Positions 1 through 64,000 of a stretch of DNA of 64,000 nt are shown one piece after another (positions within the stretch are counted from its first letter, which is position 1; the number at the start of each line of letters is the position of its first letter). Both the position numbers and the translations under genes were made by a program. The notes under the pieces are model-generated. The model saw only the letters and a list, made by a program, of their open reading frames with translations, had not been told where the DNA came from and made no database searches. The stretch is from Nitrospirota bacterium (lineage in GTDB: Bacteria; Nitrospirota; UBA9217), in contig DASPSR010000024.1 in the NCBI GenBank assembly GCA_035623825.1, forward strand, positions 1-64,000. The letters run 5' to 3'.

Positions 1-309
1 CAGATAGGCCTGAAGTCTAGGCGCTAGCTGCGAACCCAAATACACACCGTATGTCTGTGTGAAATCGCTCCCTTTGCCGTCAGTGGTCCTGAAGCTGTTC
101 GGTCCCTCATAGGGGCTCGAGAACGCCGGCACGTTCTGGTATACCCCATTGAACTGCATGCCGACAACCTTAGGCGCCCAGTCCGGTTCGGGCGCAGTTT
201 CTGCAAATGCCGAACATGCAAAAAGCAGTATTATGCTCAGAAAAACACATTTATTTAGAAATCGACACAAAAAAGGAACAATTCTAAAGAAGTCCATAAT
301 TCGCATCAT
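1..309 (-). CDS. OprB-family outer-membrane porin (MnoP/high-affinity Mn2+ porin-like), 5' part; runs off the window
   Basis: Not in the ORF track. Manual translation from ATG 309: MMRIMDFFRIVPFLCRFLNKCVFLSIILLFACSAFA-ETAPEPDWAPKVVGMQFNGVYQNVPAFSSPYEGPNSFRTTDGKGSDFTQTYGVYLGSQLAPRLQAYL. It has a signal peptide and the 'Q..P.F.SPY.G.NS...T...G.YLG' N-terminal motif typical of this porin group. Confidence 0.7.
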   Translation of the reverse strand, partial: MMRIMDFFRIVPFLCRFLNKCVFLSIILLFACSAFAETAPEPDWAPKVVGMQFNGVYQNVPAFSSPYEGPNSFRTTDGKGSDFTQTYGVYLGSQLAPRLQAYL

Positions 310-492
310 CCGCAGAGCAAGATTTTACGCTTACATTGTATTGATATTCATATTAAAGATGTAAACGATAAAAAGACTGGTCCCAACTTTAAAAATCACA
401 CGATATTGTCCCAATCGCATCTTTTATCGACCTTTATATCCAGAATTTCTTATTCATTCTCAATTTTATTCCTTAGCCGAGATAATTTTGAT

Positions 493-511
493 ATTGATAA
501 CCATTTTCATT
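493..511. promoter_or_regulatory. Fur-family operator box
   Basis: ATTGATAACCATTTTCATT matches the 7-1-7 TGATAAT-N-ATTATCA inverted repeat. It sits within further GATAAT hexamers (481-517), just downstream of the porin -10 element. Confidence 0.7.
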
Positions 512-518
512 ATTATCT

Positions 519-547
519 TTTATACTGGGTATTGAATCGAATGTCAA
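519..547 (-). promoter_or_regulatory. sigma70 promoter for the porin gene
   Basis: Minus strand TTGACA-N17-TATAAA. Confidence 0.7.
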
Positions 548-751
548 GCGTTTTTTCATCAGATTTTTTGGCGGATCTCTAACTCGTGCTCGACGTGAGT
601 AAAGTCCGCTTTATCAATTTCAATTTGAGTGATTGAAGATTTCGAAGAATGATAATACAACAAGACCAGGGGAAAAGCCTGTGATCCAAAGTTACGACTA
701 TTCAGCATCCGGATACTTGTTGCGAGCCCCAGCCCAGGAAGCTATGCAACT

Positions 752-785
752 AAAAATGCCCTTCGGATTTTCACTCCGAAGGGCA
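752..785 (-). terminator. Intrinsic terminator downstream of the histidine kinase
   Basis: Minus strand TGCCCTTCGGA-GTGAAAA-TCCGAAGGGCA followed by TTTTT. Confidence 0.7.
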
Positions 786-998
786 AAGCAAATAACGGTT
801 ACATTCCCTAAAAAATAGGATATAGATTGATGGATTGAAAAAATAGAGAGCAGATTCACATACACAGAGACTTTATCCAGAAATTACGTCTGATTAATTT
901 CGTGCTAAATTTTTGTTTAGTACACCCACGATTGTACAGTGGCGATTTATAACCCAGAGATGCAGAATACGTGTTAAAAATTTATCCGGGAGTAGCAT

Positions 999-2567
999 TT
1001 ACATGCTCCGCTCCTTCGGTATTGGGTCGACCAACCGTGCGTATCGATCGGCGGCCGGCTTTACCGAAAGGGGGAGCTTTATGCTAACGCACGTACCTCC
1101 ATCTCCCGTGACCGTGACCGTGACCGTGACCGTACCGTGCATCTGAGCGATACGGGTCATTATATTTCCGACACCGCGGCCTTTACCCATGAGTGCGCTT
1201 TGCTTGAATCCTCGCCCGTCATCCTGGATCGTGAGAACGAGATTGTCATTGTCGATCTGAAGGGTCACCGCGACATTCGTAGCCTTCGCGTGCTTAATGG
1301 TATTCATAAGAGCTTCTTGGTATATCCGGAGCAGATTCAAACATAAGTGGCTACCTGGATTCGTAACGTTATCCCTTACATCGGACGTGATGGTAAATGC
1401 AATCGCGTGGGGCTCGAGAAACTTCATGCCCTGGCTTCGTAATTCGATGGCAAAAGAGTGCCAGTTGAGGTCTTCTCTGTCTAGACTATACATGAGGTTG
1501 CGTATCTCTCCCATCCCTTCCCGTGCAAGGTCTGAGATTGTTTTGAGCGCCTTCTCAATATCCTCCAGACTGGATGCTTTCCTTGCTACTTCAGAGAGCA
1601 GTGAGATGTTCGTAGTTATGCCTCCGATGCCATCATGAATATCCATGAGCACTTTATCCATCGCCCGTTGCAAGCTTTTTTGTTCAATGCGTTCCTCTTC
1701 AAATTGCCTCTGCTCGGTGATGTCTACACCAATCCCGCCGACGTATCGTTGACCAGAGGTATCCTGGAAAGGGAATTTGACGATCCACCAGAAAGATCGT
1801 TCCCCGTTACGCTCTGTCGCTTCTTCCACGACCTCTATGGGTTGGCCACCATGAAGGACCTTAAGATCGTTCTTCCGGAACTGGTCGGCAATTTCCAGGG
1901 GCCAGATTTCGCTATCTGTTTTTCCTCGCACACCTTCGAACCGAATGTCGAACCGTTTTTCAAAGGTCTTACTAATATAGGCATAACGGCCCTCTTCGTC
2001 CTTCATCCAGGCAATCGAGGGACTGTTATCCATAAAAGCCCTGAATCGCTCTTCGCTTTCCTCTAACGCCATCTGGATCCGCTTGCGTTCAGTGATGTCA
2101 ATCGCAACGATCGCGACCTTCGAAATGTTTCCGGCTTCATCAAAAATCGGCGAAAATATATGGTCGTTCCATACACCGGCCCGTTCGTCCTCAAAGCGAA
2201 CCGCTTTTTTCGTTGTCAAAACTCGATCCAGGTAAGCCCTTCGTCGCGAAGCGACATCGGCGGGGATGAGGTCCCAGGCAGATTTTCCGACAATATCCAA
2301 CCGGCTCCTGCCAAATCGGCGTACCACAGTCTCGTTGACATCTAGAACAATTCCGTCAGGAGAGATCAGAATGGTCACGGCATGAGGAATGTTCAGGAGC
2401 TCACGAGCCATGGCCTCGCTTTTATGCAACTGGTCGGCCATTCCATCCGATTGTGGGCTGTTTTCTGCCGTATGGGCTTTGGGATCTGCCTGTGCATGCT
2501 TTTCCGCTGATGGGTGTTTTTTGGTATAGTTTGTACTTCTCCCTTGTTTATTTCCCGTTTTTTTCAT
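999..2567 (-). CDS. Soluble PAS-PAS sensor histidine kinase (HisKA_3/NarX-UhpB type)
   Basis: Two PAS/PAC units ending DITERK/DITEQR; H-box DIHDGIGG; N-box QEALMNTIKHA; G boxes DDGRGF and GRGV; no TM segment. Confidence 0.9.
   Translation of the reverse strand: MKKTGNKQGRSTNYTKKHPSAEKHAQADPKAHTAENSPQSDGMADQLHKSEAMARELLNIPHAVTILISPDGIVLDVNETVVRRFGRSRLDIVGKSAWDLIPADVASRRRAYLDRVLTTKKAVRFEDERAGVWNDHIFSPIFDEAGNISKVAIVAIDITERKRIQMALEESEERFRAFMDNSPSIAWMKDEEGRYAYISKTFEKRFDIRFEGVRGKTDSEIWPLEIADQFRKNDLKVLHGGQPIEVVEEATERNGERSFWWIVKFPFQDTSGQRYVGGIGVDITEQRQFEEERIEQKSLQRAMDKVLMDIHDGIGGITTNISLLSEVARKASSLEDIEKALKTISDLAREGMGEIRNLMYSLDREDLNWHSFAIELRSQGMKFLEPHAIAFTITSDVRDNVTNPGSHLCLNLLRIYQEALMNTIKHAKATNVAVTLQIDNDNLVLTIQDDGRGFKQSALMGKGRGVGNIMTRIAQMHGTVTVTVTVTGDGGTCVSIKLPLSVKPAADRYARLVDPIPKERSM
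1106..1133. repeat. In-frame hexamer tandem repeat (CCGTGA)x4.7
   Basis: ccgtga x4 + ccgt; encodes TVTVTVTVT in the kinase ATPase domain. Confidence 0.9.
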
Positions 2568-3121
2568 TTTGGATTCTCCAGACAGCCTGAAATCGCCGTT
2601 TCTGCGTTAGAAGCATGTCGTTACTCTCCAAAATATATTATCAATGATAGTATACGCGTCCCGTTGACCTCTATCCAGTAAATTCGTAAGAACGCCGAAA
2701 GTCACGACAGAAAATTATTAGTGCCCATTCACACGATGAAACGACAAAAAAGTTTTGCTCTTATACTGTATCATATCGTTTCCATTTCATGCACCGAGCT
2801 ATCATTAAATAAGACTAATCAAGGACGTAAAAATTTCATTTTTTAATGTGCAGGTTATCCTTTTTTTTAAAAATATATGCAAGATAAGGGGGTGTCAACA
2901 ATAATGAAAGGGTATTTTAAGGGTATAACAAAAAAAATGCTGAATCTGACCTGATAAGTTTAAATTAGCTTATTGTAGGAGGTAGACAAGAAACATGGCA
3001 ACCTCCTGTCTGTTAAAGTTTATTTAGCGAAATAAACCTCTCAGGGGAAAGGAGAGTTTGCCATGTTTTGATAATGAAGATAGCAAAGGGTACAACAAAT
3101 GCCATGACCCCTTGATAAGTT

Positions 3122-3164
3122 TGGTAGCGGGAAGAGGATTTGAACCTCTGACTTTCGGGTTATG
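3122..3164 (-). pseudogene. 3' half of initiator tRNA-Met(CAT); att-site scar
   Basis: Minus strand CATAACCCGAAAGTCAGAGGTTCAAATCCTCTTCCCGCTACCA runs from the anticodon CAT through the T-arm (GGTTCAAATCC) to CCA. No D-arm or 5' acceptor strand lies upstream. Confidence 0.85.
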
Positions 3165-3259
3165 CTTGTATGTGTAGATCGCTGTCGTTATCTGTTAAAA
3201 TCATAGAATATGCCTTGAAATCGATGGTTTTTTGCTCTGTTGGAAGGGGATGCGGAAAG

Positions 3260-3787
3260 CTAACGAAGGTTTAGAGGGAGGCCTGTTTTCCCTAGCCTCT
3301 TCAGGAGTACCTCCCCCGTGTGGGGATAAAAAAGGATCTTTCGTCCCCCGTTCCCGCCGATATCCATGGCGAGAAGTGTGAGGCCTTCCTGCTTAAGAAT
3401 TTTTCGGGCTGCTTGTATGTTCTCCCGGCCGATCGAGACTGCTTCCCGGGTTTTATCGTTGTTCCGGGAGAACAGCTCAGCCCCCCCGAAGCATTTGACT
3501 TCAATCTCGCTTCGTTTGGCGCCTAACCCCTCGAACTGTTTCACCATCCTAAGGATCGAACAATCCACATACTTGAAGCCGCTTTTGCAGGCCTCGATAC
3601 ACTGTTTCATGTAGCTGCAGGTAGGCATGAGCCCATGGCAGATGCCACCGACTCCGAGACGCCGGGAAAACATCGTGACGGAAAGACACGAGCCTAAGAT
3701 CGTAACGATGACAGACGGTCTATCGGTAACTTGTATTTCTCCGACCTTGAGGTATCGGACAGGAAGCCGCATGGTTCCGATATTCAT
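3260..3787 (-). CDS. cheD: Chemoreceptor glutamine deamidase CheD
   Basis: Motifs TILGSCLSV, GICHGLMP, KYVD, KCFGGA, IGREN and DIGGNGGR. The start is ATG 3787 overlapping the cheR stop; the longer ORF-track frame is read-through upstream. Confidence 0.9.
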   Translation of the reverse strand: MNIGTMRLPVRYLKVGEIQVTDRPSVIVTILGSCLSVTMFSRRLGVGGICHGLMPTCSYMKQCIEACKSGFKYVDCSILRMVKQFEGLGAKRSEIEVKCFGGAELFSRNNDKTREAVSIGRENIQAARKILKQEGLTLLAMDIGGNGGRKILFYPHTGEVLLKRLGKTGLPLNLR

Positions 3788-4692
3788 AGGACCTTCCTGT
3801 AGATCGTGGACGCAATGCGCACAAGAGGAAGCGCGAATCCGTGCACCGTTTCTGAGTGTCCGAGAAAAAGATGTCCTCCGGTCTTGAGGGAACGGCAGAG
3901 CCGTTCCAAGAGAATCTCTTGATATAGCCGCTCGAAATATATGATTACGTTCCGGCAGAAGATCACGTCTAGGGGCTCCGGCAGCGAAAAGTCTTCGCTT
4001 ACGAGGTTGGCCTGCTTGAAGCGGACTTGATGCCGCAGCTCCGGTACGATCCGTACAAGTCCTTTGCTCCGGTCTTTGCTCCGCATGATGTATTTTTTCT
4101 TCATCTGTTCCGGAACCATCGCAACGCGCTCTTCTTCGTAAATTCCCAACCGGGCCTTGTCGAGGACCCTCGTCGAGATATCCGTGGCAAGTACCGAAAA
4201 TCGGAAGCCGGCATGCAATTCCGCATAATCGCCGAGCACCATGGAGAGCGTATACGGCTCTTCGCCTGAGGAGCAGCCGGCGCTCCACAGACTGAAAGTT
4301 CTCTCCGTCATCGCTTCGTTGGCTTTATCAAACTGTGGCAGGACGACATCTCTGAGGTAGTGAAAGTGGGCAGGTTCCCGGAAGAAATCAGTCTTGTTTG
4401 TTGTGACGGCATTGATCATCTGTGAGGTCTCCTCGTCGCTCTCGAGGGAGTTGAAGAGCCGCTCACAGTACTCGTCGAAGGAATGCATGCCGAGGGATCG
4501 AAGCCGCTTTTGTAGCCGCGCCTCGAGCATGACCTTCTTCCCCGGCGGAAGCCTGATCCCTACCTGTTGCCTGATGAACTCACTGAGCCGCTTGAAATGC
4601 TGTGCGGTCATGGGAGGAGCGCACTGAGGCGTTCCTTCCGGCTCAGTCACCGCAGTAAATGACATCTGTGCCTTGCCGTGCTTCCCGATCAT
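3784..4692 (-). CDS. cheR: Chemotaxis protein methyltransferase CheR
   Basis: TTNKTDFFRE, WSAGCSSGEEPYT, ATDIS, DVIFCRNVIIYF, LFLGHSE. Confidence 0.95.
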   Translation of the reverse strand: MIGKHGKAQMSFTAVTEPEGTPQCAPPMTAQHFKRLSEFIRQQVGIRLPPGKKVMLEARLQKRLRSLGMHSFDEYCERLFNSLESDEETSQMINAVTTNKTDFFREPAHFHYLRDVVLPQFDKANEAMTERTFSLWSAGCSSGEEPYTLSMVLGDYAELHAGFRFSVLATDISTRVLDKARLGIYEEERVAMVPEQMKKKYIMRSKDRSKGLVRIVPELRHQVRFKQANLVSEDFSLPEPLDVIFCRNVIIYFERLYQEILLERLCRSLKTGGHLFLGHSETVHGFALPLVRIASTIYRKVL

Positions 4693-5204
4693 ACGGTTTT
4701 AGCGGCGTTCCTTTTCTCCTGATCCTGTACCGCCCTCACCATGGAGAACTGCTCGGTGGAAAATATCCTGTCGATTTCGAGAATGATGATGAATGAGTTA
4801 TCCCTCATCGCTATTCCCCGGATGAATTCGGTGTTAAGACGCATGCCGATGCGGGGTGCCGGTTCGATGCGGTCGGCCTCAAAGTCCAGCACCTCTTGAA
4901 CTGCATCCGCAAGCACACCGAGGACCGAGGTCTCGTCGTCCACGGTCACTTCAGTGATGATGATACAGGTGTTAATGGTCCTTTCGGTCTTTGACAGTCC
5001 CAACATGAGGCGCAAATCCACGACCGGCACAACGTTTCCCCGCAGGTTGCTCACACCGCGCATGAACTCAGGTGTCCGCGGCACCTTCGTCACCGGTATA
5101 AAATCCAGCACCTCGCGTATCTTCGTTATGTTCAGGGCGAAGACCTCATCGCCGAGCTTGAATGTCAGAAATTGGGTCGTCTCCATGATGCCTGCATCGG
5201 CCAT
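4689..5204 (-). CDS. cheW: Chemotaxis coupling protein CheW
   Basis: QFLTFKLGDEVFAL, TKVPRTPEFMRGVSNLRGNVVPVVDLR. Confidence 0.95.
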   Translation of the reverse strand: MADAGIMETTQFLTFKLGDEVFALNITKIREVLDFIPVTKVPRTPEFMRGVSNLRGNVVPVVDLRLMLGLSKTERTINTCIIITEVTVDDETSVLGVLADAVQEVLDFEADRIEPAPRIGMRLNTEFIRGIAMRDNSFIIILEIDRIFSTEQFSMVRAVQDQEKRNAAKTV

Positions 5205-5308
5205 CGGAACCTCCCGTTACGCATTTAGGATATCAGCAGCCGAACAGTGACGCGGACTGAGACGCCCTTACGGGCATTCCGGGTCCCGTGTTCTCCGTTC
5301 TTCATCAT

Positions 5309-7024
5309 TCAGAATCTCTCAAACTCTGCATCCATTGAGTCGCCGTTCCCTTTCCCGGCGCCCCTATCCATGTCGAGGGATACGGCAGTCGGCTTGACAA
5401 AGCGCTCCGCCCTGGCTTCCTGTCGCTTCTCGGGAAGAAGCTCGAAGTTGGCCCGGCGGGATACGGCAGGATTCACCCGTGACGTCATATGCTCCAGCCT
5501 TTGTTTCGGCGTGCCGTCATCGCTTACCTTGAAGAACGCAACGGTGCTCTGGAGCTGCTCCGCCTGCGAAGCAAGCTCTTCCGCCGTCGATGCAATATCC
5601 TCCGTTGCTCCGGCATTCTGCTGAACGACCTCGTTCAGTTGCTGGATCGCTCCGTTGATCTGGTTGGCGCCGACCGCCTGTTCCCTGGATGCCGAGCTGA
5701 TCTCCTGAACGAGCTCCGCCGTCTTCTGGATGTCCGGGACCAGTTTCGCCAGCATGGCGCCGGCGCGTTCAGCGACCTCCACACTCGAGACCGACAGCCT
5801 GCTGATCTCCGCTGCCGCCACCTGACTGCGTTCGGCAAGCTTCCTGACTTCCGCCGCCACTACGGCGAAACCCTTACCATGCTCGCCAGCTCGTGCCGCC
5901 TCGATTGCTGCATTCAGGGCCAGAAGGTTCGTCTGGCGGGCAATCTCTTCGATGATCGAAATCTTCTTCACGATGTCCTTCATGGCGGTGACCGCTTCGG
6001 ACACGGCTTTGCCGTTCTCCATTGCATCGCTAGAGCTCTTTAATGCGATCTTCTCGGTCTGCATGGAGTTGTCCGCATTTTGCTTAATCGTTGCGTTCAT
6101 CTCCTCAACGGCTGACGACGCCTCCTCGGCGGACGCCGCCTGCTCCGTTGTTCCCTGGGACATCTGCTCTGCTCCAGCGGATAACTGCTGGCTGCCCGCG
6201 GCCACGTTGTCTGAAGCGCTCTTCACATCGGCAACCACCGATCGGAGCCGTTCGACCATATTCTTCATGGAAGCGAGCAGCTGCCCCGTTTCGTCATTGC
6301 TTGTTACCGCGATCTCCTGCGTCAGATCGCCCTCGGCGAGACTGTTCGAAGCCCGCACGGCCTGAGCGAGTGCGCGGTTCACGCTTCTTACCAGCAGTAC
6401 ACTTGTCATGACGATGACAGCAGTGATCAGAACGGTAACCAGCACGTACTTTCTCACCTCGGCCAGGAACACCGCCTGAATGTCATCAAGGTAGATCCCC
6501 GAACCGATCACCCACTGCCAGGGTGCGAACCCCTTGACATAGGACACCTTGGGCACGGGCTCCTGAAAGTTCGGCTTTGGCCACAGGTAGTCGACAAATC
6601 CAGCCCCGTCCGCCTTCACCGCGTCAACGAATGCCACGAAAAGCCTCTTCCCGTTGGGGTCCTTGTAGTCCGTGATGTCCTTGCCATCAAGCTCGGGCTT
6701 GTAAGGGTGCATTACCATGTTGGGATGCATGTCATTGATCCAGAAATACTCCTTTCCCTCGTACCGCAGCGTCTTGATGAGCTGAACCGCGGCACGCTGT
6801 GCCTCGGCCGCGGTCATATGTCCTTCGGCGGCGAGCCGCTGGTAGTATTCCAGGACGCCGTAGGCCGACTCAACCAAGTGCCGGGTCTTCACCTTCCGGT
6901 CCTCAAAGAGCTCGCGCTTCATGTTGGCGAGCGAGAGGATGACGACGACAACGATGCCAGCCGTCATCAGTGCCGTAATGAACAAGATCCTGCCCCGCAA
7001 TGTGAAGTTCCGAAAGAATTTCAT
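5309..7024 (-). CDS. Methyl-accepting chemotaxis protein with sCache_2 sensor
   Basis: TM1, Cache motif ([27 protein letters not shown]), TM2, HAMP, and MA hairpin [30 protein letters not shown]; C-terminal pentapeptide EFERF. Start ATG 7024 follows AAGGAG. Confidence 0.95.
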
Positions 7025-7083
7025 AGGCATCTCCTTTTTTGTCTCTGTCCGTCCCCTGTTCGACTTCCAGTCGTATTCCACCG

Positions 7084-9222
7084 TCATGCAGCTGACCCGC
7101 CTACGGCCATCGGCTCCTCGCGTCCCGCTGCCTGCACCAACCTCGCCACATCGAGGATGAGCGCCACGGTCCCTTCACCGAGGATCGTGGCGCCGGAGAT
7201 GCCCTCCAAACCTCGGTAGAAGGCCCCCAGGTTCTTGACGACCGTCTGGTGGCTGCCGACCACATGGTCCACGACGAAACCGACGCGCATATTCTCAACC
7301 TTGACGATCACGATCTGTTCGATTGCCGGCGGCTCGCCACCGAGTTGGAACTGGTCGCGCAGCCGGATATAGGGGACGAGGTGGCCGCGGACGTTGATCA
7401 CATTCCTTCCGCCGCTTACGGCCTCCTGCCGACGGTCCAGTTCCACGCACTCCTCCACGATGGCGAGCGGGAATATATAGTGCTCGGCGCAGACATTAGT
7501 CAGGAAGCCGTCGATGATCGCGAGGGTCAAGGGCATCCGGAGCGTGATCGTCGTCCCGCTGCCGGGCTCACTTGTAATCTCGATCGTGCCTCGAAGGGCA
7601 TCGATAGAGCGTTTGACGACATCGAGGCCGACACCTCGGCCGGAGACGCTTGTGACCATCTTCGCCGTCGAGAATCCCGGCATAAGAATAAACCCGAGTA
7701 GCTCCTTGTCCGGAAGCCTTGCCCCGGCCGTTATCAGACCCTGTTCGATCGCTTTGGCGCGGACCGTCTTTAGATCTATGCCGGCGCCGTCGTCCCGGAT
7801 CTGTATGATGACGCTTGCATTCGCGTGTGCGGCGGCGAGATTGATCGTGCCGCGCCTCGGCTTTCCCGCGGCATTCCGCGCCTCGGGCTGCTCGATTCCG
7901 TGGTCGATGCTGTTGCGGAGAAGATGGACAAGTGGATCGCTTAGCTTTTCAATCACAGTCTTGTCCAGTTCTGTATCGGCGCCGGTGGTCACCAAATCGA
8001 CCTCCTTGCCGAGTTCGGCGGAGAGGTCCCGAACGAGCCGGGTGAACATGCTAAACGTGGTCCCGATCGGCAGCATACGGATGCTCATCGTGTTGTCCCG
8101 AAGCTCGGCGGTCAGCCGTTCCATATCTTCGGCGATAGACAGGAGATCGTCTCCACCACGGGCAAGGGCACTCTGACTGAGCCGCGCCTGAGCCGTCACG
8201 AGTTCCCCGACGAGGTTCACGAGTCGATCGAGACGTTCGGTCGATACTCGTATGCTCGAGGCCGGCTCGGAACCTCGGCGCTTTTCCCGAAGTTCTCGTA
8301 CGAACTGCTGCTCGATGAGAGCGGACTGTACCTTGCTTTTGCTCACCACGCCGCTCTCAGTGAGCATGTCACCCACGCGTTTTTGCGACCCCAGCACTTT
8401 CATGAGATCTTCGGAGGAAATGTCGCCTCGCTCCAGGAGAATCTCACCGACCTTTTTATAGGAGCCGTCCCCTTCAGTGTCGCCTTCCCCATCGATGACG
8501 TCGATCGTGAGCTCACGGTCATCCTTGACGAACGGGAACAAGTCGCGGATCGCTTTGAGTCCCCGGGACGTCGACAGAATGGCATCCCACGGGGTGTAGC
8601 GCTTATCGGGCTGATGGCCTTCGATGCAGGGGATGTTCTCCGTATGAGGCACGACCTTGCACGGTCCGAGCTCGCCAAGCTGCTGCATCAGACTGATGGG
8701 GTCACTGAGCCTCGTGGCAATGTCCTGTTGAGGTCGAAATCGTATGCGGTAGATGACGGATTGCGCGTTTTCTGATTTCTTTGCCGCTTGCGAATCACCA
8801 GCCTGCGGAGCTTTGGCGGCCCCCTTCCCTGAGCCCTCCGCGGTCAGTCCCTTGAGCATCTCCACGATTTCCTGGGACTTTGATGGATCGGCGGTGCCGC
8901 CTTTGTAATAGACATCGAGCATGGCCCTGATCTGATCGCTGGCCGCAAGGATCGTATCGATGATCGCGCGGGTGGCTCTGAGCTTCCCCTTCCGCACCAT
9001 GTCGAACCCCGTCTCCACATCGTTGACGAACGAGGCAATGTCACGGAAACCGCATGCCGCGCCGGAGCCCTTGAGGGTGTGCGTGGCCCGGAAAGCCCTA
9101 GCGACCAAGTCCATATCGTCGGGGACCTTTTCAAGCTCCAGGAGGGTCGATTCGAGTTCGACAAGCAGCTCATAAGCCTCCTCCTTGAATGTCTGCCTGA
9201 GTTGATTAACGATGTCATCCAC
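7084..9222 (-). CDS. cheA: Chemotaxis histidine kinase CheA
   Basis: HPt HTLKGSG; dimerisation domain [11 protein letters not shown]; HATPase [13 protein letters not shown] and [16 protein letters not shown]; C-terminal CheW domain; GTG start after GGGGAG. Confidence 0.95.
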
Positions 9223-9344
9223 GATTCGTCTCCCCGGAAGCCCCAGACCCTCTGCCCGCTTGCGGCAGTAGAGCCCTGCCTCGGTGCTTAATCTGTCCCT
9301 CTTTTTCGGACCGTAAACCAGTTACTAGTGATAACCCTGCTTTA

Positions 9345-9470
9345 TCAATCAGAGCCTTTTTCAGTATCTATCTGTTGCATATCGTCTGCGTAGCGGAGAA
9401 GCGCTAATTCATCTTCAAGCGTGTCTCGGTTTCGGGTTCTACGATCATCACTTTTACCGGCATATTTCAT
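9345..9470 (-). CDS. Small hypothetical protein (41 aa), first ORF of the chemotaxis transcript
   Basis: MKYAGKSDDRRTRNRDTLEDELALLRYADDMQQIDTEKGSD, with RBS GAAGGGG, between the sigma54 promoter and cheA. Confidence 0.35.
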   Translation of the reverse strand: MKYAGKSDDRRTRNRDTLEDELALLRYADDMQQIDTEKGSD

Positions 9471-9526
9471 TTCCCCTTCTGAAATCTATTTCTGCATGTC
9501 TGCACAGAATAAGATAGAAAATGACG

Positions 9527-9542
9527 AGCAATAACCATGCCG
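9527..9542 (-). promoter_or_regulatory. sigma54 (-24/-12) promoter of the chemotaxis operon
   Basis: Minus strand CGGCATGGTTATTGCT = GG-N10-GC. Confidence 0.7.
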
Positions 9543-9923
9543 CGAAAAAAGCTAAATAAATTGAATGGTTATTTGGCAAAAAGGGGTCCAGATTCAGTCA
9601 GAAAACCTGCATTGACGGATTCCTGACGTTTGTACGCTTGATGTAAAAATCGGACTTATCGAGGCTATTATCGAGTCGGTCGTTGATTCTCTTGTCCCAT
9701 GATCTGAGCACAAATCATGTGGCCGCAAATTTTCGGGGGTAGATTCGCTTTTCCGTCAGTTTTCAGAGGAGCTTTTCACCGGGATCGGGTTCGTGCTGCA
9801 CTGCCTGTTCTGCCTTTTAGCTCACCATCTTTCGTCTCCGGTGATAAGCAGCTGGCACGGGAAGCCGTTATATATCGAGTGAAATTCTCAGCGCATTGGC
9901 TATGCGAATCCGCTGTAAACACA

Positions 9924-11267
9924 TCAATCCACAGCGTGTAATACCATTTTGGACTCAACTCTGTTTCTTCCGGCCGCCTTAGCTCGGTAAAGGGTCTGGT
10001 CCGCGCGATTGATCAAAACTTCATCGGTGTCATCGTGGACAAATTCGGCAACGCCGAAACTGCATGTCAGGTGTCCCACTTCTGGAAAATCGAATTTCTC
10101 TATCATTGAACGAAGTTTCTCCGCAAATATTGTAGCCCCGCGTTCTCCCGTATTTGTCACCATGATCACGAACTCCTCGCCTCCCCAGCGAGCAAAGACG
10201 TCATGCCTCCTTACGAACTTCTCAACTAATCCCGTAAGATATTGTAATGCGCTATCGCCGGCATTGTGACCATATGTATCATTTATTATCTTGAAGTGGT
10301 CGACATCGAAGATGATTAGCGAAAGCGGCAGTCTGAAACGTCTTGAACGCATGATCTCAATGCTTAAAGCTTCACTGAACTTCGAGCGATTTGAAATGCC
10401 AGTCAAAGGATCTGTAGAGGCCTGGCATAACAGAAGCTCATTCAAGCGTTTCAGTTCCTCTGTAGCTTTTCTGCGCTCTGTAATGTCCGTTAAAAAGGCT
10501 ACGCTGGCCGGACCTTCAGCGAGGTGCACAAGGCCCACAGCAACATGCAAGGGGAATTGTGAGCCGTCCTTGCGCTGGCCAGTCCCTTCATATTCAATTG
10601 GAACCTCTGAGCCCAATCCACGCTGCAAGGCGCGATCAGCTACCCTATCCCTGTCCTGCGGTGCCCATTGCTCTATGACAGGCCGGCCTCGCAGTTCTTC
10701 GCTATTCTGAAAGCCGAACATCTCACAATACTTCCTGTTTGCATAAACAGTCACTCCGACAACACTGATCCTGATAGCCACAGGCGAGTTCTCTATAAGA
10801 GCTCGGAAGCGGGCCTCACTCTCACGGAGCGCCTTCTCTGCCAGACTGAGATCGTCATTTTTCTTCCGTAGAGAACTATTTGCTTGCGATAATTCAAAGG
10901 TCCTTTCTTCTACGCTTTTTTGAAGCTTATCGCTGGCTTGAATCTGTGCCTGTTGCAAGCCTCTTAGCTTCATGAGAAGTACTGATACTCCCCACCCTCC
11001 AAGAATACCTGTAAAGCGGTTTACGGCGGCATGCACTAATTGTGAACTGTCTGGTGCTGGGAAAAACATACCCGTAAAAACGAGAAGTGTAACAATTACG
11101 GAGTATCCATACGGCCGTTTTGAGGTCTGGTATATGAAAACCAGTGGAATCAGGTACAACACCCAGACTTCATACCAAAGCGGAGTAAGAACATCGACCA
11201 TAAAGATCACAATGGTCATAAGAACCGCGATGAATGTCTTATGTTCTTTAAAAATACTAAATGTCAC
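9924..11267 (-). CDS. Membrane-bound PAS-GGDEF diguanylate cyclase
   Basis: About four N-terminal TM helices, a coiled coil, PAS, TDPLTG, DVDHFKIINDTYGH and GGEEF with an intact RxxD I-site (RRHD). Confidence 0.95.
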   Translation of the reverse strand: MTFSIFKEHKTFIAVLMTIVIFMVDVLTPLWYEVWVLYLIPLVFIYQTSKRPYGYSVIVTLLVFTGMFFPAPDSSQLVHAAVNRFTGILGGWGVSVLLMKLRGLQQAQIQASDKLQKSVEERTFELSQANSSLRKKNDDLSLAEKALRESEARFRALIENSPVAIRISVVGVTVYANRKYCEMFGFQNSEELRGRPVIEQWAPQDRDRVADRALQRGLGSEVPIEYEGTGQRKDGSQFPLHVAVGLVHLAEGPASVAFLTDITERRKATEELKRLNELLLCQASTDPLTGISNRSKFSEALSIEIMRSRRFRLPLSLIIFDVDHFKIINDTYGHNAGDSALQYLTGLVEKFVRRHDVFARWGGEEFVIMVTNTGERGATIFAEKLRSMIEKFDFPEVGHLTCSFGVAEFVHDDTDEVLINRADQTLYRAKAAGRNRVESKMVLHAVD

Positions 11268-11424
11268 TACTCTTTCTCCAATTTCGTGGCAAGAATGTCC
11301 TCGCGTATTCTTCTAATAAGGCGGTCTATCCAAAAAGTTTGTGCTCTTGAAGCATACACTCTGATTATCAATGTTTTAGCTGCATGCTGTCTTTTAGAAA
11401 ACTTCTGAAATCTTGTAAATATTC

Positions 11425-11451
11425 TTATCGGAGTCTTATGATATATCTTTA
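11425..11451 (-). promoter_or_regulatory. sigma28 (FliA) promoter of the GGDEF gene
   Basis: Minus strand TAAA-N15-TCCGATAA. Confidence 0.75.
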
Positions 11452-11539
11452 AAGAAGTAAGCGAGGATTAAAGGAGTTTTATAAGGATAAACAACCTTTT
11501 TCGAATGGGCTTAGGTTTTAGAACCTGAGGGCACAAAGC

Positions 11540-11574
11540 AAAAAAAGAGGCTACAGCTTATGCTGTAACCCCTT
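11540..11574 (-). terminator. Terminator following the tRNA fragment
   Basis: Minus strand AAGGGGTTACAGC-ATAA-GCTGTAGCCTCTT followed by a T tract. Confidence 0.7.
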
Positions 11575-11582
11575 GATAAGTT

Positions 11583-11744
11583 TGGTAGCTGGGAGAGGAT
11601 TTGAACCTCTGACCTTCGGCGTTCTTAACTCGAAGGGCGTGTTAGAAGGTTAGATCAGTTCATCTTAATGACGACTAAGGACCAAATGCAGTCGAGTAAT
11701 AACCTGCCGTGGCGCTCACTCTTGCTTTTGACCTTCGGGTTATG
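11583..11744 (-). pseudogene. Second 3' half of tRNA-Met(CAT), interrupted by a 109-nt insert; att-site scar
   Basis: Minus strand CATAACCCGAAGGTCA (11729-11744), then CCGAAGGTCAGAGGTTCAAATCCTCTCCCAGCTACCA (11583-11619). TGACCTTCGG is duplicated at 11610-11619 and 11729-11738. Confidence 0.8.
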
Positions 11745-11764
11745 GACACGATGGCAAAATATCT

Positions 11765-11836
11765 TTAAATGATCTCCTTCATTTCGGCGAATGCCTTCGG
11801 CGCCTCTTGCGGCAGATTGCGCCCGATGATGCCAAC
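11765..11836 (-). pseudogene. Remnant C-terminus of an alpha/beta hydrolase
   Basis: Translates as VGIIGRNLPQEAPKAFAEMKEII*, resembling the 'GHNLPQEAP.AF' catalytic-His motif with His replaced by Arg; no upstream gene body. Confidence 0.35.
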
Positions 11837-11860
11837 GGTGCACCACATCCCGACTCCAGT

Positions 11861-12292
11861 TTACATGCAGACAAATGGCCCTTTCCTATCCCTTTGTGAA
11901 AAACGGGCATAGTAGGGCGAGGTGAAGACTTCCATCAGCAGGTGTCTGCTCACGAGGCCCACATATTTCCCGTTGCGGACGATGGGGATAACAGCGCAGC
12001 ACCGGTTGCCGAGTTGCATCGATACCAATTCCTCCGGTGTAGAGTTTGCGTCTGCTACAAGCGGGGGTTTCACCATGAGTTGCTCCGCGGTAATAGTTTC
12101 AAGATCGACGCACTTCTGTATTGCTTCGAGTATATGCAGTTCATTCACTATCCCAATGAGTTCCTGCGATTTATTCACGACAGGAAGACCCGGAAAGCCG
12201 GACGAAGTAATGCGGTTGCTAATCTCCACTGCCGGTGTATCCGGACTGATGCTGATCTTCTCCTTCATGATGTGCCAGGCATTGATTGACAT
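11861..12292 (-). CDS. Tandem CBS-domain protein
   Basis: GLPVVN...LIGIVNELHIL and IPIVRNGKYVGLVSRH; ATG 12292 after AGGAGG. Confidence 0.85.
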   Translation of the reverse strand: MSINAWHIMKEKISISPDTPAVEISNRITSSGFPGLPVVNKSQELIGIVNELHILEAIQKCVDLETITAEQLMVKPPLVADANSTPEELVSMQLGNRCCAVIPIVRNGKYVGLVSRHLLMEVFTSPYYARFSQRDRKGPFVCM

Positions 12293-12339
12293 GAATGTTT
12301 CCTCCTTTGCGAAAGCGGTTCTATCGTACAATCTTAACT

Positions 12340-12549
12340 TTATTTTGTTGCCTTTTTTATCGTTGAAATACGGAACGGCGCGTACAGCGGACAAAAACCG
12401 ATGGCTCCTGTCACAAGGAAGATAACCGCCAGGACACTAAGTACGACCGATGCTGTGCCGCTGATGAAACCATAAAGATGGAGTACCCATACCACAACTG
12501 CGAAAGTGACGCGTAAAGCCCGGTCGATTGTCCCCATATTTCTTTTCAT
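12340..12549 (-). CDS. DUF2892 (YgaP-like) membrane protein
   Basis: MKRNMGTIDRALR...TGAIGFCPLYAPFRIST. Confidence 0.9.
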   Translation of the reverse strand: MKRNMGTIDRALRVTFAVVVWVLHLYGFISGTASVVLSVLAVIFLVTGAIGFCPLYAPFRISTIKKATK

Positions 12550-12587
12550 AGTTTACTCCTCCTCGAGATATATATCATTCAGTTCGC

Positions 12588-12677
12588 TCAGAAAAGCCGC
12601 TTTGCTACAATAACCATACCCGTGATCAGTACAACGCAAAGAATGCAGACAAGCACGATCTTAAGATACATCGGCAT
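12588..12677 (-). CDS. Putative 29-aa single-TM peptide
   Basis: MPMYLKIVLVCILCVVLITGMVIVAKRLF, preceded by AAAGG, inside the operon. Confidence 0.35.
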   Translation of the reverse strand: MPMYLKIVLVCILCVVLITGMVIVAKRLF

Positions 12678-12719
12678 ACAACAACCTTTCCTCATAATCC
12701 GCAAGTCGTCAAGGCCATT

Positions 12720-12926
12720 CTATTTGCATGGTTTGCAAGTTTTGCAAGTCGAAATTCCGAACAAGACATAGACCGGGCAACATCCAACGATACCAGTTGC
12801 AATCGGCAACAGTCCTAGATAAGCCCATTTCCAAGTTATGACGGGACCAATAAATGCCAAGGAGCTTAGTCCTATTCCCGTGAGAATCCCGATTATCCTC
12901 TCAATATGCCCGATATTCTCTTCCAT
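12720..12926 (-). CDS. DUF2892 (YgaP-like) membrane protein
   Basis: MEENIGHIERII...ATGIVGCCPVYVLFGISTCK. Confidence 0.85.
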   Translation of the reverse strand: MEENIGHIERIIGILTGIGLSSLAFIGPVITWKWAYLGLLPIATGIVGCCPVYVLFGISTCKTCKPCK

Positions 12927-13003
12927 TCTTCATTGCTCCCTGAATATGAATATGTCCTGCCGATAATTGCTTGCTATCATTGGTGAGCCGTACTATTGCC
13001 GAA

Positions 13004-13609
13004 TCAAGAGGGAACGTGCAGTATTTTTTTCGATGATGATGGCAGAGCCCCTCGCTCATACCGCTCCATCGCGTAAAACATGGCACCAGCAAGCGCATAC
13101 AGGATGGCGATCATGACCCAGTGGTTCATGCCCGTCAATTCCGGCAAAGTCGATTTTCCCATGTCAGATGTTTTGTAGAACCCCTCGAGGAAGGGGAAAA
13201 GTGCCGCAAACAAGAGGGATCCGCTACCGATTCCGATCATCGTCACAAGTGCGTCCAGTCTGCCCGAAGCAAGGCCTGCTACCGCTGTGCCGGGGCAGTA
13301 TCCGCTCACGAGATATCCGAGCCCGAAGAGTGCGCCGCCGGCAATTTGGGGCCATAGAAACGTTGGTATGATCCAGACCTTGCTCATGTCCAGGAGCTTC
13401 AGGTCCGCCAAGAGGCAAAGCCCTGTCGCCGCAACCAGAATTGCACTGAACATGGCCTTCGGTACGGCGAAATCGGTCAGATAGAATACTCCGGTAAGTT
13501 TATGAGGGTTCCCCAATCCTCCTCGTTCGAGAAAGAAACCGAAGAATACGCCGAGGATCAGGGCCATTATTAGGTTGGTATTCTCACTCAAGATAAGGGG
13601 TGCGTTCAT
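13004..13609 (-). CDS. YeeE/YedE family sulfur-compound transporter subunit
   Basis: GFFLERGG, GGALFGLG and SGYCPGT motifs; ATG 13609 overlaps the upstream stop (ATGA). Confidence 0.9.
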   Translation of the reverse strand: MNAPLILSENTNLIMALILGVFFGFFLERGGLGNPHKLTGVFYLTDFAVPKAMFSAILVAATGLCLLADLKLLDMSKVWIIPTFLWPQIAGGALFGLGYLVSGYCPGTAVAGLASGRLDALVTMIGIGSGSLLFAALFPFLEGFYKTSDMGKSTLPELTGMNHWVMIAILYALAGAMFYAMERYERGALPSSSKKILHVPS

Positions 13610-14112
13610 GACCATAACCTCCTGAATAATGCGGCGAACAGGAAACCGCTCGCGAACATGGCGACGACGAAGACCCAGCCTGACAGGGCGAACTGGGAGC
13701 TGCCGGTGAGTGCAACGCCGCTTGTGCATCCCCGTGCGAGCCTGCCTGCAAATCCGAGGACCGCACCTCCGCCGAAGGCTGTCAGCACTCTCACGCCGGT
13801 GGTCATGTGCGCCGCCTTGTCGAACCGGAACTTGAAGCCGCCGCTCAGCAGGACGCCTATGACTGCGCCAACCAGTAGTCCGCTCACCTCAAGCGTGGTC
13901 CAATCCCTGAACGGAGAAAATTCCAGATATTTCGAGAGGTAGGAAAGCGTTGCGGTATATGCTGGGAAGATTTCTTTCATGCAAGTGCCAGCAACGACCG
14001 TAAATGCCCGTGACGCGCCAAGCCCCTGTCCCGCAATGACGAACGATGCCAGGAGCGTCAGTCCGAGCCCGATTCCGGAGATATAGGGAGACCAGAAACT
14101 GTTTTTTTTCAT
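13606..14112 (-). CDS. YeeE/YedE family sulfur-compound transporter subunit
   Basis: WSPYISGIGLG, GLGAS and LGFAGRLARGCTSG motifs; ATG 14112 after GGAGG. Confidence 0.9.
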   Translation of the reverse strand: MKKNSFWSPYISGIGLGLTLLASFVIAGQGLGASRAFTVVAGTCMKEIFPAYTATLSYLSKYLEFSPFRDWTTLEVSGLLVGAVIGVLLSGGFKFRFDKAAHMTTGVRVLTAFGGGAVLGFAGRLARGCTSGVALTGSSQFALSGWVFVVAMFASGFLFAALFRRLWS

Positions 14113-14498
14113 AGTCACCTCCATTTTTAGAAAACAACTGAGTGGTTCCGTTGGTCATGGAGTGCAGCACAACATCTTCCAATTGATGCATGTGGGCATT
14201 TTCCCCTACTCATGTGGAAATAGCATCGTCAACACTACAGATTTAAAGTTATTTAGTTTAGAATATTAGCATTTATTAAATAATATATCGTTAGCCCGTA
14301 ATTTGTCAAGCCCAAAGACATTAAGAACGATTATAATAGAACAATGTTTGCGTGGAGAATTGACGACGGTTTGAGTCCCCTGCCCCATAGCAAGCAAAAC
14401 TTAAGTATGCGAAATTCGAGTGACCTTTGTATGTGATTCTATTGACTGGGATTCGCTATAATTGAATTAGAGAAATAATAAGAAGGAAGTGATCGATC

Positions 14499-14678
14499 AT
14501 GACATCTGCAGAGATTTTGGAATGGGTAATGGGATGGCCATGGCCTGTTATAATTGTTTTTGTTCTCCTGATTGCCGGAGGCATTGGACGACTTGTATAC
14601 TGGGATAAGGAGGACCTGTCAGAGCATCAATCGCCCGGCCGAATCCCGGGCAAAGAATGTAGCTGTACGTGCAAGTAG
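14499..14678 (+). CDS. Small membrane protein (59 aa) with a C-terminal CxCxC
   Basis: Below the ORF-track cutoff: MTSAEILEWVMGWPWPVIIVFVLLIAGGIGRLVYWDKEDLSEHQSPGRIPGKECSCTCK; RBS AAGGAAG. Confidence 0.45.
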   Translation: MTSAEILEWVMGWPWPVIIVFVLLIAGGIGRLVYWDKEDLSEHQSPGRIPGKECSCTCK

Positions 14679-14858
14679 TCATAATAACAATAACGGATAC
14701 AAGCGGTAACAGCGAGTCCTCTTATAAAGTACTCTTTCGGCATGACCCCGTGTTCGGAAGGTGTCAAATAATTTGTGCGAATCCTGCTTCTGTAAGCTTA
14801 GCATCGGATCTTCAAATGCCATCGTGGAATGATACTATTTATATATGCTTTTGTGTGT

Positions 14859-15233
14859 TCATGCTACCTCAGCAGCACTCGCCTTTTCCCGAGCTTTGTT
14901 TATCACTGATTTCCCGGCCCGCATCATGTATTTTGCCCCCCACTTATGCATTGCGTCCAGGATCGGGCTCAGACTCTTGCCGATTTCCGTTAGAGAATAT
15001 TCGACACGGGGTGGAACCTCCGCATAGACCTTTCTGTGAATCAGATTGTCCTCCTCCAACTGTCTTAACTGCTGGGTCAGCATCTTCTGGCTGATACCCG
15101 GCACGCCCCTTGAAAGCTCACCGAATCGTTTGGTGCCCTTAAATAGCTCGCGCAGGATCAACAGTTTCCATTTGCTGCCAAGCATTGCTATCGTCTGTTC
15201 CACCGGGCAACTCTGCTGTTTTGTGTCGTTCAT
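14859..15233 (-). CDS. HxlR-family winged-helix transcriptional regulator
   Basis: SCPVEQTIAMLGSKWKLLIL, KRFGEL, ISQKMLTQQLRQLE, PPRVEYSLT. Confidence 0.95.
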   Translation of the reverse strand: MNDTKQQSCPVEQTIAMLGSKWKLLILRELFKGTKRFGELSRGVPGISQKMLTQQLRQLEEDNLIHRKVYAEVPPRVEYSLTEIGKSLSPILDAMHKWGAKYMMRAGKSVINKAREKASAAEVA

Positions 15234-15258
15234 AAGATTTCCCCTCCCGCGTTCTCCT

Positions 15259-15278
15259 TACTTACTAAATGGTAAGTA
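15259..15278. promoter_or_regulatory. Inverted-repeat operator, likely bound by HxlR
   Basis: TACTTAC-TAAATG-GTAAGTA in the divergent intergenic region. Confidence 0.55.
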
Positions 15279-15418
15279 CATAACAAAATAGTGCCTACTT
15301 GCATTTAGTTTGTTACGGTATTATCATCATACAACAAATCAAACAGGCAGTCAATGAGGATCCGCGTGATGCGTCGAGAGGGGATTTTTCAGCAACCCAA
15401 CAAGGAGGAATCGCAAAA

Positions 15419-15634
15419 ATGAGCAATCCATTTATTAAAGAGTTAGAACCGGGAACGTATTATTGGTGTACATGCGGCAGGTCGAAGACATCTCCATTCT
15501 GCGATGGTTCGCACAAGGAAATGGGCAAGCAGCCTTTGCATTTCGTGGTTGCTGTTAAGAAAAAAGCTGCAATATGCAACTGCGCCAAGACAGATAGACC
15601 GCCTTTCTGCGACGGTTCACACATGAAGAAATAA
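15419..15634 (+). CDS. Tandem CDGSH iron-sulfur domain protein
   Basis: WCTCGRSKTSPFCDGSH and ICNCAKTDRPPFCDGSH; ATG 15419 after AGGAGG. Confidence 0.95.
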   Translation: MSNPFIKELEPGTYYWCTCGRSKTSPFCDGSHKEMGKQPLHFVVAVKKKAAICNCAKTDRPPFCDGSHMKK

Positions 15635-15686
15635 TCCTCATGGGCACCATTACTCAAAAGATCAAACGAAAGGAAAGGATAAAATA

Positions 15687-16277
15687 ATGAAAATAATAGC
15701 GTATGTGGCATTTATGACTGCGGTAATATCTACGGGCTTCACGACACCAATCTTTGCCGCTGAGTCCACGGGAAATTATTCGCCGGAAATGCAGGCAAAG
15801 ATTGATGAGGTCAAAAATAAACTCAAGAAATACACCGATGAAAGGACCAGAATAGAGAAGGATCTAAAGACATTCGACGAGCTGGACTTTGTTGTTTTCA
15901 GCAATCAAGAATGGACGCGTCTGCATGAAAGCCATTCAAAAGACGTAAAGGTCAACTGGCCTGATGGACATTTCACAGTGGGCATCGAAAAGCACATTGA
16001 AGATCTCAAGGCAATGTTTGTCTATGCTCCTGATACTAATATAAAGGTCCATCCGGTCAAATTCGGATCAGGCGAGTATACATCTGTCATCGGCGTCATA
16101 ACTGGAACCTTTTCCAAACCTATGCCTATTGGCGACGGGAAGTTCATACAGCCAACCGGCAAGAAGTTCTCCATTACTATGTGCACTATAGGTCACTGGA
16201 AAGACGGTGTCATGATTGAAGAATGGCTGTTTTGGGACAATGCCGCATTCATGAAGCAAATCGGGCTGGCGAATTAG
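15687..16277 (+). CDS. Secreted SnoaL-like/ester cyclase family protein
   Basis: Signal peptide; FDELDFVVFSNQEW, NWPDGH, PTGKKF, EEWLFWD. Confidence 0.85.
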   Translation: MKIIAYVAFMTAVISTGFTTPIFAAESTGNYSPEMQAKIDEVKNKLKKYTDERTRIEKDLKTFDELDFVVFSNQEWTRLHESHSKDVKVNWPDGHFTVGIEKHIEDLKAMFVYAPDTNIKVHPVKFGSGEYTSVIGVITGTFSKPMPIGDGKFIQPTGKKFSITMCTIGHWKDGVMIEEWLFWDNAAFMKQIGLAN

Positions 16278-16457
16278 GCAATTCGTTGATAGCGATACAC
16301 AGCCCTTGGCAGGGGTCGAGCATTCAGTAAATTTACAAGAAAGAACGCTTCGTTAATTTATCAGGTCATTCAAGCTGTCTCGTGAAACAGGAGGGAACGC
16401 ATTTTATTTTTGCAGAAACACTTGCCGCTTGATGTCGTCGAGAATGAGAGATTATCT

Positions 16458-17261
16458 ATGAACAAAAATACAAAAACTGATCTGATGCCGGCCATATTTG
16501 TTGGCCACGGTAGCCCGATGAATGCGTTACTAAGGAATTCCTATTCACAAGGCTGGTCGAAGATAGGAGAATCAATCCCTCGCCCCAAAGCCGTGCTTGC
16601 AATATCTGCACATTGGTATATTCTTGGATGCGCAGTGACAGTCTCTGCCGCCCCCCGGACAATCCACGATTTCGGCGGCTTCCCGGGCGAACTATATCGG
16701 GTAGAATACCCTGCCCCAGGAAGTGCCAGGCTTGCACGGCAGGTAAAAGATATTCTTTCCCCTATTCCCGTCGGTCTTGACGAAAACTGGGGACTTGATC
16801 ACGGCACGTGGTCTGTGTTAATGCATGCTTTTCCAAAAGCCGATGTTCCTATCGTGCAACTCAGTATAAATGAGGCGGAGACACCGCATTTCCATTATGA
16901 CCTGGGCAAGCGGCTTGCGGTCCTGCGTGAGGAAGGTGTCCTGGTTATCGGCAGCGGCGGTCTCGTTCATAATTTGCATGCTTATACGTGGGGCGCACAG
17001 GAAAGCAAACCGTATGACTGGGCAGTCCGGTTCGAGAATCAGGTTAAAAAGTGTCTGCTTGACAGATCGGATGAGCAACTAATTAATTACGGGAATTTCG
17101 GTCGCGATGCGATACTTTCAGCCCCTACGCCGGACCATTATCTGCCGTTGCTCTATATTCTTGGGCTTCGCAGAAAATATGACGATGTCAGTTTTCCCGT
17201 AGAAGGGATAGATGGTGGATCGGTGTCCATGCTCGCAGTTCAGATAGGAGGACTCCGGTAA
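16458..17261 (+). CDS. ygiD: 4,5-DOPA extradiol dioxygenase (LigB family)
   Basis: MPAIFVGHGSPMNA, ISAHW, TIHDFGGFP, GLDHGTW, GSGGLVHNL, PTPDHYLPL; start uncertain (16410-16485). Confidence 0.9.
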   Translation: MNKNTKTDLMPAIFVGHGSPMNALLRNSYSQGWSKIGESIPRPKAVLAISAHWYILGCAVTVSAAPRTIHDFGGFPGELYRVEYPAPGSARLARQVKDILSPIPVGLDENWGLDHGTWSVLMHAFPKADVPIVQLSINEAETPHFHYDLGKRLAVLREEGVLVIGSGGLVHNLHAYTWGAQESKPYDWAVRFENQVKKCLLDRSDEQLINYGNFGRDAILSAPTPDHYLPLLYILGLRRKYDDVSFPVEGIDGGSVSMLAVQIGGLR

Positions 17262-17332
17262 GTCTTTAGTAGACTTAAAAAGTAATTTTTTTGTAGCACA
17301 ATTCAAATCAGAATAGTGAAAGGAGAAATTCA

Positions 17333-17923
17333 ATGAAACGCATCATTATCGTAACAGCCATGATACTCGCCATTCCTCATGCAGCTGTCGCTTCAACTTG
17401 GAACATTGATCCTGATCATTCCAATCTCGGGTTCAAGATCAAGCATCTGATGGTGTCTAACGTCAAGGGCAATTTCAATATATACTCCGGTATTGTTGAA
17501 ATCAACGACAAGGATACGACGAAATCAAAGGTCGAGGTTACAATCGACACCAACTCAGTCAACACCAATGTCAAGAAACGTGATGACCATCTCCGGAGTG
17601 CCGATTTTTTCGATGTTGCCAAGTATCCAACCATGACCTTCGTCTCGAAAAAAGTGACCATCGTGGGCCAGGACAAACTGAAGATAACGGGCGATTTCAC
17701 TCTGCACGGCGTGACAAAGGAAGTCGTTCTCGATCTTGAGGGCCCGACAGCGGAAAGTAAGGACCCGTGGGGCAACACTCGTAAAGGCATTACAGCCACG
17801 ACCAAAATCAATCGCAAAGACTATGGCCTGATGTGGAACCAAGCCCTCGAGACGGGCGGGGTACTCGTGGGGGATGAAGTGGATATCACGTTGGAAGTGG
17901 AGATGATCAAGAAGCAACAGTAA
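17333..17923 (+). CDS. YceI-family polyisoprenoid-binding protein
   Basis: Signal peptide; WNIDPDHS, KHLMVSNVKG, RDDHLRSADFFD, DPWG. Confidence 0.95.
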   Translation: MKRIIIVTAMILAIPHAAVASTWNIDPDHSNLGFKIKHLMVSNVKGNFNIYSGIVEINDKDTTKSKVEVTIDTNSVNTNVKKRDDHLRSADFFDVAKYPTMTFVSKKVTIVGQDKLKITGDFTLHGVTKEVVLDLEGPTAESKDPWGNTRKGITATTKINRKDYGLMWNQALETGGVLVGDEVDITLEVEMIKKQQ

Positions 17924-17999
17924 TTACGAACAAAAGACAATACCTGACCGACGTCCACTTTTTGTATGCAGTGAGTTCCGCGTAAGGTTGCATGAAATA

Positions 18000-18034
18000 A
18001 GAAAGGGGTTAGGCTATAAGCCTAACCCCTTTCT
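18000..18034. terminator. Hairpin terminator between the convergent yceI and ompA genes
   Basis: AGAAAGGGGTTAGGCT-ATA-AGCCTAACCCCTTTCT. Confidence 0.7.
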
Positions 18035-18123
18035 TCCATGGACTCCTCCTTGACTTACGGAGGGGAAGCGAGGAGCCCGGATGGCGCACTACCGGTGTCC
18101 GAGCCGAATTAAGAAGGCCCATC

Positions 18124-19101
18124 CTATTTTTCCACGCCGATTACTTCAATTTCGACGCGGCGGTTCTTTGCGCGACCTTCTTTTGTGCTGTTATCAGCAA
18201 TCGGATTGGTCATGCCTGCGCCGCTGACTTCCATCAATTTTGGATCGACCCCGAGACCGAGTAGATAATCGCGGACCGCTTCAGCACGCCGCAGCGACAG
18301 CTTCATGTTGTACTCAGGGGTACCGGAACTGTCGGTGTAGCCAGTAATCTTCACCTTGCTAGCGCTGCTTAACGCCTCTCTCACCTGTTCTCGGTATGCT
18401 TTAATCTGCTCCTTTCCTTCCGGCTTCAGGACAGATTTGTTTACATCAAAAAGTGCTGCGGCACCAAACACCATGGTTTTCGGACTCCGTGGAGTCACGC
18501 TGACCGTCGTGGATGCCGTCCCGGCTCCCCCATCACCTGCTACACTGATCGTATATTGTGTAGTGCTCTCGGGACAGACCTGCTTGGATCCGCTCGGCTC
18601 AACATTCCCTACTCCTGGCTCGATTGAGCCCTTGGACGCATTCGTTGAGGACCAGGTCAGGGTTGCACACGTTCCTTGCTTTACAGAGGTCGGGTCGGCT
18701 GAAAAAGAGACCGTTGGGGCAGGTGGGGCGGGTTTCGGAGACGCTACTGCTACGGCTGCTACTGCTGCTTTCGGACAAAGCGCGTTTATCTTGTCTATCC
18801 CATCCTGCGCCATAGCGATTGCTTCATTTGTATGGCATGCAATGTAGGTTGCATAGGCTTTGTCTACCGTATCCGCTGCGGATTTGAACTCTGCGGGGCA
18901 CTCTTTGTCCTTCCCTGTCGCGCGGGCTTCGTCTACTTTTCGTGATGCTTCAGGTAATGGCTTGTGAATAAACGTATATGGCATCTTTCTATCCCGCGGA
19001 GCTGTCTCCATATGAGCACAGCCAGCTATGAAACTGATTGTGAATATGACAATGACCGTCACTGCCACGTACACTAAAGAACGAAACAATCTGATACTCA
19101 T
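18124..19101 (-). CDS. OmpA-family peptidoglycan-binding lipoprotein with an Ig-like spacer
   Basis: Lipobox IAGC; C-terminal OmpA domain (LFDVNKS, ITGYTDSSG, NMKLSLRRA, RAKNRRVEI). Confidence 0.9.
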   Translation of the reverse strand: MSIRLFRSLVYVAVTVIVIFTISFIAGCAHMETAPRDRKMPYTFIHKPLPEASRKVDEARATGKDKECPAEFKSAADTVDKAYATYIACHTNEAIAMAQDGIDKINALCPKAAVAAVAVASPKPAPPAPTVSFSADPTSVKQGTCATLTWSSTNASKGSIEPGVGNVEPSGSKQVCPESTTQYTISVAGDGGAGTASTTVSVTPRSPKTMVFGAAALFDVNKSVLKPEGKEQIKAYREQVREALSSASKVKITGYTDSSGTPEYNMKLSLRRAEAVRDYLLGLGVDPKLMEVSGAGMTNPIADNSTKEGRAKNRRVEIEVIGVEK

Positions 19102-19238
19102 GGCGATACTCCTTTCTATGTTGCTTCTTTAGTTTCAGTTCATCCCGCTGCTCTTACGAGCACATCTCTCTTCCTGTCCTGGTTCTGGCAGTGCCGGCGC
19201 CCTTCACCGCCGTAATGGGTATCTTGCAAGCATAGAAT

Positions 19239-19320
19239 GACACTTCGGCAATCTTAGCCTTATAAAATCCACAGCTTTCCTCCGCCCATCTCGTGAAGGG
19301 TTTGACTTTATCGCGATCGA
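19239..19320 (-). ncRNA. Degenerate c-di-GMP-I (GEMM) riboswitch upstream of the OmpA gene
   Basis: Minus strand CGATAAAGTCAAACCCTTC-ACGA-GATGGGCGGAGGAAAGCTGTGG...GATTGCCGAAG keeps the GEMM landmarks (AAAC.., GAAAGC, TGCCGAA), but P3 is weak. Confidence 0.5.
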
Positions 19321-19751
19321 CTAATTGATGGATATTGCTAAAGTGAGTAATTTTAGTATAACAGAGATCATGAGGAGCATCGATGATATAACGAGAGTAT
19401 TTTAAGGCTATTGCACGTAATGGCAATAAGTTGCAACAAAATAAACAAGATTATCAAATGAAACATTGATTGTTGCCAAAGATAGGAACTTCAATGTTAC
19501 AGCTTGCAATGCATGTTGAATGTGACTACTAAAAAGTGTGAATTTCCAACCCATGAATTTTTATCGACACCACCTTGTTGTTAGGACGGCCCGTAAAAGT
19601 GACCGCGTATTGCCGGTTAAAATCAATCTTGTGATGATCTCGGGACTGCTACTGCCACCGCCTACTAAACACTTTCGTAGACTTGAAACCGTCTTAATTT
19701 ATCGCTGTCGCACGAAACCATCCGGACTGCCAGTCCGGATCACGAACAATA

Positions 19752-20086
19752 TCATGTGCATCCCGCTGGCTGAGAAACGCCTGAATATCGGCAGGCCCGT
19801 CTCATTGGAGAATTGGGGAATAAAGCATAGAGATACTTGATAGTGTACAGTTCGGCCCCTTCTGTTTTATTCAGTCCTTTAATGATGACCTTTGGCATAG
19901 GCACGGACTTATACCGCAGATATACTCTCTGATGAAACCGATCACCCGCCAATGCGTTTCCGAGAGCTCAAGACCGTCGAGCTCAGCGAGATGATCGGCA
20001 AGGTCCTCGGACCAGTCATTCTCATTCACCAGATGGCCATCCTCGTCCAGCGGAATATGCTTCCCCCGAAAAAACATCGTTCTCTT
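19752..20086 (-). pseudogene. DsrC/TusE-family sulfur carrier, frameshifted and with its start codon lost
   Basis: Frame 1 reads LDEDGHLVNENDWSEDLA...HWRVIGFIREY. Frame 2 reads YLRYKSVP...LYALFPNSPMRRACRYSGVSQPAGCT (C-X10-C). There is a 1-nt loss near 19921, and AAG stands where ATG is expected 7 nt after GGAGG. Confidence 0.85.
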
Positions 20087-20172
20087 GTCAGGACCTCCCA
20101 AGGAATCGCAAATTCAACATAGAGCGCCGGTGAACCCAAAAACGATCAAACTGCTCTGCGGTTAAAGTGAGT

Positions 20173-20460
20173 TTACGTCTGTATGTTGTAGACTTCAAAG
20201 CTCTTCTCTTCTGCTGGCTTAGTGAAGCCGCCTTTTATGCCACGTTGCAGTCGAGGCATCAGGACGCCGTCACGGAACCGCTCCCAACTCTCCTTGGAGT
20301 CATGAATCGCAATCACTACCCAGCCACGTGCTGACGCGCCAGCCGCATGGAAGATTTGGCCCTCCGGCAATTTGTCCCTGCTTGGATGAACTACCGCTAA
20401 TGACGCCTCATACTGCTCCTTAGTACCGTCCGGAAAATAATGCACAATTCCGTATGCCAT
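20173..20460 (-). CDS. Hypothetical protein (dimeric alpha-beta barrel-like)
   Basis: 95-aa ORF with RBS GAGAGGAG; LPEGQIFHAAG motif. Confidence 0.7.
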   Translation of the reverse strand: MAYGIVHYFPDGTKEQYEASLAVVHPSRDKLPEGQIFHAAGASARGWVVIAIHDSKESWERFRDGVLMPRLQRGIKGGFTKPAEEKSFEVYNIQT

Positions 20461-20811
20461 TTTCGTTCTCCTCTCATATTGGTGGGACCGTCTATTGCGA
20501 CCCTCTTAGCACATTATATATTTAAAATAAGCTGATGCCAAGAGTGAGTACGCCGATATTACATGATGAATGATTGGATCAATATGTCAACCAGGTGTGC
20601 GACAACCCACCTGGGAGGAGGAAGTGATTTCCCACATAAGATTTGACGACTTCAGAAGGGAATATTACGTTATTGGCACTATATTGCATAATGACAACTA
20701 TTGTGGATTACAGGAAGTATGTCTCGGCGATAGTTACAACCGAAAAATAATAATTCAAATCAAAACGTGCATGCCTGGCATTTCGGGCACGTTGAGCGAA
20801 CGAGGTCATGC

Positions 20812-22605
20812 TCAGATTTTCAGAATCTGCGTCTCCATTGGTAACAAGGTGACGCGAACCGTATTGACCGGCCCCGCTCCCGTGGTCCCGTTCACTTCGG
20901 CCACCTTGATTTGGTTCAGAGACCGTACAGGATCCGGAGGCGCTGGAGTCGGCTTGTTGCTGTAAAGCACCCGGAGATTGTCGCCGGGCGAGCTCAATGT
21001 TCTTTCCAGAATCACATCCACGGACAGGCTCTGCACAGTGTTCGTGTTGGCCGCAATCAGAACCTCCTGATCATTCAGAATGCGCGACCATGCCAACATC
21101 CCGCCGGGATACGGTGAGATCCCGAAGTTGACGCTGTCGCCGGAAATCGGGCGGAAATAGAATCGCCCGTAGCGAAGGGCAGGTTCAGAGTTCCGCACGG
21201 CGACAATTTTTTGAATTTCCGAATAAAAGAAGCTGTCTTGAGGAAACTTCGGCGCGATGCCCCACAGCGCTTCACGCACGGCCGGATCAGTGCCGCTGCC
21301 GTGCAAACCCTGCTCCGTACCGTAATAAAGGCAGGGAACGCCGGGTAATGAACAGAGGCACGCGAAGCCCATCGATACCTGATCGTTGTACAGATTCTCT
21401 TCACCCGGTTGAATATACCGGATTCGTGCCTTCATGTCATGGTTGTCAAGAAACGTAACAAAAAAACGCGAGGCATCCCCGTGAGAACTGAGAATATATT
21501 GCTCGACCTGTTTACGAAGGTTATATACGCCGACCACCGCCGCAGGAGCGCATAATCCCTTCACTGTCGGCGTGAGGACATTAAACAGCGGATAATCCAA
21601 AGCCGCGTCCACGCCCACCAGGCTACTGGAGTCGCTGCCGGTGGTCGTGTTTCTTCCGATGAAGCGCGCGATGTCGGCCTCTTCGGTGCTGTCCAACACC
21701 TCGCCGAATGTAAAAAAGTTTTTCTTACCGATGCTCAGGGCGAACTCGCGCATGGAATTACCGAAGAGTTGGGGCAAATTGCCGCCAAGATATCGGAGGG
21801 TGTCTATTCTAAATCCGTCGATGTCATAACGGGCGATGACATATTGATAGGCTCGGATCAAAAAACCCTGCAAATCGGGGTCTGCTGTCACCATTTGTTT
21901 CAATGAAGCAAAGTCGCCCACCGTGTCCACTCCTTCCGGATCGGGCATCCCCTGGCGGCGGAAATATTGATTCTGCTGAAGTTCCGCCGGCCAGACTACG
22001 CCGTCCGCCGGCGGAGTCGGAATGGCGGCAACATCAGCCCACTGTGACTGGGCATTTCCGTTGGCATCGCGCCATTGCACAGCAATCGGCACACTCGAAA
22101 ACGGCGCTGTGGAATTGCCCGCGTAGGCAAAGGCGTCGCCCGTGTGGTTGAGCACAATGTCGAGAATCACGTAGAGCCCGGCTTGGTGGGCGGCGTCCAC
22201 CAAGGCGCGCAATTCGTCGTCGGCATTGGCTGGATCAGCCGCAAAGAGCGGCTCTGCACGAAGAAAATCATGGATGCCGTACCCGTGATAGCTGCCTGCG
22301 TCAAAGGGGAGATTTTTTAATACTGGGCTGAGCCAAATGGCGCCGGCTCCCATGCTCTTGATGTAGGAGAGTTGCTGCTGAACGCCGGCGAATTTGCCGC
22401 CCTGATACTGGCCATAATTCGGGTCGTCATAGGGCTGGTGCACTGGCGGCGCGGCTGGATTATTGAACCGGTCTACCATGAGAAAGTAGATCACTTGATC
22501 CCGCCAATCCGCGGGCGATGGAAACGGCCCGTTCGCCCGTCCAACAGCCGACTCTGCGTTGTCCAGAACCGCTTGGACTTCTGGAGCAAAAAGCGATGTG
22601 AACAT
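20812..22605 (-). CDS. Alpha-amylase family (GH13) glycosyl hydrolase
   Basis: IYFLMVDRF, YHGYG, DIVLNH, DGFRIDT, FGEV, FLDNHD, YYGTEQG; ATG 22605 after AGGAGG. Confidence 0.9.
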   Translation of the reverse strand: MFTSLFAPEVQAVLDNAESAVGRANGPFPSPADWRDQVIYFLMVDRFNNPAAPPVHQPYDDPNYGQYQGGKFAGVQQQLSYIKSMGAGAIWLSPVLKNLPFDAGSYHGYGIHDFLRAEPLFAADPANADDELRALVDAAHQAGLYVILDIVLNHTGDAFAYAGNSTAPFSSVPIAVQWRDANGNAQSQWADVAAIPTPPADGVVWPAELQQNQYFRRQGMPDPEGVDTVGDFASLKQMVTADPDLQGFLIRAYQYVIARYDIDGFRIDTLRYLGGNLPQLFGNSMREFALSIGKKNFFTFGEVLDSTEEADIARFIGRNTTTGSDSSSLVGVDAALDYPLFNVLTPTVKGLCAPAAVVGVYNLRKQVEQYILSSHGDASRFFVTFLDNHDMKARIRYIQPGEENLYNDQVSMGFACLCSLPGVPCLYYGTEQGLHGSGTDPAVREALWGIAPKFPQDSFFYSEIQKIVAVRNSEPALRYGRFYFRPISGDSVNFGISPYPGGMLAWSRILNDQEVLIAANTNTVQSLSVDVILERTLSSPGDNLRVLYSNKPTPAPPDPVRSLNQIKVAEVNGTTGAGPVNTVRVTLLPMETQILKI

Positions 22606-22748
22606 GATGCCTCCTGATTTAATCGCCGGCTGAGAGGGCACTGTTTTCACGACTCTCTCGAGCCGAATGGGTAGAATTAGTGGATTACAGCGTTCTGTTC
22701 GTCCGCGTCATCGTGAAGGAGAATAGATCTGGCAATTTAAGCATTCTA

Positions 22749-24071
22749 TTACAGCTGCGGCTTGGCATTGATTTTTTTCAATCTGCGGTAGAGAGTGGCG
22801 CGGGATATGCGCAAATGACGGGCGGCCTCGTTCACATCCTGACCGAACCGCTGGAGCGTGGCCAAGATGTGAGCATCTTCGACCTGACTCAGCGTAGTCG
22901 AACAGATTTCATCAGTATCAGCCCGAAGGCTCAGACCTGCGAAATGCATGGGCGTTAATGGCCCTCCGCGAGAGAGCATCAGTGCTCGCTCCAAAACATT
23001 TCTAAGTTCCCTGATATTGCCCGGCCAAGGGTATGTCGCAAGCAATTGCAGTACGTCATCTCCGACGTCCACCTGCATGGCCCTCAAGCTTTTGAGCAGA
23101 TGATGGATTAGTCCTGGCAGGTCATCGAGCCGGTCACGAATAGGCGGGATGTGTATCGTGAGCAGGTTCACGCGGAAATAGAGATCCTTGCGAAAAGCGC
23201 CCTGCTGAATCGCCGCGCCAAGGTCTCGGTTTGTCGCGCAGATGAGGCGGAAATCGCTTTTGCGCTGCTTCACGTCACCGAGCCTTCGAAATCGCTTATC
23301 CTCGAGGACCTTGAGAAAGGCAGCCTGGACACCAACGTCCATGTCCCCAATTTCATCGAGGAACAGGGTCCCGTTGTTCGCGATGTCGAGCAGGCCCTGC
23401 CGGTCCAGGTCCGCTGACGTAAAAGCTCCGCGCACATTACCGAACAATTCCCGGGCAAGCAGTTCACCTCGCAGAGCAGAGCAGTTCACATCCACAAACT
23501 CGTCTTTCGCTCGGTCGCCCCGGTCGTGGATCCATTTCGCCAGCAAACCCTTTCCGGTGCCCGTCTCCCCCGTTATCAATACAGGCTTGTCGGTCTCAGC
23601 TGCAATCTGTGCAAGCTCGGCGACCTTTCGTATGATCAGGTTTTCCCCGAAATGGATAACCTCCCTCTTTTCGAGCCGCTGACGCGACGACGAAACCTTC
23701 TTAAGTGAACCGAGTTCCAATGTTTTCTTAAGAAATACGTCTAGGCTGGCCATATCCACTGGCTTGGTCAGAAAATTGTCCGCACCTCTGCGCATGGCAT
23801 CCACAGCAATGGGAATCTCGCTCGATCCGGTAATAACGATAATCGGTGTTTCCGGCGACGTCTGCCTGATATAATCGATAAAATCAAGGCCATTCCCGTC
23901 AGGCAGGTTCAGGTCCAGGAGGATGGCGTCGAACGTCTGCGATGCCGAAGCACTCCTTCCCCCGGCAAGATCGCCGGTTTCCGTGATTTCATAGCCGACG
24001 TTCGACAGATACTTGGCGAATCCGAAGCGCGTGCCGGCCTCATCATCTATCAATAGTATCTGCGGTTTCAT
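22749..24071 (-). CDS. sigma54-dependent response regulator (NtrC/AtoC family)
   Basis: Receiver domain (LIDDE, LLDLNLPDG), GETGTGK, GAFTSA loop, WPGNIREL, Fis-type HTH. Confidence 0.95.
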   Translation of the reverse strand: MKPQILLIDDEAGTRFGFAKYLSNVGYEITETGDLAGGRSASASQTFDAILLDLNLPDGNGLDFIDYIRQTSPETPIIVITGSSEIPIAVDAMRRGADNFLTKPVDMASLDVFLKKTLELGSLKKVSSSRQRLEKREVIHFGENLIIRKVAELAQIAAETDKPVLITGETGTGKGLLAKWIHDRGDRAKDEFVDVNCSALRGELLARELFGNVRGAFTSADLDRQGLLDIANNGTLFLDEIGDMDVGVQAAFLKVLEDKRFRRLGDVKQRKSDFRLICATNRDLGAAIQQGAFRKDLYFRVNLLTIHIPPIRDRLDDLPGLIHHLLKSLRAMQVDVGDDVLQLLATYPWPGNIRELRNVLERALMLSRGGPLTPMHFAGLSLRADTDEICSTTLSQVEDAHILATLQRFGQDVNEAARHLRISRATLYRRLKKINAKPQL

Positions 24072-26200
24072 ACCGGTGCACCTTTGTCAATATTGAGCTT
24101 AATTTCAGCAGTACAGCCAGGCTGCTCGTCATTGTTCAGGACCCTAACGACACCTCCCATGTTTTCCACGATGTGCCTGACAATACTGAGGCCGAGTCCG
24201 ATGCCCCCCTTCCTGGTTGTAAAGAACGGATCGAAGATCCGGTTGATCTTCTCCGTCGGGATTCCCATCCCTTTGTCCGTGATTTGAATCATCGCCTGGT
24301 TATCCGGGGTCTCTACGATTCTGACATCGATCGCGCTTTCAAGAGGGCTGTGCTGGGCCGCATTGTCCAGCAAATTGATCAGAACCTGCTGAAAACGCAC
24401 GATGTCGACAAGCACGATCGGCCCTTCACAACTGCAGTCGAAAAGGACCCGAACAGGATGGCCTACGGCGGTATCCGTTGACGCCCAGATATTCAGTATC
24501 TCCTGACACGTTTGGTGCAGGGGGACGGCGTTCATGTTAGAAGACACAATCGGCTTTCCCAGCTCCAGCAAATCCTTCATCAGATTGGACAGACGATTAA
24601 CCTGTATCCGTATGTGCCTGATATAGGGTTCATAACTGCTGTTATCCTTTATCTCCGGTTCATTGAACAGTGCTTCACTGATCGAGAGGATTGCGTTGAG
24701 AGGGTTTCGCACCTCGTGGGCAACACCTCCCGCAAGACGACCGATTGCCTCAAGCGTCTGCGCCTCTCTGAGCTTCTTCTCAAGGACCGACAGCTCCGTA
24801 ATGTCGCTGATCGTATGGACAATATGATGGATGCGGCCGTCCTCATTCAGGATTGGATCTGCAGTAACCAGATTGGTCCGACCCGCCATGGCAAGAACCA
24901 TGGACTCCCGTTTCCCCGTTTTCAGCATACGCTGTGTAGGGCATCCCTCGATGGGGCAATTCGTCCCGTGGACGAGTTCCCAACAGTGTCTGCCGATGAT
25001 ATGCTGGTAAGGCATCCCCATTAGGTCCCGCACAGCCTTGTTGCAGCGGATGACCCGTTGGTCACGATCCAGAATCATGATGCAGTCCTTTATGGCGTCA
25101 AAGGTGCTTTTCCATTCCGTTGCCGCGGCCTCGATCTTCTGCGCCATTTCCTTTCGGTCGGTGATGTCATGGGCCACATAGACCATCCCGATGGGAGATC
25201 CGTTTGAATGATCCGTCAGTTGTGAAGTGGACACATTTACATGGACCTGCCGCCCGTCCCATCTGCACCAGCACAACTCGGAGCAGTTGATGCTCATGCC
25301 TTCGTCGATACCCCGATCGAGCCCTGCGTGGGCCGTCAAAAGCTCTGATAAACCCCTACCAAGCAGAGTGTTCTGAGGATACCCCAGCATGTCCTGGGCT
25401 GCACGGTTCAAGACCCGGATTTTACCGTCGAGATCTACGACGATAACCGCACTCTGCATGGTCTCAAGAATCTGGTTCGTGGCGAGTTCGGGAGTGATGT
25501 CCACCAGACGATACCGCATAATCACGAACGCTATGCCGGCCGTATAGCATGCTATGGGCACATATCCGAATGGGTACACTCTAGCACCCAAACCGGGGAG
25601 AAAATCAACTATTCCCAGAAGGCCGATACAGAAGGACAGGAATATCCACCTCATCCTGTTTTTGTTCCTCTCGTCGCGGCTCCCTGTATACGCACGCCAG
25701 TAAAGCTGAAGAATCGCAAAAGCAACAACAAGGAAATAAAAGATGAATATCAAGGCTAGCGGCCCGAACCAAGAGCTATCGCCTCTCGGGAAAATGCGGG
25801 GTGTGGTTACCAGGAAGGCGTCCGAATATATGACGCTAACGGAGAACAGGATCGCCAGAATGAACGTTGCGGTAATGGCAATCTGGTATCGCTTGATCCG
25901 GTTCAGGATGGCTGTGGCCAGCAGAAACTCGGTCGAAGGCATAAACACAGTGCTTATTAATGCTCCCCGCATCCACCAGACCATGGTGTCCTGGTCAGAG
26001 CTCAAGTATACCAGGCCCATGAATAGCATATATAAGCCCATGCTCAGGCTTGTGAGCGGATAAATGAATCTGATGCGTATATACCGCTCCCGGACCATGA
26101 CGAAGGCGCCCAGTCCGATGATAAAGACTGCAACAACAAATTGGGGGATTGCGAGAAAGCTGAAGTGGTATTGATCGTGGTTGAAGACATGCTGAACCAT
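24068..26200 (-). CDS. 7TM-PAS-PAS sensor histidine kinase
   Basis: About seven N-terminal TMs, two PAS domains, AHEVRNPL, QVLINLLDNA, DPFFTTRKGGIGLGL. Confidence 0.95.
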   Translation of the reverse strand: MVQHVFNHDQYHFSFLAIPQFVVAVFIIGLGAFVMVRERYIRIRFIYPLTSLSMGLYMLFMGLVYLSSDQDTMVWWMRGALISTVFMPSTEFLLATAILNRIKRYQIAITATFILAILFSVSVIYSDAFLVTTPRIFPRGDSSWFGPLALIFIFYFLVVAFAILQLYWRAYTGSRDERNKNRMRWIFLSFCIGLLGIVDFLPGLGARVYPFGYVPIACYTAGIAFVIMRYRLVDITPELATNQILETMQSAVIVVDLDGKIRVLNRAAQDMLGYPQNTLLGRGLSELLTAHAGLDRGIDEGMSINCSELCWCRWDGRQVHVNVSTSQLTDHSNGSPIGMVYVAHDITDRKEMAQKIEAAATEWKSTFDAIKDCIMILDRDQRVIRCNKAVRDLMGMPYQHIIGRHCWELVHGTNCPIEGCPTQRMLKTGKRESMVLAMAGRTNLVTADPILNEDGRIHHIVHTISDITELSVLEKKLREAQTLEAIGRLAGGVAHEVRNPLNAILSISEALFNEPEIKDNSSYEPYIRHIRIQVNRLSNLMKDLLELGKPIVSSNMNAVPLHQTCQEILNIWASTDTAVGHPVRVLFDCSCEGPIVLVDIVRFQQVLINLLDNAAQHSPLESAIDVRIVETPDNQAMIQITDKGMGIPTEKINRIFDPFFTTRKGGIGLGLSIVRHIVENMGGVVRVLNNDEQPGCTAEIKLNIDKGAPV

Positions 26201-26410
26201 AAAATGCGCTCCTGCTTCTGCAGACTGCCGTTCTCAGGACGTCTATTCGTCGTCGGTGTATGCAATTATTATATGCATATGTCCCCTTGCCCGCAAGGAC
26301 AAACATCTCTTCAGCACTGAAACGTAATCTGCAACTATCTGCGCTTGCTCTTTATCTAAATGCCACCTGAGATGGTCCCATACATGAGCCTCCGCCTGAT
26401 TTTGAAATGA

Positions 26411-27268
26411 TCAGAATTTGAACTCCCATTCCGGGGTCACGCCGGCCTTCTTCAGTATAGCAAGGGTATACTTAAAGTCGTCCTCAGTTGTCCTGATGAA
26501 CTCGCTGATTTTAAGCGACTCCTGAGCAGCGACTGCCTCATGGGAGCTGTCATCCTTGATGGCAAGCAACACACCGCTGACCCTCTGTACCATCGCAGGG
26601 TTCATCTTCTTGGAAACAATCAGCGTTCCGTCAGGGTTCTGCCCCTTGTCCTCGTGAATCATTTCAAGCTGAGGGTATTTTCCCTTTTCCTTGTTCCAAA
26701 CATGATTCTTAACAATTGCTACGTCCGCATCGCCTCGTGCTAACGACTCCAGGGCTGCGCCGTGATTTGCGGCCATTATTATAAGGCTGGGCTTGGACAG
26801 CCCCAACGACCGGAAATAAATCTCGCCAGCCGACGCCAACGGGGCGAAAATCACTTTTTTCCCGTTGAAGTAGTCCGCTTTTCCTGAATACTTTGGACTG
26901 TTTTTGGGCGCCACTATCACGGCTGCGTACGTGCTCGTGCCGTCCAGATTTACGGGCCTCACCACCGGGTACGCCAGGCCCTTGATAATCATGGTGCCTG
27001 CCACACCGGAACCGCTGAACATGGCGTCAACCTTCCCGGTGGCGAACATCGTTGCCGCCGCCCCGTAATCCGGAACGGTTTGAAATGTGGCCGAGATCCC
27101 CTTTTTACCCAGATACTCCAGCAGCGGCAGATACTTTTTGCCTTCGCCTGCCTGTGCCAGTTGAAGAGCGATAGTAAGATCCGCGGCTCGGCTCGTACCC
27201 GCCATAATACAAACCATTAAAACAACCGAAGATAATGCTGAAACCAATTTTTCGATATTCATCTCCAT
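26411..27268 (-). CDS. Phosphate/phosphonate-type (PhnD-like) periplasmic binding protein
   Basis: Signal peptide; PBP2-type pattern (YAAVIVAPKNS, ASAG, NHGAALESLARGDADVA); no permease genes nearby. Confidence 0.75.
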   Translation of the reverse strand: MEMNIEKLVSALSSVVLMVCIMAGTSRAADLTIALQLAQAGEGKKYLPLLEYLGKKGISATFQTVPDYGAAATMFATGKVDAMFSGSGVAGTMIIKGLAYPVVRPVNLDGTSTYAAVIVAPKNSPKYSGKADYFNGKKVIFAPLASAGEIYFRSLGLSKPSLIIMAANHGAALESLARGDADVAIVKNHVWNKEKGKYPQLEMIHEDKGQNPDGTLIVSKKMNPAMVQRVSGVLLAIKDDSSHEAVAAQESLKISEFIRTTEDDFKYTLAILKKAGVTPEWEFKF

Positions 27269-27298
27269 ACCTCCTCTATTGCATTGTGTCGTCTTTCA

Positions 27299-27706
27299 TC
27301 ACATTTTCATCTTGAGATACATACCAAGGGCTCTGTCGGAATATTTTATATGATTGACCAGCCAGTCCACCACGACCTGTCTGGCGTCCTCTGCAAGAGA
27401 CGCATTGATGCCTTCTATCATGATCCTGTCCTTCATCCTCAGAAAGGTCCTAACGAACTGCTCGTGCTGCGCCTTGTGGTTGCTCATGCTGGGATAGTTA
27501 TAGACTGCCATATAGTTTTCTTCTGTCCCGAAATGGAATACTACATAATCGGCCAAGTACTGGATGATCGAGCTCACTTCCTGTCGCGCGACAGCGCCCT
27601 GCTGAAAGGCATCAAGCAGCCTGTTCACCCGCCCGATGAGTTCCTGATGTTGCGTATCGATTATCTGAGCACCTGAGGATAAATTATCATTCCACTGCAT
27701 CAACAT
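27299..27706 (-). CDS. Single-domain bacteriohemerythrin
   Basis: IDTQHQEL, HFGTEENYM, HKAQH and WLVNHIKYSD di-iron ligands. Confidence 0.95.
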   Translation of the reverse strand: MLMQWNDNLSSGAQIIDTQHQELIGRVNRLLDAFQQGAVARQEVSSIIQYLADYVVFHFGTEENYMAVYNYPSMSNHKAQHEQFVRTFLRMKDRIMIEGINASLAEDARQVVVDWLVNHIKYSDRALGMYLKMKM

Positions 27707-27727
27707 ATTTCGTGCCTCCCCTATGGA

Positions 27728-28120
27728 TCATGTCTGATCTATAATTAGCAATTTCCGCAGGGCGTCGAACATGTCCGTTGGATGAACTGGCTTTTCAAAA
27801 TAGAAAGATGCCCCCAGGTCAAAAGCTTTTGCCTTCACCTGTTCGCTACCGTAACCTGTGATAAGGATAACCTTTGTACTTGGCTGCAGACGACGAATGC
27901 ATCTCATGATCTCCATCCCCTCTTCACTTCCCTCGCCAGTCAGCCTGAGGTCGGTGATCACGAGGTCAAAAAATCTTGCAGCTATCCGTTCCAGAGCATG
28001 ATCGAGCGTTTCGCATGCATGGATCATGATGGATGCGTGCTGTTTAAACAGCATCTTGTAGGCGAACAGAGTTGCTGCATCATCGTCGATTACCAAAACA
28101 TGCTTTGTCTTCAGCGCTTG
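27728..28120 (-). CDS. Stand-alone response-regulator receiver protein
   Basis: VLVIDDD, LVITDLRL, LITGYG, FEKP; start uncertain (28120-28147). Confidence 0.9.
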   Translation of the reverse strand, partial: QALKTKHVLVIDDDAATLFAYKMLFKQHASIMIHACETLDHALERIAARFFDLVITDLRLTGEGSEEGMEIMRCIRRLQPSTKVILITGYGSEQVKAKAFDLGASFYFEKPVHPTDMFDALRKLLIIDQT

Positions 28121-28176
28121 CATTTTAATGCTGATTCCCACGTTCAAGCTCCTTCGTTTTGCTCTGGTTTAAATAA

Positions 28177-28192
28177 TTCAAGTACTGTGCCA
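28177..28192 (-). promoter_or_regulatory. sigma54 promoter (-12 GA variant) of the hemerythrin operon
   Basis: Minus strand TGGCACAGTACTTGAA. Confidence 0.6.
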
Positions 28193-28253
28193 GAGATGCT
28201 TGAAAACATACAATTGAAATCTATGGGGAATTTAATTGATCCTCGGCGGGATA

Positions 28254-28281
28254 GTCTCATAATGAGACAAGTTGTCTCATA
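28254..28281. promoter_or_regulatory. Putative enhancer (bEBP) binding sites
   Basis: Palindrome GTCTCATAATGAGAC (28254-28268) plus a second half-site TGTCTCATA (28273-28281), 60-90 bp upstream of the sigma54 site. Confidence 0.55.
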
Positions 28282-28517
28282 TTTGCTTAGGAGCAATCTC
28301 CGTTGATATGTTGAGGGGAAAGACTTGCTGCTCTAGATGGGTCAATTTTATTTGGAGTTAAATAACATGAATACCATGATCGAAAAACAGCCTATATAGG
28401 GGCAAGCACAGGGCGGTGCTCTTGGCACTCTTTGGGCTCATGCGATTGAAATTTACCGGGTAGCCACCATAGCGTGGGTTAAGACATTGATCAGCAATAG
28501 ACGATAGTCTCACCGGT

Positions 28518-29384
28518 TCACTTGCCTTTGGAGATCTTCTGAAAGCAATCCGCTGACCGGACGTTTTCCAGGTCTGAATCCTGCTTCATCTGCTGCCAGT
28601 CGTTGTAGCCATGATCAATGGCCTTCTGGAGCCAGGAACAGGATTCCATGACGTTCTTCTTCAGAGAATAGAGGCAGGCCATGTTGTAGTATCCCCGGCT
28701 GTCTGCTGGATTGAGCTCAATCGCCTTGCTCAGATCGGCCTTGGCGTCTTCGAACCGGCCGGCCTTCATATGGGCGGCACTGCGATTCCTGTATGGCTCA
28801 TCGTTCTTCGGATTGAGCTTAATGGTCTCGCTGAAATCGGCGATGGCGAGGTCTGTCTTGCCCTGTTCCAGGTAGGTTGCACCGCGGTCATTATAGGTCT
28901 CGTCATCTTTGGGATTGAGTGCAAGAGCCTTGCTAAAATCGACAATGGCCCGGTCAAGCTTCCCTTTGCTCATATAGCAGACGCCGCGGTTCTTGAACGC
29001 TATATCGTCGCGAGGATTCAGCTCGATTGCTTTATCGAGATCGGCAATGGCCAGGTAGAACTTCCTCTGCGACATATAAGCCGCGCCCCGGTTGGCGTAT
29101 GCAGAGGCATCGTTTTTGTCCTGTTCGATGGCTCGGTCCAGGTCTGCGATGGCAAGATCTGTCTTGCCTGTCGCGAGATAGGCTATACCCCGCTGCCGAT
29201 AGGAAGCGGCGATGCTCTTATCGTTGAAAAAACCGCTCTCGATCTGCTTTGTGCAAATGCTAATCGCGTCCTGGTATTTCCCCTGCCTCACCGCCTCAGA
29301 GCATCGGTCCGTGTCCGCACGGCCGGAGGCCCAAGGAATGATGATAACCAGCAATGCTACGAAAGCACAGTATCCCTTTTTCAT
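28518..29384 (-). CDS. Secreted tetratricopeptide-repeat protein
   Basis: Signal peptide, about six TPRs (AY.NRG...AIAD...AIELNP) and a C-terminal YNMACLYS..D.DL..R module. Confidence 0.9.
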   Translation of the reverse strand: MKKGYCAFVALLVIIIPWASGRADTDRCSEAVRQGKYQDAISICTKQIESGFFNDKSIAASYRQRGIAYLATGKTDLAIADLDRAIEQDKNDASAYANRGAAYMSQRKFYLAIADLDKAIELNPRDDIAFKNRGVCYMSKGKLDRAIVDFSKALALNPKDDETYNDRGATYLEQGKTDLAIADFSETIKLNPKNDEPYRNRSAAHMKAGRFEDAKADLSKAIELNPADSRGYYNMACLYSLKKNVMESCSWLQKAIDHGYNDWQQMKQDSDLENVRSADCFQKISKGK

Positions 29385-29443
29385 ATGATCTCCTTAGCAT
29401 CAGGGAATGATGTCAATGGCTGTAAATTGGACGCGCCCGCGGT

Positions 29444-30283
29444 TCATGAAGAGCGTCTCTCCAGGGCTGTCGGAACGACGAGAACAATGTCAGCCGCATC
29501 TTTGCAATCATCGTCAAACACGGGTGTGTCCTTGCTAAACGAGGATATGGTCCGGACCGTGATGTCCGGATCTTGCCGTTTTAGATACCAGCAGATGCCG
29601 CCGCAGTCCTTTGAATGATAATCACCGTTATAATGGATGAACAGGTCCTTCGGCCTGCGGTTCTTCAGGATAAAGTAGGCCATCGTGGCGTCCTTGACCG
29701 CCTGTGCGGCGACGAAGTTCTGAGCGTCCATATGCGACCCATGGGCCATGCCGATTTCCATGGCCTGGCCATATCCCGGCGTTGAAAGGTCCACCACGAT
29801 GGGAAGTGGAGCAATATATCTCTTTGCCTCATCGGCCAGGTGTTCCAGCGCCTTCATTCCATTCCGGGCGACGAGGCTGGCATATCGCCTCGGGATATTG
29901 GTCGCGATGAACCGAAGTCCGTGCTCCTTGGCGACATCGACGAGCGGGCGGTAGTCGGTATCGTAGTTCTCCCAGACCTTTGCCTCCTTTACCAGGTGCT
30001 CGTGCTCGACGAGACCGGCCAGATATTCATCCACGATCAACTGGTTGTCGGCCTCCAGCATTTCCGCGCCGAGCATCAGATCGTCCTTCTTGATCTCATA
30101 GAGGTCCCTCGTCAATTCCAGCTGCAACCAATGAACAAGGGGGTGTTCGTGAAGCTCGCCGAACAGCAGGATATCGGATTTGGCGCAGCGGTCAAGAACA
30201 TCTTGGTACGCCATCTCCGTTCCTCCCCCGTCATAGAGACGATACGCCGGCTTGTCACGGAGCTTTGGCCCCTGCTGTCGCAT
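29444..30283 (-). CDS. ChaN family (Tiki/EreA superfamily) protein
   Basis: LFGELHE, LGAEMLEADNQ, WENYDTDYRPL, ATNIPR, KDATMA, HYNGDYHS; no obvious signal peptide. Confidence 0.85.
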   Translation of the reverse strand: MRQQGPKLRDKPAYRLYDGGGTEMAYQDVLDRCAKSDILLFGELHEHPLVHWLQLELTRDLYEIKKDDLMLGAEMLEADNQLIVDEYLAGLVEHEHLVKEAKVWENYDTDYRPLVDVAKEHGLRFIATNIPRRYASLVARNGMKALEHLADEAKRYIAPLPIVVDLSTPGYGQAMEIGMAHGSHMDAQNFVAAQAVKDATMAYFILKNRRPKDLFIHYNGDYHSKDCGGICWYLKRQDPDITVRTISSFSKDTPVFDDDCKDAADIVLVVPTALERRSS

Positions 30284-30560
30284 TATGGCTCCTTTCGGTC
30301 ACTCAGCTCTAACTTCCATCTAACCTTGCCCCAGAAACCTTTACCACCACGAGAGCCGGACCTATGGTAGCATAAAACCAAAGGGAGGGCAATCAGAGGT
30401 GCAAAAAGGGGTCAGTACCGGGCAAAATCATCGGAAAGCTCAGAGAGGCGGAGTTCTCCTGAGAAAAGGATCATCGGTAGCATATGTTTTAGAGATAAAT
30501 AATAACTTTTCAAAAGGCATTCAGTGCATCTACTCACTAGACGACCTTGGTTCGATGGTG

Positions 30561-30923
30561 TCAGAATTTTATCCCCAGCACTGCTGCCGCCTTGTTCAGT
30601 CTCTTGTCAAAGGTCCAAATATGGACGTTTGTCAACACGGCCGACGCCAGTAGATGGATATCAATATATCCCAATCCTTTACCCATCAGCCGATGAGTCT
30701 CGATAAACAGCATCACTTCTTCGTGATCGGCAAGTTGAGCAGAGGGAAGTGAATCAAGCAGTGACATAATTTGTGACCGGTTTTTGAGATTTCCACAAGC
30801 CAGTTCGCCGAGGATGAACGGATGGCAGACGACCTGTCCGTCATTCAACGATGATTCAAGCCCGGTTGTCCCGCTTCTGAGGTGCTCGACCCATACCGAT
30901 GTATCGACCAGCACCATTTTCAC
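30561..30923 (-). CDS. vapC: PIN-domain toxin (VapC)
   Basis: VLVDTSVWVEH, HPFILGELACG, GLGYIDIHLLAS, WTFDKRL. Confidence 0.9.
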   Translation of the reverse strand: MKMVLVDTSVWVEHLRSGTTGLESSLNDGQVVCHPFILGELACGNLKNRSQIMSLLDSLPSAQLADHEEVMLFIETHRLMGKGLGYIDIHLLASAVLTNVHIWTFDKRLNKAAAVLGIKF

Positions 30924-31117
30924 CTGACCGCCGTTCGTCGCCGAGGTATCGCCTTTAATCCTTTTTCTGACCCGCCCAGACGTGCGAGCCGCTTGGCGCT
31001 CTCAATTGCTATCAGCGACTCGAGCCCGCGTTTGACAAGCGATGTTTTTTCCTTAATCCCGGTTAACTTCGCCGCCTTATCGAGCAGTTTGTCCTCAATA
31101 TTCAATGTCGTCCGCAT
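30920..31117 (-). CDS. vapB: VapB antitoxin (RHH type)
   Basis: MRTTLNIEDKLL..A..LTG..EKT.LV..GL; overlaps vapC; upstream ATGTATTAAT repeats (31154-31173) are a likely operator. Confidence 0.9.
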   Translation of the reverse strand: MRTTLNIEDKLLDKAAKLTGIKEKTSLVKRGLESLIAIESAKRLARLGGSEKGLKAIPRRRTAVR

Positions 31118-31626
31118 GTCAGTGCCTCCCAGCCAATAGATATGCGTAATCATATGTATTAATATGTATTAATTTGCATCAATCTTATGCCGATGTCAAG
31201 GGGTTTTAAGCGGCATGGTGCGGCCAGTCTGAGTTTGGCATATTTTTCTACATACCGCTTAACCAATGTGTTGGCATCAATATAGAGATCATGTCACATT
31301 CATCATAATCGTCCCAATAGATTGTTCTTCAGTACCTTGTCATTATATTGACAATTTCTTTGCCTCCCCTACCCTAAAATAATCATAAAACATCGTAATT
31401 TCAATGCGTTATTCATAGCACTAAAATTGCTAGTCATATTGAATGGCTGTTGGTCGGATATACGTGTCCCACGACCCCGAATATAGCGTTCGTTGACGAT
31501 GTACCGGTTGCACTTTGTAACATGCCGGCAAAGTTGGAATTTAGCGTTGAAACTAAGGCCCGGGTGATCGTACCACGATCGATCATCCACCTTGCCGTTG
31601 TTCTTTAGTGACGAAGAGAATCGTGT

Positions 31627-34600
31627 ATGAGATTTGGAACACATCATAGCATCTTGAGACTTGCTGGAAACGCCATCATTTGCGTGGTTTTCGGGTTGAT
31701 CATGGCCGAGTCGGTCTCGGCCTCGATCCTGAACGAGCCCATGACCCACTCCACTGCGCCTGGCTGGGTGATAGGCGGGTCGGCATTCCTCACAGCAAGT
31801 AGCGGGCTCGATCCGGACGGAAACGGGTGGCTCCGGCTGACCGACCTGGGGGGCAACGAGGCTGGCTACGCCTATCTGAACACAGGGTTCGACATCACCC
31901 AGGGCGCGGTCATTCAATACGACTACGTCACCTGGGGCGGCGCGGGCGACGGTGGCTTCGGCTGCGGGACGACCGGAGCAGACGGCTACAGCGTCTTTCT
32001 CTTCGACGGCTCGCAGCCTTTCTCGGTCGGGGCATCGGGCGGATCGCTGGGCTATGCCCAGAAGACGGTTGCTCCAGTGAATCCGGGCCTGAATTACGGC
32101 TACATCGGCGTTGGTATCGACGAGTGGGGCAACTTTTCAAACCCCACCGAGGGGCGAATCGGCGGTCCGGGAGGCCGCTGCGATGCCGTGGCTCTCCGCG
32201 GTCCTTATAATCATCCCTCCGGCGCATACTTCTACCTCGGCGGGACCGCTTCCAGCATTGCGCAGTTGTCTTTCCCTGGCCAGGCCTACCGGCCCAGCCA
32301 GACCGGGATGGAATACCGCAAGGTCGTCGTTTACCTTACGCCCCAGTCAGCCCCGAACTATCTCAGGGTCGATGTATATCTCCAAGTCGGTTACAATCAG
32401 CCCCTCACACAGGTCCTGAACGGCCTCATGGTCGGCCGACCGGTGCCCGCAACGGTCATGATCGGCTACGCGGCGAGCACCGGCGGATCGAACAACTACC
32501 ACGAAATCAGAAACCTCATCGTCGACCCGCTTCCGTCGTCAGACATCGACCTATCGATCTCAAAGATCGCATCATCGCCCACTGTCACCCAGAGCGGCCC
32601 GATCACTTATACAGTGACCGCACGCAACAACGGCCCGAGCAACATCACGGCGAACAATGTGCCTATCACCGACACCGTCCCCTCTTTGATTACCGGTGTC
32701 ACCTGGACATGCGCCGCCGCAGGGGGGGCAACATGCGGAGCCGGATCGGGAAGCGGCAACGCCATCAATACCACCGCCACGCTGCCCCTGAACGGCTCTG
32801 CGGTCTATACCATCACCGGGACCGTCAGCGCCTCCGCCCCGCTCGGCACCCAAATTACCAACACGGCGGCGCTCACGGTCCCCGGGGGCATCAACGACTA
32901 CAACTCCTCCAACAACAGCTCGTCCGTGACCGTTTCGGTTACCGCAGCGCCGATCAGCATCTCCGGTATTGTCTTCAATGACAACGGCGCGGGCGGCGGG
33001 ACCGCCCACAACGGCGTGCAGGACGGGACCGAGGGAACAACGAATCAGACGGGGATGTATGCAAAGCTGTTCCGGTCAAGCGATCTGTCAACGGCACTTC
33101 AGACGTACGCGATCGCAGCGGCGGGTACATACACCTTCACGAACGTGCCGTCCTACGACAACTACACGGTCATCATCAGCAACGTGAACGATACGAATTT
33201 CAATCCCGGCCCCCCGAACGCCAACTGGGTCTATACCGCTCCCGCCAACTACACGCTGACCATGTCCGCCGGCGGCAGCAACCTGACCAACCAGAACTTC
33301 GGTCTCTGGAACGGCTCGCGAGTTTCCGGCAAGGTCATCAATGACAACGGCCTGAACGGCCCGATCTCCAACGCAAACGACGGCGTGCTGAACGCCGCGG
33401 AAACCGGGATCGCAGGCGTGACCGTGCGGCTGACGAACAACACCGGAGGCACAACCTACGACACGACGACTACTGACAGCGGAGGGAATTTCGCGCTCTA
33501 TACGAATACAGCGAGCGCTACGCTCAGGATCTACGAAACCAACCTGGCGGGATACATTTCCGTGAACTACAACGCCGGCACTACAGGCGGAACCTATACC
33601 ATCGGCAGCGACTACATCCAGTTTGCGTACACTCTCTACACCGATTACACCGGTGTCATCTTCAGCGACGTCCTGGACAACACCTTTTTGCTTGCTACGG
33701 GAGCCAAAAACGGGTCGGCCACGGCCCCGGTCTATTATGCCCACACTCTCACACCCAACACCGGCGGCAGCGTCTCCTTTTCGGTCAGCAGCAGGACCCA
33801 GGGCTCCTGGCCCGCGGTGGCATTCTACCAGGACACGAACTGCAACGGCGTTTACGATTCCGGCATCGACACACTGATCTCAGGGGCGATCACCGTTTAC
33901 GCCGGAACGCCGCTCTGCATCCTGGTCCAAGAGAACATACCATCGAGCGCGACGAACGGGACTGTGGACGCGATCGCGACGCAGGCGACCTTCACCTATA
34001 CCAACTCCGTGGGGCCTGTTGTCAGGACCTACAATGTGACGGACACGACCACAGTTGTGGCCTCCAATCTCTCGACGTCCACCAAGACCTGGACCGATCC
34101 CAACGGCGGCGACCAGAATCCCGGCGACCTGATCCCGTACACAATTACGCTCATCGAAACGGCAGGGGTCGCTGCCTCGGGCGTTACAGTGACGGACACC
34201 TTCCCGGCGGCGTTGACGAGTTTATCGGTCACGAGCTGCCCCGCGGGGGCGACCTGCAGCTTCGCAGGACAGACGCTCACCGCTACCAATGTCTCGGTCC
34301 CTGCGAGCGGGTCTGCCTCTATCGTCGTGTCCACCACAATAGCGGGCGGGACCACGGCCGGCACGACGATCAACAACACGGCCACGATCACGAACCCGGC
34401 GGGCCCGGGCGCGACGCCCGTAGCCCCGACGATCACGGTGTCCCAGTCGCAGGTTCCCGCCAGCGGCAACAAGCCGCTTTATCTGTACGACAACACGTCC
34501 ACCCCTCCTTACAAGCTTTCCCGGACAGCGCCGACAGCCGGTGCGGAGGTCACGATCAACGCCACATCATCGCAAACCTGGTCCCAAAACCCGGCTGCCG

Positions 34601-35727
34601 CGGGAGCCATCACGATCAACCCATCGGTAAGTGCCACGGTGCCGGTCTATCTATACGTAAGAGCGGGCACCACGAACGGCAACAGAAGCGTCACGGTCAG
34701 CCTCCAGTGTTCGTCGGGAGGCACGACGCTCACCCAGACGCAAACGCTTGCATTGAACAACACCATAACGCTTTACACCTACGGCCTGCCGCTCGGAGCT
34801 GCTTTGACCTGCGGAGCGGCCAACCGTTGGAACCTTACGGTCACGAACAACAGCGCGGCGGACTCGATCCGCGTCTCCCCGTACACCGGCGGCAACGTTT
34901 CCCGGGCCGTCCTTCCCTCAACCACGGTCATTAGCGTCAGCAGCGTCACCGCCTACAGCACAGCCTATCCCGGCACGACGCAACCCCTTGCGTTTACCTC
35001 AGGCAACATATACCTGCGTGCCGTGGTTAGCGACCCCTTCGGAAGCTACGATATCAACGCCAGCAACAATGCCACGACCCAGCCCAAGGTCACGATCAAG
35101 AACCCGAGCGGCACAGCCGTCGTGAGCGCCCAGCCCATGCCCCAGGCCGCGGACTCCGGCGCGGCGACCAAGACCTTCGAGTACGTCTATACGCCTGCGT
35201 CGTCGGTGCCCTCGGGGTACTGGACGGTGTCCGTCACGGCTCCCGAAGGGACGGAAGGAACTATTTCGGACACGGGGGTCGGCACGTTCTACATCGCACC
35301 GAGCCTGACGGCCGTCAAGACGGTACAGGCCGTTTCCGATCCTGTGAACGGCGGGACCACCCCCAAACCAATCCCTGGTGCTGCCATGCAATACACCCTT
35401 GTGGTCACGAACAGCAGCTTCGGGTTGGCGGACAACAATTCGATGGTGGTGACGGACGCAATCCCGACCAACACGAGCATGTGCGTTTCGAACACCTGCT
35501 CCAACCCGCCCGTTGCCTTTTCCTGCGCATCCTGCGGACTGAGCTACGTCTACGGAAGCAACGTCACCTATTCCAACCAAGCGGGCGGCGGGGCGCCGTA
35601 CAACTACACGCCGACGCCGGATGCTAACGGCTTTGACGCGAACGTCACGGGCGTCCGCGTGAACCCCACAGGAGCGATGGCGGGCAACACGTCATTCAAC
35701 ATGATTTTCCAGGTGAAGGTGCAATGA
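31627..35727 (+). CDS. Large secreted adhesin: L-type lectin + DUF11 and SdrD-B-like Ig domains, ending in an incomplete DUF11 domain
   Basis: Signal peptide; legume-lectin motifs (WLRLT, GADG, GGSLGY, IGIDEWGNF, ASTGG..NYHE); two complete DUF11 repeats; terminal domain LTAVKT...YTLVVTN...VVTDAIP...IFQVKVQ. Confidence 0.85.
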   Translation: MRFGTHHSILRLAGNAIICVVFGLIMAESVSASILNEPMTHSTAPGWVIGGSAFLTASSGLDPDGNGWLRLTDLGGNEAGYAYLNTGFDITQGAVIQYDYVTWGGAGDGGFGCGTTGADGYSVFLFDGSQPFSVGASGGSLGYAQKTVAPVNPGLNYGYIGVGIDEWGNFSNPTEGRIGGPGGRCDAVALRGPYNHPSGAYFYLGGTASSIAQLSFPGQAYRPSQTGMEYRKVVVYLTPQSAPNYLRVDVYLQVGYNQPLTQVLNGLMVGRPVPATVMIGYAASTGGSNNYHEIRNLIVDPLPSSDIDLSISKIASSPTVTQSGPITYTVTARNNGPSNITANNVPITDTVPSLITGVTWTCAAAGGATCGAGSGSGNAINTTATLPLNGSAVYTITGTVSASAPLGTQITNTAALTVPGGINDYNSSNNSSSVTVSVTAAPISISGIVFNDNGAGGGTAHNGVQDGTEGTTNQTGMYAKLFRSSDLSTALQTYAIAAAGTYTFTNVPSYDNYTVIISNVNDTNFNPGPPNANWVYTAPANYTLTMSAGGSNLTNQNFGLWNGSRVSGKVINDNGLNGPISNANDGVLNAAETGIAGVTVRLTNNTGGTTYDTTTTDSGGNFALYTNTASATLRIYETNLAGYISVNYNAGTTGGTYTIGSDYIQFAYTLYTDYTGVIFSDVLDNTFLLATGAKNGSATAPVYYAHTLTPNTGGSVSFSVSSRTQGSWPAVAFYQDTNCNGVYDSGIDTLISGAITVYAGTPLCILVQENIPSSATNGTVDAIATQATFTYTNSVGPVVRTYNVTDTTTVVASNLSTSTKTWTDPNGGDQNPGDLIPYTITLIETAGVAASGVTVTDTFPAALTSLSVTSCPAGATCSFAGQTLTATNVSVPASGSASIVVSTTIAGGTTAGTTINNTATITNPAGPGATPVAPTITVSQSQVPASGNKPLYLYDNTSTPPYKLSRTAPTAGAEVTINATSSQTWSQNPAAAGAITINPSVSATVPVYLYVRAGTTNGNRSVTVSLQCSSGGTTLTQTQTLALNNTITLYTYGLPLGAALTCGAANRWNLTVTNNSAADSIRVSPYTGGNVSRAVLPSTTVISVSSVTAYSTAYPGTTQPLAFTSGNIYLRAVVSDPFGSYDINASNNATTQPKVTIKNPSGTAVVSAQPMPQAADSGAATKTFEYVYTPASSVPSGYWTVSVTAPEGTEGTISDTGVGTFYIAPSLTAVKTVQAVSDPVNGGTTPKPIPGAAMQYTLVVTNSSFGLADNNSMVVTDAIPTNTSMCVSNTCSNPPVAFSCASCGLSYVYGSNVTYSNQAGGGAPYNYTPTPDANGFDANVTGVRVNPTGAMAGNTSFNMIFQVKVQ

Positions 35728-36848
35728 AAGAGTCGACATTCATACACAAACGTCATGGACGAAGGTCCGGCCGCGTTCGGGGCAAGATGCTGCTCCTTGC
35801 AGCGCTGTATATGATCTCCTGTTTCGTCGCGGGGCATGCCTTTGCCCTTGGCACTCCTGCCGGCACCGTGATCGGCAATACGGCCACTGTCATCTATACC
35901 ATGAGCGGGAACAATTACACCACTTCCAGCAATACGAACGCCATCAGGGTGGACGACAAGGTCAACTTCACCCTGACCGCCTCGAACGTCTCCGACGTGG
36001 CGATTGCACCCGGAGGCAGGGCGTCCATGGCGTACATCCTGACCAACACTGGCAACGGGCCACACGACTTCACGCTCAAACCGGCGGTAACGGGAGTACC
36101 GACGCTCGTGCCGGCGGCGGGCCCAGCATTCTATGCTGACACTGCCGGCACGGCGGCCCTGCCGACCGACCCGAACGCCAACGGACTCCCCTACATAAGC
36201 GCCCTGGCACCCGATGCATCCCGGACCGTGTACCTCTATATCACAGCGCCTGCCCAGCCCGTGGACGGACAGGCCATCGACTACCTCGTGACCGCGGAGG
36301 CGTACCAGCCCGCCAATCTGGGCGTGGTGAACCCGCCGGTGAAATCATCCACGGCGGCAGCCGCCGGAGCGTCCGCGAACAAGAACGCGAACCTCATGAC
36401 CCAGTACGTTGTGCTGGGAGACGGGCACGGCAATGGCGGAGACGCGGACCGGGACGGTCTCTATGCCGTGCTGGCGAAGGACGGAAGCGGCAACACGGTC
36501 GGGTTCAAGGCTCAGGCCGCGACGGTAACCGTGGCCAAGACGGCCGTGGTGACGGACCAGTATGGCGGCTCCCAACCTATGACCGGCGCAACGATCCGCT
36601 ACACCCTCTCGGTGACAGCCTCGGGCTCGGGAACCGCGATGAATGTCGTGGTCACGGACGCCGTGCCGGCGAACACAACCTATGTTCCGGGCACGCTCAA
36701 GCTGAACGGCACGGCCCTTTCCGACGCGCTCGACAGTGACGCCGGCGACGTTGGAGGGACCACCCCGGGGTCCGTAACGGTAACGCTCGGGAATCTGACG
36801 AGTACGTCGCCGGTCCAGACCATAACGTTTGCCGTCAGGATAAATTGA
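35724..36848 (+). CDS. DUF11-family secreted protein (putative fibre subunit)
   Basis: Signal peptide ending AFA, mature N-terminus LGTPAGTVIGNTATV, C-terminal VAKT...YTL...VVTDAVP...TITFAVRIN; the start may be the ATG at 35787. Confidence 0.85.
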   Translation: MKESTFIHKRHGRRSGRVRGKMLLLAALYMISCFVAGHAFALGTPAGTVIGNTATVIYTMSGNNYTTSSNTNAIRVDDKVNFTLTASNVSDVAIAPGGRASMAYILTNTGNGPHDFTLKPAVTGVPTLVPAAGPAFYADTAGTAALPTDPNANGLPYISALAPDASRTVYLYITAPAQPVDGQAIDYLVTAEAYQPANLGVVNPPVKSSTAAAAGASANKNANLMTQYVVLGDGHGNGGDADRDGLYAVLAKDGSGNTVGFKAQAATVTVAKTAVVTDQYGGSQPMTGATIRYTLSVTASGSGTAMNVVVTDAVPANTTYVPGTLKLNGTALSDALDSDAGDVGGTTPGSVTVTLGNLTSTSPVQTITFAVRIN

Positions 36849-36944
36849 TCAGAATCCAAGGAAAGGAGGCCATGTGTTACCGGAAGATGATGCAAGGTTT
36901 TCGAAACAAACAATCAATCTACTAATTCAAAAGGAGGAATGGTT

Positions 36945-37436
36945 ATGACAAACAGAATGTTCGGCATCATGCTCGCTCTCCTGCTGCTGACGACGGCGGC
37001 CTGGGCGCAGCAAAAGGGAGCCATCGAGCTCGTAACAAAAGCGGAAGTTGATGTGACGGAAACGAACGAGCAGGGAAAACAGGTGACGAAAAGAGTTGAT
37101 GCTTCAAAGGCAAACGTCGTGCCCGGCGACACGGTCATCTACACGATCTATTACACGAATAACGGCGACAAGCCGGCGACCAATGTCGTCATCCAGGACA
37201 AGGTGCCCGAGCACATGGTCTACGTAGAGGGAAGCGCAACGGGGAAAGACGCGCAGGTCGAATTCTCCACGGACCACGGAAAGAACTACGGGGCATCGGA
37301 CGCGCTCACGATCACCGATCTCCAGGGAAACAGACGAAAGGCAGCGGCCGCTGATTACACTGACATCCGGTGGATCGTGGCCAAGCTGGCTGCCGGGGCC
37401 AAAGGGAGCGTTACGTTCAATGCACGGGTGAAATGA
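36945..37436 (+). CDS. Small single-domain DUF11-like periplasmic protein
   Basis: RBS AAGGAGG, signal ending AWA, PGDTVIYTIYYTN...VIQDKVP...IRW...VTFNARVK. Confidence 0.85.
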   Translation: MTNRMFGIMLALLLLTTAAWAQQKGAIELVTKAEVDVTETNEQGKQVTKRVDASKANVVPGDTVIYTIYYTNNGDKPATNVVIQDKVPEHMVYVEGSATGKDAQVEFSTDHGKNYGASDALTITDLQGNRRKAAAADYTDIRWIVAKLAAGAKGSVTFNARVK

Positions 37437-37584
37437 GGAATTATGAAAAACAAAGAAAAATTCAAATCTACCAGAAAGGGGCGGTTTTGTGAAAAACACA
37501 TGCGCGATGAAGGAAAAGAGAAAGGAAGCAACGAGTCTTCAACATGCTGCAACCAACGGTTCAATATCTTTGCAAGGAGGAACT

Positions 37585-38757
37585 ATGAATATGTGTAAGG
37601 TTTACACACTCATTTCGGTGCTCCTGATCGGGGCGCTCGCAGCGGCTCTGCCGCAAGGGGCCCTGGCGGCCGGGACACTCGCCTGTACCCAGATCAACAA
37701 CAGGGCGTTCGTTAATTACCAGGTGGGAGGCATCCCGCAGACCCAGGTCGGATCCACCGACGGCTCGGGCAACAATAACACCTCGTTCTATGTGGGCGTC
37801 AAGGTGAACGTTACTGTGGCAACGACGGACGCGGCCAACGTGACCGTGAATCCAGGCGCGACCGGCACACAGACCCACTTCACGGTCACGAACAACGGCA
37901 ATGCGCCCCAGAAGTACGTCCTTACCTATGTGGCTGAGCCGAACGGAACGAGCAGCCCCTTCTCAGGAACGGACAACACCGATCTCAACAACATAGTCAT
38001 TTCGAGCGCCACGATCACCAGCCTGGCCCCGAACGCAAGCCAGCCGATAACCATCGCGGCGGATACTCCGCTTACCGCCACGAACGGACAGATCGCCGTG
38101 TACGCCCTGAAGGCCCAGACCCAGTGGGTCGGATCAAGCACCAGTGTGACCACCAAGGACAGCCAGGTCACCGCAGCAACGGTCAATGACAGCGGCCTCT
38201 GCACGGCGCTGGGCGCCGGCGTGAACATCGACGTCGTCGCCGGAGACGTGGCGGGCACCGACGATAACGCGAACGACGGAGCGCATTCGGCACGGAGTGC
38301 GTACGCGGTCTCCGCTTCGACCCTCACCGTCACGAAGACCTCGGCCGTGTATTGGGACCCGGTAAACCTTACTGTCACCCCTAAGGCCATCCCGGGCGCG
38401 GTCGTGACCTATACGATGACCATCGCGAATGCTGCAGGTTCCGCCAATGCTACCAGCGTGGTATTGAGCGACGACCTGACTGCGCAAATAGCGAATCTGA
38501 CCTTTGGAAACGGCCAGAGCGGCGCGCCGAACACATCATTCAATGACGGTGTGACCAACTGCACCGGAAGCGGCGCGGGATACGGCATTGTGGTCGCAGG
38601 CGCCTGCAAGACGAACGTGTACAACGCCAATGATGACGGGGCTTCCTGGAGCGATGCCGCTGATCCGAATGGAGGTGCAAACAAGATCGCCGTCAGCGGC
38701 CTGACGGTGAACGGAGGTGCAAACGTCGTTATCAAATATCAGGTGACCATCAAGTAG
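37585..38757 (+). CDS. DUF11-family secreted protein (putative major fibre subunit)
   Basis: ATG 37585 after AAGGAGG; signal ending ALA; mature AGTLACTQINNRAFV; C-terminal VTKTS..DPVN..PKAIPGAVVTYT...IKYQVTIK. Confidence 0.85.
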   Translation: MNMCKVYTLISVLLIGALAAALPQGALAAGTLACTQINNRAFVNYQVGGIPQTQVGSTDGSGNNNTSFYVGVKVNVTVATTDAANVTVNPGATGTQTHFTVTNNGNAPQKYVLTYVAEPNGTSSPFSGTDNTDLNNIVISSATITSLAPNASQPITIAADTPLTATNGQIAVYALKAQTQWVGSSTSVTTKDSQVTAATVNDSGLCTALGAGVNIDVVAGDVAGTDDNANDGAHSARSAYAVSASTLTVTKTSAVYWDPVNLTVTPKAIPGAVVTYTMTIANAAGSANATSVVLSDDLTAQIANLTFGNGQSGAPNTSFNDGVTNCTGSGAGYGIVVAGACKTNVYNANDDGASWSDAADPNGGANKIAVSGLTVNGGANVVIKYQVTIK

Positions 38758-38779
38758 CGGTAGCGAAAGAAGGATTGCG

Positions 38780-41700
38780 GTGAGGAAAGGCATCCGCATA
38801 TCGGCTTCGCTGCGGCGCATGGTCTCCGGCATTCATGCCGGGGCGTGCGCCGCAGTGCGCCCTTTTTCAGGAACTTCGGCAGTCTCCCTGCGCACGCATT
38901 ATCCAATTTGCGCTTTCATTGCATCGTTTTTATTCATTTTCCTTTGTTCTTCGGACCTCCCTGCGGCCACGCCGGCCGGGACGGTCATCTCGAACACAGC
39001 CGCGGCAGCCTATACGAACGGTCCTTCATCAGGGGCCATCATCAAAAATTCGAACACCGTGACGGTCACGGCCGTGGCCTTCCGCACGCCCTCGACGATC
39101 GAATTGCTGCAGTACGCCCCCGGTGCCGCCGGCGCCCAGATGGTGACGCTCTCGCCGCCCGCATACAGCGCGAGCGGAACGGCAGCCGGGCCGTTCGTCA
39201 CCCTGCCCTCCACCGTTCCCTCGGTCGGCGGCGCCACCATCAATCTCGCGAACCCCGTCCCGCTCGTCGCTGCGAGCCAATACCACGCGGGAGAGCCGGT
39301 CTTCATCAGGGTCACGGACCCTGACCAGAACCTGGACCCGAACACGGCCGAGACCGTGCTCGTCACCGTGACGGACAATCTGACGGGCGACAGCGAGCTG
39401 CTTCGCCTCACCGAGACAGGGCCGAACACCGGCGTGTTCGCCGGTTACCTCCCGACCACATCCGCGCCAAGTGTTCCCCACAATGGCCAGTTGAGCGTCG
39501 TGAGCAATTCGCGCGTCTCGGCAACATATACCGATGTTACAGACAACACGGACGCCTCCGCCGCCGCTGCCCTTGTCGATCCGCTCGGCAAGGTCTTCAG
39601 CAGTTCCAGCGGCCAGCCCGTGAACGGCGTCTCCATAACGATCGTCGACGCGAACACCGGTCAGCCCGCGGCAGTCTTCGGGGATAACGGAGTTGCAACC
39701 TTCCCGTCCACTGTCGTGTCGGGCGGAACGATCATGGACAGCGGCGGAACTGCCTATTCTTTCCCTGCCGGGACATTCCGCTTCCCCGCCGTCCCGCCGG
39801 GAACCTACAGGTACGTGGTGACCACCCCAGCCGGCTACCGGTTCCCGTCCACGGTGCCGTTCGTGGGATTGCAGGGCCTTCCCGGAGGGCCGTTCGCCCT
39901 CACTCCCGCCTCCCAGGGGAGTGCGTTCACTTTGACCGCGGGCTTTACGGTCCATATCGACATCCCCGTGGACACCTCGGGCAACAGGCTCTTTCTGCTC
40001 AAATCGGCGGCGAATTCGACCGCCGCGATCGGAGATTTCCTCCAGTATCAGCTGAGCGTGCAGAACACCGATACGACCGCGATTGTCCCGGCCGTCGTCG
40101 TGAGCGACGCTTTGCCCCTCGGGTTCCGCTACCGAAAGGGTTCCACCAAGCTCAATGGTCTCGTCGCCCCGGACCCCTCGATATCAAGTGACGGCCGCAC
40201 GCTGACCTTCACCGCCGGCGACCTCGCGGCCGGATCAACGGCTGCGATCTCTTACGTGACGGAAATCGCGGCGGGAGCGCAGACGGGCACTGCTGTCAAC
40301 ACCGCCGTCGCAAGCGGCACGGGTGCGACCTCCAACACGGCAGCGGCACAGGTCCTGGTCACGGACGACCTCTTCAGCGGAAAGGCCTTCATTGCGGGCC
40401 GGCTGCGGGTGGACGGCTGCGGAAAACCCGATGCCGCCGAGGAAAATGGACTGGAGGGTGTACGACTGTTCCTTGAGGACGGCACCTATGTGGTGACCGA
40501 CAAGAACGGCATGTATCACTTCGAGGGCGTGACTCCCGGCACCCACGTGGTGCAGGTCGACCTTGAAACGATCCCCGAGAAGTATGAGATCCTATCCTGC
40601 GAGGAGAACGACCGGTTCGCGGAGACCGCTTATTCACAGTTCGTGGACATCCAGGGCGGGACCCTCTGGCGGGCGGACTTCCACCTGGGCCTCAAGCCTC
40701 CACGGACCGGAGAGGCAGGGATCGATCTCCAAAGCGCGCTGACGAACGGTCCCGCGGCTGGCGCGAACGTGATCGAATACAGCATTCCACTCCATGTGGG
40801 GCCCGTGCCGCTCAGAAACCTGCGGCTCACCGTGATGCTGCCTGATGGAGCTTCCTACCAGCCCGGGAGCACTGGTTTGAACGCGGTCCCGCAGCCCGAC
40901 CCCGGCATCACGGAGAACGCGCTCACCTTCCGCGTCGGTGACATGCCCGCGGACTGGGACGGTACGTTGCGCTTCCGCGCTTCCATTCCCGTCGCGGGCA
41001 ACGCCACTGACCTGGCGACGAAAGCGCTCCTGACCTTCGACACGCCGCAAAAGAAAGACGAAAGGACCCCCGTCGTCGACAACCTGCTGGTGCGGCGGGT
41101 CATGACGGAGCGCCGGACCACGCCGGACATCGTCCTCCATCCGCGGTTCGCAGTGCTGAACTCCGCATTAAACAAGAAGGACCAGGAGGCCATTGACCGC
41201 CTGATAGAAAGCCTTAAACAGGTGAAGGTGCGTCATATCACTGTGACGGGCCATACGGACTCGAAAAAGATAGCTGGCCACGGCCTGAGGCAGTTCAAGG
41301 ACAACTATGAGCTGTCGCGGGCACGGGCCGAAACCGTCGGCCGCTATATCGCCGCTGGTTTGAACCTTTCCCCAGAGCAGGTAACGTTTATCGGCAAGGG
41401 GCCCGATGAGCCAGTGGCAACGAACGAGACAGCAGCAGGCCGTGCGTTGAACCGCCGCGTGGAGATCCAGGTCGAGACCGAAAGTGCCATTACCTCAGCC
41501 GAGCTGAAAAATGAAAAAGACCGGAGCGGAATGAAGACGGTCCCCACAACGGGCCTGCGGCCGGGCGAAAAGTGGGCAGAGGAGCCGAAGCACGGCGAGC
41601 AGGAGAAAAAGGAGATGCCCGAGTATACAAAGGCCTGGCTCGAGAGCGCCGAGCCCGGCCTAGCCTGGGTCTGGCCGGGTGACGGCTACCACCCGTCCCT

Positions 41701-44700
41701 CCCCGCATCCAGCATCGCGGTCAAACACGACCCCGAGCTGAAATTGAAGCTCTTCCTCAACGGTGCGGAGGTGGATTCGTTCTTCCTCGATACCACGCTC
41801 AAACGGCAGGACGACAAAGTGGCCCTCGCCATATGGAGAAACGTTCACCTGGAGGAGGGAGACAACATTCTCGAGGCGTCCCAGTATGACGAGAACGGCG
41901 CGCCGACCGCGCAGGTGAAACGGGTCATCCACTATTCACGGCCTCCGGTGAAGGCGGAGCTTGCGCCCGCGGCGTCGAAACTTGTCGCCGACGGCAAGAC
42001 CCCTCCGATCATCGCCGTCCTGCTCACGGACAAGGACGGACATCCGGCGCGGGAGGGAGTGATCGGCGAGTATGCCGTCGATCCGCCCCATATCCCGCTC
42101 GCGAGGTCCGAGGACCTTCAGAAGAACCCCTTGACTGCCTCGACGAGCGACAAGCTGAAGTTTCAGGTCGGAGAAAACGGTATCGCGCTGATTCAACTGC
42201 AGCCGACGACGCAGACCGGCCAGGCCGTGATCAGATTCAAGCTGATGAATGGTGTCCAGGAGGTACGGGCGTGGCTCGAGCCAGAAAAGCGCGACTGGAT
42301 TTTGGTGGGGCTTGCCGAGGGCACCGTAGGCTACAACGTGGTAAAGGGCAATATGGAGAGCCTGGCGGCCTCGGGCGTGGACGACCAGTATTATAAGGAC
42401 GGCAGGGTCGCATTCTACGCGAAAGGCGCGATCAAAGGCGAATGGCTCCTGACCATCGCCTATGACAGCAACAAAAGTCCCAACGGCTACCCGGGCAGCC
42501 TCTATCAGACGATCGATCCGAATACGTACTATACGCTCTACGGAGATGCCACGAATCAGCACTATGACGCGGCCAGTTCGCGCGCACTGTACCTCAAGCT
42601 CGAACGGAAACAGTTCTACGCCCTCTTCGGCGACTATGATACGGGCCTAACGATGACCGAACTGTCGCGGTACACCCGTCAGTTCACCGGTCTGAAATCG
42701 GAAATGAAATCGAACAGCTTCGATTACACGATCTACGTAAGCCAGAACGACCAGACGTTCATAAAGGATGAGATCCAGGGCAATGGCACATCCGGCCTCT
42801 ACCAGTTGTCACAGAAGAACATCATGATCAATTCGGAAACGGTTGTGATCGAGACGAGAGATCGCTTCAGGAGCGAATTGATCGTCTCCTCGCAGCCGCT
42901 GACTCGCTCCCTGGATTACACGATCGATTACAATGCGGGGACCATCTGGTTCAAAGCGCCTGTGTTCAGCAGGGATGCAAACTTCAACCCCAATTTCATC
43001 GTCGTGCGGTACGAAGTGCTCGGTTCCGACGGAAACTCCTACAATTACGGAGGCCGGGGCGCGGTGCGGGTGTATGACAACAAGGTCGAGGTCGGCGCCA
43101 CGTACATCCACGAGGAGCAAAACGGCGGGACCGGGAACCTCGCAGGCGCCGATGCCACGGTCAAGCTCGATGACCATACGAAGCTAAAGGCCGAGGTGGC
43201 AACCACGAAGAACGACGAGAGCGGCTCGCCGACCGAGGGCACGGCCTACCTCGCGGAGCTGTCGAGCCGTACGGACAAGTTCGAGGGAAAGGCCTATGTG
43301 CGGGACCAGCCGCCGGGATTCGGCCTCGGTCAGCAGAACGTCAGCGAAACAGGCACCCGCAAGACGGGATTCGACCTCGCCTACCGTTTGGGCCAGTCGT
43401 TCAGTCTGCAGAGCGAGGTTTACCACGAGATAAACCTCGCGACCGAGGCCGTCAGAGACGTAGCCGAACTGGAGTCGAGGTATTCCGAAAAGCGCTATGA
43501 GGTCTTCGGCGGCGTGCGCTACGCTGAAGACACGTTCGTCAACAGCCCGACGCAGTTGTCGGACCAGATTTTCGTCGGCAGCCGGTACCAGATGACGGAC
43601 CGTCTTTCCTTCACCGTCCGCCGCGACCAGTCTATCGGGGGTGAAAACGGGAATGCCGATTTTCCAACACGCACGATCCTGGGGGCCGATTACAAGCTAA
43701 ACAGCTCCGCTACGCTCTTTGCGAACCAGGAGCTGACGCACGGGGCAAGTCAAGATACGGCCACCTCGCGCGTCGGTCTGCGCTCCTCGCCGTGGGCCGG
43801 CGGACAGATCAACTCCACGATAGAGGATCAGTCCTCGGAAAACGGCGAGCGGCTCTTCTCCACCCTGGGCCTTAAGCAGACTTGGCAGGTGAACAAGCAA
43901 TGGTCCGTGGACGTCGGGCTCGACCGCTCGGCGACGATCTCAGGTGCGACGGGAACGACTCCGCCGCCCCCCCAGTTCAACAGCAACGTGCCTCCGGCAT
44001 CGGGAGGACCGAACTTCACCGCCGTTTCTCTCGGCGCGGGATACCGGGCTGAAAAGTGGTCATGGACGGGCCGCGTGGAAGAACGTTTCGCTTCAGGCGA
44101 CAAGAATTTGGTGGTCCTCTCCGGCGTGAACGGAGAGGTGCGGGAAGGGCTAGGGCTCGCCGCGGGGGTCCGGGTGTTCCAGATGCCGAACACGAACGGC
44201 GCCAGGACCTCTAACGACGATCTGCGGTTGAGCCTTGCGTACCGTCCGAAGAATAGCGACTGGATCGTGCTCGACCGCCTGGACTTTATCATCGATGAGC
44301 GCAGGGACAGCTCGTTCGACTACAACACCTGGCGCACCGTCAACAACCTGAACGTGAACTACAAGCCGGCTCATGACATGCAAATCGCCCTCCAGTATGC
44401 GTGTAAGTACGTCCAGGAGACCATCGACCAGCTGGACTACCGGGGTTATACGGACCTCATCGGACTGGAAGGCAGGTATGACGTGACCAAAACGTGGGAC
44501 ATCGGACTTCGAGTCAAAGTGCTTCATAGCTGGAGCGCGGACCAGTATAAATACGGCACAGGTCCTTTCGTTGGATTTAATTTCGCCAAGAACCTCCTCC
44601 TCCAGGTGGGTTACAATATCACAGGATTCTCGGACAGGGATTTTTCGAAGGCCGATTTCACCGCCTGCGGTCCTTTCCTCAAGCTGAGCCTCAAGTTCGA

Positions 44701-44746
44701 CCAGATGAGCATTCGCGAAGCGGTGAAATTGTTCTCCGGCCAGTGA
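38780..44746 (+). CDS. 1988-aa outer-membrane protein: DUF11/Ig domains + OmpA domain + C-terminal beta-barrel
   Basis: Mature ATPAGTVISNTAAA; complete internal DUF11; OmpA motifs GHTDS, NYELSRARA and NRRVEI; about 800 C-terminal residues of alternating amphipathic beta-strands; GTG start uncertain. Confidence 0.85.
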   Translation: MRKGIRISASLRRMVSGIHAGACAAVRPFSGTSAVSLRTHYPICAFIASFLFIFLCSSDLPAATPAGTVISNTAAAAYTNGPSSGAIIKNSNTVTVTAVAFRTPSTIELLQYAPGAAGAQMVTLSPPAYSASGTAAGPFVTLPSTVPSVGGATINLANPVPLVAASQYHAGEPVFIRVTDPDQNLDPNTAETVLVTVTDNLTGDSELLRLTETGPNTGVFAGYLPTTSAPSVPHNGQLSVVSNSRVSATYTDVTDNTDASAAAALVDPLGKVFSSSSGQPVNGVSITIVDANTGQPAAVFGDNGVATFPSTVVSGGTIMDSGGTAYSFPAGTFRFPAVPPGTYRYVVTTPAGYRFPSTVPFVGLQGLPGGPFALTPASQGSAFTLTAGFTVHIDIPVDTSGNRLFLLKSAANSTAAIGDFLQYQLSVQNTDTTAIVPAVVVSDALPLGFRYRKGSTKLNGLVAPDPSISSDGRTLTFTAGDLAAGSTAAISYVTEIAAGAQTGTAVNTAVASGTGATSNTAAAQVLVTDDLFSGKAFIAGRLRVDGCGKPDAAEENGLEGVRLFLEDGTYVVTDKNGMYHFEGVTPGTHVVQVDLETIPEKYEILSCEENDRFAETAYSQFVDIQGGTLWRADFHLGLKPPRTGEAGIDLQSALTNGPAAGANVIEYSIPLHVGPVPLRNLRLTVMLPDGASYQPGSTGLNAVPQPDPGITENALTFRVGDMPADWDGTLRFRASIPVAGNATDLATKALLTFDTPQKKDERTPVVDNLLVRRVMTERRTTPDIVLHPRFAVLNSALNKKDQEAIDRLIESLKQVKVRHITVTGHTDSKKIAGHGLRQFKDNYELSRARAETVGRYIAAGLNLSPEQVTFIGKGPDEPVATNETAAGRALNRRVEIQVETESAITSAELKNEKDRSGMKTVPTTGLRPGEKWAEEPKHGEQEKKEMPEYTKAWLESAEPGLAWVWPGDGYHPSLPASSIAVKHDPELKLKLFLNGAEVDSFFLDTTLKRQDDKVALAIWRNVHLEEGDNILEASQYDENGAPTAQVKRVIHYSRPPVKAELAPAASKLVADGKTPPIIAVLLTDKDGHPAREGVIGEYAVDPPHIPLARSEDLQKNPLTASTSDKLKFQVGENGIALIQLQPTTQTGQAVIRFKLMNGVQEVRAWLEPEKRDWILVGLAEGTVGYNVVKGNMESLAASGVDDQYYKDGRVAFYAKGAIKGEWLLTIAYDSNKSPNGYPGSLYQTIDPNTYYTLYGDATNQHYDAASSRALYLKLERKQFYALFGDYDTGLTMTELSRYTRQFTGLKSEMKSNSFDYTIYVSQNDQTFIKDEIQGNGTSGLYQLSQKNIMINSETVVIETRDRFRSELIVSSQPLTRSLDYTIDYNAGTIWFKAPVFSRDANFNPNFIVVRYEVLGSDGNSYNYGGRGAVRVYDNKVEVGATYIHEEQNGGTGNLAGADATVKLDDHTKLKAEVATTKNDESGSPTEGTAYLAELSSRTDKFEGKAYVRDQPPGFGLGQQNVSETGTRKTGFDLAYRLGQSFSLQSEVYHEINLATEAVRDVAELESRYSEKRYEVFGGVRYAEDTFVNSPTQLSDQIFVGSRYQMTDRLSFTVRRDQSIGGENGNADFPTRTILGADYKLNSSATLFANQELTHGASQDTATSRVGLRSSPWAGGQINSTIEDQSSENGERLFSTLGLKQTWQVNKQWSVDVGLDRSATISGATGTTPPPPQFNSNVPPASGGPNFTAVSLGAGYRAEKWSWTGRVEERFASGDKNLVVLSGVNGEVREGLGLAAGVRVFQMPNTNGARTSNDDLRLSLAYRPKNSDWIVLDRLDFIIDERRDSSFDYNTWRTVNNLNVNYKPAHDMQIALQYACKYVQETIDQLDYRGYTDLIGLEGRYDVTKTWDIGLRVKVLHSWSADQYKYGTGPFVGFNFAKNLLLQVGYNITGFSDRDFSKADFTACGPFLKLSLKFDQMSIREAVKLFSGQ

Positions 44747-45046
44747 GCACAAGGTTCAGAGGCATGGACGATGGATTTATTCAACCATCTTTTTTTCTAT
44801 TCTTGATATATTCTGAAACTAGATTAATAGATTCGAGTCCAAGGAAATCGAACTCTTCAAAATGCGGGGCAGTCGCTGCAAGCAGGCTATAGACAATTAT
44901 ATAGGAGCAGGTCTAAATCTCTTCGGGTTTCATATCTGAAGGCCTGTCGCACTCAGAAAATACGACAGACAGGCTGTGACAATATTGCCTTTAGCCTGCC
45001 TGATCGGAAACACGCTATTTTATCATCACAGCAGCCGGGTCGGTTT

Positions 45047-45400
45047 TTATTTCCCTTGCAGCTCTGCCGCCCTCATCTTATGCCATTTTTCGGTTTCAAG
45101 GTAATCGGATTTTAATTTCTCAGTATCATGAATTATGGCATCGCAATGCTTTTCCATTTCCTTTAGCCGACTGACAGGCGTTACCTTTTCATTAATAAAG
45201 TACTGTTGTTTGTACTCGCTTTTCATCTGCTGATGCTCTGCGATAATCGCGTCCTGCTCAACTGCCTTGCCTGCGTAATATTTCTCCATCTTGAGATGGT
45301 CGGCGGCCACCTGTGACGGCTCGGTAGCGTACACGTTTTGGGAAAACGCAAAACCAATAAGAAGCGCTAAACTTAAAATTGTAATCCTATGCTTTTTCAT
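45047..45400 (-). CDS. Secreted helical His/Met-containing hypothetical protein
   Basis: ATG 45400 after GGGGG; signal peptide; periodic His/Met (DHLKM, EHQQM, MEKHC, WHKM) suggests metal binding. Confidence 0.65.
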   Translation of the reverse strand: MKKHRITILSLALLIGFAFSQNVYATEPSQVAADHLKMEKYYAGKAVEQDAIIAEHQQMKSEYKQQYFINEKVTPVSRLKEMEKHCDAIIHDTEKLKSDYLETEKWHKMRAAELQGK

Positions 45401-45498
45401 TTTATCCCCCGTTTTAATAATTTTAAATAGGTCAACTAGGTTGAACCTCATTTTTCCCTTGCATCCATTGTTTCACCTCCAATCCCCGAACGTAACTA

Positions 45499-45897
45499 CT
45501 ACCGTGCATCAACATTAAACGTGGCCGATGCCGGTGCTTTCCCGGGTTGAGTGATAGTGGCATCTATTTTCCATCCGCCTTCCATGGCAACGTTAACCGT
45601 AAAGGGATACTCGTTCCCCTTGAGCTGGGGCTGAACGCTGCTTTCCATAGGTGCCATCCCGGGCATCGGCGGCATATAGAAACGGATATCGACTTTGGCA
45701 TCCGTCACCGCTTTTCCCGAAGATTCCACTACTTTCACCGATAAATTATTGTCTCCCTTTATCAGCGGGTAACGGTCGGCTCTGAGAGTAATGTTCAGGC
45801 CGGCAGCATTCTTCTGCGATTCGTATCCCTTGGAACATCCTCCTAAAACAGCGACTGATAGCACGAGCACCAAAACCACCAAAACCTGCCTCTTCAT
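45499..45897 (-). CDS. FixH/YtkA-like lipoprotein
   Basis: Lipobox LGGC; G.N.L.V...G..VTDAKV...YMPPMPGMAPM...MEGGW. Confidence 0.8.
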   Translation of the reverse strand: MKRQVLVVLVLVLSVAVLGGCSKGYESQKNAAGLNITLRADRYPLIKGDNNLSVKVVESSGKAVTDAKVDIRFYMPPMPGMAPMESSVQPQLKGNEYPFTVNVAMEGGWKIDATITQPGKAPASATFNVDAR

Positions 45898-46136
45898 GAT
45901 TGAAATTCCTCCTAAGAATTATTTATTTATATTTTTTTATAGATTGCATCTTTTATACCATTTTGTTGCATTAATTATTCCGGCTAGTTACGTGCTGTTG
46001 ACTGACCATACTGAAGCGTCTGATTGATAAGCTGAAGGAAATGCTACAGTGCGGAGGATTTTTGAACCGACGGACTTCAGAAAAAAATGTAAATCGACAA
46101 ATCAGGTCCTACTGGTTTTGCGCTGAAACGTCGTTT

Positions 46137-47069
46137 TTATTTAGGCTTGTTATTGGGCTCCCTGCTCAGATAACGGTCGCCGCTATCGGGGAACATTACA
46201 ACAATGGTCCCCTGTTCAAGCGTTTTTGCCACCTTCATTGCAGCTGTCAAGGCTGCGCCCGATGATGTGCCTACGAACAGCCCTTCCTCCCTCGCCAGCC
46301 GCTTCGTCATCTCGAATGCCTCCTCGGTCCCGACGGTAAGCCGCTCGTCTGGAAAGTTCATGTCAAAAATGCCGGGAATGATGGCCTCTTCCCCGAGATA
46401 TTTAGTTCCCTCGATGCCGTGCAGTGCGTCGTCGGGGTGGACCGAGAGCACCTGAATGTCCTTGCGGTACGCTTTAAGCGCTCGGCCGGTGCCCATAACA
46501 GTGCCGCCGGTGCCGACGCAGGCGATGAAATGGGTGACCGTACCGCCTGTCGCCGAGATGACTTCGGGGCCGGTGGTCAGCTCGTGGGCCTTTGGATTTG
46601 ATGGATTGTTGTACTGATCAGGCTGGAAGTACCGCTCCGGCTCTTTCTGGACGATTTCCTGTGCCAGGCGGATGGCGCCATCAGCGCCCTCAAAAGGGCT
46701 GGAGAAGACAAGCTCCGCGCCGAAGCCTGCAATGATTTTTTTTCGCTCGATACTCGCGTTCTCCGGGATCACGATCGTGACGCGGTAACCTTTCACCGCG
46801 CCGATCAGTGCATAGGCGATCCCCGTGTTCCCTGACGAGGAATCGAGGATGATCCTGTCCCTGGTGAGCGTACCCGCCTGCTCGGCGTCGCTGATCATGC
46901 GAAATGCGGCTCGGTCCTTCACGGACCCGCCGGGATTGCAGCGTTCGAGTTTGGCAAAAAGCCGGACCTTGGGCTTCAGCACAGCGGTGATCTTGGTAAT
47001 CCGGACGAGCGGTGTGCCGCCGATCAGGCCGAGGGGCGAGTCTGCAATTCTATCGAGCGTCAAATTCAT
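46137..47069 (-). CDS. cysM: Cysteine synthase B-type PLP enzyme
   Basis: GGTPLV, AKLERCNPGGSVKDR, SSGNTGIA, QYNNPSN, GTGGT, FPDSGDRYLS. Confidence 0.85.
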   Translation of the reverse strand: MNLTLDRIADSPLGLIGGTPLVRITKITAVLKPKVRLFAKLERCNPGGSVKDRAAFRMISDAEQAGTLTRDRIILDSSSGNTGIAYALIGAVKGYRVTIVIPENASIERKKIIAGFGAELVFSSPFEGADGAIRLAQEIVQKEPERYFQPDQYNNPSNPKAHELTTGPEVISATGGTVTHFIACVGTGGTVMGTGRALKAYRKDIQVLSVHPDDALHGIEGTKYLGEEAIIPGIFDMNFPDERLTVGTEEAFEMTKRLAREEGLFVGTSSGAALTAAMKVAKTLEQGTIVVMFPDSGDRYLSREPNNKPK

Positions 47070-47114
47070 AGGGAATGCAATTCATTATAGCATGACCGGC
47101 TCAAAGATGCATAC

Positions 47115-47771
47115 TCATTGCTGCGGATTGCCGGGAACCGGCAGACGGTTCCGGGCCAGTAGCTGATCCCGCGGGGCGACCGTCCTGGCCAGCAGAAAGA
47201 TGCCAGTCTCCGCCCGGAGGTTCGGCAGCGCGTACACCGTGCGCGCCTTGGACAGGCACACCCGGCGGAGTACAGCCACGGAGCGCTCGCGGCAGAAGGA
47301 CTCGAAGTCCGCGATGCTCAGAAAGTGGAGGTTTGGCGTATGGTACCAGGCATAGGGCAGGGCCTGCGTGACCGGCGTCCTGCCTCGCAGGCAGATCTGG
47401 AGCCGCGAAGGCCAATAGGCGAAGTTCGGGAATGCCACGATCACTTCCCGGCCCACGCGCATCGCCTCGGACAGCGCGTGGTCGGGCTGCCGCACCTGCT
47501 GGAGGCTCTGGTCGAAGATCACATAGTCGAAGGACCGATCGCCGTACTCGGACAGGCCGGTGTCGATGTCGCCGTGGACCACGCTCAGGCCTTTCGCCAC
47601 GCACTGGTAAATGGCCTGCTCATCACGCTCGAGACCTTGGGCGCGAACGCCCTTTTCCCTGACCAGGAGGTCCAGGAGCGTGCCGTCGCCGCAGCCGAGG
47701 TCCAGCACCGACGCGCCGGGGCGCACGAGGCCGGCAATCGTCCGGTGCTCCAGTTTCGCCTCAACTGCCAT
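47115..47771 (-). CDS. metW: Methionine biosynthesis protein MetW
   Basis: VLDLGCGDG, FDYVI, VAFPNFAYW, LPYAWYHTPNLHFLSI; directly after metX. Confidence 0.95.
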   Translation of the reverse strand: MAVEAKLEHRTIAGLVRPGASVLDLGCGDGTLLDLLVREKGVRAQGLERDEQAIYQCVAKGLSVVHGDIDTGLSEYGDRSFDYVIFDQSLQQVRQPDHALSEAMRVGREVIVAFPNFAYWPSRLQICLRGRTPVTQALPYAWYHTPNLHFLSIADFESFCRERSVAVLRRVCLSKARTVYALPNLRAETGIFLLARTVAPRDQLLARNRLPVPGNPQQ

Positions 47772-48930
47772 GGATGTTGTCCGTCCGCCCCCGCGTTACG
47801 TTCTCCAGAAAGTGCGTGATGAGATGGGTCTCCTCGTCCGTTTCGAGCAGGAACGCGTCATGGCCGTACGTGGAGTCGATCTCACAGTACGTCGCGTCCA
47901 ATCCGGCAAGCTTGCAGGCCTTCACGATCTCACGCGACTGGTGGGCCGGGTAGAGCCAGTCCGATCGGAAGGCGATGACCAGCGCCCTCGCCTGGGAGCC
48001 GGCAAGAGCCTTGTGCATCATTCCTCCGCGGGCTGCATCGTAGCGGTCCATAGCCTTGGTGATGTAGAGGTATGAATTGGCGTCGAAGCGCTCGACGAAG
48101 CTGGTGCCGCGGTGATGCAGGTAGCCTTCGACCTCGAAATCGGCGGTGAACTTGAACGGCCGTCGATTCTCCCGGAACCGCCTGCCGAACTTCCGTTCCA
48201 TGGAGAGGTCGCTCATGTAAGTGATATGACCGACCATCCGAGCCACGGCAAGGCCGCGGGCGGGAAGCGGCCCGCCGTAGTAGCTTCCATCCTTCCAGTT
48301 CGGGTCCGCCATGATCGCCTGCCTGCCGACCTCGTGGAAGGCGATCTGCTGCGGCGAGTGGCACAACGCGGTGGCGATGGGGATGGCGCTCCGGACCCGT
48401 CCAGGACGGGAGACCAGCCACTCGAGCACCTGCATGCCGCCCATCGAACCGCCGGCCACGGCGAGGAGCCGGTCGATACCCAGGTGGTCCAGCAGCCGTG
48501 ATTGAGCGGTCACCATGTCGCCGATCGTCACGACCGAAAAGTCGAGGCCGTAAGGCTTTCCGGTGGCTGGGTCTATCGAGGCTGGCCCGGACGATCCCCT
48601 GCACCCGCCGATCACGTTGGAGCAGATGATGAAGTATCTCTCCGTGTCAAAGGCCCTACCAGGACCGATCATGCTGTCCCACCAGCCAATCCTGCCCGTG
48701 GCCCGGTCCGAGCCCGCGGCGTGTGCGTCGCCGGAAAGTGCGTGACAAAGCAGGATTGCGTTGTCCCGCCGTGCACTGAGACTTCCGTAGGTCTCGTAGG
48801 CTACGGTGACCGGGGACAGGACCTCCCCACTCTCCAGCACCAGAGAGCCAAAAGTGAAGGATTGTGTTTCTGTTTCGCCGACGGAGCCCAAGCCCGCGTC
48901 GGATCTTCTGTGTGTTAAATGCAGACTCAT
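47761..48930 (-). CDS. metX: Homoserine O-acetyltransferase
   Basis: AYETYG, CHALSGDAH, GWWD, GGSMGGMQ, RFDANSY, YGHDAFL. Confidence 0.95.
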   Translation of the reverse strand: MSLHLTHRRSDAGLGSVGETETQSFTFGSLVLESGEVLSPVTVAYETYGSLSARRDNAILLCHALSGDAHAAGSDRATGRIGWWDSMIGPGRAFDTERYFIICSNVIGGCRGSSGPASIDPATGKPYGLDFSVVTIGDMVTAQSRLLDHLGIDRLLAVAGGSMGGMQVLEWLVSRPGRVRSAIPIATALCHSPQQIAFHEVGRQAIMADPNWKDGSYYGGPLPARGLAVARMVGHITYMSDLSMERKFGRRFRENRRPFKFTADFEVEGYLHHRGTSFVERFDANSYLYITKAMDRYDAARGGMMHKALAGSQARALVIAFRSDWLYPAHQSREIVKACKLAGLDATYCEIDSTYGHDAFLLETDEETHLITHFLENVTRGRTDNIHGS

Positions 48931-48984
48931 GGCTATCTCTTTTCCGGCAATCCGGTTTCCTCCGTGATATGCGCTGAAGGCGCC

Positions 48985-50322
<1,338 letters not shown>

Positions 50323-50365
50323 TTATGGCGCCCCTGCTCGCGTGTTGTTCCTGCCGCGTCGGCCG

Positions 50366-51301
50366 CTACTTCAACTCTTCCTGGAACAGCCAGGTCGAGA
50401 GATATCGCTCGCCCGAGTCGGGAAGGACCGCGACAATGAGCTTGCCGTCGCTCTCCGGCCGCTTCGCAACCTCCAGGGCCGCCCACATCGCGCCGCCAGA
50501 GGAGATGCCACAGAGTATTCCCTCCTCGCGGCAGAGTCGCCGCGCCGTCTCGCCCGAATCTTCTGCGCTCACGAGGATGACCTCGTCGAACAGTTCCTTC
50601 CTGAGGACTTTCGGCACGAATCCCGGGCCCCATCCCTGGATCTTGTGCGGGCCGGGTTTGCCGCCGCTGATCACCGGCGAATCCTTCGGTTCAGCTGCGA
50701 TCACCTTGAGTTCAGGGCGCCGCGGCTTCAGGATCTCGGCGCATCCCGTCACAGTCCCGCCGGTCCCGGTGCCGCAGACCAGTACATCGATCCTCCCGTC
50801 TGTGTCCCTCCAGATCTCCTCGGCCGTCGTTTCTCGGTGGATCGCCGGGTTCGCGGGATTCTCGAACTGCTGCAGCAGGAGATAGCGGCCGTCTGCGGCA
50901 GCCATCTCGCAGGCGCGAGCGATGGCGCCTTTCATCCCTTCGGCTCCCGGCGTGAGCACCAGTTCCGCGCCGAACGCCCGGAGGACCTGGCGCCGCTCCA
51001 TGCTCATCGTCTCCGGCATCGTGAGCGTAAGCCTGTATCCCTTCGCCGCGGCCGCGAAGGCAAGGGCGATACCAGTGTTCCCGCTCGTCGGCTCCAGCAG
51101 GACCGTGTCCGGGCAGATCCGGTGCTCCCACTCGGCCGCCTCGATCATGGAGACGCCGATACGGTCCTTCACTGACGAGCAGGGATTGAAGCTCTCGAGC
51201 TTCGCAACGACTTCCGCCTTAAGTCCCCTCGTCAGTCGGTTGATCCTCACTAGCGGTGTGTTCCCTATTGTCTTCGTGATATCGTCGCGAATCTTCTCCA
51301 T
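50366..51301 (-). CDS. cysK: Cysteine synthase A
   Basis: [57 protein letters not shown]. Confidence 0.95.
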
Positions 51302-51313
51302 GTTTAACCATCC

Positions 51314-51700
51314 TTATTGAACAATCGTTTGCATTTCGTCTGCCGATACGATGTCGACGAGGCAACAGGCGGAGCAGATCAGTTCGTCGAAAACAGGAGG
51401 GGCCACGATCAGGTCGATCTGCGCGTTGGTTGCATATGTCAGGATGTCACGGTGATCGGTGATGGACATGAACACCGCGCTGGCCGGGATGCCGCAGCCG
51501 TGGTCATGCACCGAAGCGCGGACCAGATCAAAACATCGCAGCGAGTCCTGCAGCGCCTTTTCAGACCTGACCTCCTGTCGTTTATGCACGTGCGCGATGG
51601 TCAGCTTTCCATGTGTATCAAGGGCCCTTCCTATCCCATAGGTGAGCGCCGACTGCGAATCTTGCGAACCATCACTGACGACCAAGATATTCATATCCAA
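51314..51700 (-). CDS. Universal-stress-protein-like protein
   Basis: ILVVSDGSQDSQSAL...LTIAHV...IDLIV pattern. Confidence 0.6.
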   Translation of the reverse strand: MDMNILVVSDGSQDSQSALTYGIGRALDTHGKLTIAHVHKRQEVRSEKALQDSLRCFDLVRASVHDHGCGIPASAVFMSITDHRDILTYATNAQIDLIVAPPVFDELICSACCLVDIVSADEMQTIVQ

Positions 51701-51734
51701 CTCCTTACCGTCGATTCTCGCTGCCAGTGGACCG

Positions 51735-52880
51735 TCATCGCTTTTCCACCAGTACCCGGAAATGGCCGTTCTCCGGGTCGACTTTCAAGACCTTGTGCCC
51801 TTCGTCTTTCAGGCTCCTGGTGACGTTTACGATCGGCTCGCCGTCGTCGAGCAGGATATCAAGCCGTTCACCTGTCTTGATCTTCTCTATGGCAAGCTTT
51901 GCCCGCACAAAATTCATAGGGCAGCAGATGCCGAGGAGGTCAAGGAGTATGCCGCTCCCTTCGATGGATGGCTGCGGTGCAGGTTCCGCAGCAGCCGTAT
52001 CTTTCGCTTCCCCGAAAATTTCGGCAAATGCCTTTTCCACGCCGATGCGGTCTAAGGTGTGGCCAAAACGCTCCTTCTTGTTGCCGTGGTTAAGGTAGAA
52101 GCAAAACACGCTCTCGACATCGCGGAGCAGTTCTTCCTTCGTCTCGATCAGCGCCTTTGCACGGGTGCCAAGACGCGGACGCTTGCCCAGTGTTCCTCCG
52201 AGGAAAAGCGTATAGCCGGTTTTACGGGCGGTCCAAGCCGCGGTCGGGCAGTTCCTGATGCAGAGACCACAGTAAATGCATTTCTCCGCATCGAGGACGC
52301 ACGCGTCATCCCGTTCATCGATGGCCTTGACCGGGCAGATGCTGACGCAGAGCCTGCAGGAAATGCATGTTTCCTTGTCCCATCCGGGCAGAACGCCGCC
52401 CATCACGCCCACATCGTTCTCTATGGGCTTTGAGCAGCTGTTCGGGCAGCCAGAGACGCCGATCTTGAACTTGTGCGGCGCCTGTTGACGGAAGTAGCGG
52501 CTGTCCAGCTCCGCGGCCAGCGCCTTGGTCTCGATGATTGCCGATGTGCAGACCGCCGTACCCGGACACGCAACGATTCCTCGGCCCCGGGGGCCGCACA
52601 CGCCGAGTATGATGCCTCCCTGTTCGAGCTCATCCCGCGCCGCTTCGAGATTCTCAACGCGCACATGGGGGATCTCCACGGCCTGGCGTGTGGTGAGATG
52701 CACTTCGCCGTGGCCGTATTTACGGGCAACCTGCGCGATAACGTTCAAGTCGTCGGTGGTCAGGTCGCCACCCACAGTCCTCAGTCGGATGAGGAAAGTG
52801 TCCTTCTGGTTCTGCGCGATGATGCCGATGCGCTTAAGCCCATCGATATCAACTTTTTGATCGGTTGCCAGTTCGCCCAT
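51735..52880 (-). CDS. Sirohaem sulfite-reductase-like protein with a 2x[4Fe-4S] ferredoxin insert, fused to a C-terminal TusA/SirA sulfur-carrier domain
   Basis: HLTTRQ, ACPGTAVC, KIGVSGCPNSC, CISCRLCVSICP/CIYCGLCIRNCP, KERF; C-terminal LDLLGICCPMNFVRAK...LLDDGEP..NV. Start ATG 52880 follows GAGGTG; the ORF-track start lies upstream of the promoter. Confidence 0.85.
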   Translation of the reverse strand: MGELATDQKVDIDGLKRIGIIAQNQKDTFLIRLRTVGGDLTTDDLNVIAQVARKYGHGEVHLTTRQAVEIPHVRVENLEAARDELEQGGIILGVCGPRGRGIVACPGTAVCTSAIIETKALAAELDSRYFRQQAPHKFKIGVSGCPNSCSKPIENDVGVMGGVLPGWDKETCISCRLCVSICPVKAIDERDDACVLDAEKCIYCGLCIRNCPTAAWTARKTGYTLFLGGTLGKRPRLGTRAKALIETKEELLRDVESVFCFYLNHGNKKERFGHTLDRIGVEKAFAEIFGEAKDTAAAEPAPQPSIEGSGILLDLLGICCPMNFVRAKLAIEKIKTGERLDILLDDGEPIVNVTRSLKDEGHKVLKVDPENGHFRVLVEKR

Positions 52881-52988
52881 TTTGTTCACCTCGCTGGTTG
52901 CAGCAAAGATAGTAGCGGATGCTAGCTTTGCAGTTTTAAAAAGAAACCCTGTTCTGCACTGCAGCATCTCTGTACCGTCACTCATATA

Positions 52989-53005
52989 GGCAACCAGCAT
53001 GCCAA
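52989..53005 (-). promoter_or_regulatory. sigma54 promoter of the cys/met operon
   Basis: Minus strand TTGGCATGCTGGTTGCC = GG-N10-GC. Confidence 0.75.
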
Positions 53006-53102
53006 ATGAGTATTCGTTAATAAACAATCAGTTATTTATTGACATCTATCCGCAATTGGTTTATTAATATACAACGAGTTAAATAATTATACAGAGGTCA
53101 TT

Positions 53103-54464
53103 ATGCAGAACATCCTCCTGTTGACGCGCGACGATTCGCTTGAAAAAGGACTCCAGCCGATGCTTCCCAAAGGTCACCGGCTTGTTTCCAGAGGTAAGGT
53201 GGCGGCTCCTGCCGGCGGCTTGCCCATCGTGATCATCGACATCGACAGCATTGACGTGGGCCGCATACGCGATTATGCGGGAAAAAGTATCGTTCTTGCC
53301 GTAACGAAGCAGGAGCGGAGCGGCCCCGTAATGGAAGCCGCGACCTACGGTGCCTACGAAATTATGAGGTTGCCGCTCAGCAAGGAGCGAATCGAGCGGT
53401 TCCTTGCCAAGCTCGCGGCTCTTCGCCGTGAACTGATGGATATCGTTGCCATCGACAAGGATATCCTGGCTCCCGCCGCCACGTGCGTCATTGTGGGACG
53501 ATCAACACTGGTTATGAGCCTCTGTGAGAAGGTGGCCCGCATAGCCCAGGTCGAGGTGCCCGTGCTGATTACAGGCGAGACGGGGACCGGGAAGGAACTT
53601 GTGGCCGAGGCCATAGCTCAGCTCTCCTCGCGTTTCGGCAAGCCGTTCGTCGTAATCAACTCCGCGGCAATGCCCGAAGCACTGCTCGAATCAGAGCTCT
53701 TTGGGTACGAACGAGGCGCTTTTACCGGTGCAGTCGCAGCAAAGGAAGGCATGCTCAAGACGGCGGATGGCGGGTGCGTGTTCTTCGACGAGGTGGGCGA
53801 GCTGCCGATTGCGCTCCAGGGAAAGCTACTGAGATTCCTTCAGACCCAGACGTTCTATCCGGTGGGGAGCACGAAAGAGATACAGGTGAATGTGCGCATC
53901 ATCTCGGCCACGAATAGGGACCTGGCGGCCATGGTGCGGGAGGGCCGATTTCGTGAAGACCTGTACCACCGGTTGCGCGTCGCCACAGTCCACGCTCCGC
54001 CGCTCCGAGAGCGAAAGAAAGACATAATGCCGCTGGTTCAATGCCTGTTCTACCGCCATTCTCACACCGCGCAAAAGCTGATCAAGGGCGTGACCAAAGC
54101 GTTCATGGACCGGCTGCTTGCCTATGACTGGCCGGGAAACATCCGGGAACTCGAGAACACACTACGTTCGGCGATCGCACTATGCAAAACCGATTACCTG
54201 ACGATCCATGATCTGAGCGATCTCGGGTCGCAAGCCCTGACCGCGACGCGGGAAAACCCGGCCCAAACCGTTGCTTCCGGGGTAACACCCTTTGTGAAAG
54301 GCTTACTTGATAGGAAAGAGCGGGGCATTTACGAAAAAGTTCACACCGCGGTGGATCGACACCTGCTGGAATATGTCTTGTCCGTTGCGGGGGAGAATCA
54401 GTCCGAGGCCGCGCGACTGCTCGGTATCAGCAGGCTGACGCTACGGAAAAAACTGGCGATATAA
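53103..54464 (+). CDS. sigma54-dependent enhancer-binding protein with a degenerate receiver domain
   Basis: GETGTGKE, ESELFGYERGAFTGA, FREDLYHRL, WPGNIRELEN, NQSEAARLLGISR; divergent from the cys/met operon. Confidence 0.95.
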   Translation: MQNILLLTRDDSLEKGLQPMLPKGHRLVSRGKVAAPAGGLPIVIIDIDSIDVGRIRDYAGKSIVLAVTKQERSGPVMEAATYGAYEIMRLPLSKERIERFLAKLAALRRELMDIVAIDKDILAPAATCVIVGRSTLVMSLCEKVARIAQVEVPVLITGETGTGKELVAEAIAQLSSRFGKPFVVINSAAMPEALLESELFGYERGAFTGAVAAKEGMLKTADGGCVFFDEVGELPIALQGKLLRFLQTQTFYPVGSTKEIQVNVRIISATNRDLAAMVREGRFREDLYHRLRVATVHAPPLRERKKDIMPLVQCLFYRHSHTAQKLIKGVTKAFMDRLLAYDWPGNIRELENTLRSAIALCKTDYLTIHDLSDLGSQALTATRENPAQTVASGVTPFVKGLLDRKERGIYEKVHTAVDRHLLEYVLSVAGENQSEAARLLGISRLTLRKKLAI

Positions 54465-54491
54465 AGCAGGCAGGATAGAAAGGAGTTACCT

Positions 54492-54815
54492 ATGTCAGAC
54501 AGTGATGTAAAGAAGGCTACAGATGCTCTAAAAACATTGGCGCCGGATTATGTGCAACTTACCCAAGACGTTCTTTTCGGTGATGTCTGGAAGCGTCCGC
54601 CGCTCTCGCAGCGCGACAAGAGCTTGATCACGGTAACCTGCCTGGTCGCGCTGAATCGTATCGAACAGGTCGAGTTCCATCTCAAAAAGGCCTTCGAGAA
54701 TGGACTGACGAAGGAAGAACTGGTGGCTGCGATCACGCATATTGCGTTCTACGCAGGGTGGCCGACTGCAGCGTCCGGCTTAAATCATTTGAAGAACGTA
54801 CTTGAGAAAAAATGA
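54492..54815 (+). CDS. Carboxymuconolactone decarboxylase family protein
   Basis: VLFGDVWKRPPLSQRDKSLITV, H...A..NGLT, HIAFYAGWP. Confidence 0.9.
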   Translation: MSDSDVKKATDALKTLAPDYVQLTQDVLFGDVWKRPPLSQRDKSLITVTCLVALNRIEQVEFHLKKAFENGLTKEELVAAITHIAFYAGWPTAASGLNHLKNVLEKK

Positions 54816-54834
54816 TTTTGATGAGGATCCTATC

Positions 54835-55347
54835 ATGAATTTAACGAAGGGGAAATGCCTGATAGCTTATTTCACCCGGAAGGGTCAAAACTATGTCAGC
54901 GGGCGGATTGTCGATCTTAAAGTCGGCAATACCGAAGTTGTCTCGGGCGGCGACATGTTTCACATTGAGACTGTTGCTGCCTGCCCCAAGGATTATACGG
55001 AAACTACGGAAGTTGCCAAGAATGAGCTGCGTGCCAAAGCCAGGCCGAAGCTGACCGGACGAGTCGAAAACATGGGGGCATATGATGTGATCTTCTTAGG
55101 ATATCCGAATTGGTGGGGAACGCCGCCCATGGCCGTGTTCACCTTCCTGGAGAGCTATGATTTTTCCGGAAAGGCAATTGTTCCCTTCTGTACCCATGAA
55201 GGCAGTGGCATGGGCCATAGCGAAAAGGATATTGCCGAAGCATGCCCCAAAGCTACCATTTTGCATGGACTTGCCATATATGGAAGCCACGCAAGTTCCG
55301 CGGAATCAGAAGTGTCAAGTTGGATCGATAAAATAGATATTCGCTAA
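54835..55347 (+). CDS. Flavodoxin (possibly with an internal deletion)
   Basis: IAYFTR, GNTEVV, LGYPNWWG, PFCTHEGSG. Confidence 0.85.
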   Translation: MNLTKGKCLIAYFTRKGQNYVSGRIVDLKVGNTEVVSGGDMFHIETVAACPKDYTETTEVAKNELRAKARPKLTGRVENMGAYDVIFLGYPNWWGTPPMAVFTFLESYDFSGKAIVPFCTHEGSGMGHSEKDIAEACPKATILHGLAIYGSHASSAESEVSSWIDKIDIR

Positions 55348-55369
55348 TCAGGGAGAAGGGAGATAAATC

Positions 55370-56386
55370 ATGAAAGGCACTGTTCTCTACGGTCCGCGCG
55401 ATGTGCGTTTTGAGGAGCGCGCCGACCCGAAAATCCTCAAACCGACGGATGCTATCATCAGTATCTCGGCCACCTGTGTGTGCGGGTCCGACCTGTGGCC
55501 CTACCGTGGTATCCAGTCGACCACCGGGCCTACCGCAATGGGGCACGAGTATTGCGGAATTGTCGAGGAGGTAGGGAGCGCAGTCACATCCGTCAAGCGA
55601 GGCCAGTTCGTCATCGGATCATTCTTCAGCTCCGACAATACCTGTCCCACATGCCAGATCGGCTACCAGTCATCCTGCCAAGACCGGGAACTCGTTCTCG
55701 GAGCCCAAGCGCCTTTTCTGCGCGTCCCAAACGCGAACGGTACCCTTGTGCCTACCCGTGCGATTCCTTCAGCTGACATGATCCCGAGCCTTTTGGCGCT
55801 CTCGGATGTCATGGGCACCGGCTGGTTCGCCGCCATCGCGGCCGACGTGAAGCCCGGCAAGACAGTCGCGATCGTCGGTGACGGCGCGGTCGGGCTCCTC
55901 GGCGTGCTCTCCGCAAAGCAGATGGGCGCCGGCAGGATCATCGCGATGAGCCGTCACGAGGCTCGGCAGAGGCTCGCCCGCGCATTCGGCGCGACCGATA
56001 TCGTGACCGAGCGCGGCGACGAAGGCGTGGCCCGCATCAAGGAAATGACCAAGGGGATCGGCGCCGACTCAGTGCTGGAATGCGTCGGCACCCAGGAGTC
56101 GATGATGCAGGCGATCCGTTCCACGCGTCCTGGCGGATACATCGGCTACGTCGGAGTCCCGCACGGGGTAGAGCTCAACGGCCAGCAGCTGTTCTTCGCT
56201 CATGTCCATCTCCACGGCGGCCCCGCTCCGGTTCGCCGTTTTCTGCCCGAGCTAATCGACTTGGTATGGAACGGGAAAATCAATCCCGGCAAGGTCTTCG
56301 ACCTGGCTCTGCCCTTGAACCAGGTGGCGGAGGGCTACCGCGCCATGGATGAGCGCCGAGCCATTAAGACGCTGCTGCGGCCGTGA
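55370..56386 (+). CDS. Zinc-dependent alcohol dehydrogenase family protein
   Basis: CVCGSDL, GHEYCG, CPTCQIGYQSSC, LSDVMGTG, GDGAVG. Confidence 0.9.
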   Translation: MKGTVLYGPRDVRFEERADPKILKPTDAIISISATCVCGSDLWPYRGIQSTTGPTAMGHEYCGIVEEVGSAVTSVKRGQFVIGSFFSSDNTCPTCQIGYQSSCQDRELVLGAQAPFLRVPNANGTLVPTRAIPSADMIPSLLALSDVMGTGWFAAIAADVKPGKTVAIVGDGAVGLLGVLSAKQMGAGRIIAMSRHEARQRLARAFGATDIVTERGDEGVARIKEMTKGIGADSVLECVGTQESMMQAIRSTRPGGYIGYVGVPHGVELNGQQLFFAHVHLHGGPAPVRRFLPELIDLVWNGKINPGKVFDLALPLNQVAEGYRAMDERRAIKTLLRP

Positions 56387-56743
56387 ATAATGCGGCTCTT
56401 GGTATCGTCGTTGTTCATCTGATGTCTTCGCGGAACTGAGGAGATTTGGTTCGCGTGAGTCCGTGAGAAAAAGATCGCGCAGCGACCACAGAGATAATGT
56501 CGTATTTTGACATGAAAGATGCACTTCTCAGAAGAGACAAGATTTGCGGTTTACGGGATGTAATGCACGCTGAAGGATGCAACTATAAAATAAGCGATTG
56601 GCAACGGCTTTGAGCTTACTTATAACAACAAATGAAATAATCTTCTTTTTTAATTCTGTCTATAGTGCAGGTACCTACATTTTTGTACAGGGGCAGAATG
56701 CTACGACAGTCTACGGCAGCCAGCGCCCAGAAAAAATAACCGG

Positions 56744-56771
56744 ATGCCAGCTCTCTTTCGAAAGCTGGCAT
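56744..56771 (-). terminator. Hairpin terminator after the split lipoprotein
   Basis: ATGCCAGCT...AGCTGGCAT inverted repeat with a T tract nearby on the minus strand. Confidence 0.5.
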
Positions 56772-56788
56772 ATATAATTTTTTTCTTC

Positions 56789-57876
56789 TCAGAGTGTTAT
56801 CCCGGCAACAATCGCGTCATTTATCTCGCTATCTGTTTCTGTGTATTCATAGCCATCTACTTCTGTCCAACCGCCATTAGTATTCTGAGTACTGATTAAA
56901 TATCCAATTGCTTTTTCAGCGGCAATTTGGTTGCCAGCTTTTACCAGAGCCGTGACAGCATACGCCGTAGTCTGATCATTGTCTGCATTTCCTGTAAAAT
57001 AACCATCTTGTTGTTGATCTGTCAGCAGATTGGTGATTAAGGAAGTACTCTCAGTTGTATACGTTGCTGTCGTCACGAATGCCTCAAGTGCTCCACTGAC
57101 AGCCAGCCAATAGTCATTCGTTGGTGTTCCTGTGGGTTTGCTGCTGATATCGAACACAAGGGTTACGGCGGGAGGTACTGAAACATAAAGCGCTGTGTAT
57201 ATTACTCCTGCCATTGCCGCGGCATCTGCATCAAATCCCTGTCCCGGAAAATATCTGTTGAGCGCCAGGGCACCTTGAACATACAGATTAATATCCCACG
57301 CAACAATATCGGGAAGACCTTGACCTACTCTCACACCTTGAACATATGTGGCAAGAAACCTTTTGCGTTGCCTCCACCGAACTCCGCCAAAGCTGACTCA
57401 TATCTGGTCTTGGCAAAGTTTGCGTATGCCGCAATTCCTGTCACTTCTGAAAGTTCGACGAGGAATGTTATGTCAGTTCCTCTTATTCTGTGGATGCTTG
57501 GATTTGCGTTTGTTGAATTTATTACCATTAGCCCATACGCATTTACACACGTATTAAGATATTGGGCCTGCGGACTAATTTTGTACGCATCCAAAACTCC
57601 TTGTGCCGTTACACCGAGCGTATTATACGGACTTGGAAGAGCAGGGGTTACCGGACTGTCAGGCGTAATCTGCCAATTCCATCCCCCGTCGCTATTTTGT
57701 GTATTGACTAAATGATTTGCAGCTTTGAGTATTTCGCTCGCATACACAGGTGGATTTGATCCATTTGTACCATTGGTGCCGTTCGTTCCGGCTGCTCCGT
57801 TTGTACCATCGTTCCCTGTACATCCTGTTAGAGCAATAAGCATCAGCAAGCCTGCTACGAGAATAAACCTCTTCAT
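56789..57876 (-). pseudogene. Frameshifted lipoprotein with a collagen-like (GTN)n linker and prenyltransferase/squalene-cyclase QW-type alpha-barrel repeats
   Basis: Lipobox LTGC; GNDGTNGAAGTNGTNGTNG; QNSDGGW, QQQDGYF, QNTNGGW. The two ORFs (57331-57876 and 56789-57334) join as ...NAKG(F/L)ATYVQGVRVGQG by a frameshift near 57355. Confidence 0.75.
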
Positions 57877-58065
57877 TTAACTTCCTCCACACTTAACAAG
57901 ATAAGGGTTCTTCGTACAAAAGTTTAAAAAGGCGAGATCCAAGATCGGACTGGACTCCCACTTGAGTCGTAATGACGAAAAAACAAGCAGCAATTTGTTT
58001 TCATGACACTGGTCTGTATAAGAACTGATAAATCAGAAATACTCTGCCCGGGATTAAAGTACGGC

Positions 58066-60774
58066 CTACCGGTGATGCTCACCCTTGAAGAAAATGCGAG
58101 CATCAACGACGGAGCTTCCCTTTCCCGCATCGAAGACCATAACCGGATTTATCTCCAACTCCGCGATTTCGGCGAAATCGTCAACGAGCGCCGAGAAACG
58201 GAGAAGTACTTCCTTGAGCGAATCCATGTCCTTCGGCGTGCTTCCCCGCCATCCCGTCAGCAGCGGCAGGCCTTTGAGCTGGGATAGCAGGTAATCGGGG
58301 TCTCTGTCAAGGAGAGGGTGGAGCGAGAATGCCACGTCCTTGATCAGCTCGACCTGCACTCCGCCGATGCCGACCATGAGAAGCGGTCCGAAGACCGGGT
58401 CCTGAGACATCCCGACGATGACCTCCTGGCCGCCCTTCATCATCGGCTGGATGATGACTCCCTCCATGGCGTCCGCGCACCCGGCGAGATTCAGCCGCTC
58501 CCGCATCCCGATAAACGCATTCATCACATCCGCATCGTTCTGGAGGCCCAGTGCGATGCCGCCAACGTCCGTCTTGTGCGTGATTGACATCGAGCGCAGC
58601 TTCATTGCGACTGGGTAGCCGGTCTCCCGGGCAGCCTGTACGGCTTCATCGGGAGTGAATGCCGCCCTTGTCGCTGCGACAGGGATCCCGTATCTTTGGA
58701 GCAGCCCCATGGCGACCTCGGGTGCAAGCCAGCCACCTTTCTCGGAGTACGCCCCATGAGACCTGAGGAAACGTCTAGCCTCCTCTTCATCGATATCAGC
58801 AAACTCTCTGAGATGCCCCTCTTCGCGCTGCCTGTAGCAGGCATAGGGCCAGGAAAGCGCCAAAGACTTTATAGCGGCCTCCGGGAACATGTAGACCGGG
58901 AGGACCCGGCCGGAACCGTAATGCAGGTCGACTTCTGAAGCGCCGGACATCATAAAACAGGCTAGTACAGGTTTCTTACCCGTGTAGCCGGCCATGGCCT
59001 TCCTGATAGCAGACGCTACCTCCTCCGGTTCTCGGAGCGGAATATTGATAACGAGTACGGCGTCCAGGGCCGGGTCACCCAGCATCACGCCGAGCGCCTC
59101 TTCGAACTGCGAGCCGGTGGCCGAGGCTATGATGTCGACGGGATTCGCGAGGGCGGCCTCCTTCGGCAGGAACGAGGCAAGCTTCTTCTGCGTCTCCTCG
59201 GAGAGAGTTGGAACGGACAGTCCCCAATTGACGGCAGCATCGACAGCAAGAACCCCCGGACCTCCCGCGTTCGTCAGGATCCCGATGTTCCGTCCCGAAA
59301 GCAGTGGCTGCCCCGCCAGCAGCTTCGAGACGTCGAACATCTCTTCGATGGTATCCACCCTGATCACGCCCGCCTGCCTGAAAAGCGCGTCCACGGCATC
59401 GTCCGAGGCAGCGAGCGCGCCGGTATGGGAACTGGCAGCCCTGCCACCCACATCGCTCCTGCCCGCCTTAACGGCGACGATCGGCTTCTTGCGAGAAATA
59501 CGGCGGGTGATTCGGCTGAAGCGCCGAGTATTGCCGAAGGTCTCGAGATACAGCAGGATGACCGAGGTATTCTCATCATCCTCCCAGAACTCGAGCAGAT
59601 CATTGGAAGAGACATCCATCCGGTTGCCGATGCTCGCGAAGTGCGCGATACCAAGATTGTTGCTCTTGACGTAATCGAGCAGGGCAAGGCCGAGCGCTCC
59701 GCTATGAGAGCCGATGCTCAGATTGCCCCGTGGGGGCCAGGTGTTCGCGAAGGTCGCGTTCAGGTTCACCCTCGGGTCCGTGTTCATGATGCCCAGGCAG
59801 TTGGGTCCGACGCACCGCATGCCGTAGGAGAGGACCTTTTCTCGGAGAAGCCGCTGACGCTCCCTCCCCTCGGAACCGCTCTCGCCGAACCCCGCCGAGA
59901 TGACCACGATGCTCCAGACCCCTTTTCGGCCGCAGGCATCGACGATATCCAGGACCATCGGCGCGGGTACGACAATGACTGCAAGGTCAACATCTCCGGG
60001 GATATCGGACACCGAGGCGTAGCAGAGGACGCCGTTTACCGCGGACGCCTTCGGGTTTACTGGGAAGACAGCGCCCCCGAAATCGTTATACAGCAGGTTC
60101 CGGAACACTTTTCCACCAACGCTACTGGGATTGCGTGATGCGCCTACGACGGCGATGGTCTTAGGATACAGCATCCTCTGCATACCGAGCGAGCGGGAGA
60201 TGTGCTCGCGCAGGGCCTGCCGCTTGGAAAATTCCTCCTGGTGCTCGAGGTCGAAGGTTATCTCGACATAGCCCTCGTGCATCCGCTTGGTGATATTGAA
60301 CCCGCTCTCCTCAAAGACGCGCAGCATTCGCGTATTATCGGGAAGGACGTTGGCGATCAATTTCTTGATCCGGTATGTAAGCGCCTTCTCGGCGAGCTTC
60401 TCGAGAAGTGCTGTGCCGATGCCCCTCGCCTGGACGTTGTCTTCGACGACAAAAGCAATCTCAGCCATGCTTTGGTCCGGCGACAGGAACCACCGTGCCA
60501 CGGCCCTGATCAGCTCCTCATCGCCTTCTCCTGTAAGCCCTAGATAGGCATAGCTTTCGGGCGGATGCACATCGGTAAAGTAATCAAGTTCCTTGTCGCT
60601 GATCTTCTCCTTCATGTGCCCGAACCGGAAATATCGGGTCTGCGGGCTCAGCCGATAAAAGAAATCCTGGAGCTTATCCTTGTCGTCCCGGCCAATGGGA
60701 CGGACCTTGAAGGTATGTCCGTCTCTCAGGATGATCCGTATAGCTTCAGCCATTTCCAGCGATTGAACAGCCAT
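58066..60774 (-). CDS. GNAT + NDP-forming acyl-CoA synthetase fusion (Pat-type protein lysine acetyltransferase)
   Basis: N-terminal GNAT (LRDG, RYFRF, QARGIGT), CoA-binding domain (AVVGAS, GPNCLG, SHTGALA, NAGGPG) and C-terminal ATP-grasp (HKTDVGG, DPVFGP, LEINP). Confidence 0.9.
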   Translation of the reverse strand: MAVQSLEMAEAIRIILRDGHTFKVRPIGRDDKDKLQDFFYRLSPQTRYFRFGHMKEKISDKELDYFTDVHPPESYAYLGLTGEGDEELIRAVARWFLSPDQSMAEIAFVVEDNVQARGIGTALLEKLAEKALTYRIKKLIANVLPDNTRMLRVFEESGFNITKRMHEGYVEITFDLEHQEEFSKRQALREHISRSLGMQRMLYPKTIAVVGASRNPSSVGGKVFRNLLYNDFGGAVFPVNPKASAVNGVLCYASVSDIPGDVDLAVIVVPAPMVLDIVDACGRKGVWSIVVISAGFGESGSEGRERQRLLREKVLSYGMRCVGPNCLGIMNTDPRVNLNATFANTWPPRGNLSIGSHSGALGLALLDYVKSNNLGIAHFASIGNRMDVSSNDLLEFWEDDENTSVILLYLETFGNTRRFSRITRRISRKKPIVAVKAGRSDVGGRAASSHTGALAASDDAVDALFRQAGVIRVDTIEEMFDVSKLLAGQPLLSGRNIGILTNAGGPGVLAVDAAVNWGLSVPTLSEETQKKLASFLPKEAALANPVDIIASATGSQFEEALGVMLGDPALDAVLVINIPLREPEEVASAIRKAMAGYTGKKPVLACFMMSGASEVDLHYGSGRVLPVYMFPEAAIKSLALSWPYACYRQREEGHLREFADIDEEEARRFLRSHGAYSEKGGWLAPEVAMGLLQRYGIPVAATRAAFTPDEAVQAARETGYPVAMKLRSMSITHKTDVGGIALGLQNDADVMNAFIGMRERLNLAGCADAMEGVIIQPMMKGGQEVIVGMSQDPVFGPLLMVGIGGVQVELIKDVAFSLHPLLDRDPDYLLSQLKGLPLLTGWRGSTPKDMDSLKEVLLRFSALVDDFAEIAELEINPVMVFDAGKGSSVVDARIFFKGEHHR

Positions 60775-60969
60775 TTCATCACCTCATGGGACCTTCTTCC
60801 CGAGGGCCCGGTTCGTAAATTTGCAGTTCTTATCCTTCGTATGCGGATTCTTCAACAGCAAATTGCTTTTGCATTAGGCGCTTCTCTCCGCGATCCCTGC
60901 ACCGCAATTACTGTAGGAGGAAGTTATTCTTATGCCAATCAATAAATTTCTGAAAACTTGTTAATATTC

Positions 60970-60996
60970 TTATCGGAGTCTTATAATCTAACTTTA
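60970..60996 (-). promoter_or_regulatory. sigma28 (FliA) promoter upstream of the GNAT-ACS gene
   Basis: Minus strand TAAA-N15-TCCGATAA. Confidence 0.7.
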
Positions 60997-61229
60997 AGGA
61001 AATAATCGAGGTTTTAAGAAGTTATATATGGGTAGACAACTCTGACAGTTACGGGATTAAATATTAAATTGCCAATACCGGCAACTGTTGCGCAGTTCAG
61101 GATGAAAAGTGCGCCGCAAATTATGCCCAAAAATCATTAATTTTCAATCTCAAGATTATTAGATCAATGTCAATTCGACTAAAGTATACACGTCACAATT
61201 CAGCACGATTTGCGCTACTAACGTCTCAT

Positions 61230-62417
61230 TCATGGAAGAGCCGAGCTTGACCATTTAGGAATAGAAGCATATCCCCGTGCGTCGTGCGAGGGCACGGTCT
61301 TAATCTGCGGAAAGCGTGTCACGATTGCACTTAACCGAAGCAAGGACTGTTGAAACGCGACAGGGTCCTCACGGATCGTTTTTGCCTCGAACCACGGTCG
61401 CCCTTCTCGCTCGAGAAGACCCTCGAGCTGCCAGACTAGGTCGCCAACGAACGCGTAGCGGGCGCCGCCTGGCAGGGTGACAAACACCACGACAGAACCC
61501 GGCGTGTGTCCAGGCGCGGGAACGATCACGATAGAGCCATCACCGTACAGATCGTCATATTGGTCAAAACCAAGGTAAGGCCCACGACCAAACGTATATT
61601 CCTGGTACAGTGCTGTTGTCTTCATGCTCCGGGCAGTTTCGGTCGCCCAGCCGCCATCGTCGATGAACCGATGCTCTGCCGCTGTCACAAGCACGGGGAC
61701 ACCGGGAAAGTCGGGGACACCACCTACGTGATCCCAGTGTGCGTGGGTAAGAAGAATGTAACGTAGGTGTTTGCGATCGTACCCTGCGGCATCTAGCTGG
61801 TCGGCGGCCGCCTGCAATTGCACCAGATCGGTTCCGAGTCGAAACAAGAACGGCATCTTTCTAAGCCGCGACGCGCTAGTTCTGCCAAGACCCGTGTCGA
61901 TCAGTACGTCGCCCTCAGGATGCCGTATGACAACCGCTGTCATCACGGAGTCGCGCTTTTCCCAAGGCGAGCCACCACGGTAGGCGAAAGCGGCAGTGCG
62001 GTAAATCACCCCGGTCGGGAGCGCGTAGATCGTCATGGCGGCGGGTGGCGATGCTGGCGGCAACGAGTCGGTCAGAGGCGGGGGCGCTGGGAGCGGCGAG
62101 GCCGCGTATCCGCCAACGAAGATCAAGAATGCAATCTGGGTCATCAGAGCAAGGCCCCCGCTGATCCAATCGCCACGCACGATGATCCAGCCATCGCATA
62201 CGAGGAGGGCCACCGCGAGCGCTATGCCACTTGCCAAAAAGAGCTTGGACGGCCGGCCAATATATAACGCAGTCAGCAGGCCGAGCAGGGCCGGTCCCAG
62301 AACAAGAAAGAGACGCAGGAATGCTACACTCGTAATTGGGGCGAATCCTTCCTGGCCGGTGCTGCATGCAGTCATCACCCCACTGAGGAGACAGACCGCA
62401 AAGGATTTCAACGTCAT
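61230..62417 (-). CDS. Membrane-anchored metallo-beta-lactamase-fold hydrolase (AHL-lactonase-like)
   Basis: THAHWDH, LIDTG, DLYGDGS, GHTPG, VGD, SHD; N-terminal lipobox-like MTAC plus three TMs; start uncertain (62417-62513). Confidence 0.8.
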   Translation of the reverse strand: MTLKSFAVCLLSGVMTACSTGQEGFAPITSVAFLRLFLVLGPALLGLLTALYIGRPSKLFLASGIALAVALLVCDGWIIVRGDWISGGLALMTQIAFLIFVGGYAASPLPAPPPLTDSLPPASPPAAMTIYALPTGVIYRTAAFAYRGGSPWEKRDSVMTAVVIRHPEGDVLIDTGLGRTSASRLRKMPFLFRLGTDLVQLQAAADQLDAAGYDRKHLRYILLTHAHWDHVGGVPDFPGVPVLVTAAEHRFIDDGGWATETARSMKTTALYQEYTFGRGPYLGFDQYDDLYGDGSIVIVPAPGHTPGSVVVFVTLPGGARYAFVGDLVWQLEGLLEREGRPWFEAKTIREDPVAFQQSLLRLSAIVTRFPQIKTVPSHDARGYASIPKWSSSALP

Positions 62418-62620
62418 CTTTGGCAAAGTCGGTAACTTAATGGCGGAGGCAATTAATATCCGGAAATTCTCATTCGCAAAATTTATCCTTCTCATTTCCG
62501 ACCACCTTGTCACGAATCGTCGTCATTTTTAGTTCGCCGGCACAAGTCTCATTGCACGCGGTTAAAAATATAAATGAACAAACCATACGATTCGCTTTAC
62601 TCTCTCACGGGTCCGCAATC

Positions 62621-62733
62621 AATAAAAAAGCCGAGCACGCCAGATGGTCATCCTTCGGCGGCTCGGCTGTCGTAAAATTTGACCCGTGGCTTTCCGTCTC
62701 ATTCTTGTGAACGAGTTGGCTTTATCGGGACAT
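62621..62733 (-). ncRNA. c-di-GMP-I (GEMM) riboswitch with an overlapping intrinsic terminator
   Basis: Minus strand ATGTCCCGATAAAGCCAACTCGTTC-ACAA-GAATGAGACGGAAAGCCACGGGTC..GACAGCCGAGCCGCCGAAGGAT (62649-62733), then GCCGAGC...GCTCGGC-TTTTTT. Confidence 0.85.
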
Positions 62734-63013
62734 TTTAGGATACTTTAGATCCTGTTTCTAATTTATTGATAGCACCACTATGAATGCAAGTCAATAGTGG
62801 GCTGAATAATTTTTGAAGATAGCCAGGTTCGCATTGCATGCTTTTAGGGCATTCTTTCAAATGGATTGGGAAGTATAAGGGTATTTTAAGGATATTTGTA
62901 AATCGTTTATGAAGGATTACTTGTCGATAACTATTAGATGAACTATTGATTGTTGCAGGTAATGAGAACTCAAATCTTTCTGGATGAAGAGCATCCCCGC
63001 TATCCCATGGAAG

Positions 63014-63457
63014 CTATTCTTCCATATACGGTTTCACAAGCGTATCCCATCCCGCTTCGGAACTACAAATCTTGTCCAGCACATAACAGCTGAACATTGT
63101 ATTGTTATACTTATCTCTTTTGAACGTGCCAAGCAAATAGCTATCAGTAAAATTAAAAATTTCTTTTACTGATAAATATCCATATTCGGTATTATTTTCA
63201 ATATTAAGAATAACTAAACATTTATTTAATCCTACATTATAATGACTTTTTAAAGATACCCCCGTTGTCTCCTTTATGTCATTATATATAATTTTAAAAA
63301 AGTGCTCTGCGTTGCTATGACACCATCCTTGCAATTCATAAATTGGATTACTATCAAGTCCGTTATCACCTGCAGTGACATAGTTATCACTGGCTGGAGA
63401 TACAAAAAAAACCAGAAAAATGGTCAGCCCGATTCGTTTAACAAAAATCTTCTTCAT
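63014..63457 (-). CDS. AT-rich secreted hypothetical protein with four Cys
   Basis: ATG 63457 after GGGG; hydrophobic N-terminus; SHYN..LNKCL motif; visibly lower GC than its neighbours. Confidence 0.65.
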   Translation of the reverse strand: MKKIFVKRIGLTIFLVFFVSPASDNYVTAGDNGLDSNPIYELQGWCHSNAEHFFKIIYNDIKETTGVSLKSHYNVGLNKCLVILNIENNTEYGYLSVKEIFNFTDSYLLGTFKRDKYNNTMFSCYVLDKICSSEAGWDTLVKPYMEE

Positions 63458-63671
63458 GCTCTGCCCCTGAAAAACGAAAAGCAAGCAGTACGACCGATTA
63501 TATGATGAGTTTAGAAAGATTTACAAGGGAATTGATGGGGTATTATTGGGGGATATTAACCAATTTTATAACTATAATTTCAGGGCCTATATGATCGATC
63601 CTGTCGCTGATGGAATACGGGGTGTAACGTTCATGGTTGCAAATATCTAGAACTCCAATCTTTCGGGAATT

Positions 63672-64000
63672 TCATTGACGCGACTCTCCCTCGAGCGAAT
63701 CTGCATGCAAAAGCGCCGGGAACAGCCGCATCCAGACTAGAACGACAAGTAGGGTCCCGAGACCGCCGATCAAAACCGCAGGCATGGCCCCGAACCACGC
63801 CGCGGTCACACCTGATTCGAACTCTCCCAGCTGGTTCGAGGTCCCGATGAACATCGAATTCACAGCGCTCACCCGACCCCGCATCTCGTTCGGGGTACCT
63901 ATCTGAACCAGGGACTGGCGGATGACTACACTGATCATGTCCGAAGCTCCGAGAACGACGAGCGAGACGAGCGAGAGAACAAACGAAGTGGAGACGGCGA
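63672..64000 (-). CDS. MFS transporter (MFS_3/EntS-like), 3' part; starts beyond the window
   Basis: DMISVVIRQSLVQIGTPNEMRGRVSAVNSMFIGTSNQLGEFESG. Confidence 0.9.
   Translation of the reverse strand, partial: AVSTSFVLSLVSLVVLGASDMISVVIRQSLVQIGTPNEMRGRVSAVNSMFIGTSNQLGEFESGVTAAWFGAMPAVLIGGLGTLLVVLVWMRLFPALLHADSLEGESRQ

Follow-up and report, generated by a model that had tools for sequence, protein, structure and literature searches.

Five adjoining genes in the window (the whole stretch of DNA analysed here, 64,000 nucleotides, from an environmental diderm bacterium) encode a DUF11 domain that is split between chains: four proteins end in a copy without its last two strands, and in three the missing strands stand directly after the signal peptide. 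We propose that this operon encodes a self-locking surface fibre in which a split CLIPPER domain is completed by donor-strand complementation, and give this reading a probability of roughly 0.55. Its in-silico basis is the split itself, its conservation, synteny, a predicted trans interface and a predicted barrel fold. The preliminary description of the locus had already proposed a donor-strand-complemented, isopeptide-lockable fibre. That reading is supported: each part of it that can be tested in silico matched the prediction, with the corrections given below.

Architecture of the operon

Translation of the ORFs confirmed the coordinates and lengths described earlier for a five-gene DUF11 operon, P0001 to P0005 (Table 1). 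The start of P0002 and the stop of P0001 overlap by 4 nt. The open frame of P0004 begins upstream of the ATG used here, at GTG 37489 (37489-38757, 422 aa). In a Pfam search, DUF11 (PF01345) scored above its cut-off of 24.6 bits in P0001 (67.2), P0002 (29.6), P0003 (44.4) and P0005 (33.9). P0004, which had no match in the Pfam profile search, matches the P0002 profile (E 7.7e-34) and is a P0002 paralogue.

Internal repeats cover positions 1-114 and 5-109 of the DUF11 profile, and the C-terminal domains of P0002 and P0003 cover 4-80 and 3-81 of 114. Complete repeats contain a Lys/Asp/Asn set: K313/D349/N412 and K820/D857/N917 in P0001, K408/D443/N507 in P0005. The first repeat of P0001 is an internal reference for the unsplit domain. 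CnaA-like domains are described as linking their first and penultimate strands by an isopeptide, which in CLIPPER is an Asp-catalysed Lys-Asn bond (PDB 9IFR; PMC12617251). DUF11 is CnaA-like in that source, and not CnaB-like as the preliminary description had it.

The terminal domains of P0001 (K1231/D1277), P0002 (K272/D312), P0004 (K283/D328) and P0003 (K34/D87) retain the acceptor Lys and Asp but break off short of the Asn strand, the split point being the loop ahead of the penultimate strand. The two absent strands directly follow the signal peptide, whose cleavage site was judged by eye from the sequence, in P0002 (L42 onward, N52), P0004 (A61 onward, N71) and P0005 (A63 onward, N72). Lys, Asp and Asn are united within one domain in the complete repeats inside P0001 and P0005 and in none of the terminal domains, whose missing Asn strand occurs at the N-terminus of other chains. 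Both Pfam coverage and an HMM of the donor segment bear out the earlier claim of truncated C-terminal domains and displaced strand pairs. Of the donor positions then given, 38966 is exact; 35847 and 37669 lie one codon upstream of the motif Gly. Among 713 ORFs from the window region and 12 loci, the donor HMM matched only P0002-like, P0004-like and anchor ORFs, and no tip or P0003-like ORF. Because the matches are restricted in this way, the donor pattern is beyond chance.

Table 1 Coordinates of the genes and domain parts in the window
Feature	Position	Strand	Details
P0001	31627..35727	+	1366 aa; candidate tip protein
P0001 complete DUF11/CLIPPER repeat 1, residues 308-436	32548..32934	+	profile 1-114 of 114; K313, D349, N412
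P0001 acceptor half-domain	35299..35724	+	K1231, D1277; end IFQVKVQ before Asn strand
P0002	35724..36848	+	374 aa; candidate shaft subunit
P0002 donor strand pair, residues 42-79	35847..35960	+	N52 codon 35877-35879
P0002 acceptor half-domain, residues 262-374	36507..36845	+	K272 codon 36537-36539; D312 codon 36657-36659
P0003	36939..37436	+	165 aa; 163 aa if read from third codon
P0004	37585..38757	+	390 aa from ATG 37585; candidate second shaft or adaptor subunit
P0004 donor N71	codon 37699-37701	+	acceptor of the same protein: K283, D328
P0005	38780..44746	+	1988 aa; candidate anchor
P0005 donor N72	codon 38993-38995	+	the donor is the sole half-domain part of P0005
P0005 OmpA-like domain, residues 790-892	41147..41455	+	PF00691, E 2.8e-14, 53.7 bits, cut-off 27.2
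P0005 predicted outer-membrane beta-barrel, residues ~1404-1976	42989..44707	+	AF2 model

Conservation of gene order and putative lock residues

Relatives at E ≤ 0.001 numbered 415 among the 8000 candidates scored. The order tip, shaft, small protein, shaft, anchor was found again in 12 other loci examined; as predicted, the HMM and synteny survey found the donor-acceptor polarity from tip to base kept across them. Acceptors outnumber donors by one in the operon (4 against 3). A fused 'Rosetta' form was searched for, and none was found.

In the P0002 family (n = 121), acceptor Lys272 and Asp312 are both present in 121 of 121 members, and donor Asn52 in 111 of the 117 sequences without a gap. 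Donor residues G43, T44, G47, N52 and A54 are conserved to at least 90%. The C-terminus falls on the same residue in 119 of 121 members: these chains stop with the final strand of the half-domain and carry nothing beyond it. The N, K, D triad is kept in all 12 P0004-like orthologues and the acceptor Asp in all 11 tip orthologues, while in 13 of 13 anchors a donor with Asn immediately follows the signal peptide. The earlier assignment of Lys and Asp to the acceptor and Asn to the donor therefore stands for the relatives of P0002 and P0004, the tip Asp and the anchor Asn, and fails for the P0003 family.

P0003 is a single half-domain with no donor. It was rightly described as an acceptor, but its family (n = 67) has lost the lock residues: Asn stands in place of Asp in 59 of 67 members and Lys is not fixed. 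The end point is the same in 67 of 67, and the donor motif occurs in 0 of 67. Since this family has the same truncated fold, no donor and no lock, the invariance of Lys, Asp and Asn elsewhere is not merely structural. P0003 may act as a reversible cap or a strand-accepting chaperone for donor strands.

Predicted joint between P0002 subunits

P0002 consists of a signal peptide, the donor strand pair, an Ig-like domain 1 (with an invariant NTGNG) and the acceptor, with a linker of ~70 residues between the last two. Modelling a homo-pair of the mature protein had been suggested in the preliminary description, and the two-copy model (residues 42-374) does place the donor in trans. Three runs gave ipSAE values of 0.02, 0.51 and 0.44 (median 0.44; best of 3 controls, 0.01), with partner pLDDT of at least 85 and between-run contact agreement of at least 9%. 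The ipSAE mark was reached by 20 of 30 one-chain-pair structures against 1 of 23 single-chain structures, a calibration that is only approximate for the alignment used with P0002. The pass could also stem from model memory of intact CnaA-like domains.

The donor was placed in the partner copy in two of the three runs, the remaining one being that of 0.02. This is evidence against P0002 and P0004 being self-complemented monomers, that is, separate secreted or surface proteins with the N-terminal strands in their own C-terminal domain and an intramolecular isopeptide: the trans position was chosen though cis was open to the model. The AF2 monomer is confident on the N-terminal strands (pLDDT ~84-92), which fits a cis fold-back, as do the long linker and the one run without a confident interface; ~40 linker residues are, however, absent from many homologues. 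Moreover, across 13 loci tips have a conserved acceptor Lys/Asp and no donor, and anchors have an Asn donor and no open acceptor. Acceptor-only tips and donor-only anchors cannot complement themselves, and we regard the monomers as very improbable.

The predicted interface is one-directional, with residues 265-318, 358 and 373-374 of copy 1 facing 43-79 of copy 2. The 25 listed contacts include 272:54, 312:54, 295:54 and 312:69; Lys272-Asn52 is absent among them, and those listed reach Ala54, on the same strand two residues along. As the triad is represented here by residue contacts only, complementation might be non-covalent as in chaperone-usher pili, with Lys, Asp and Asn only hydrogen-bonding the core. 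BsaA oligomers of C. perfringens are reported to be SDS-stable even without their bond (bioRxiv 10.1101/2024.11.04.621531), and the CLIPPER survey describes some DUF11 domains that have none (PMC12617251). Against such a joint, the near-invariant residues of the P0002 family sit where the bond forms in the solved CLIPPER domain, and they drift in the sister family P0003, which retains the fold. We judge it improbable and infer a covalent bond.

The two-copy model is open and head-to-tail, leaving one donor and one acceptor free. This open-polymer geometry speaks against a defined stalk, in which one each of tip, P0002, P0004 and anchor would be locked once per joint into a long four-polypeptide adhesin. 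The four genes are nevertheless conserved as a set, the donor and acceptor sequences differ between P0002 and P0004 and could encode pairing specificity, and, by the stated caveat of the tool, a homodimer pass can arise when the modelled partner is a close relative of the true one. G170 has three shaft paralogues, which shows that the piece count can vary. A defined stalk seems unlikely, and we infer that a fibre may hold several P0002 copies.

Candidate tip and anchor, and assembly factors

P0001 comprises a signal peptide, a lectin-like N-terminal region, two complete DUF11 repeats, an SdrD_B-like domain and the acceptor half-domain. The lectin-like match is to Lectin_L-type and reaches 24 bits (E 3.7e-5), short of the cut-off of 78.3. 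The donor HMM gave no match to it. P0005 has a signal peptide, the donor pair, an Ig-like stalk with one complete DUF11, an OmpA-like domain and a C-terminal beta-barrel. The AF2 model of the barrel (31 sequences; pLDDT 78.3, pTM 0.70) has 32 consecutive long antiparallel strands. Its best Foldseek matches were SprA, SlpA, MtrB, LptD, FimD and PapC, all with low TM-scores of 0.14-0.30. The best structural look-alikes are large outer-membrane barrels, FimD and PapC figuring only as low-TM ones. The donor-only base proposed earlier retains its donor, OmpA-like domain and barrel; we amend it in that the giant barrel, of ~32 strands, may double as the export pore for the fibre.

That neither sortase nor usher is encoded agrees with our searches: PF04203 and PF00577 each had 0 matches in the genome, whose completeness is 89.65%. 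The PapD-like chaperone PF00345 likewise had 0 matches there, with a positive control in E. coli. Omp85 is present in the genome, and none of the five translations contains an LPXTG sorting signal.

Proposed assembly

In the fibre that we favour, the C-terminal half-domain of an acceptor subunit would contribute Lys, on the first strand, together with the catalytic Asp, and the mature N-terminus of the next subunit would give the penultimate strand, with Asn, and the last strand. Insertion would rebuild a whole domain across two polypeptides. As it would gather Lys, Asp and Asn, a spontaneous Lys-Asn isopeptide bond could lock the joint without a sortase. Polarity would be tip first: the lectin-like P0001 would offer just an acceptor, the paralogues P0002 and P0004 would be donor-plus-acceptor links, and P0005, donor only, would end the chain, with its barrel holding it in the outer membrane and its OmpA-like domain on the peptidoglycan. 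The fibre may leave the periplasm through this barrel. P0003, a lock-less acceptor, could serve as a reversible cap or chaperone of donor strands.

Comparison with known systems

We found no description of this split-domain fibre system in the literature. Described CLIPPER domains of fibrillar adhesins (PDB 9IFR) share the PF01345 family and the Lys/Asp/Asn triad; they are whole, with an intramolecular bond, whereas here the domain is split between chains. We saw neither a split domain nor an intermolecular bond mentioned in PMC12617251, where the words 'split' and 'truncated' have 0 occurrences.

BsaA biofilm fibres of Clostridium perfringens (TasA family), with their 'donor-strand exchange and lock', resemble the proposed fibre in a spontaneous intermolecular Lys-Asn isopeptide, acidic-residue catalysis and no sortase (bioRxiv 10.1101/2024.11.04.621531). 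They differ in fold and family: TasA/Peptidase_M73 (PF12389) had one match here, P0003 (E 0.0085, 16.4 bits, below the cut-off of 22.5). The BsaA triad is N-E-K, against N-D-K in the CnaA-like domain here; the host is Gram-positive with a SipW peptidase, and BsaA has neither tip adhesin nor barrel anchor. The archaeal thread (Saci_0406, Sulfolobus acidocaldarius) likewise combines donor-strand complementation with proposed intermolecular isopeptides and no chaperone-usher, but in its described bond the partners are the alpha-amine of Asp24, at the N-terminus, and Asn57 of subunit n+2 (PMC9715654). It is made of one subunit type without a Pfam domain, in a host without an outer membrane, and not of a tip, shaft and anchor set. 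Haloarchaeal tat-fimbriae (tafi) have AlphaFold-predicted donor-strand exchange, and a lectin-like (laminin G-like) tip, adaptor, major subunit and membrane anchor encoded together (PMC11821415). They differ in their archaeal host, Tat export and cytoplasmic-membrane anchor; 'isopeptide' occurs 0 times in the text of PMC11821415.

Chaperone-usher pili (type 1 and P pili) have an acceptor-only tip adhesin, tip-first polarity and anchoring at a large outer-membrane barrel. One strand is donated there, whereas two would be here, in a CnaA-like fold that holds a covalent-lock triad; the last subunit here also carries the barrel, in one chain with an OmpA-like domain, and no PapD-like chaperone or usher was found in the genome. 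Type V pili of Bacteroidota have lipoprotein pilins, an N-terminal strand removed by proteolysis and C-terminal donor strands. In P0002 and P0004 the donor is N-terminal, and by eye the signal peptides have no lipobox Cys at the cleavage site. Sortase-dependent Gram-positive pili are set apart by the sortase (PF04203) and LPXTG features that our searches did not find. SpyTag/SpyCatcher is an engineered cut of an isopeptide domain, in which a strand on one partner bonds the rest on the other. It is man-made, CnaB-type and forms a Lys-Asp bond; the present case would be a natural split of CnaA type, with two strands, serving polymerisation.

Taken further, the operon might represent an unrecognised class of diderm pilus, with natural SpyTag/SpyCatcher-like self-ligation and no sortase, chaperone or usher. 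Its barrel would be both anchor and pore, and P0003 a strand-accepting chaperone, the mirror of the strand-donating PapD. We advance this tentatively, leaning slightly against it. To our knowledge, covalently linked pili are a hallmark of Gram-positive, sortase-built fibres, and the known donor-strand fibres of diderms (chaperone-usher, type V) are non-covalent. If true, the self-ligating donor-strand fibre would be a new assembly route in diderms, and would account for the hundreds of 'TIGR01451 repeat' proteins that are unnamed in environmental bacteria, Geobacter-like ones among them. With three donors and four acceptors per operon, it would supply natural orthogonal tag/catcher pairs for protein engineering. 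Finally, the giant barrel, being part of the last subunit, suggests a way, open to test, for a folded and cross-linked fibre to cross the outer membrane.

A DUF11 domain split between neighbouring proteins

DUF11 (PF01345) is matched by Pfam in the large tip candidate P0001, the shaft candidate P0002, the small protein P0003 and the anchor P0005. The internal repeats span the whole profile (residues 308-436 of P0001, profile positions 1-114 of 114; residues 407-520 of P0005, positions 5-109), and complete repeats carry Lys, Asp and Asn at the expected spacing: K313/D349/N412, K820/D857/N917 and K408/D443/N507. The C-terminal domains, in contrast, end near profile position 80 (residues 276-353 of P0002, positions 4-80; residues 48-126 of P0003, positions 3-81), and the four terminal half-domains, or acceptors, retain Lys and Asp and stop one strand ahead of Asn. 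The two strands that they lack, penultimate and last, instead open mature P0002, its paralogue P0004 and P0005. These donor strands lead directly into the next Ig-like domain, in the manner of a tandem array, as though the cut had been made inside a domain and not between domains. With truncated acceptors set against complete repeats and donors placed after signal peptides, the split noticed in the preliminary description is confirmed.

The isolated donor peptides (49-52 aa) are too short for Pfam, which found no DUF11 match in them; that they resemble the final strand pair of complete repeats comes from reading the translations and from the complex model below. DUF11 was renamed CLIPPER in 2025 (PMC12617251). 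In the crystal structure reported there (PDB 9IFR), Asp748 catalyses an isopeptide between Lys715 and Asn806 of one molecule, which links the first and penultimate strands of a CnaA-like fold; the CnaB-like fold first proposed is thus to be replaced. Since a phmmer search of PDB sequences with the complete repeat 1 of P0001 gave no match at E <= 1, we base the mapping to 9IFR on motif spacing together with the residue numbers given in the paper. Searched with jackhmmer against the genome's own ORFs, the same repeat matched P0001 itself alone.

Coordinates and main features of the operon and of the other loci named in the text.
Feature	Coordinates	Strand	Length	Acceptor Lys/Asp	Donor Asn	Remark
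Operon	31627-44746	+				five genes, one strand
P0001, tip		+	1366 aa	K1231/D1277		first of five genes
P0002, shaft		+	374 aa	K272/D312	N52	start overlaps P0001 stop
P0003	36939-37436	+	165 aa	K34/D87		
P0004, shaft paralogue	from ATG 37585	+	390 aa	K283/D328	N71	open frame begins GTG 37489
P0005, anchor		+	1988 aa		N72	last of five genes
P0005 barrel module	41900-44743					
PIN-domain gene	30561-30923	-				just upstream of operon, E 4.5e-7
Flanks used for GC	28000-32000, 44000-46000					
Segment in peat metagenomes	35724-38757					
P0004-like second shaft paralogue	G127:C1:1261142-1262176					1 TGA
Decayed barrel	G239:C1:8477-10585					7 TGA and 1 TAA
Split anchor	G218:C8 about 234300-237100					several frames
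Locus L038	G170:C10:86000-105999					three shaft paralogues in a row
Second barrel module in own genome	G000:C52:2203-3294		1694-aa frame			
DUF11-like repeat frame (L003-L005)	G000:C2 about 61800-66200		2987 aa			

Predicted donor insertion between two copies of P0002

The complex model covers the homotypic pair of mature P0002 (residues 42-374), built with a 37-row alignment. Three runs gave ipSAE values of 0.02, 0.51 and 0.44, one of them thus failing; the median of 0.44 reached the tool's mark, whereas the highest score among three controls was 0.01. In calibration, 20 of 30 proteins solved as one-chain pairs attained this mark, as did 1 of 23 solved single chains, and the partner of a close paralogue can score too. 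The partner had a pLDDT of 85 or more, and contact agreement between runs was at least 9%.

In the best run the insertion goes one way only: copy 1 contributes acceptor residues 265-318, 358 and 373-374, which pack against donor residues 43-79 and parts of domain 1 of copy 2. The donor of copy 1 and the acceptor of copy 2 are left free, so that the modelled pair has the geometry expected of an open polymer growing head to tail. A54 is contacted by both K272 and D312, and N52 lies two residues away on the same strand face; N52 figures in the interface list, and the pair 272:52 is absent from the 25 listed pairs. The model suggests proximity of the three residues, and it may also be recalling intact CnaA-like folds.

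In the AF2 monomer of P0002 (pLDDT 87.7) the N-terminal strands are likewise predicted with confidence, as would be expected if they folded back in cis; AlphaFold models of the donor-strand subunits of haloarchaeal tafi behave likewise, according to their authors (PMC11821415). A Foldseek search with this monomer was uninformative, returning generic tandem Ig-like matches only (integrin legs, complement).

Conservation of the lock residues and of the operon

Among 8000 scored candidates, 415 relatives of P0002 were found at E <= 0.001, whose source names go no further than 'TIGR01451 repeat' or 'hypothetical'; the MAGs behind a few of them carry the labels Geobacter sp., Deltaproteobacteria, Eisenbacteria and Steroidobacteraceae. 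When the query is aligned with 120 relatives among the matches listed, K272 and D312 are both present in 121/121 sequences, N52 in 111 of the 117 that have no gap there, and 119/121 chains stop at one and the same alignment position; donor residues G43, T44, G47 and A54 are near-invariant. Asn, Lys and Asp are likewise kept in 12/12 P0004-like paralogues. Across the 713 ORFs of the window region and 12 fetched loci, a donor HMM matched only P0002-like, P0004-like and anchor ORFs, with no match to tips or P0003-like ORFs. The search for a Rosetta-stone fusion found none, an absence that counts as weak evidence: longer forms of P0002 amounted to two weak matches (871 aa, 35% coverage).

Genomes with a P0002-like gene usually have two such paralogues, separated by about 1.7 kb. 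All 12 loci fetched from these genomes contain a large anchor gene, a second shaft paralogue and a P0003-like gene, some anchors being fragmented or cut by contig ends. Decayed copies in relatives, with stop codons or split frames, are listed in the table. In L038, a gene upstream of the three shaft paralogues ends, by eye, in what looks like a Fis-type helix-turn-helix of sigma-54 activators.

With the window as the thirteenth locus, a large protein with a C-terminal acceptor and no donor occurs in 11/13 loci, its Asp kept in 11/11; in two of these 11 it lies downstream of the anchor, and the examined flanks of the remaining two loci contain none. An Asn-bearing donor motif follows the signal peptide in 13/13 anchors. 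The tip, shaft and base polarity that had been proposed is conserved across loci. Acceptor-only tips and donor-only anchors are unable to complete themselves, which makes them the strongest sequence-level case for complementation in trans.

P0003, a single half-domain without donor, departs from this pattern. In a set of 67 members (the window copy and 66 relatives), all 67 stop at the same truncated point and a donor motif occurs in 0/67. The catalytic position holds Asn in 59/67, Asp in 6/67 and another residue in 2/67; the window copy has Asp87. Lys is unfixed: 6 members have it where the window copy does, and 29 have it two residues before that point. Because the family, unlike the other classes, lacks fixed lock residues, P0003 probably takes up a donor strand and leaves it unlocked; it may serve as a strand-accepting chaperone or as a cap that can come off again. 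The protein, previously given as 163 aa, thus keeps its assignment as an acceptor half-domain but loses the lock at family level.

This drift implies that more than the needs of folding keeps Lys, Asp and Asn invariant in the other classes. We put the probability that the operon builds a trans-complemented, isopeptide-locked fibre at about 0.55, slightly better than even, and assign the larger part of the rest to a non-covalent fibre or to a stalk of four defined pieces.

All five proteins have signal-peptide-like N-termini by eye. A P0002-like gene (E <= 1e-20) occurs in 27/401 sampled genomes of the phylum, this one included, in 19/63 of the same family and in 0/3 others of the same genus. 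The GC content of the operon block is 59-63%, against 49-51% in its flanks. This GC island and the patchy distribution among relatives suggest a horizontally moving accessory block. The neighbouring genes (TPR, ChaN, PIN, YtkA, PLP enzyme, histidine kinase) are unrelated to the operon. Scans gave background levels of promoter-like sites (4 against 4.4 expected) and terminator-like sites (17 against 13.4), and no RNA run figures among the listed sequencing runs with operon DNA. Seven runs with the label peat metagenome contain nearly all of one operon segment (shares 0.62-1.00), and four of these runs are marked possible sources of the assembly.

The anchor and its predicted giant barrel

After its donor, P0005 continues with Ig-like domains, including one complete DUF11, an SdrD_B/carboxypeptidase-regulatory-like domain, an OmpA-like domain (790-892) and about 1090 residues without family match. 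An AF2 model of residues 1041-1988 (31 sequences, pLDDT 78.3, pTM 0.70) contains an unbroken series of 32 long antiparallel strands, which spans residues 1404 to 1976 approximately. Its best Foldseek matches are SprA of the type 9 translocon, Deinococcus SlpA, MtrB, LptD and the ushers FimD and PapC, with TM-scores so low (0.14-0.30) that the likeness to outer-membrane barrels holds at class level only. An Atlas search with the C-terminus returned only unnamed or 'outer membrane protein' clusters.

The barrel module is present in 61/401 genomes, also on other very large ORFs (1400-4650 aa), and appears to be an anchor unit that giant surface proteins have in common; a second copy lies elsewhere in the same genome. 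The genome also encodes a long frame of tandem DUF11-like repeats, a candidate conventional fibrillar adhesin.

Six matches to Omp85 proteins mark the genome as diderm. With the stalk outside and the OmpA-like domain on peptidoglycan, the chain would cross the outer membrane once, and the simplest route would be its own barrel. The modelled barrel may thus act as an export pore. That no usher is encoded stands at family level, but a functional analogue may be present. Altogether, the fibre interpretation of the preliminary description is supported in silico with three corrections: the fold type, the P0003 lock and the barrel as a possible pore.

Relation to known systems

An assembly in which donor-strand exchange comes first and an isopeptide lock then forms spontaneously, as proposed here, is described for C. 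perfringens BsaA, which differs in its TasA fold, N-E-K triad and Gram-positive host (bioRxiv 10.1101/2024.11.04.621531). The Sulfolobus thread combines donor-strand exchange with a proposed isopeptide lock, the bond running from the N-terminal amine to Asn (PMC9715654), and haloarchaeal tafi are predicted donor-strand fibres with a lectin-like tip, adaptor, major subunit and anchor (PMC11821415). The available portion of the CLIPPER paper (PMC12617251) treats the domain throughout as a complete unit with its bond inside one molecule. Our search found no paper on a split DUF11/CLIPPER domain, on the fibre or on the operon; supplements (BsaA phylogeny, CLIPPER Table S2) might list relatives. 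The mechanism class, donor-strand exchange with an isopeptide lock, is already known; what is new here is the fold, the type of host envelope and the module for anchoring and export.
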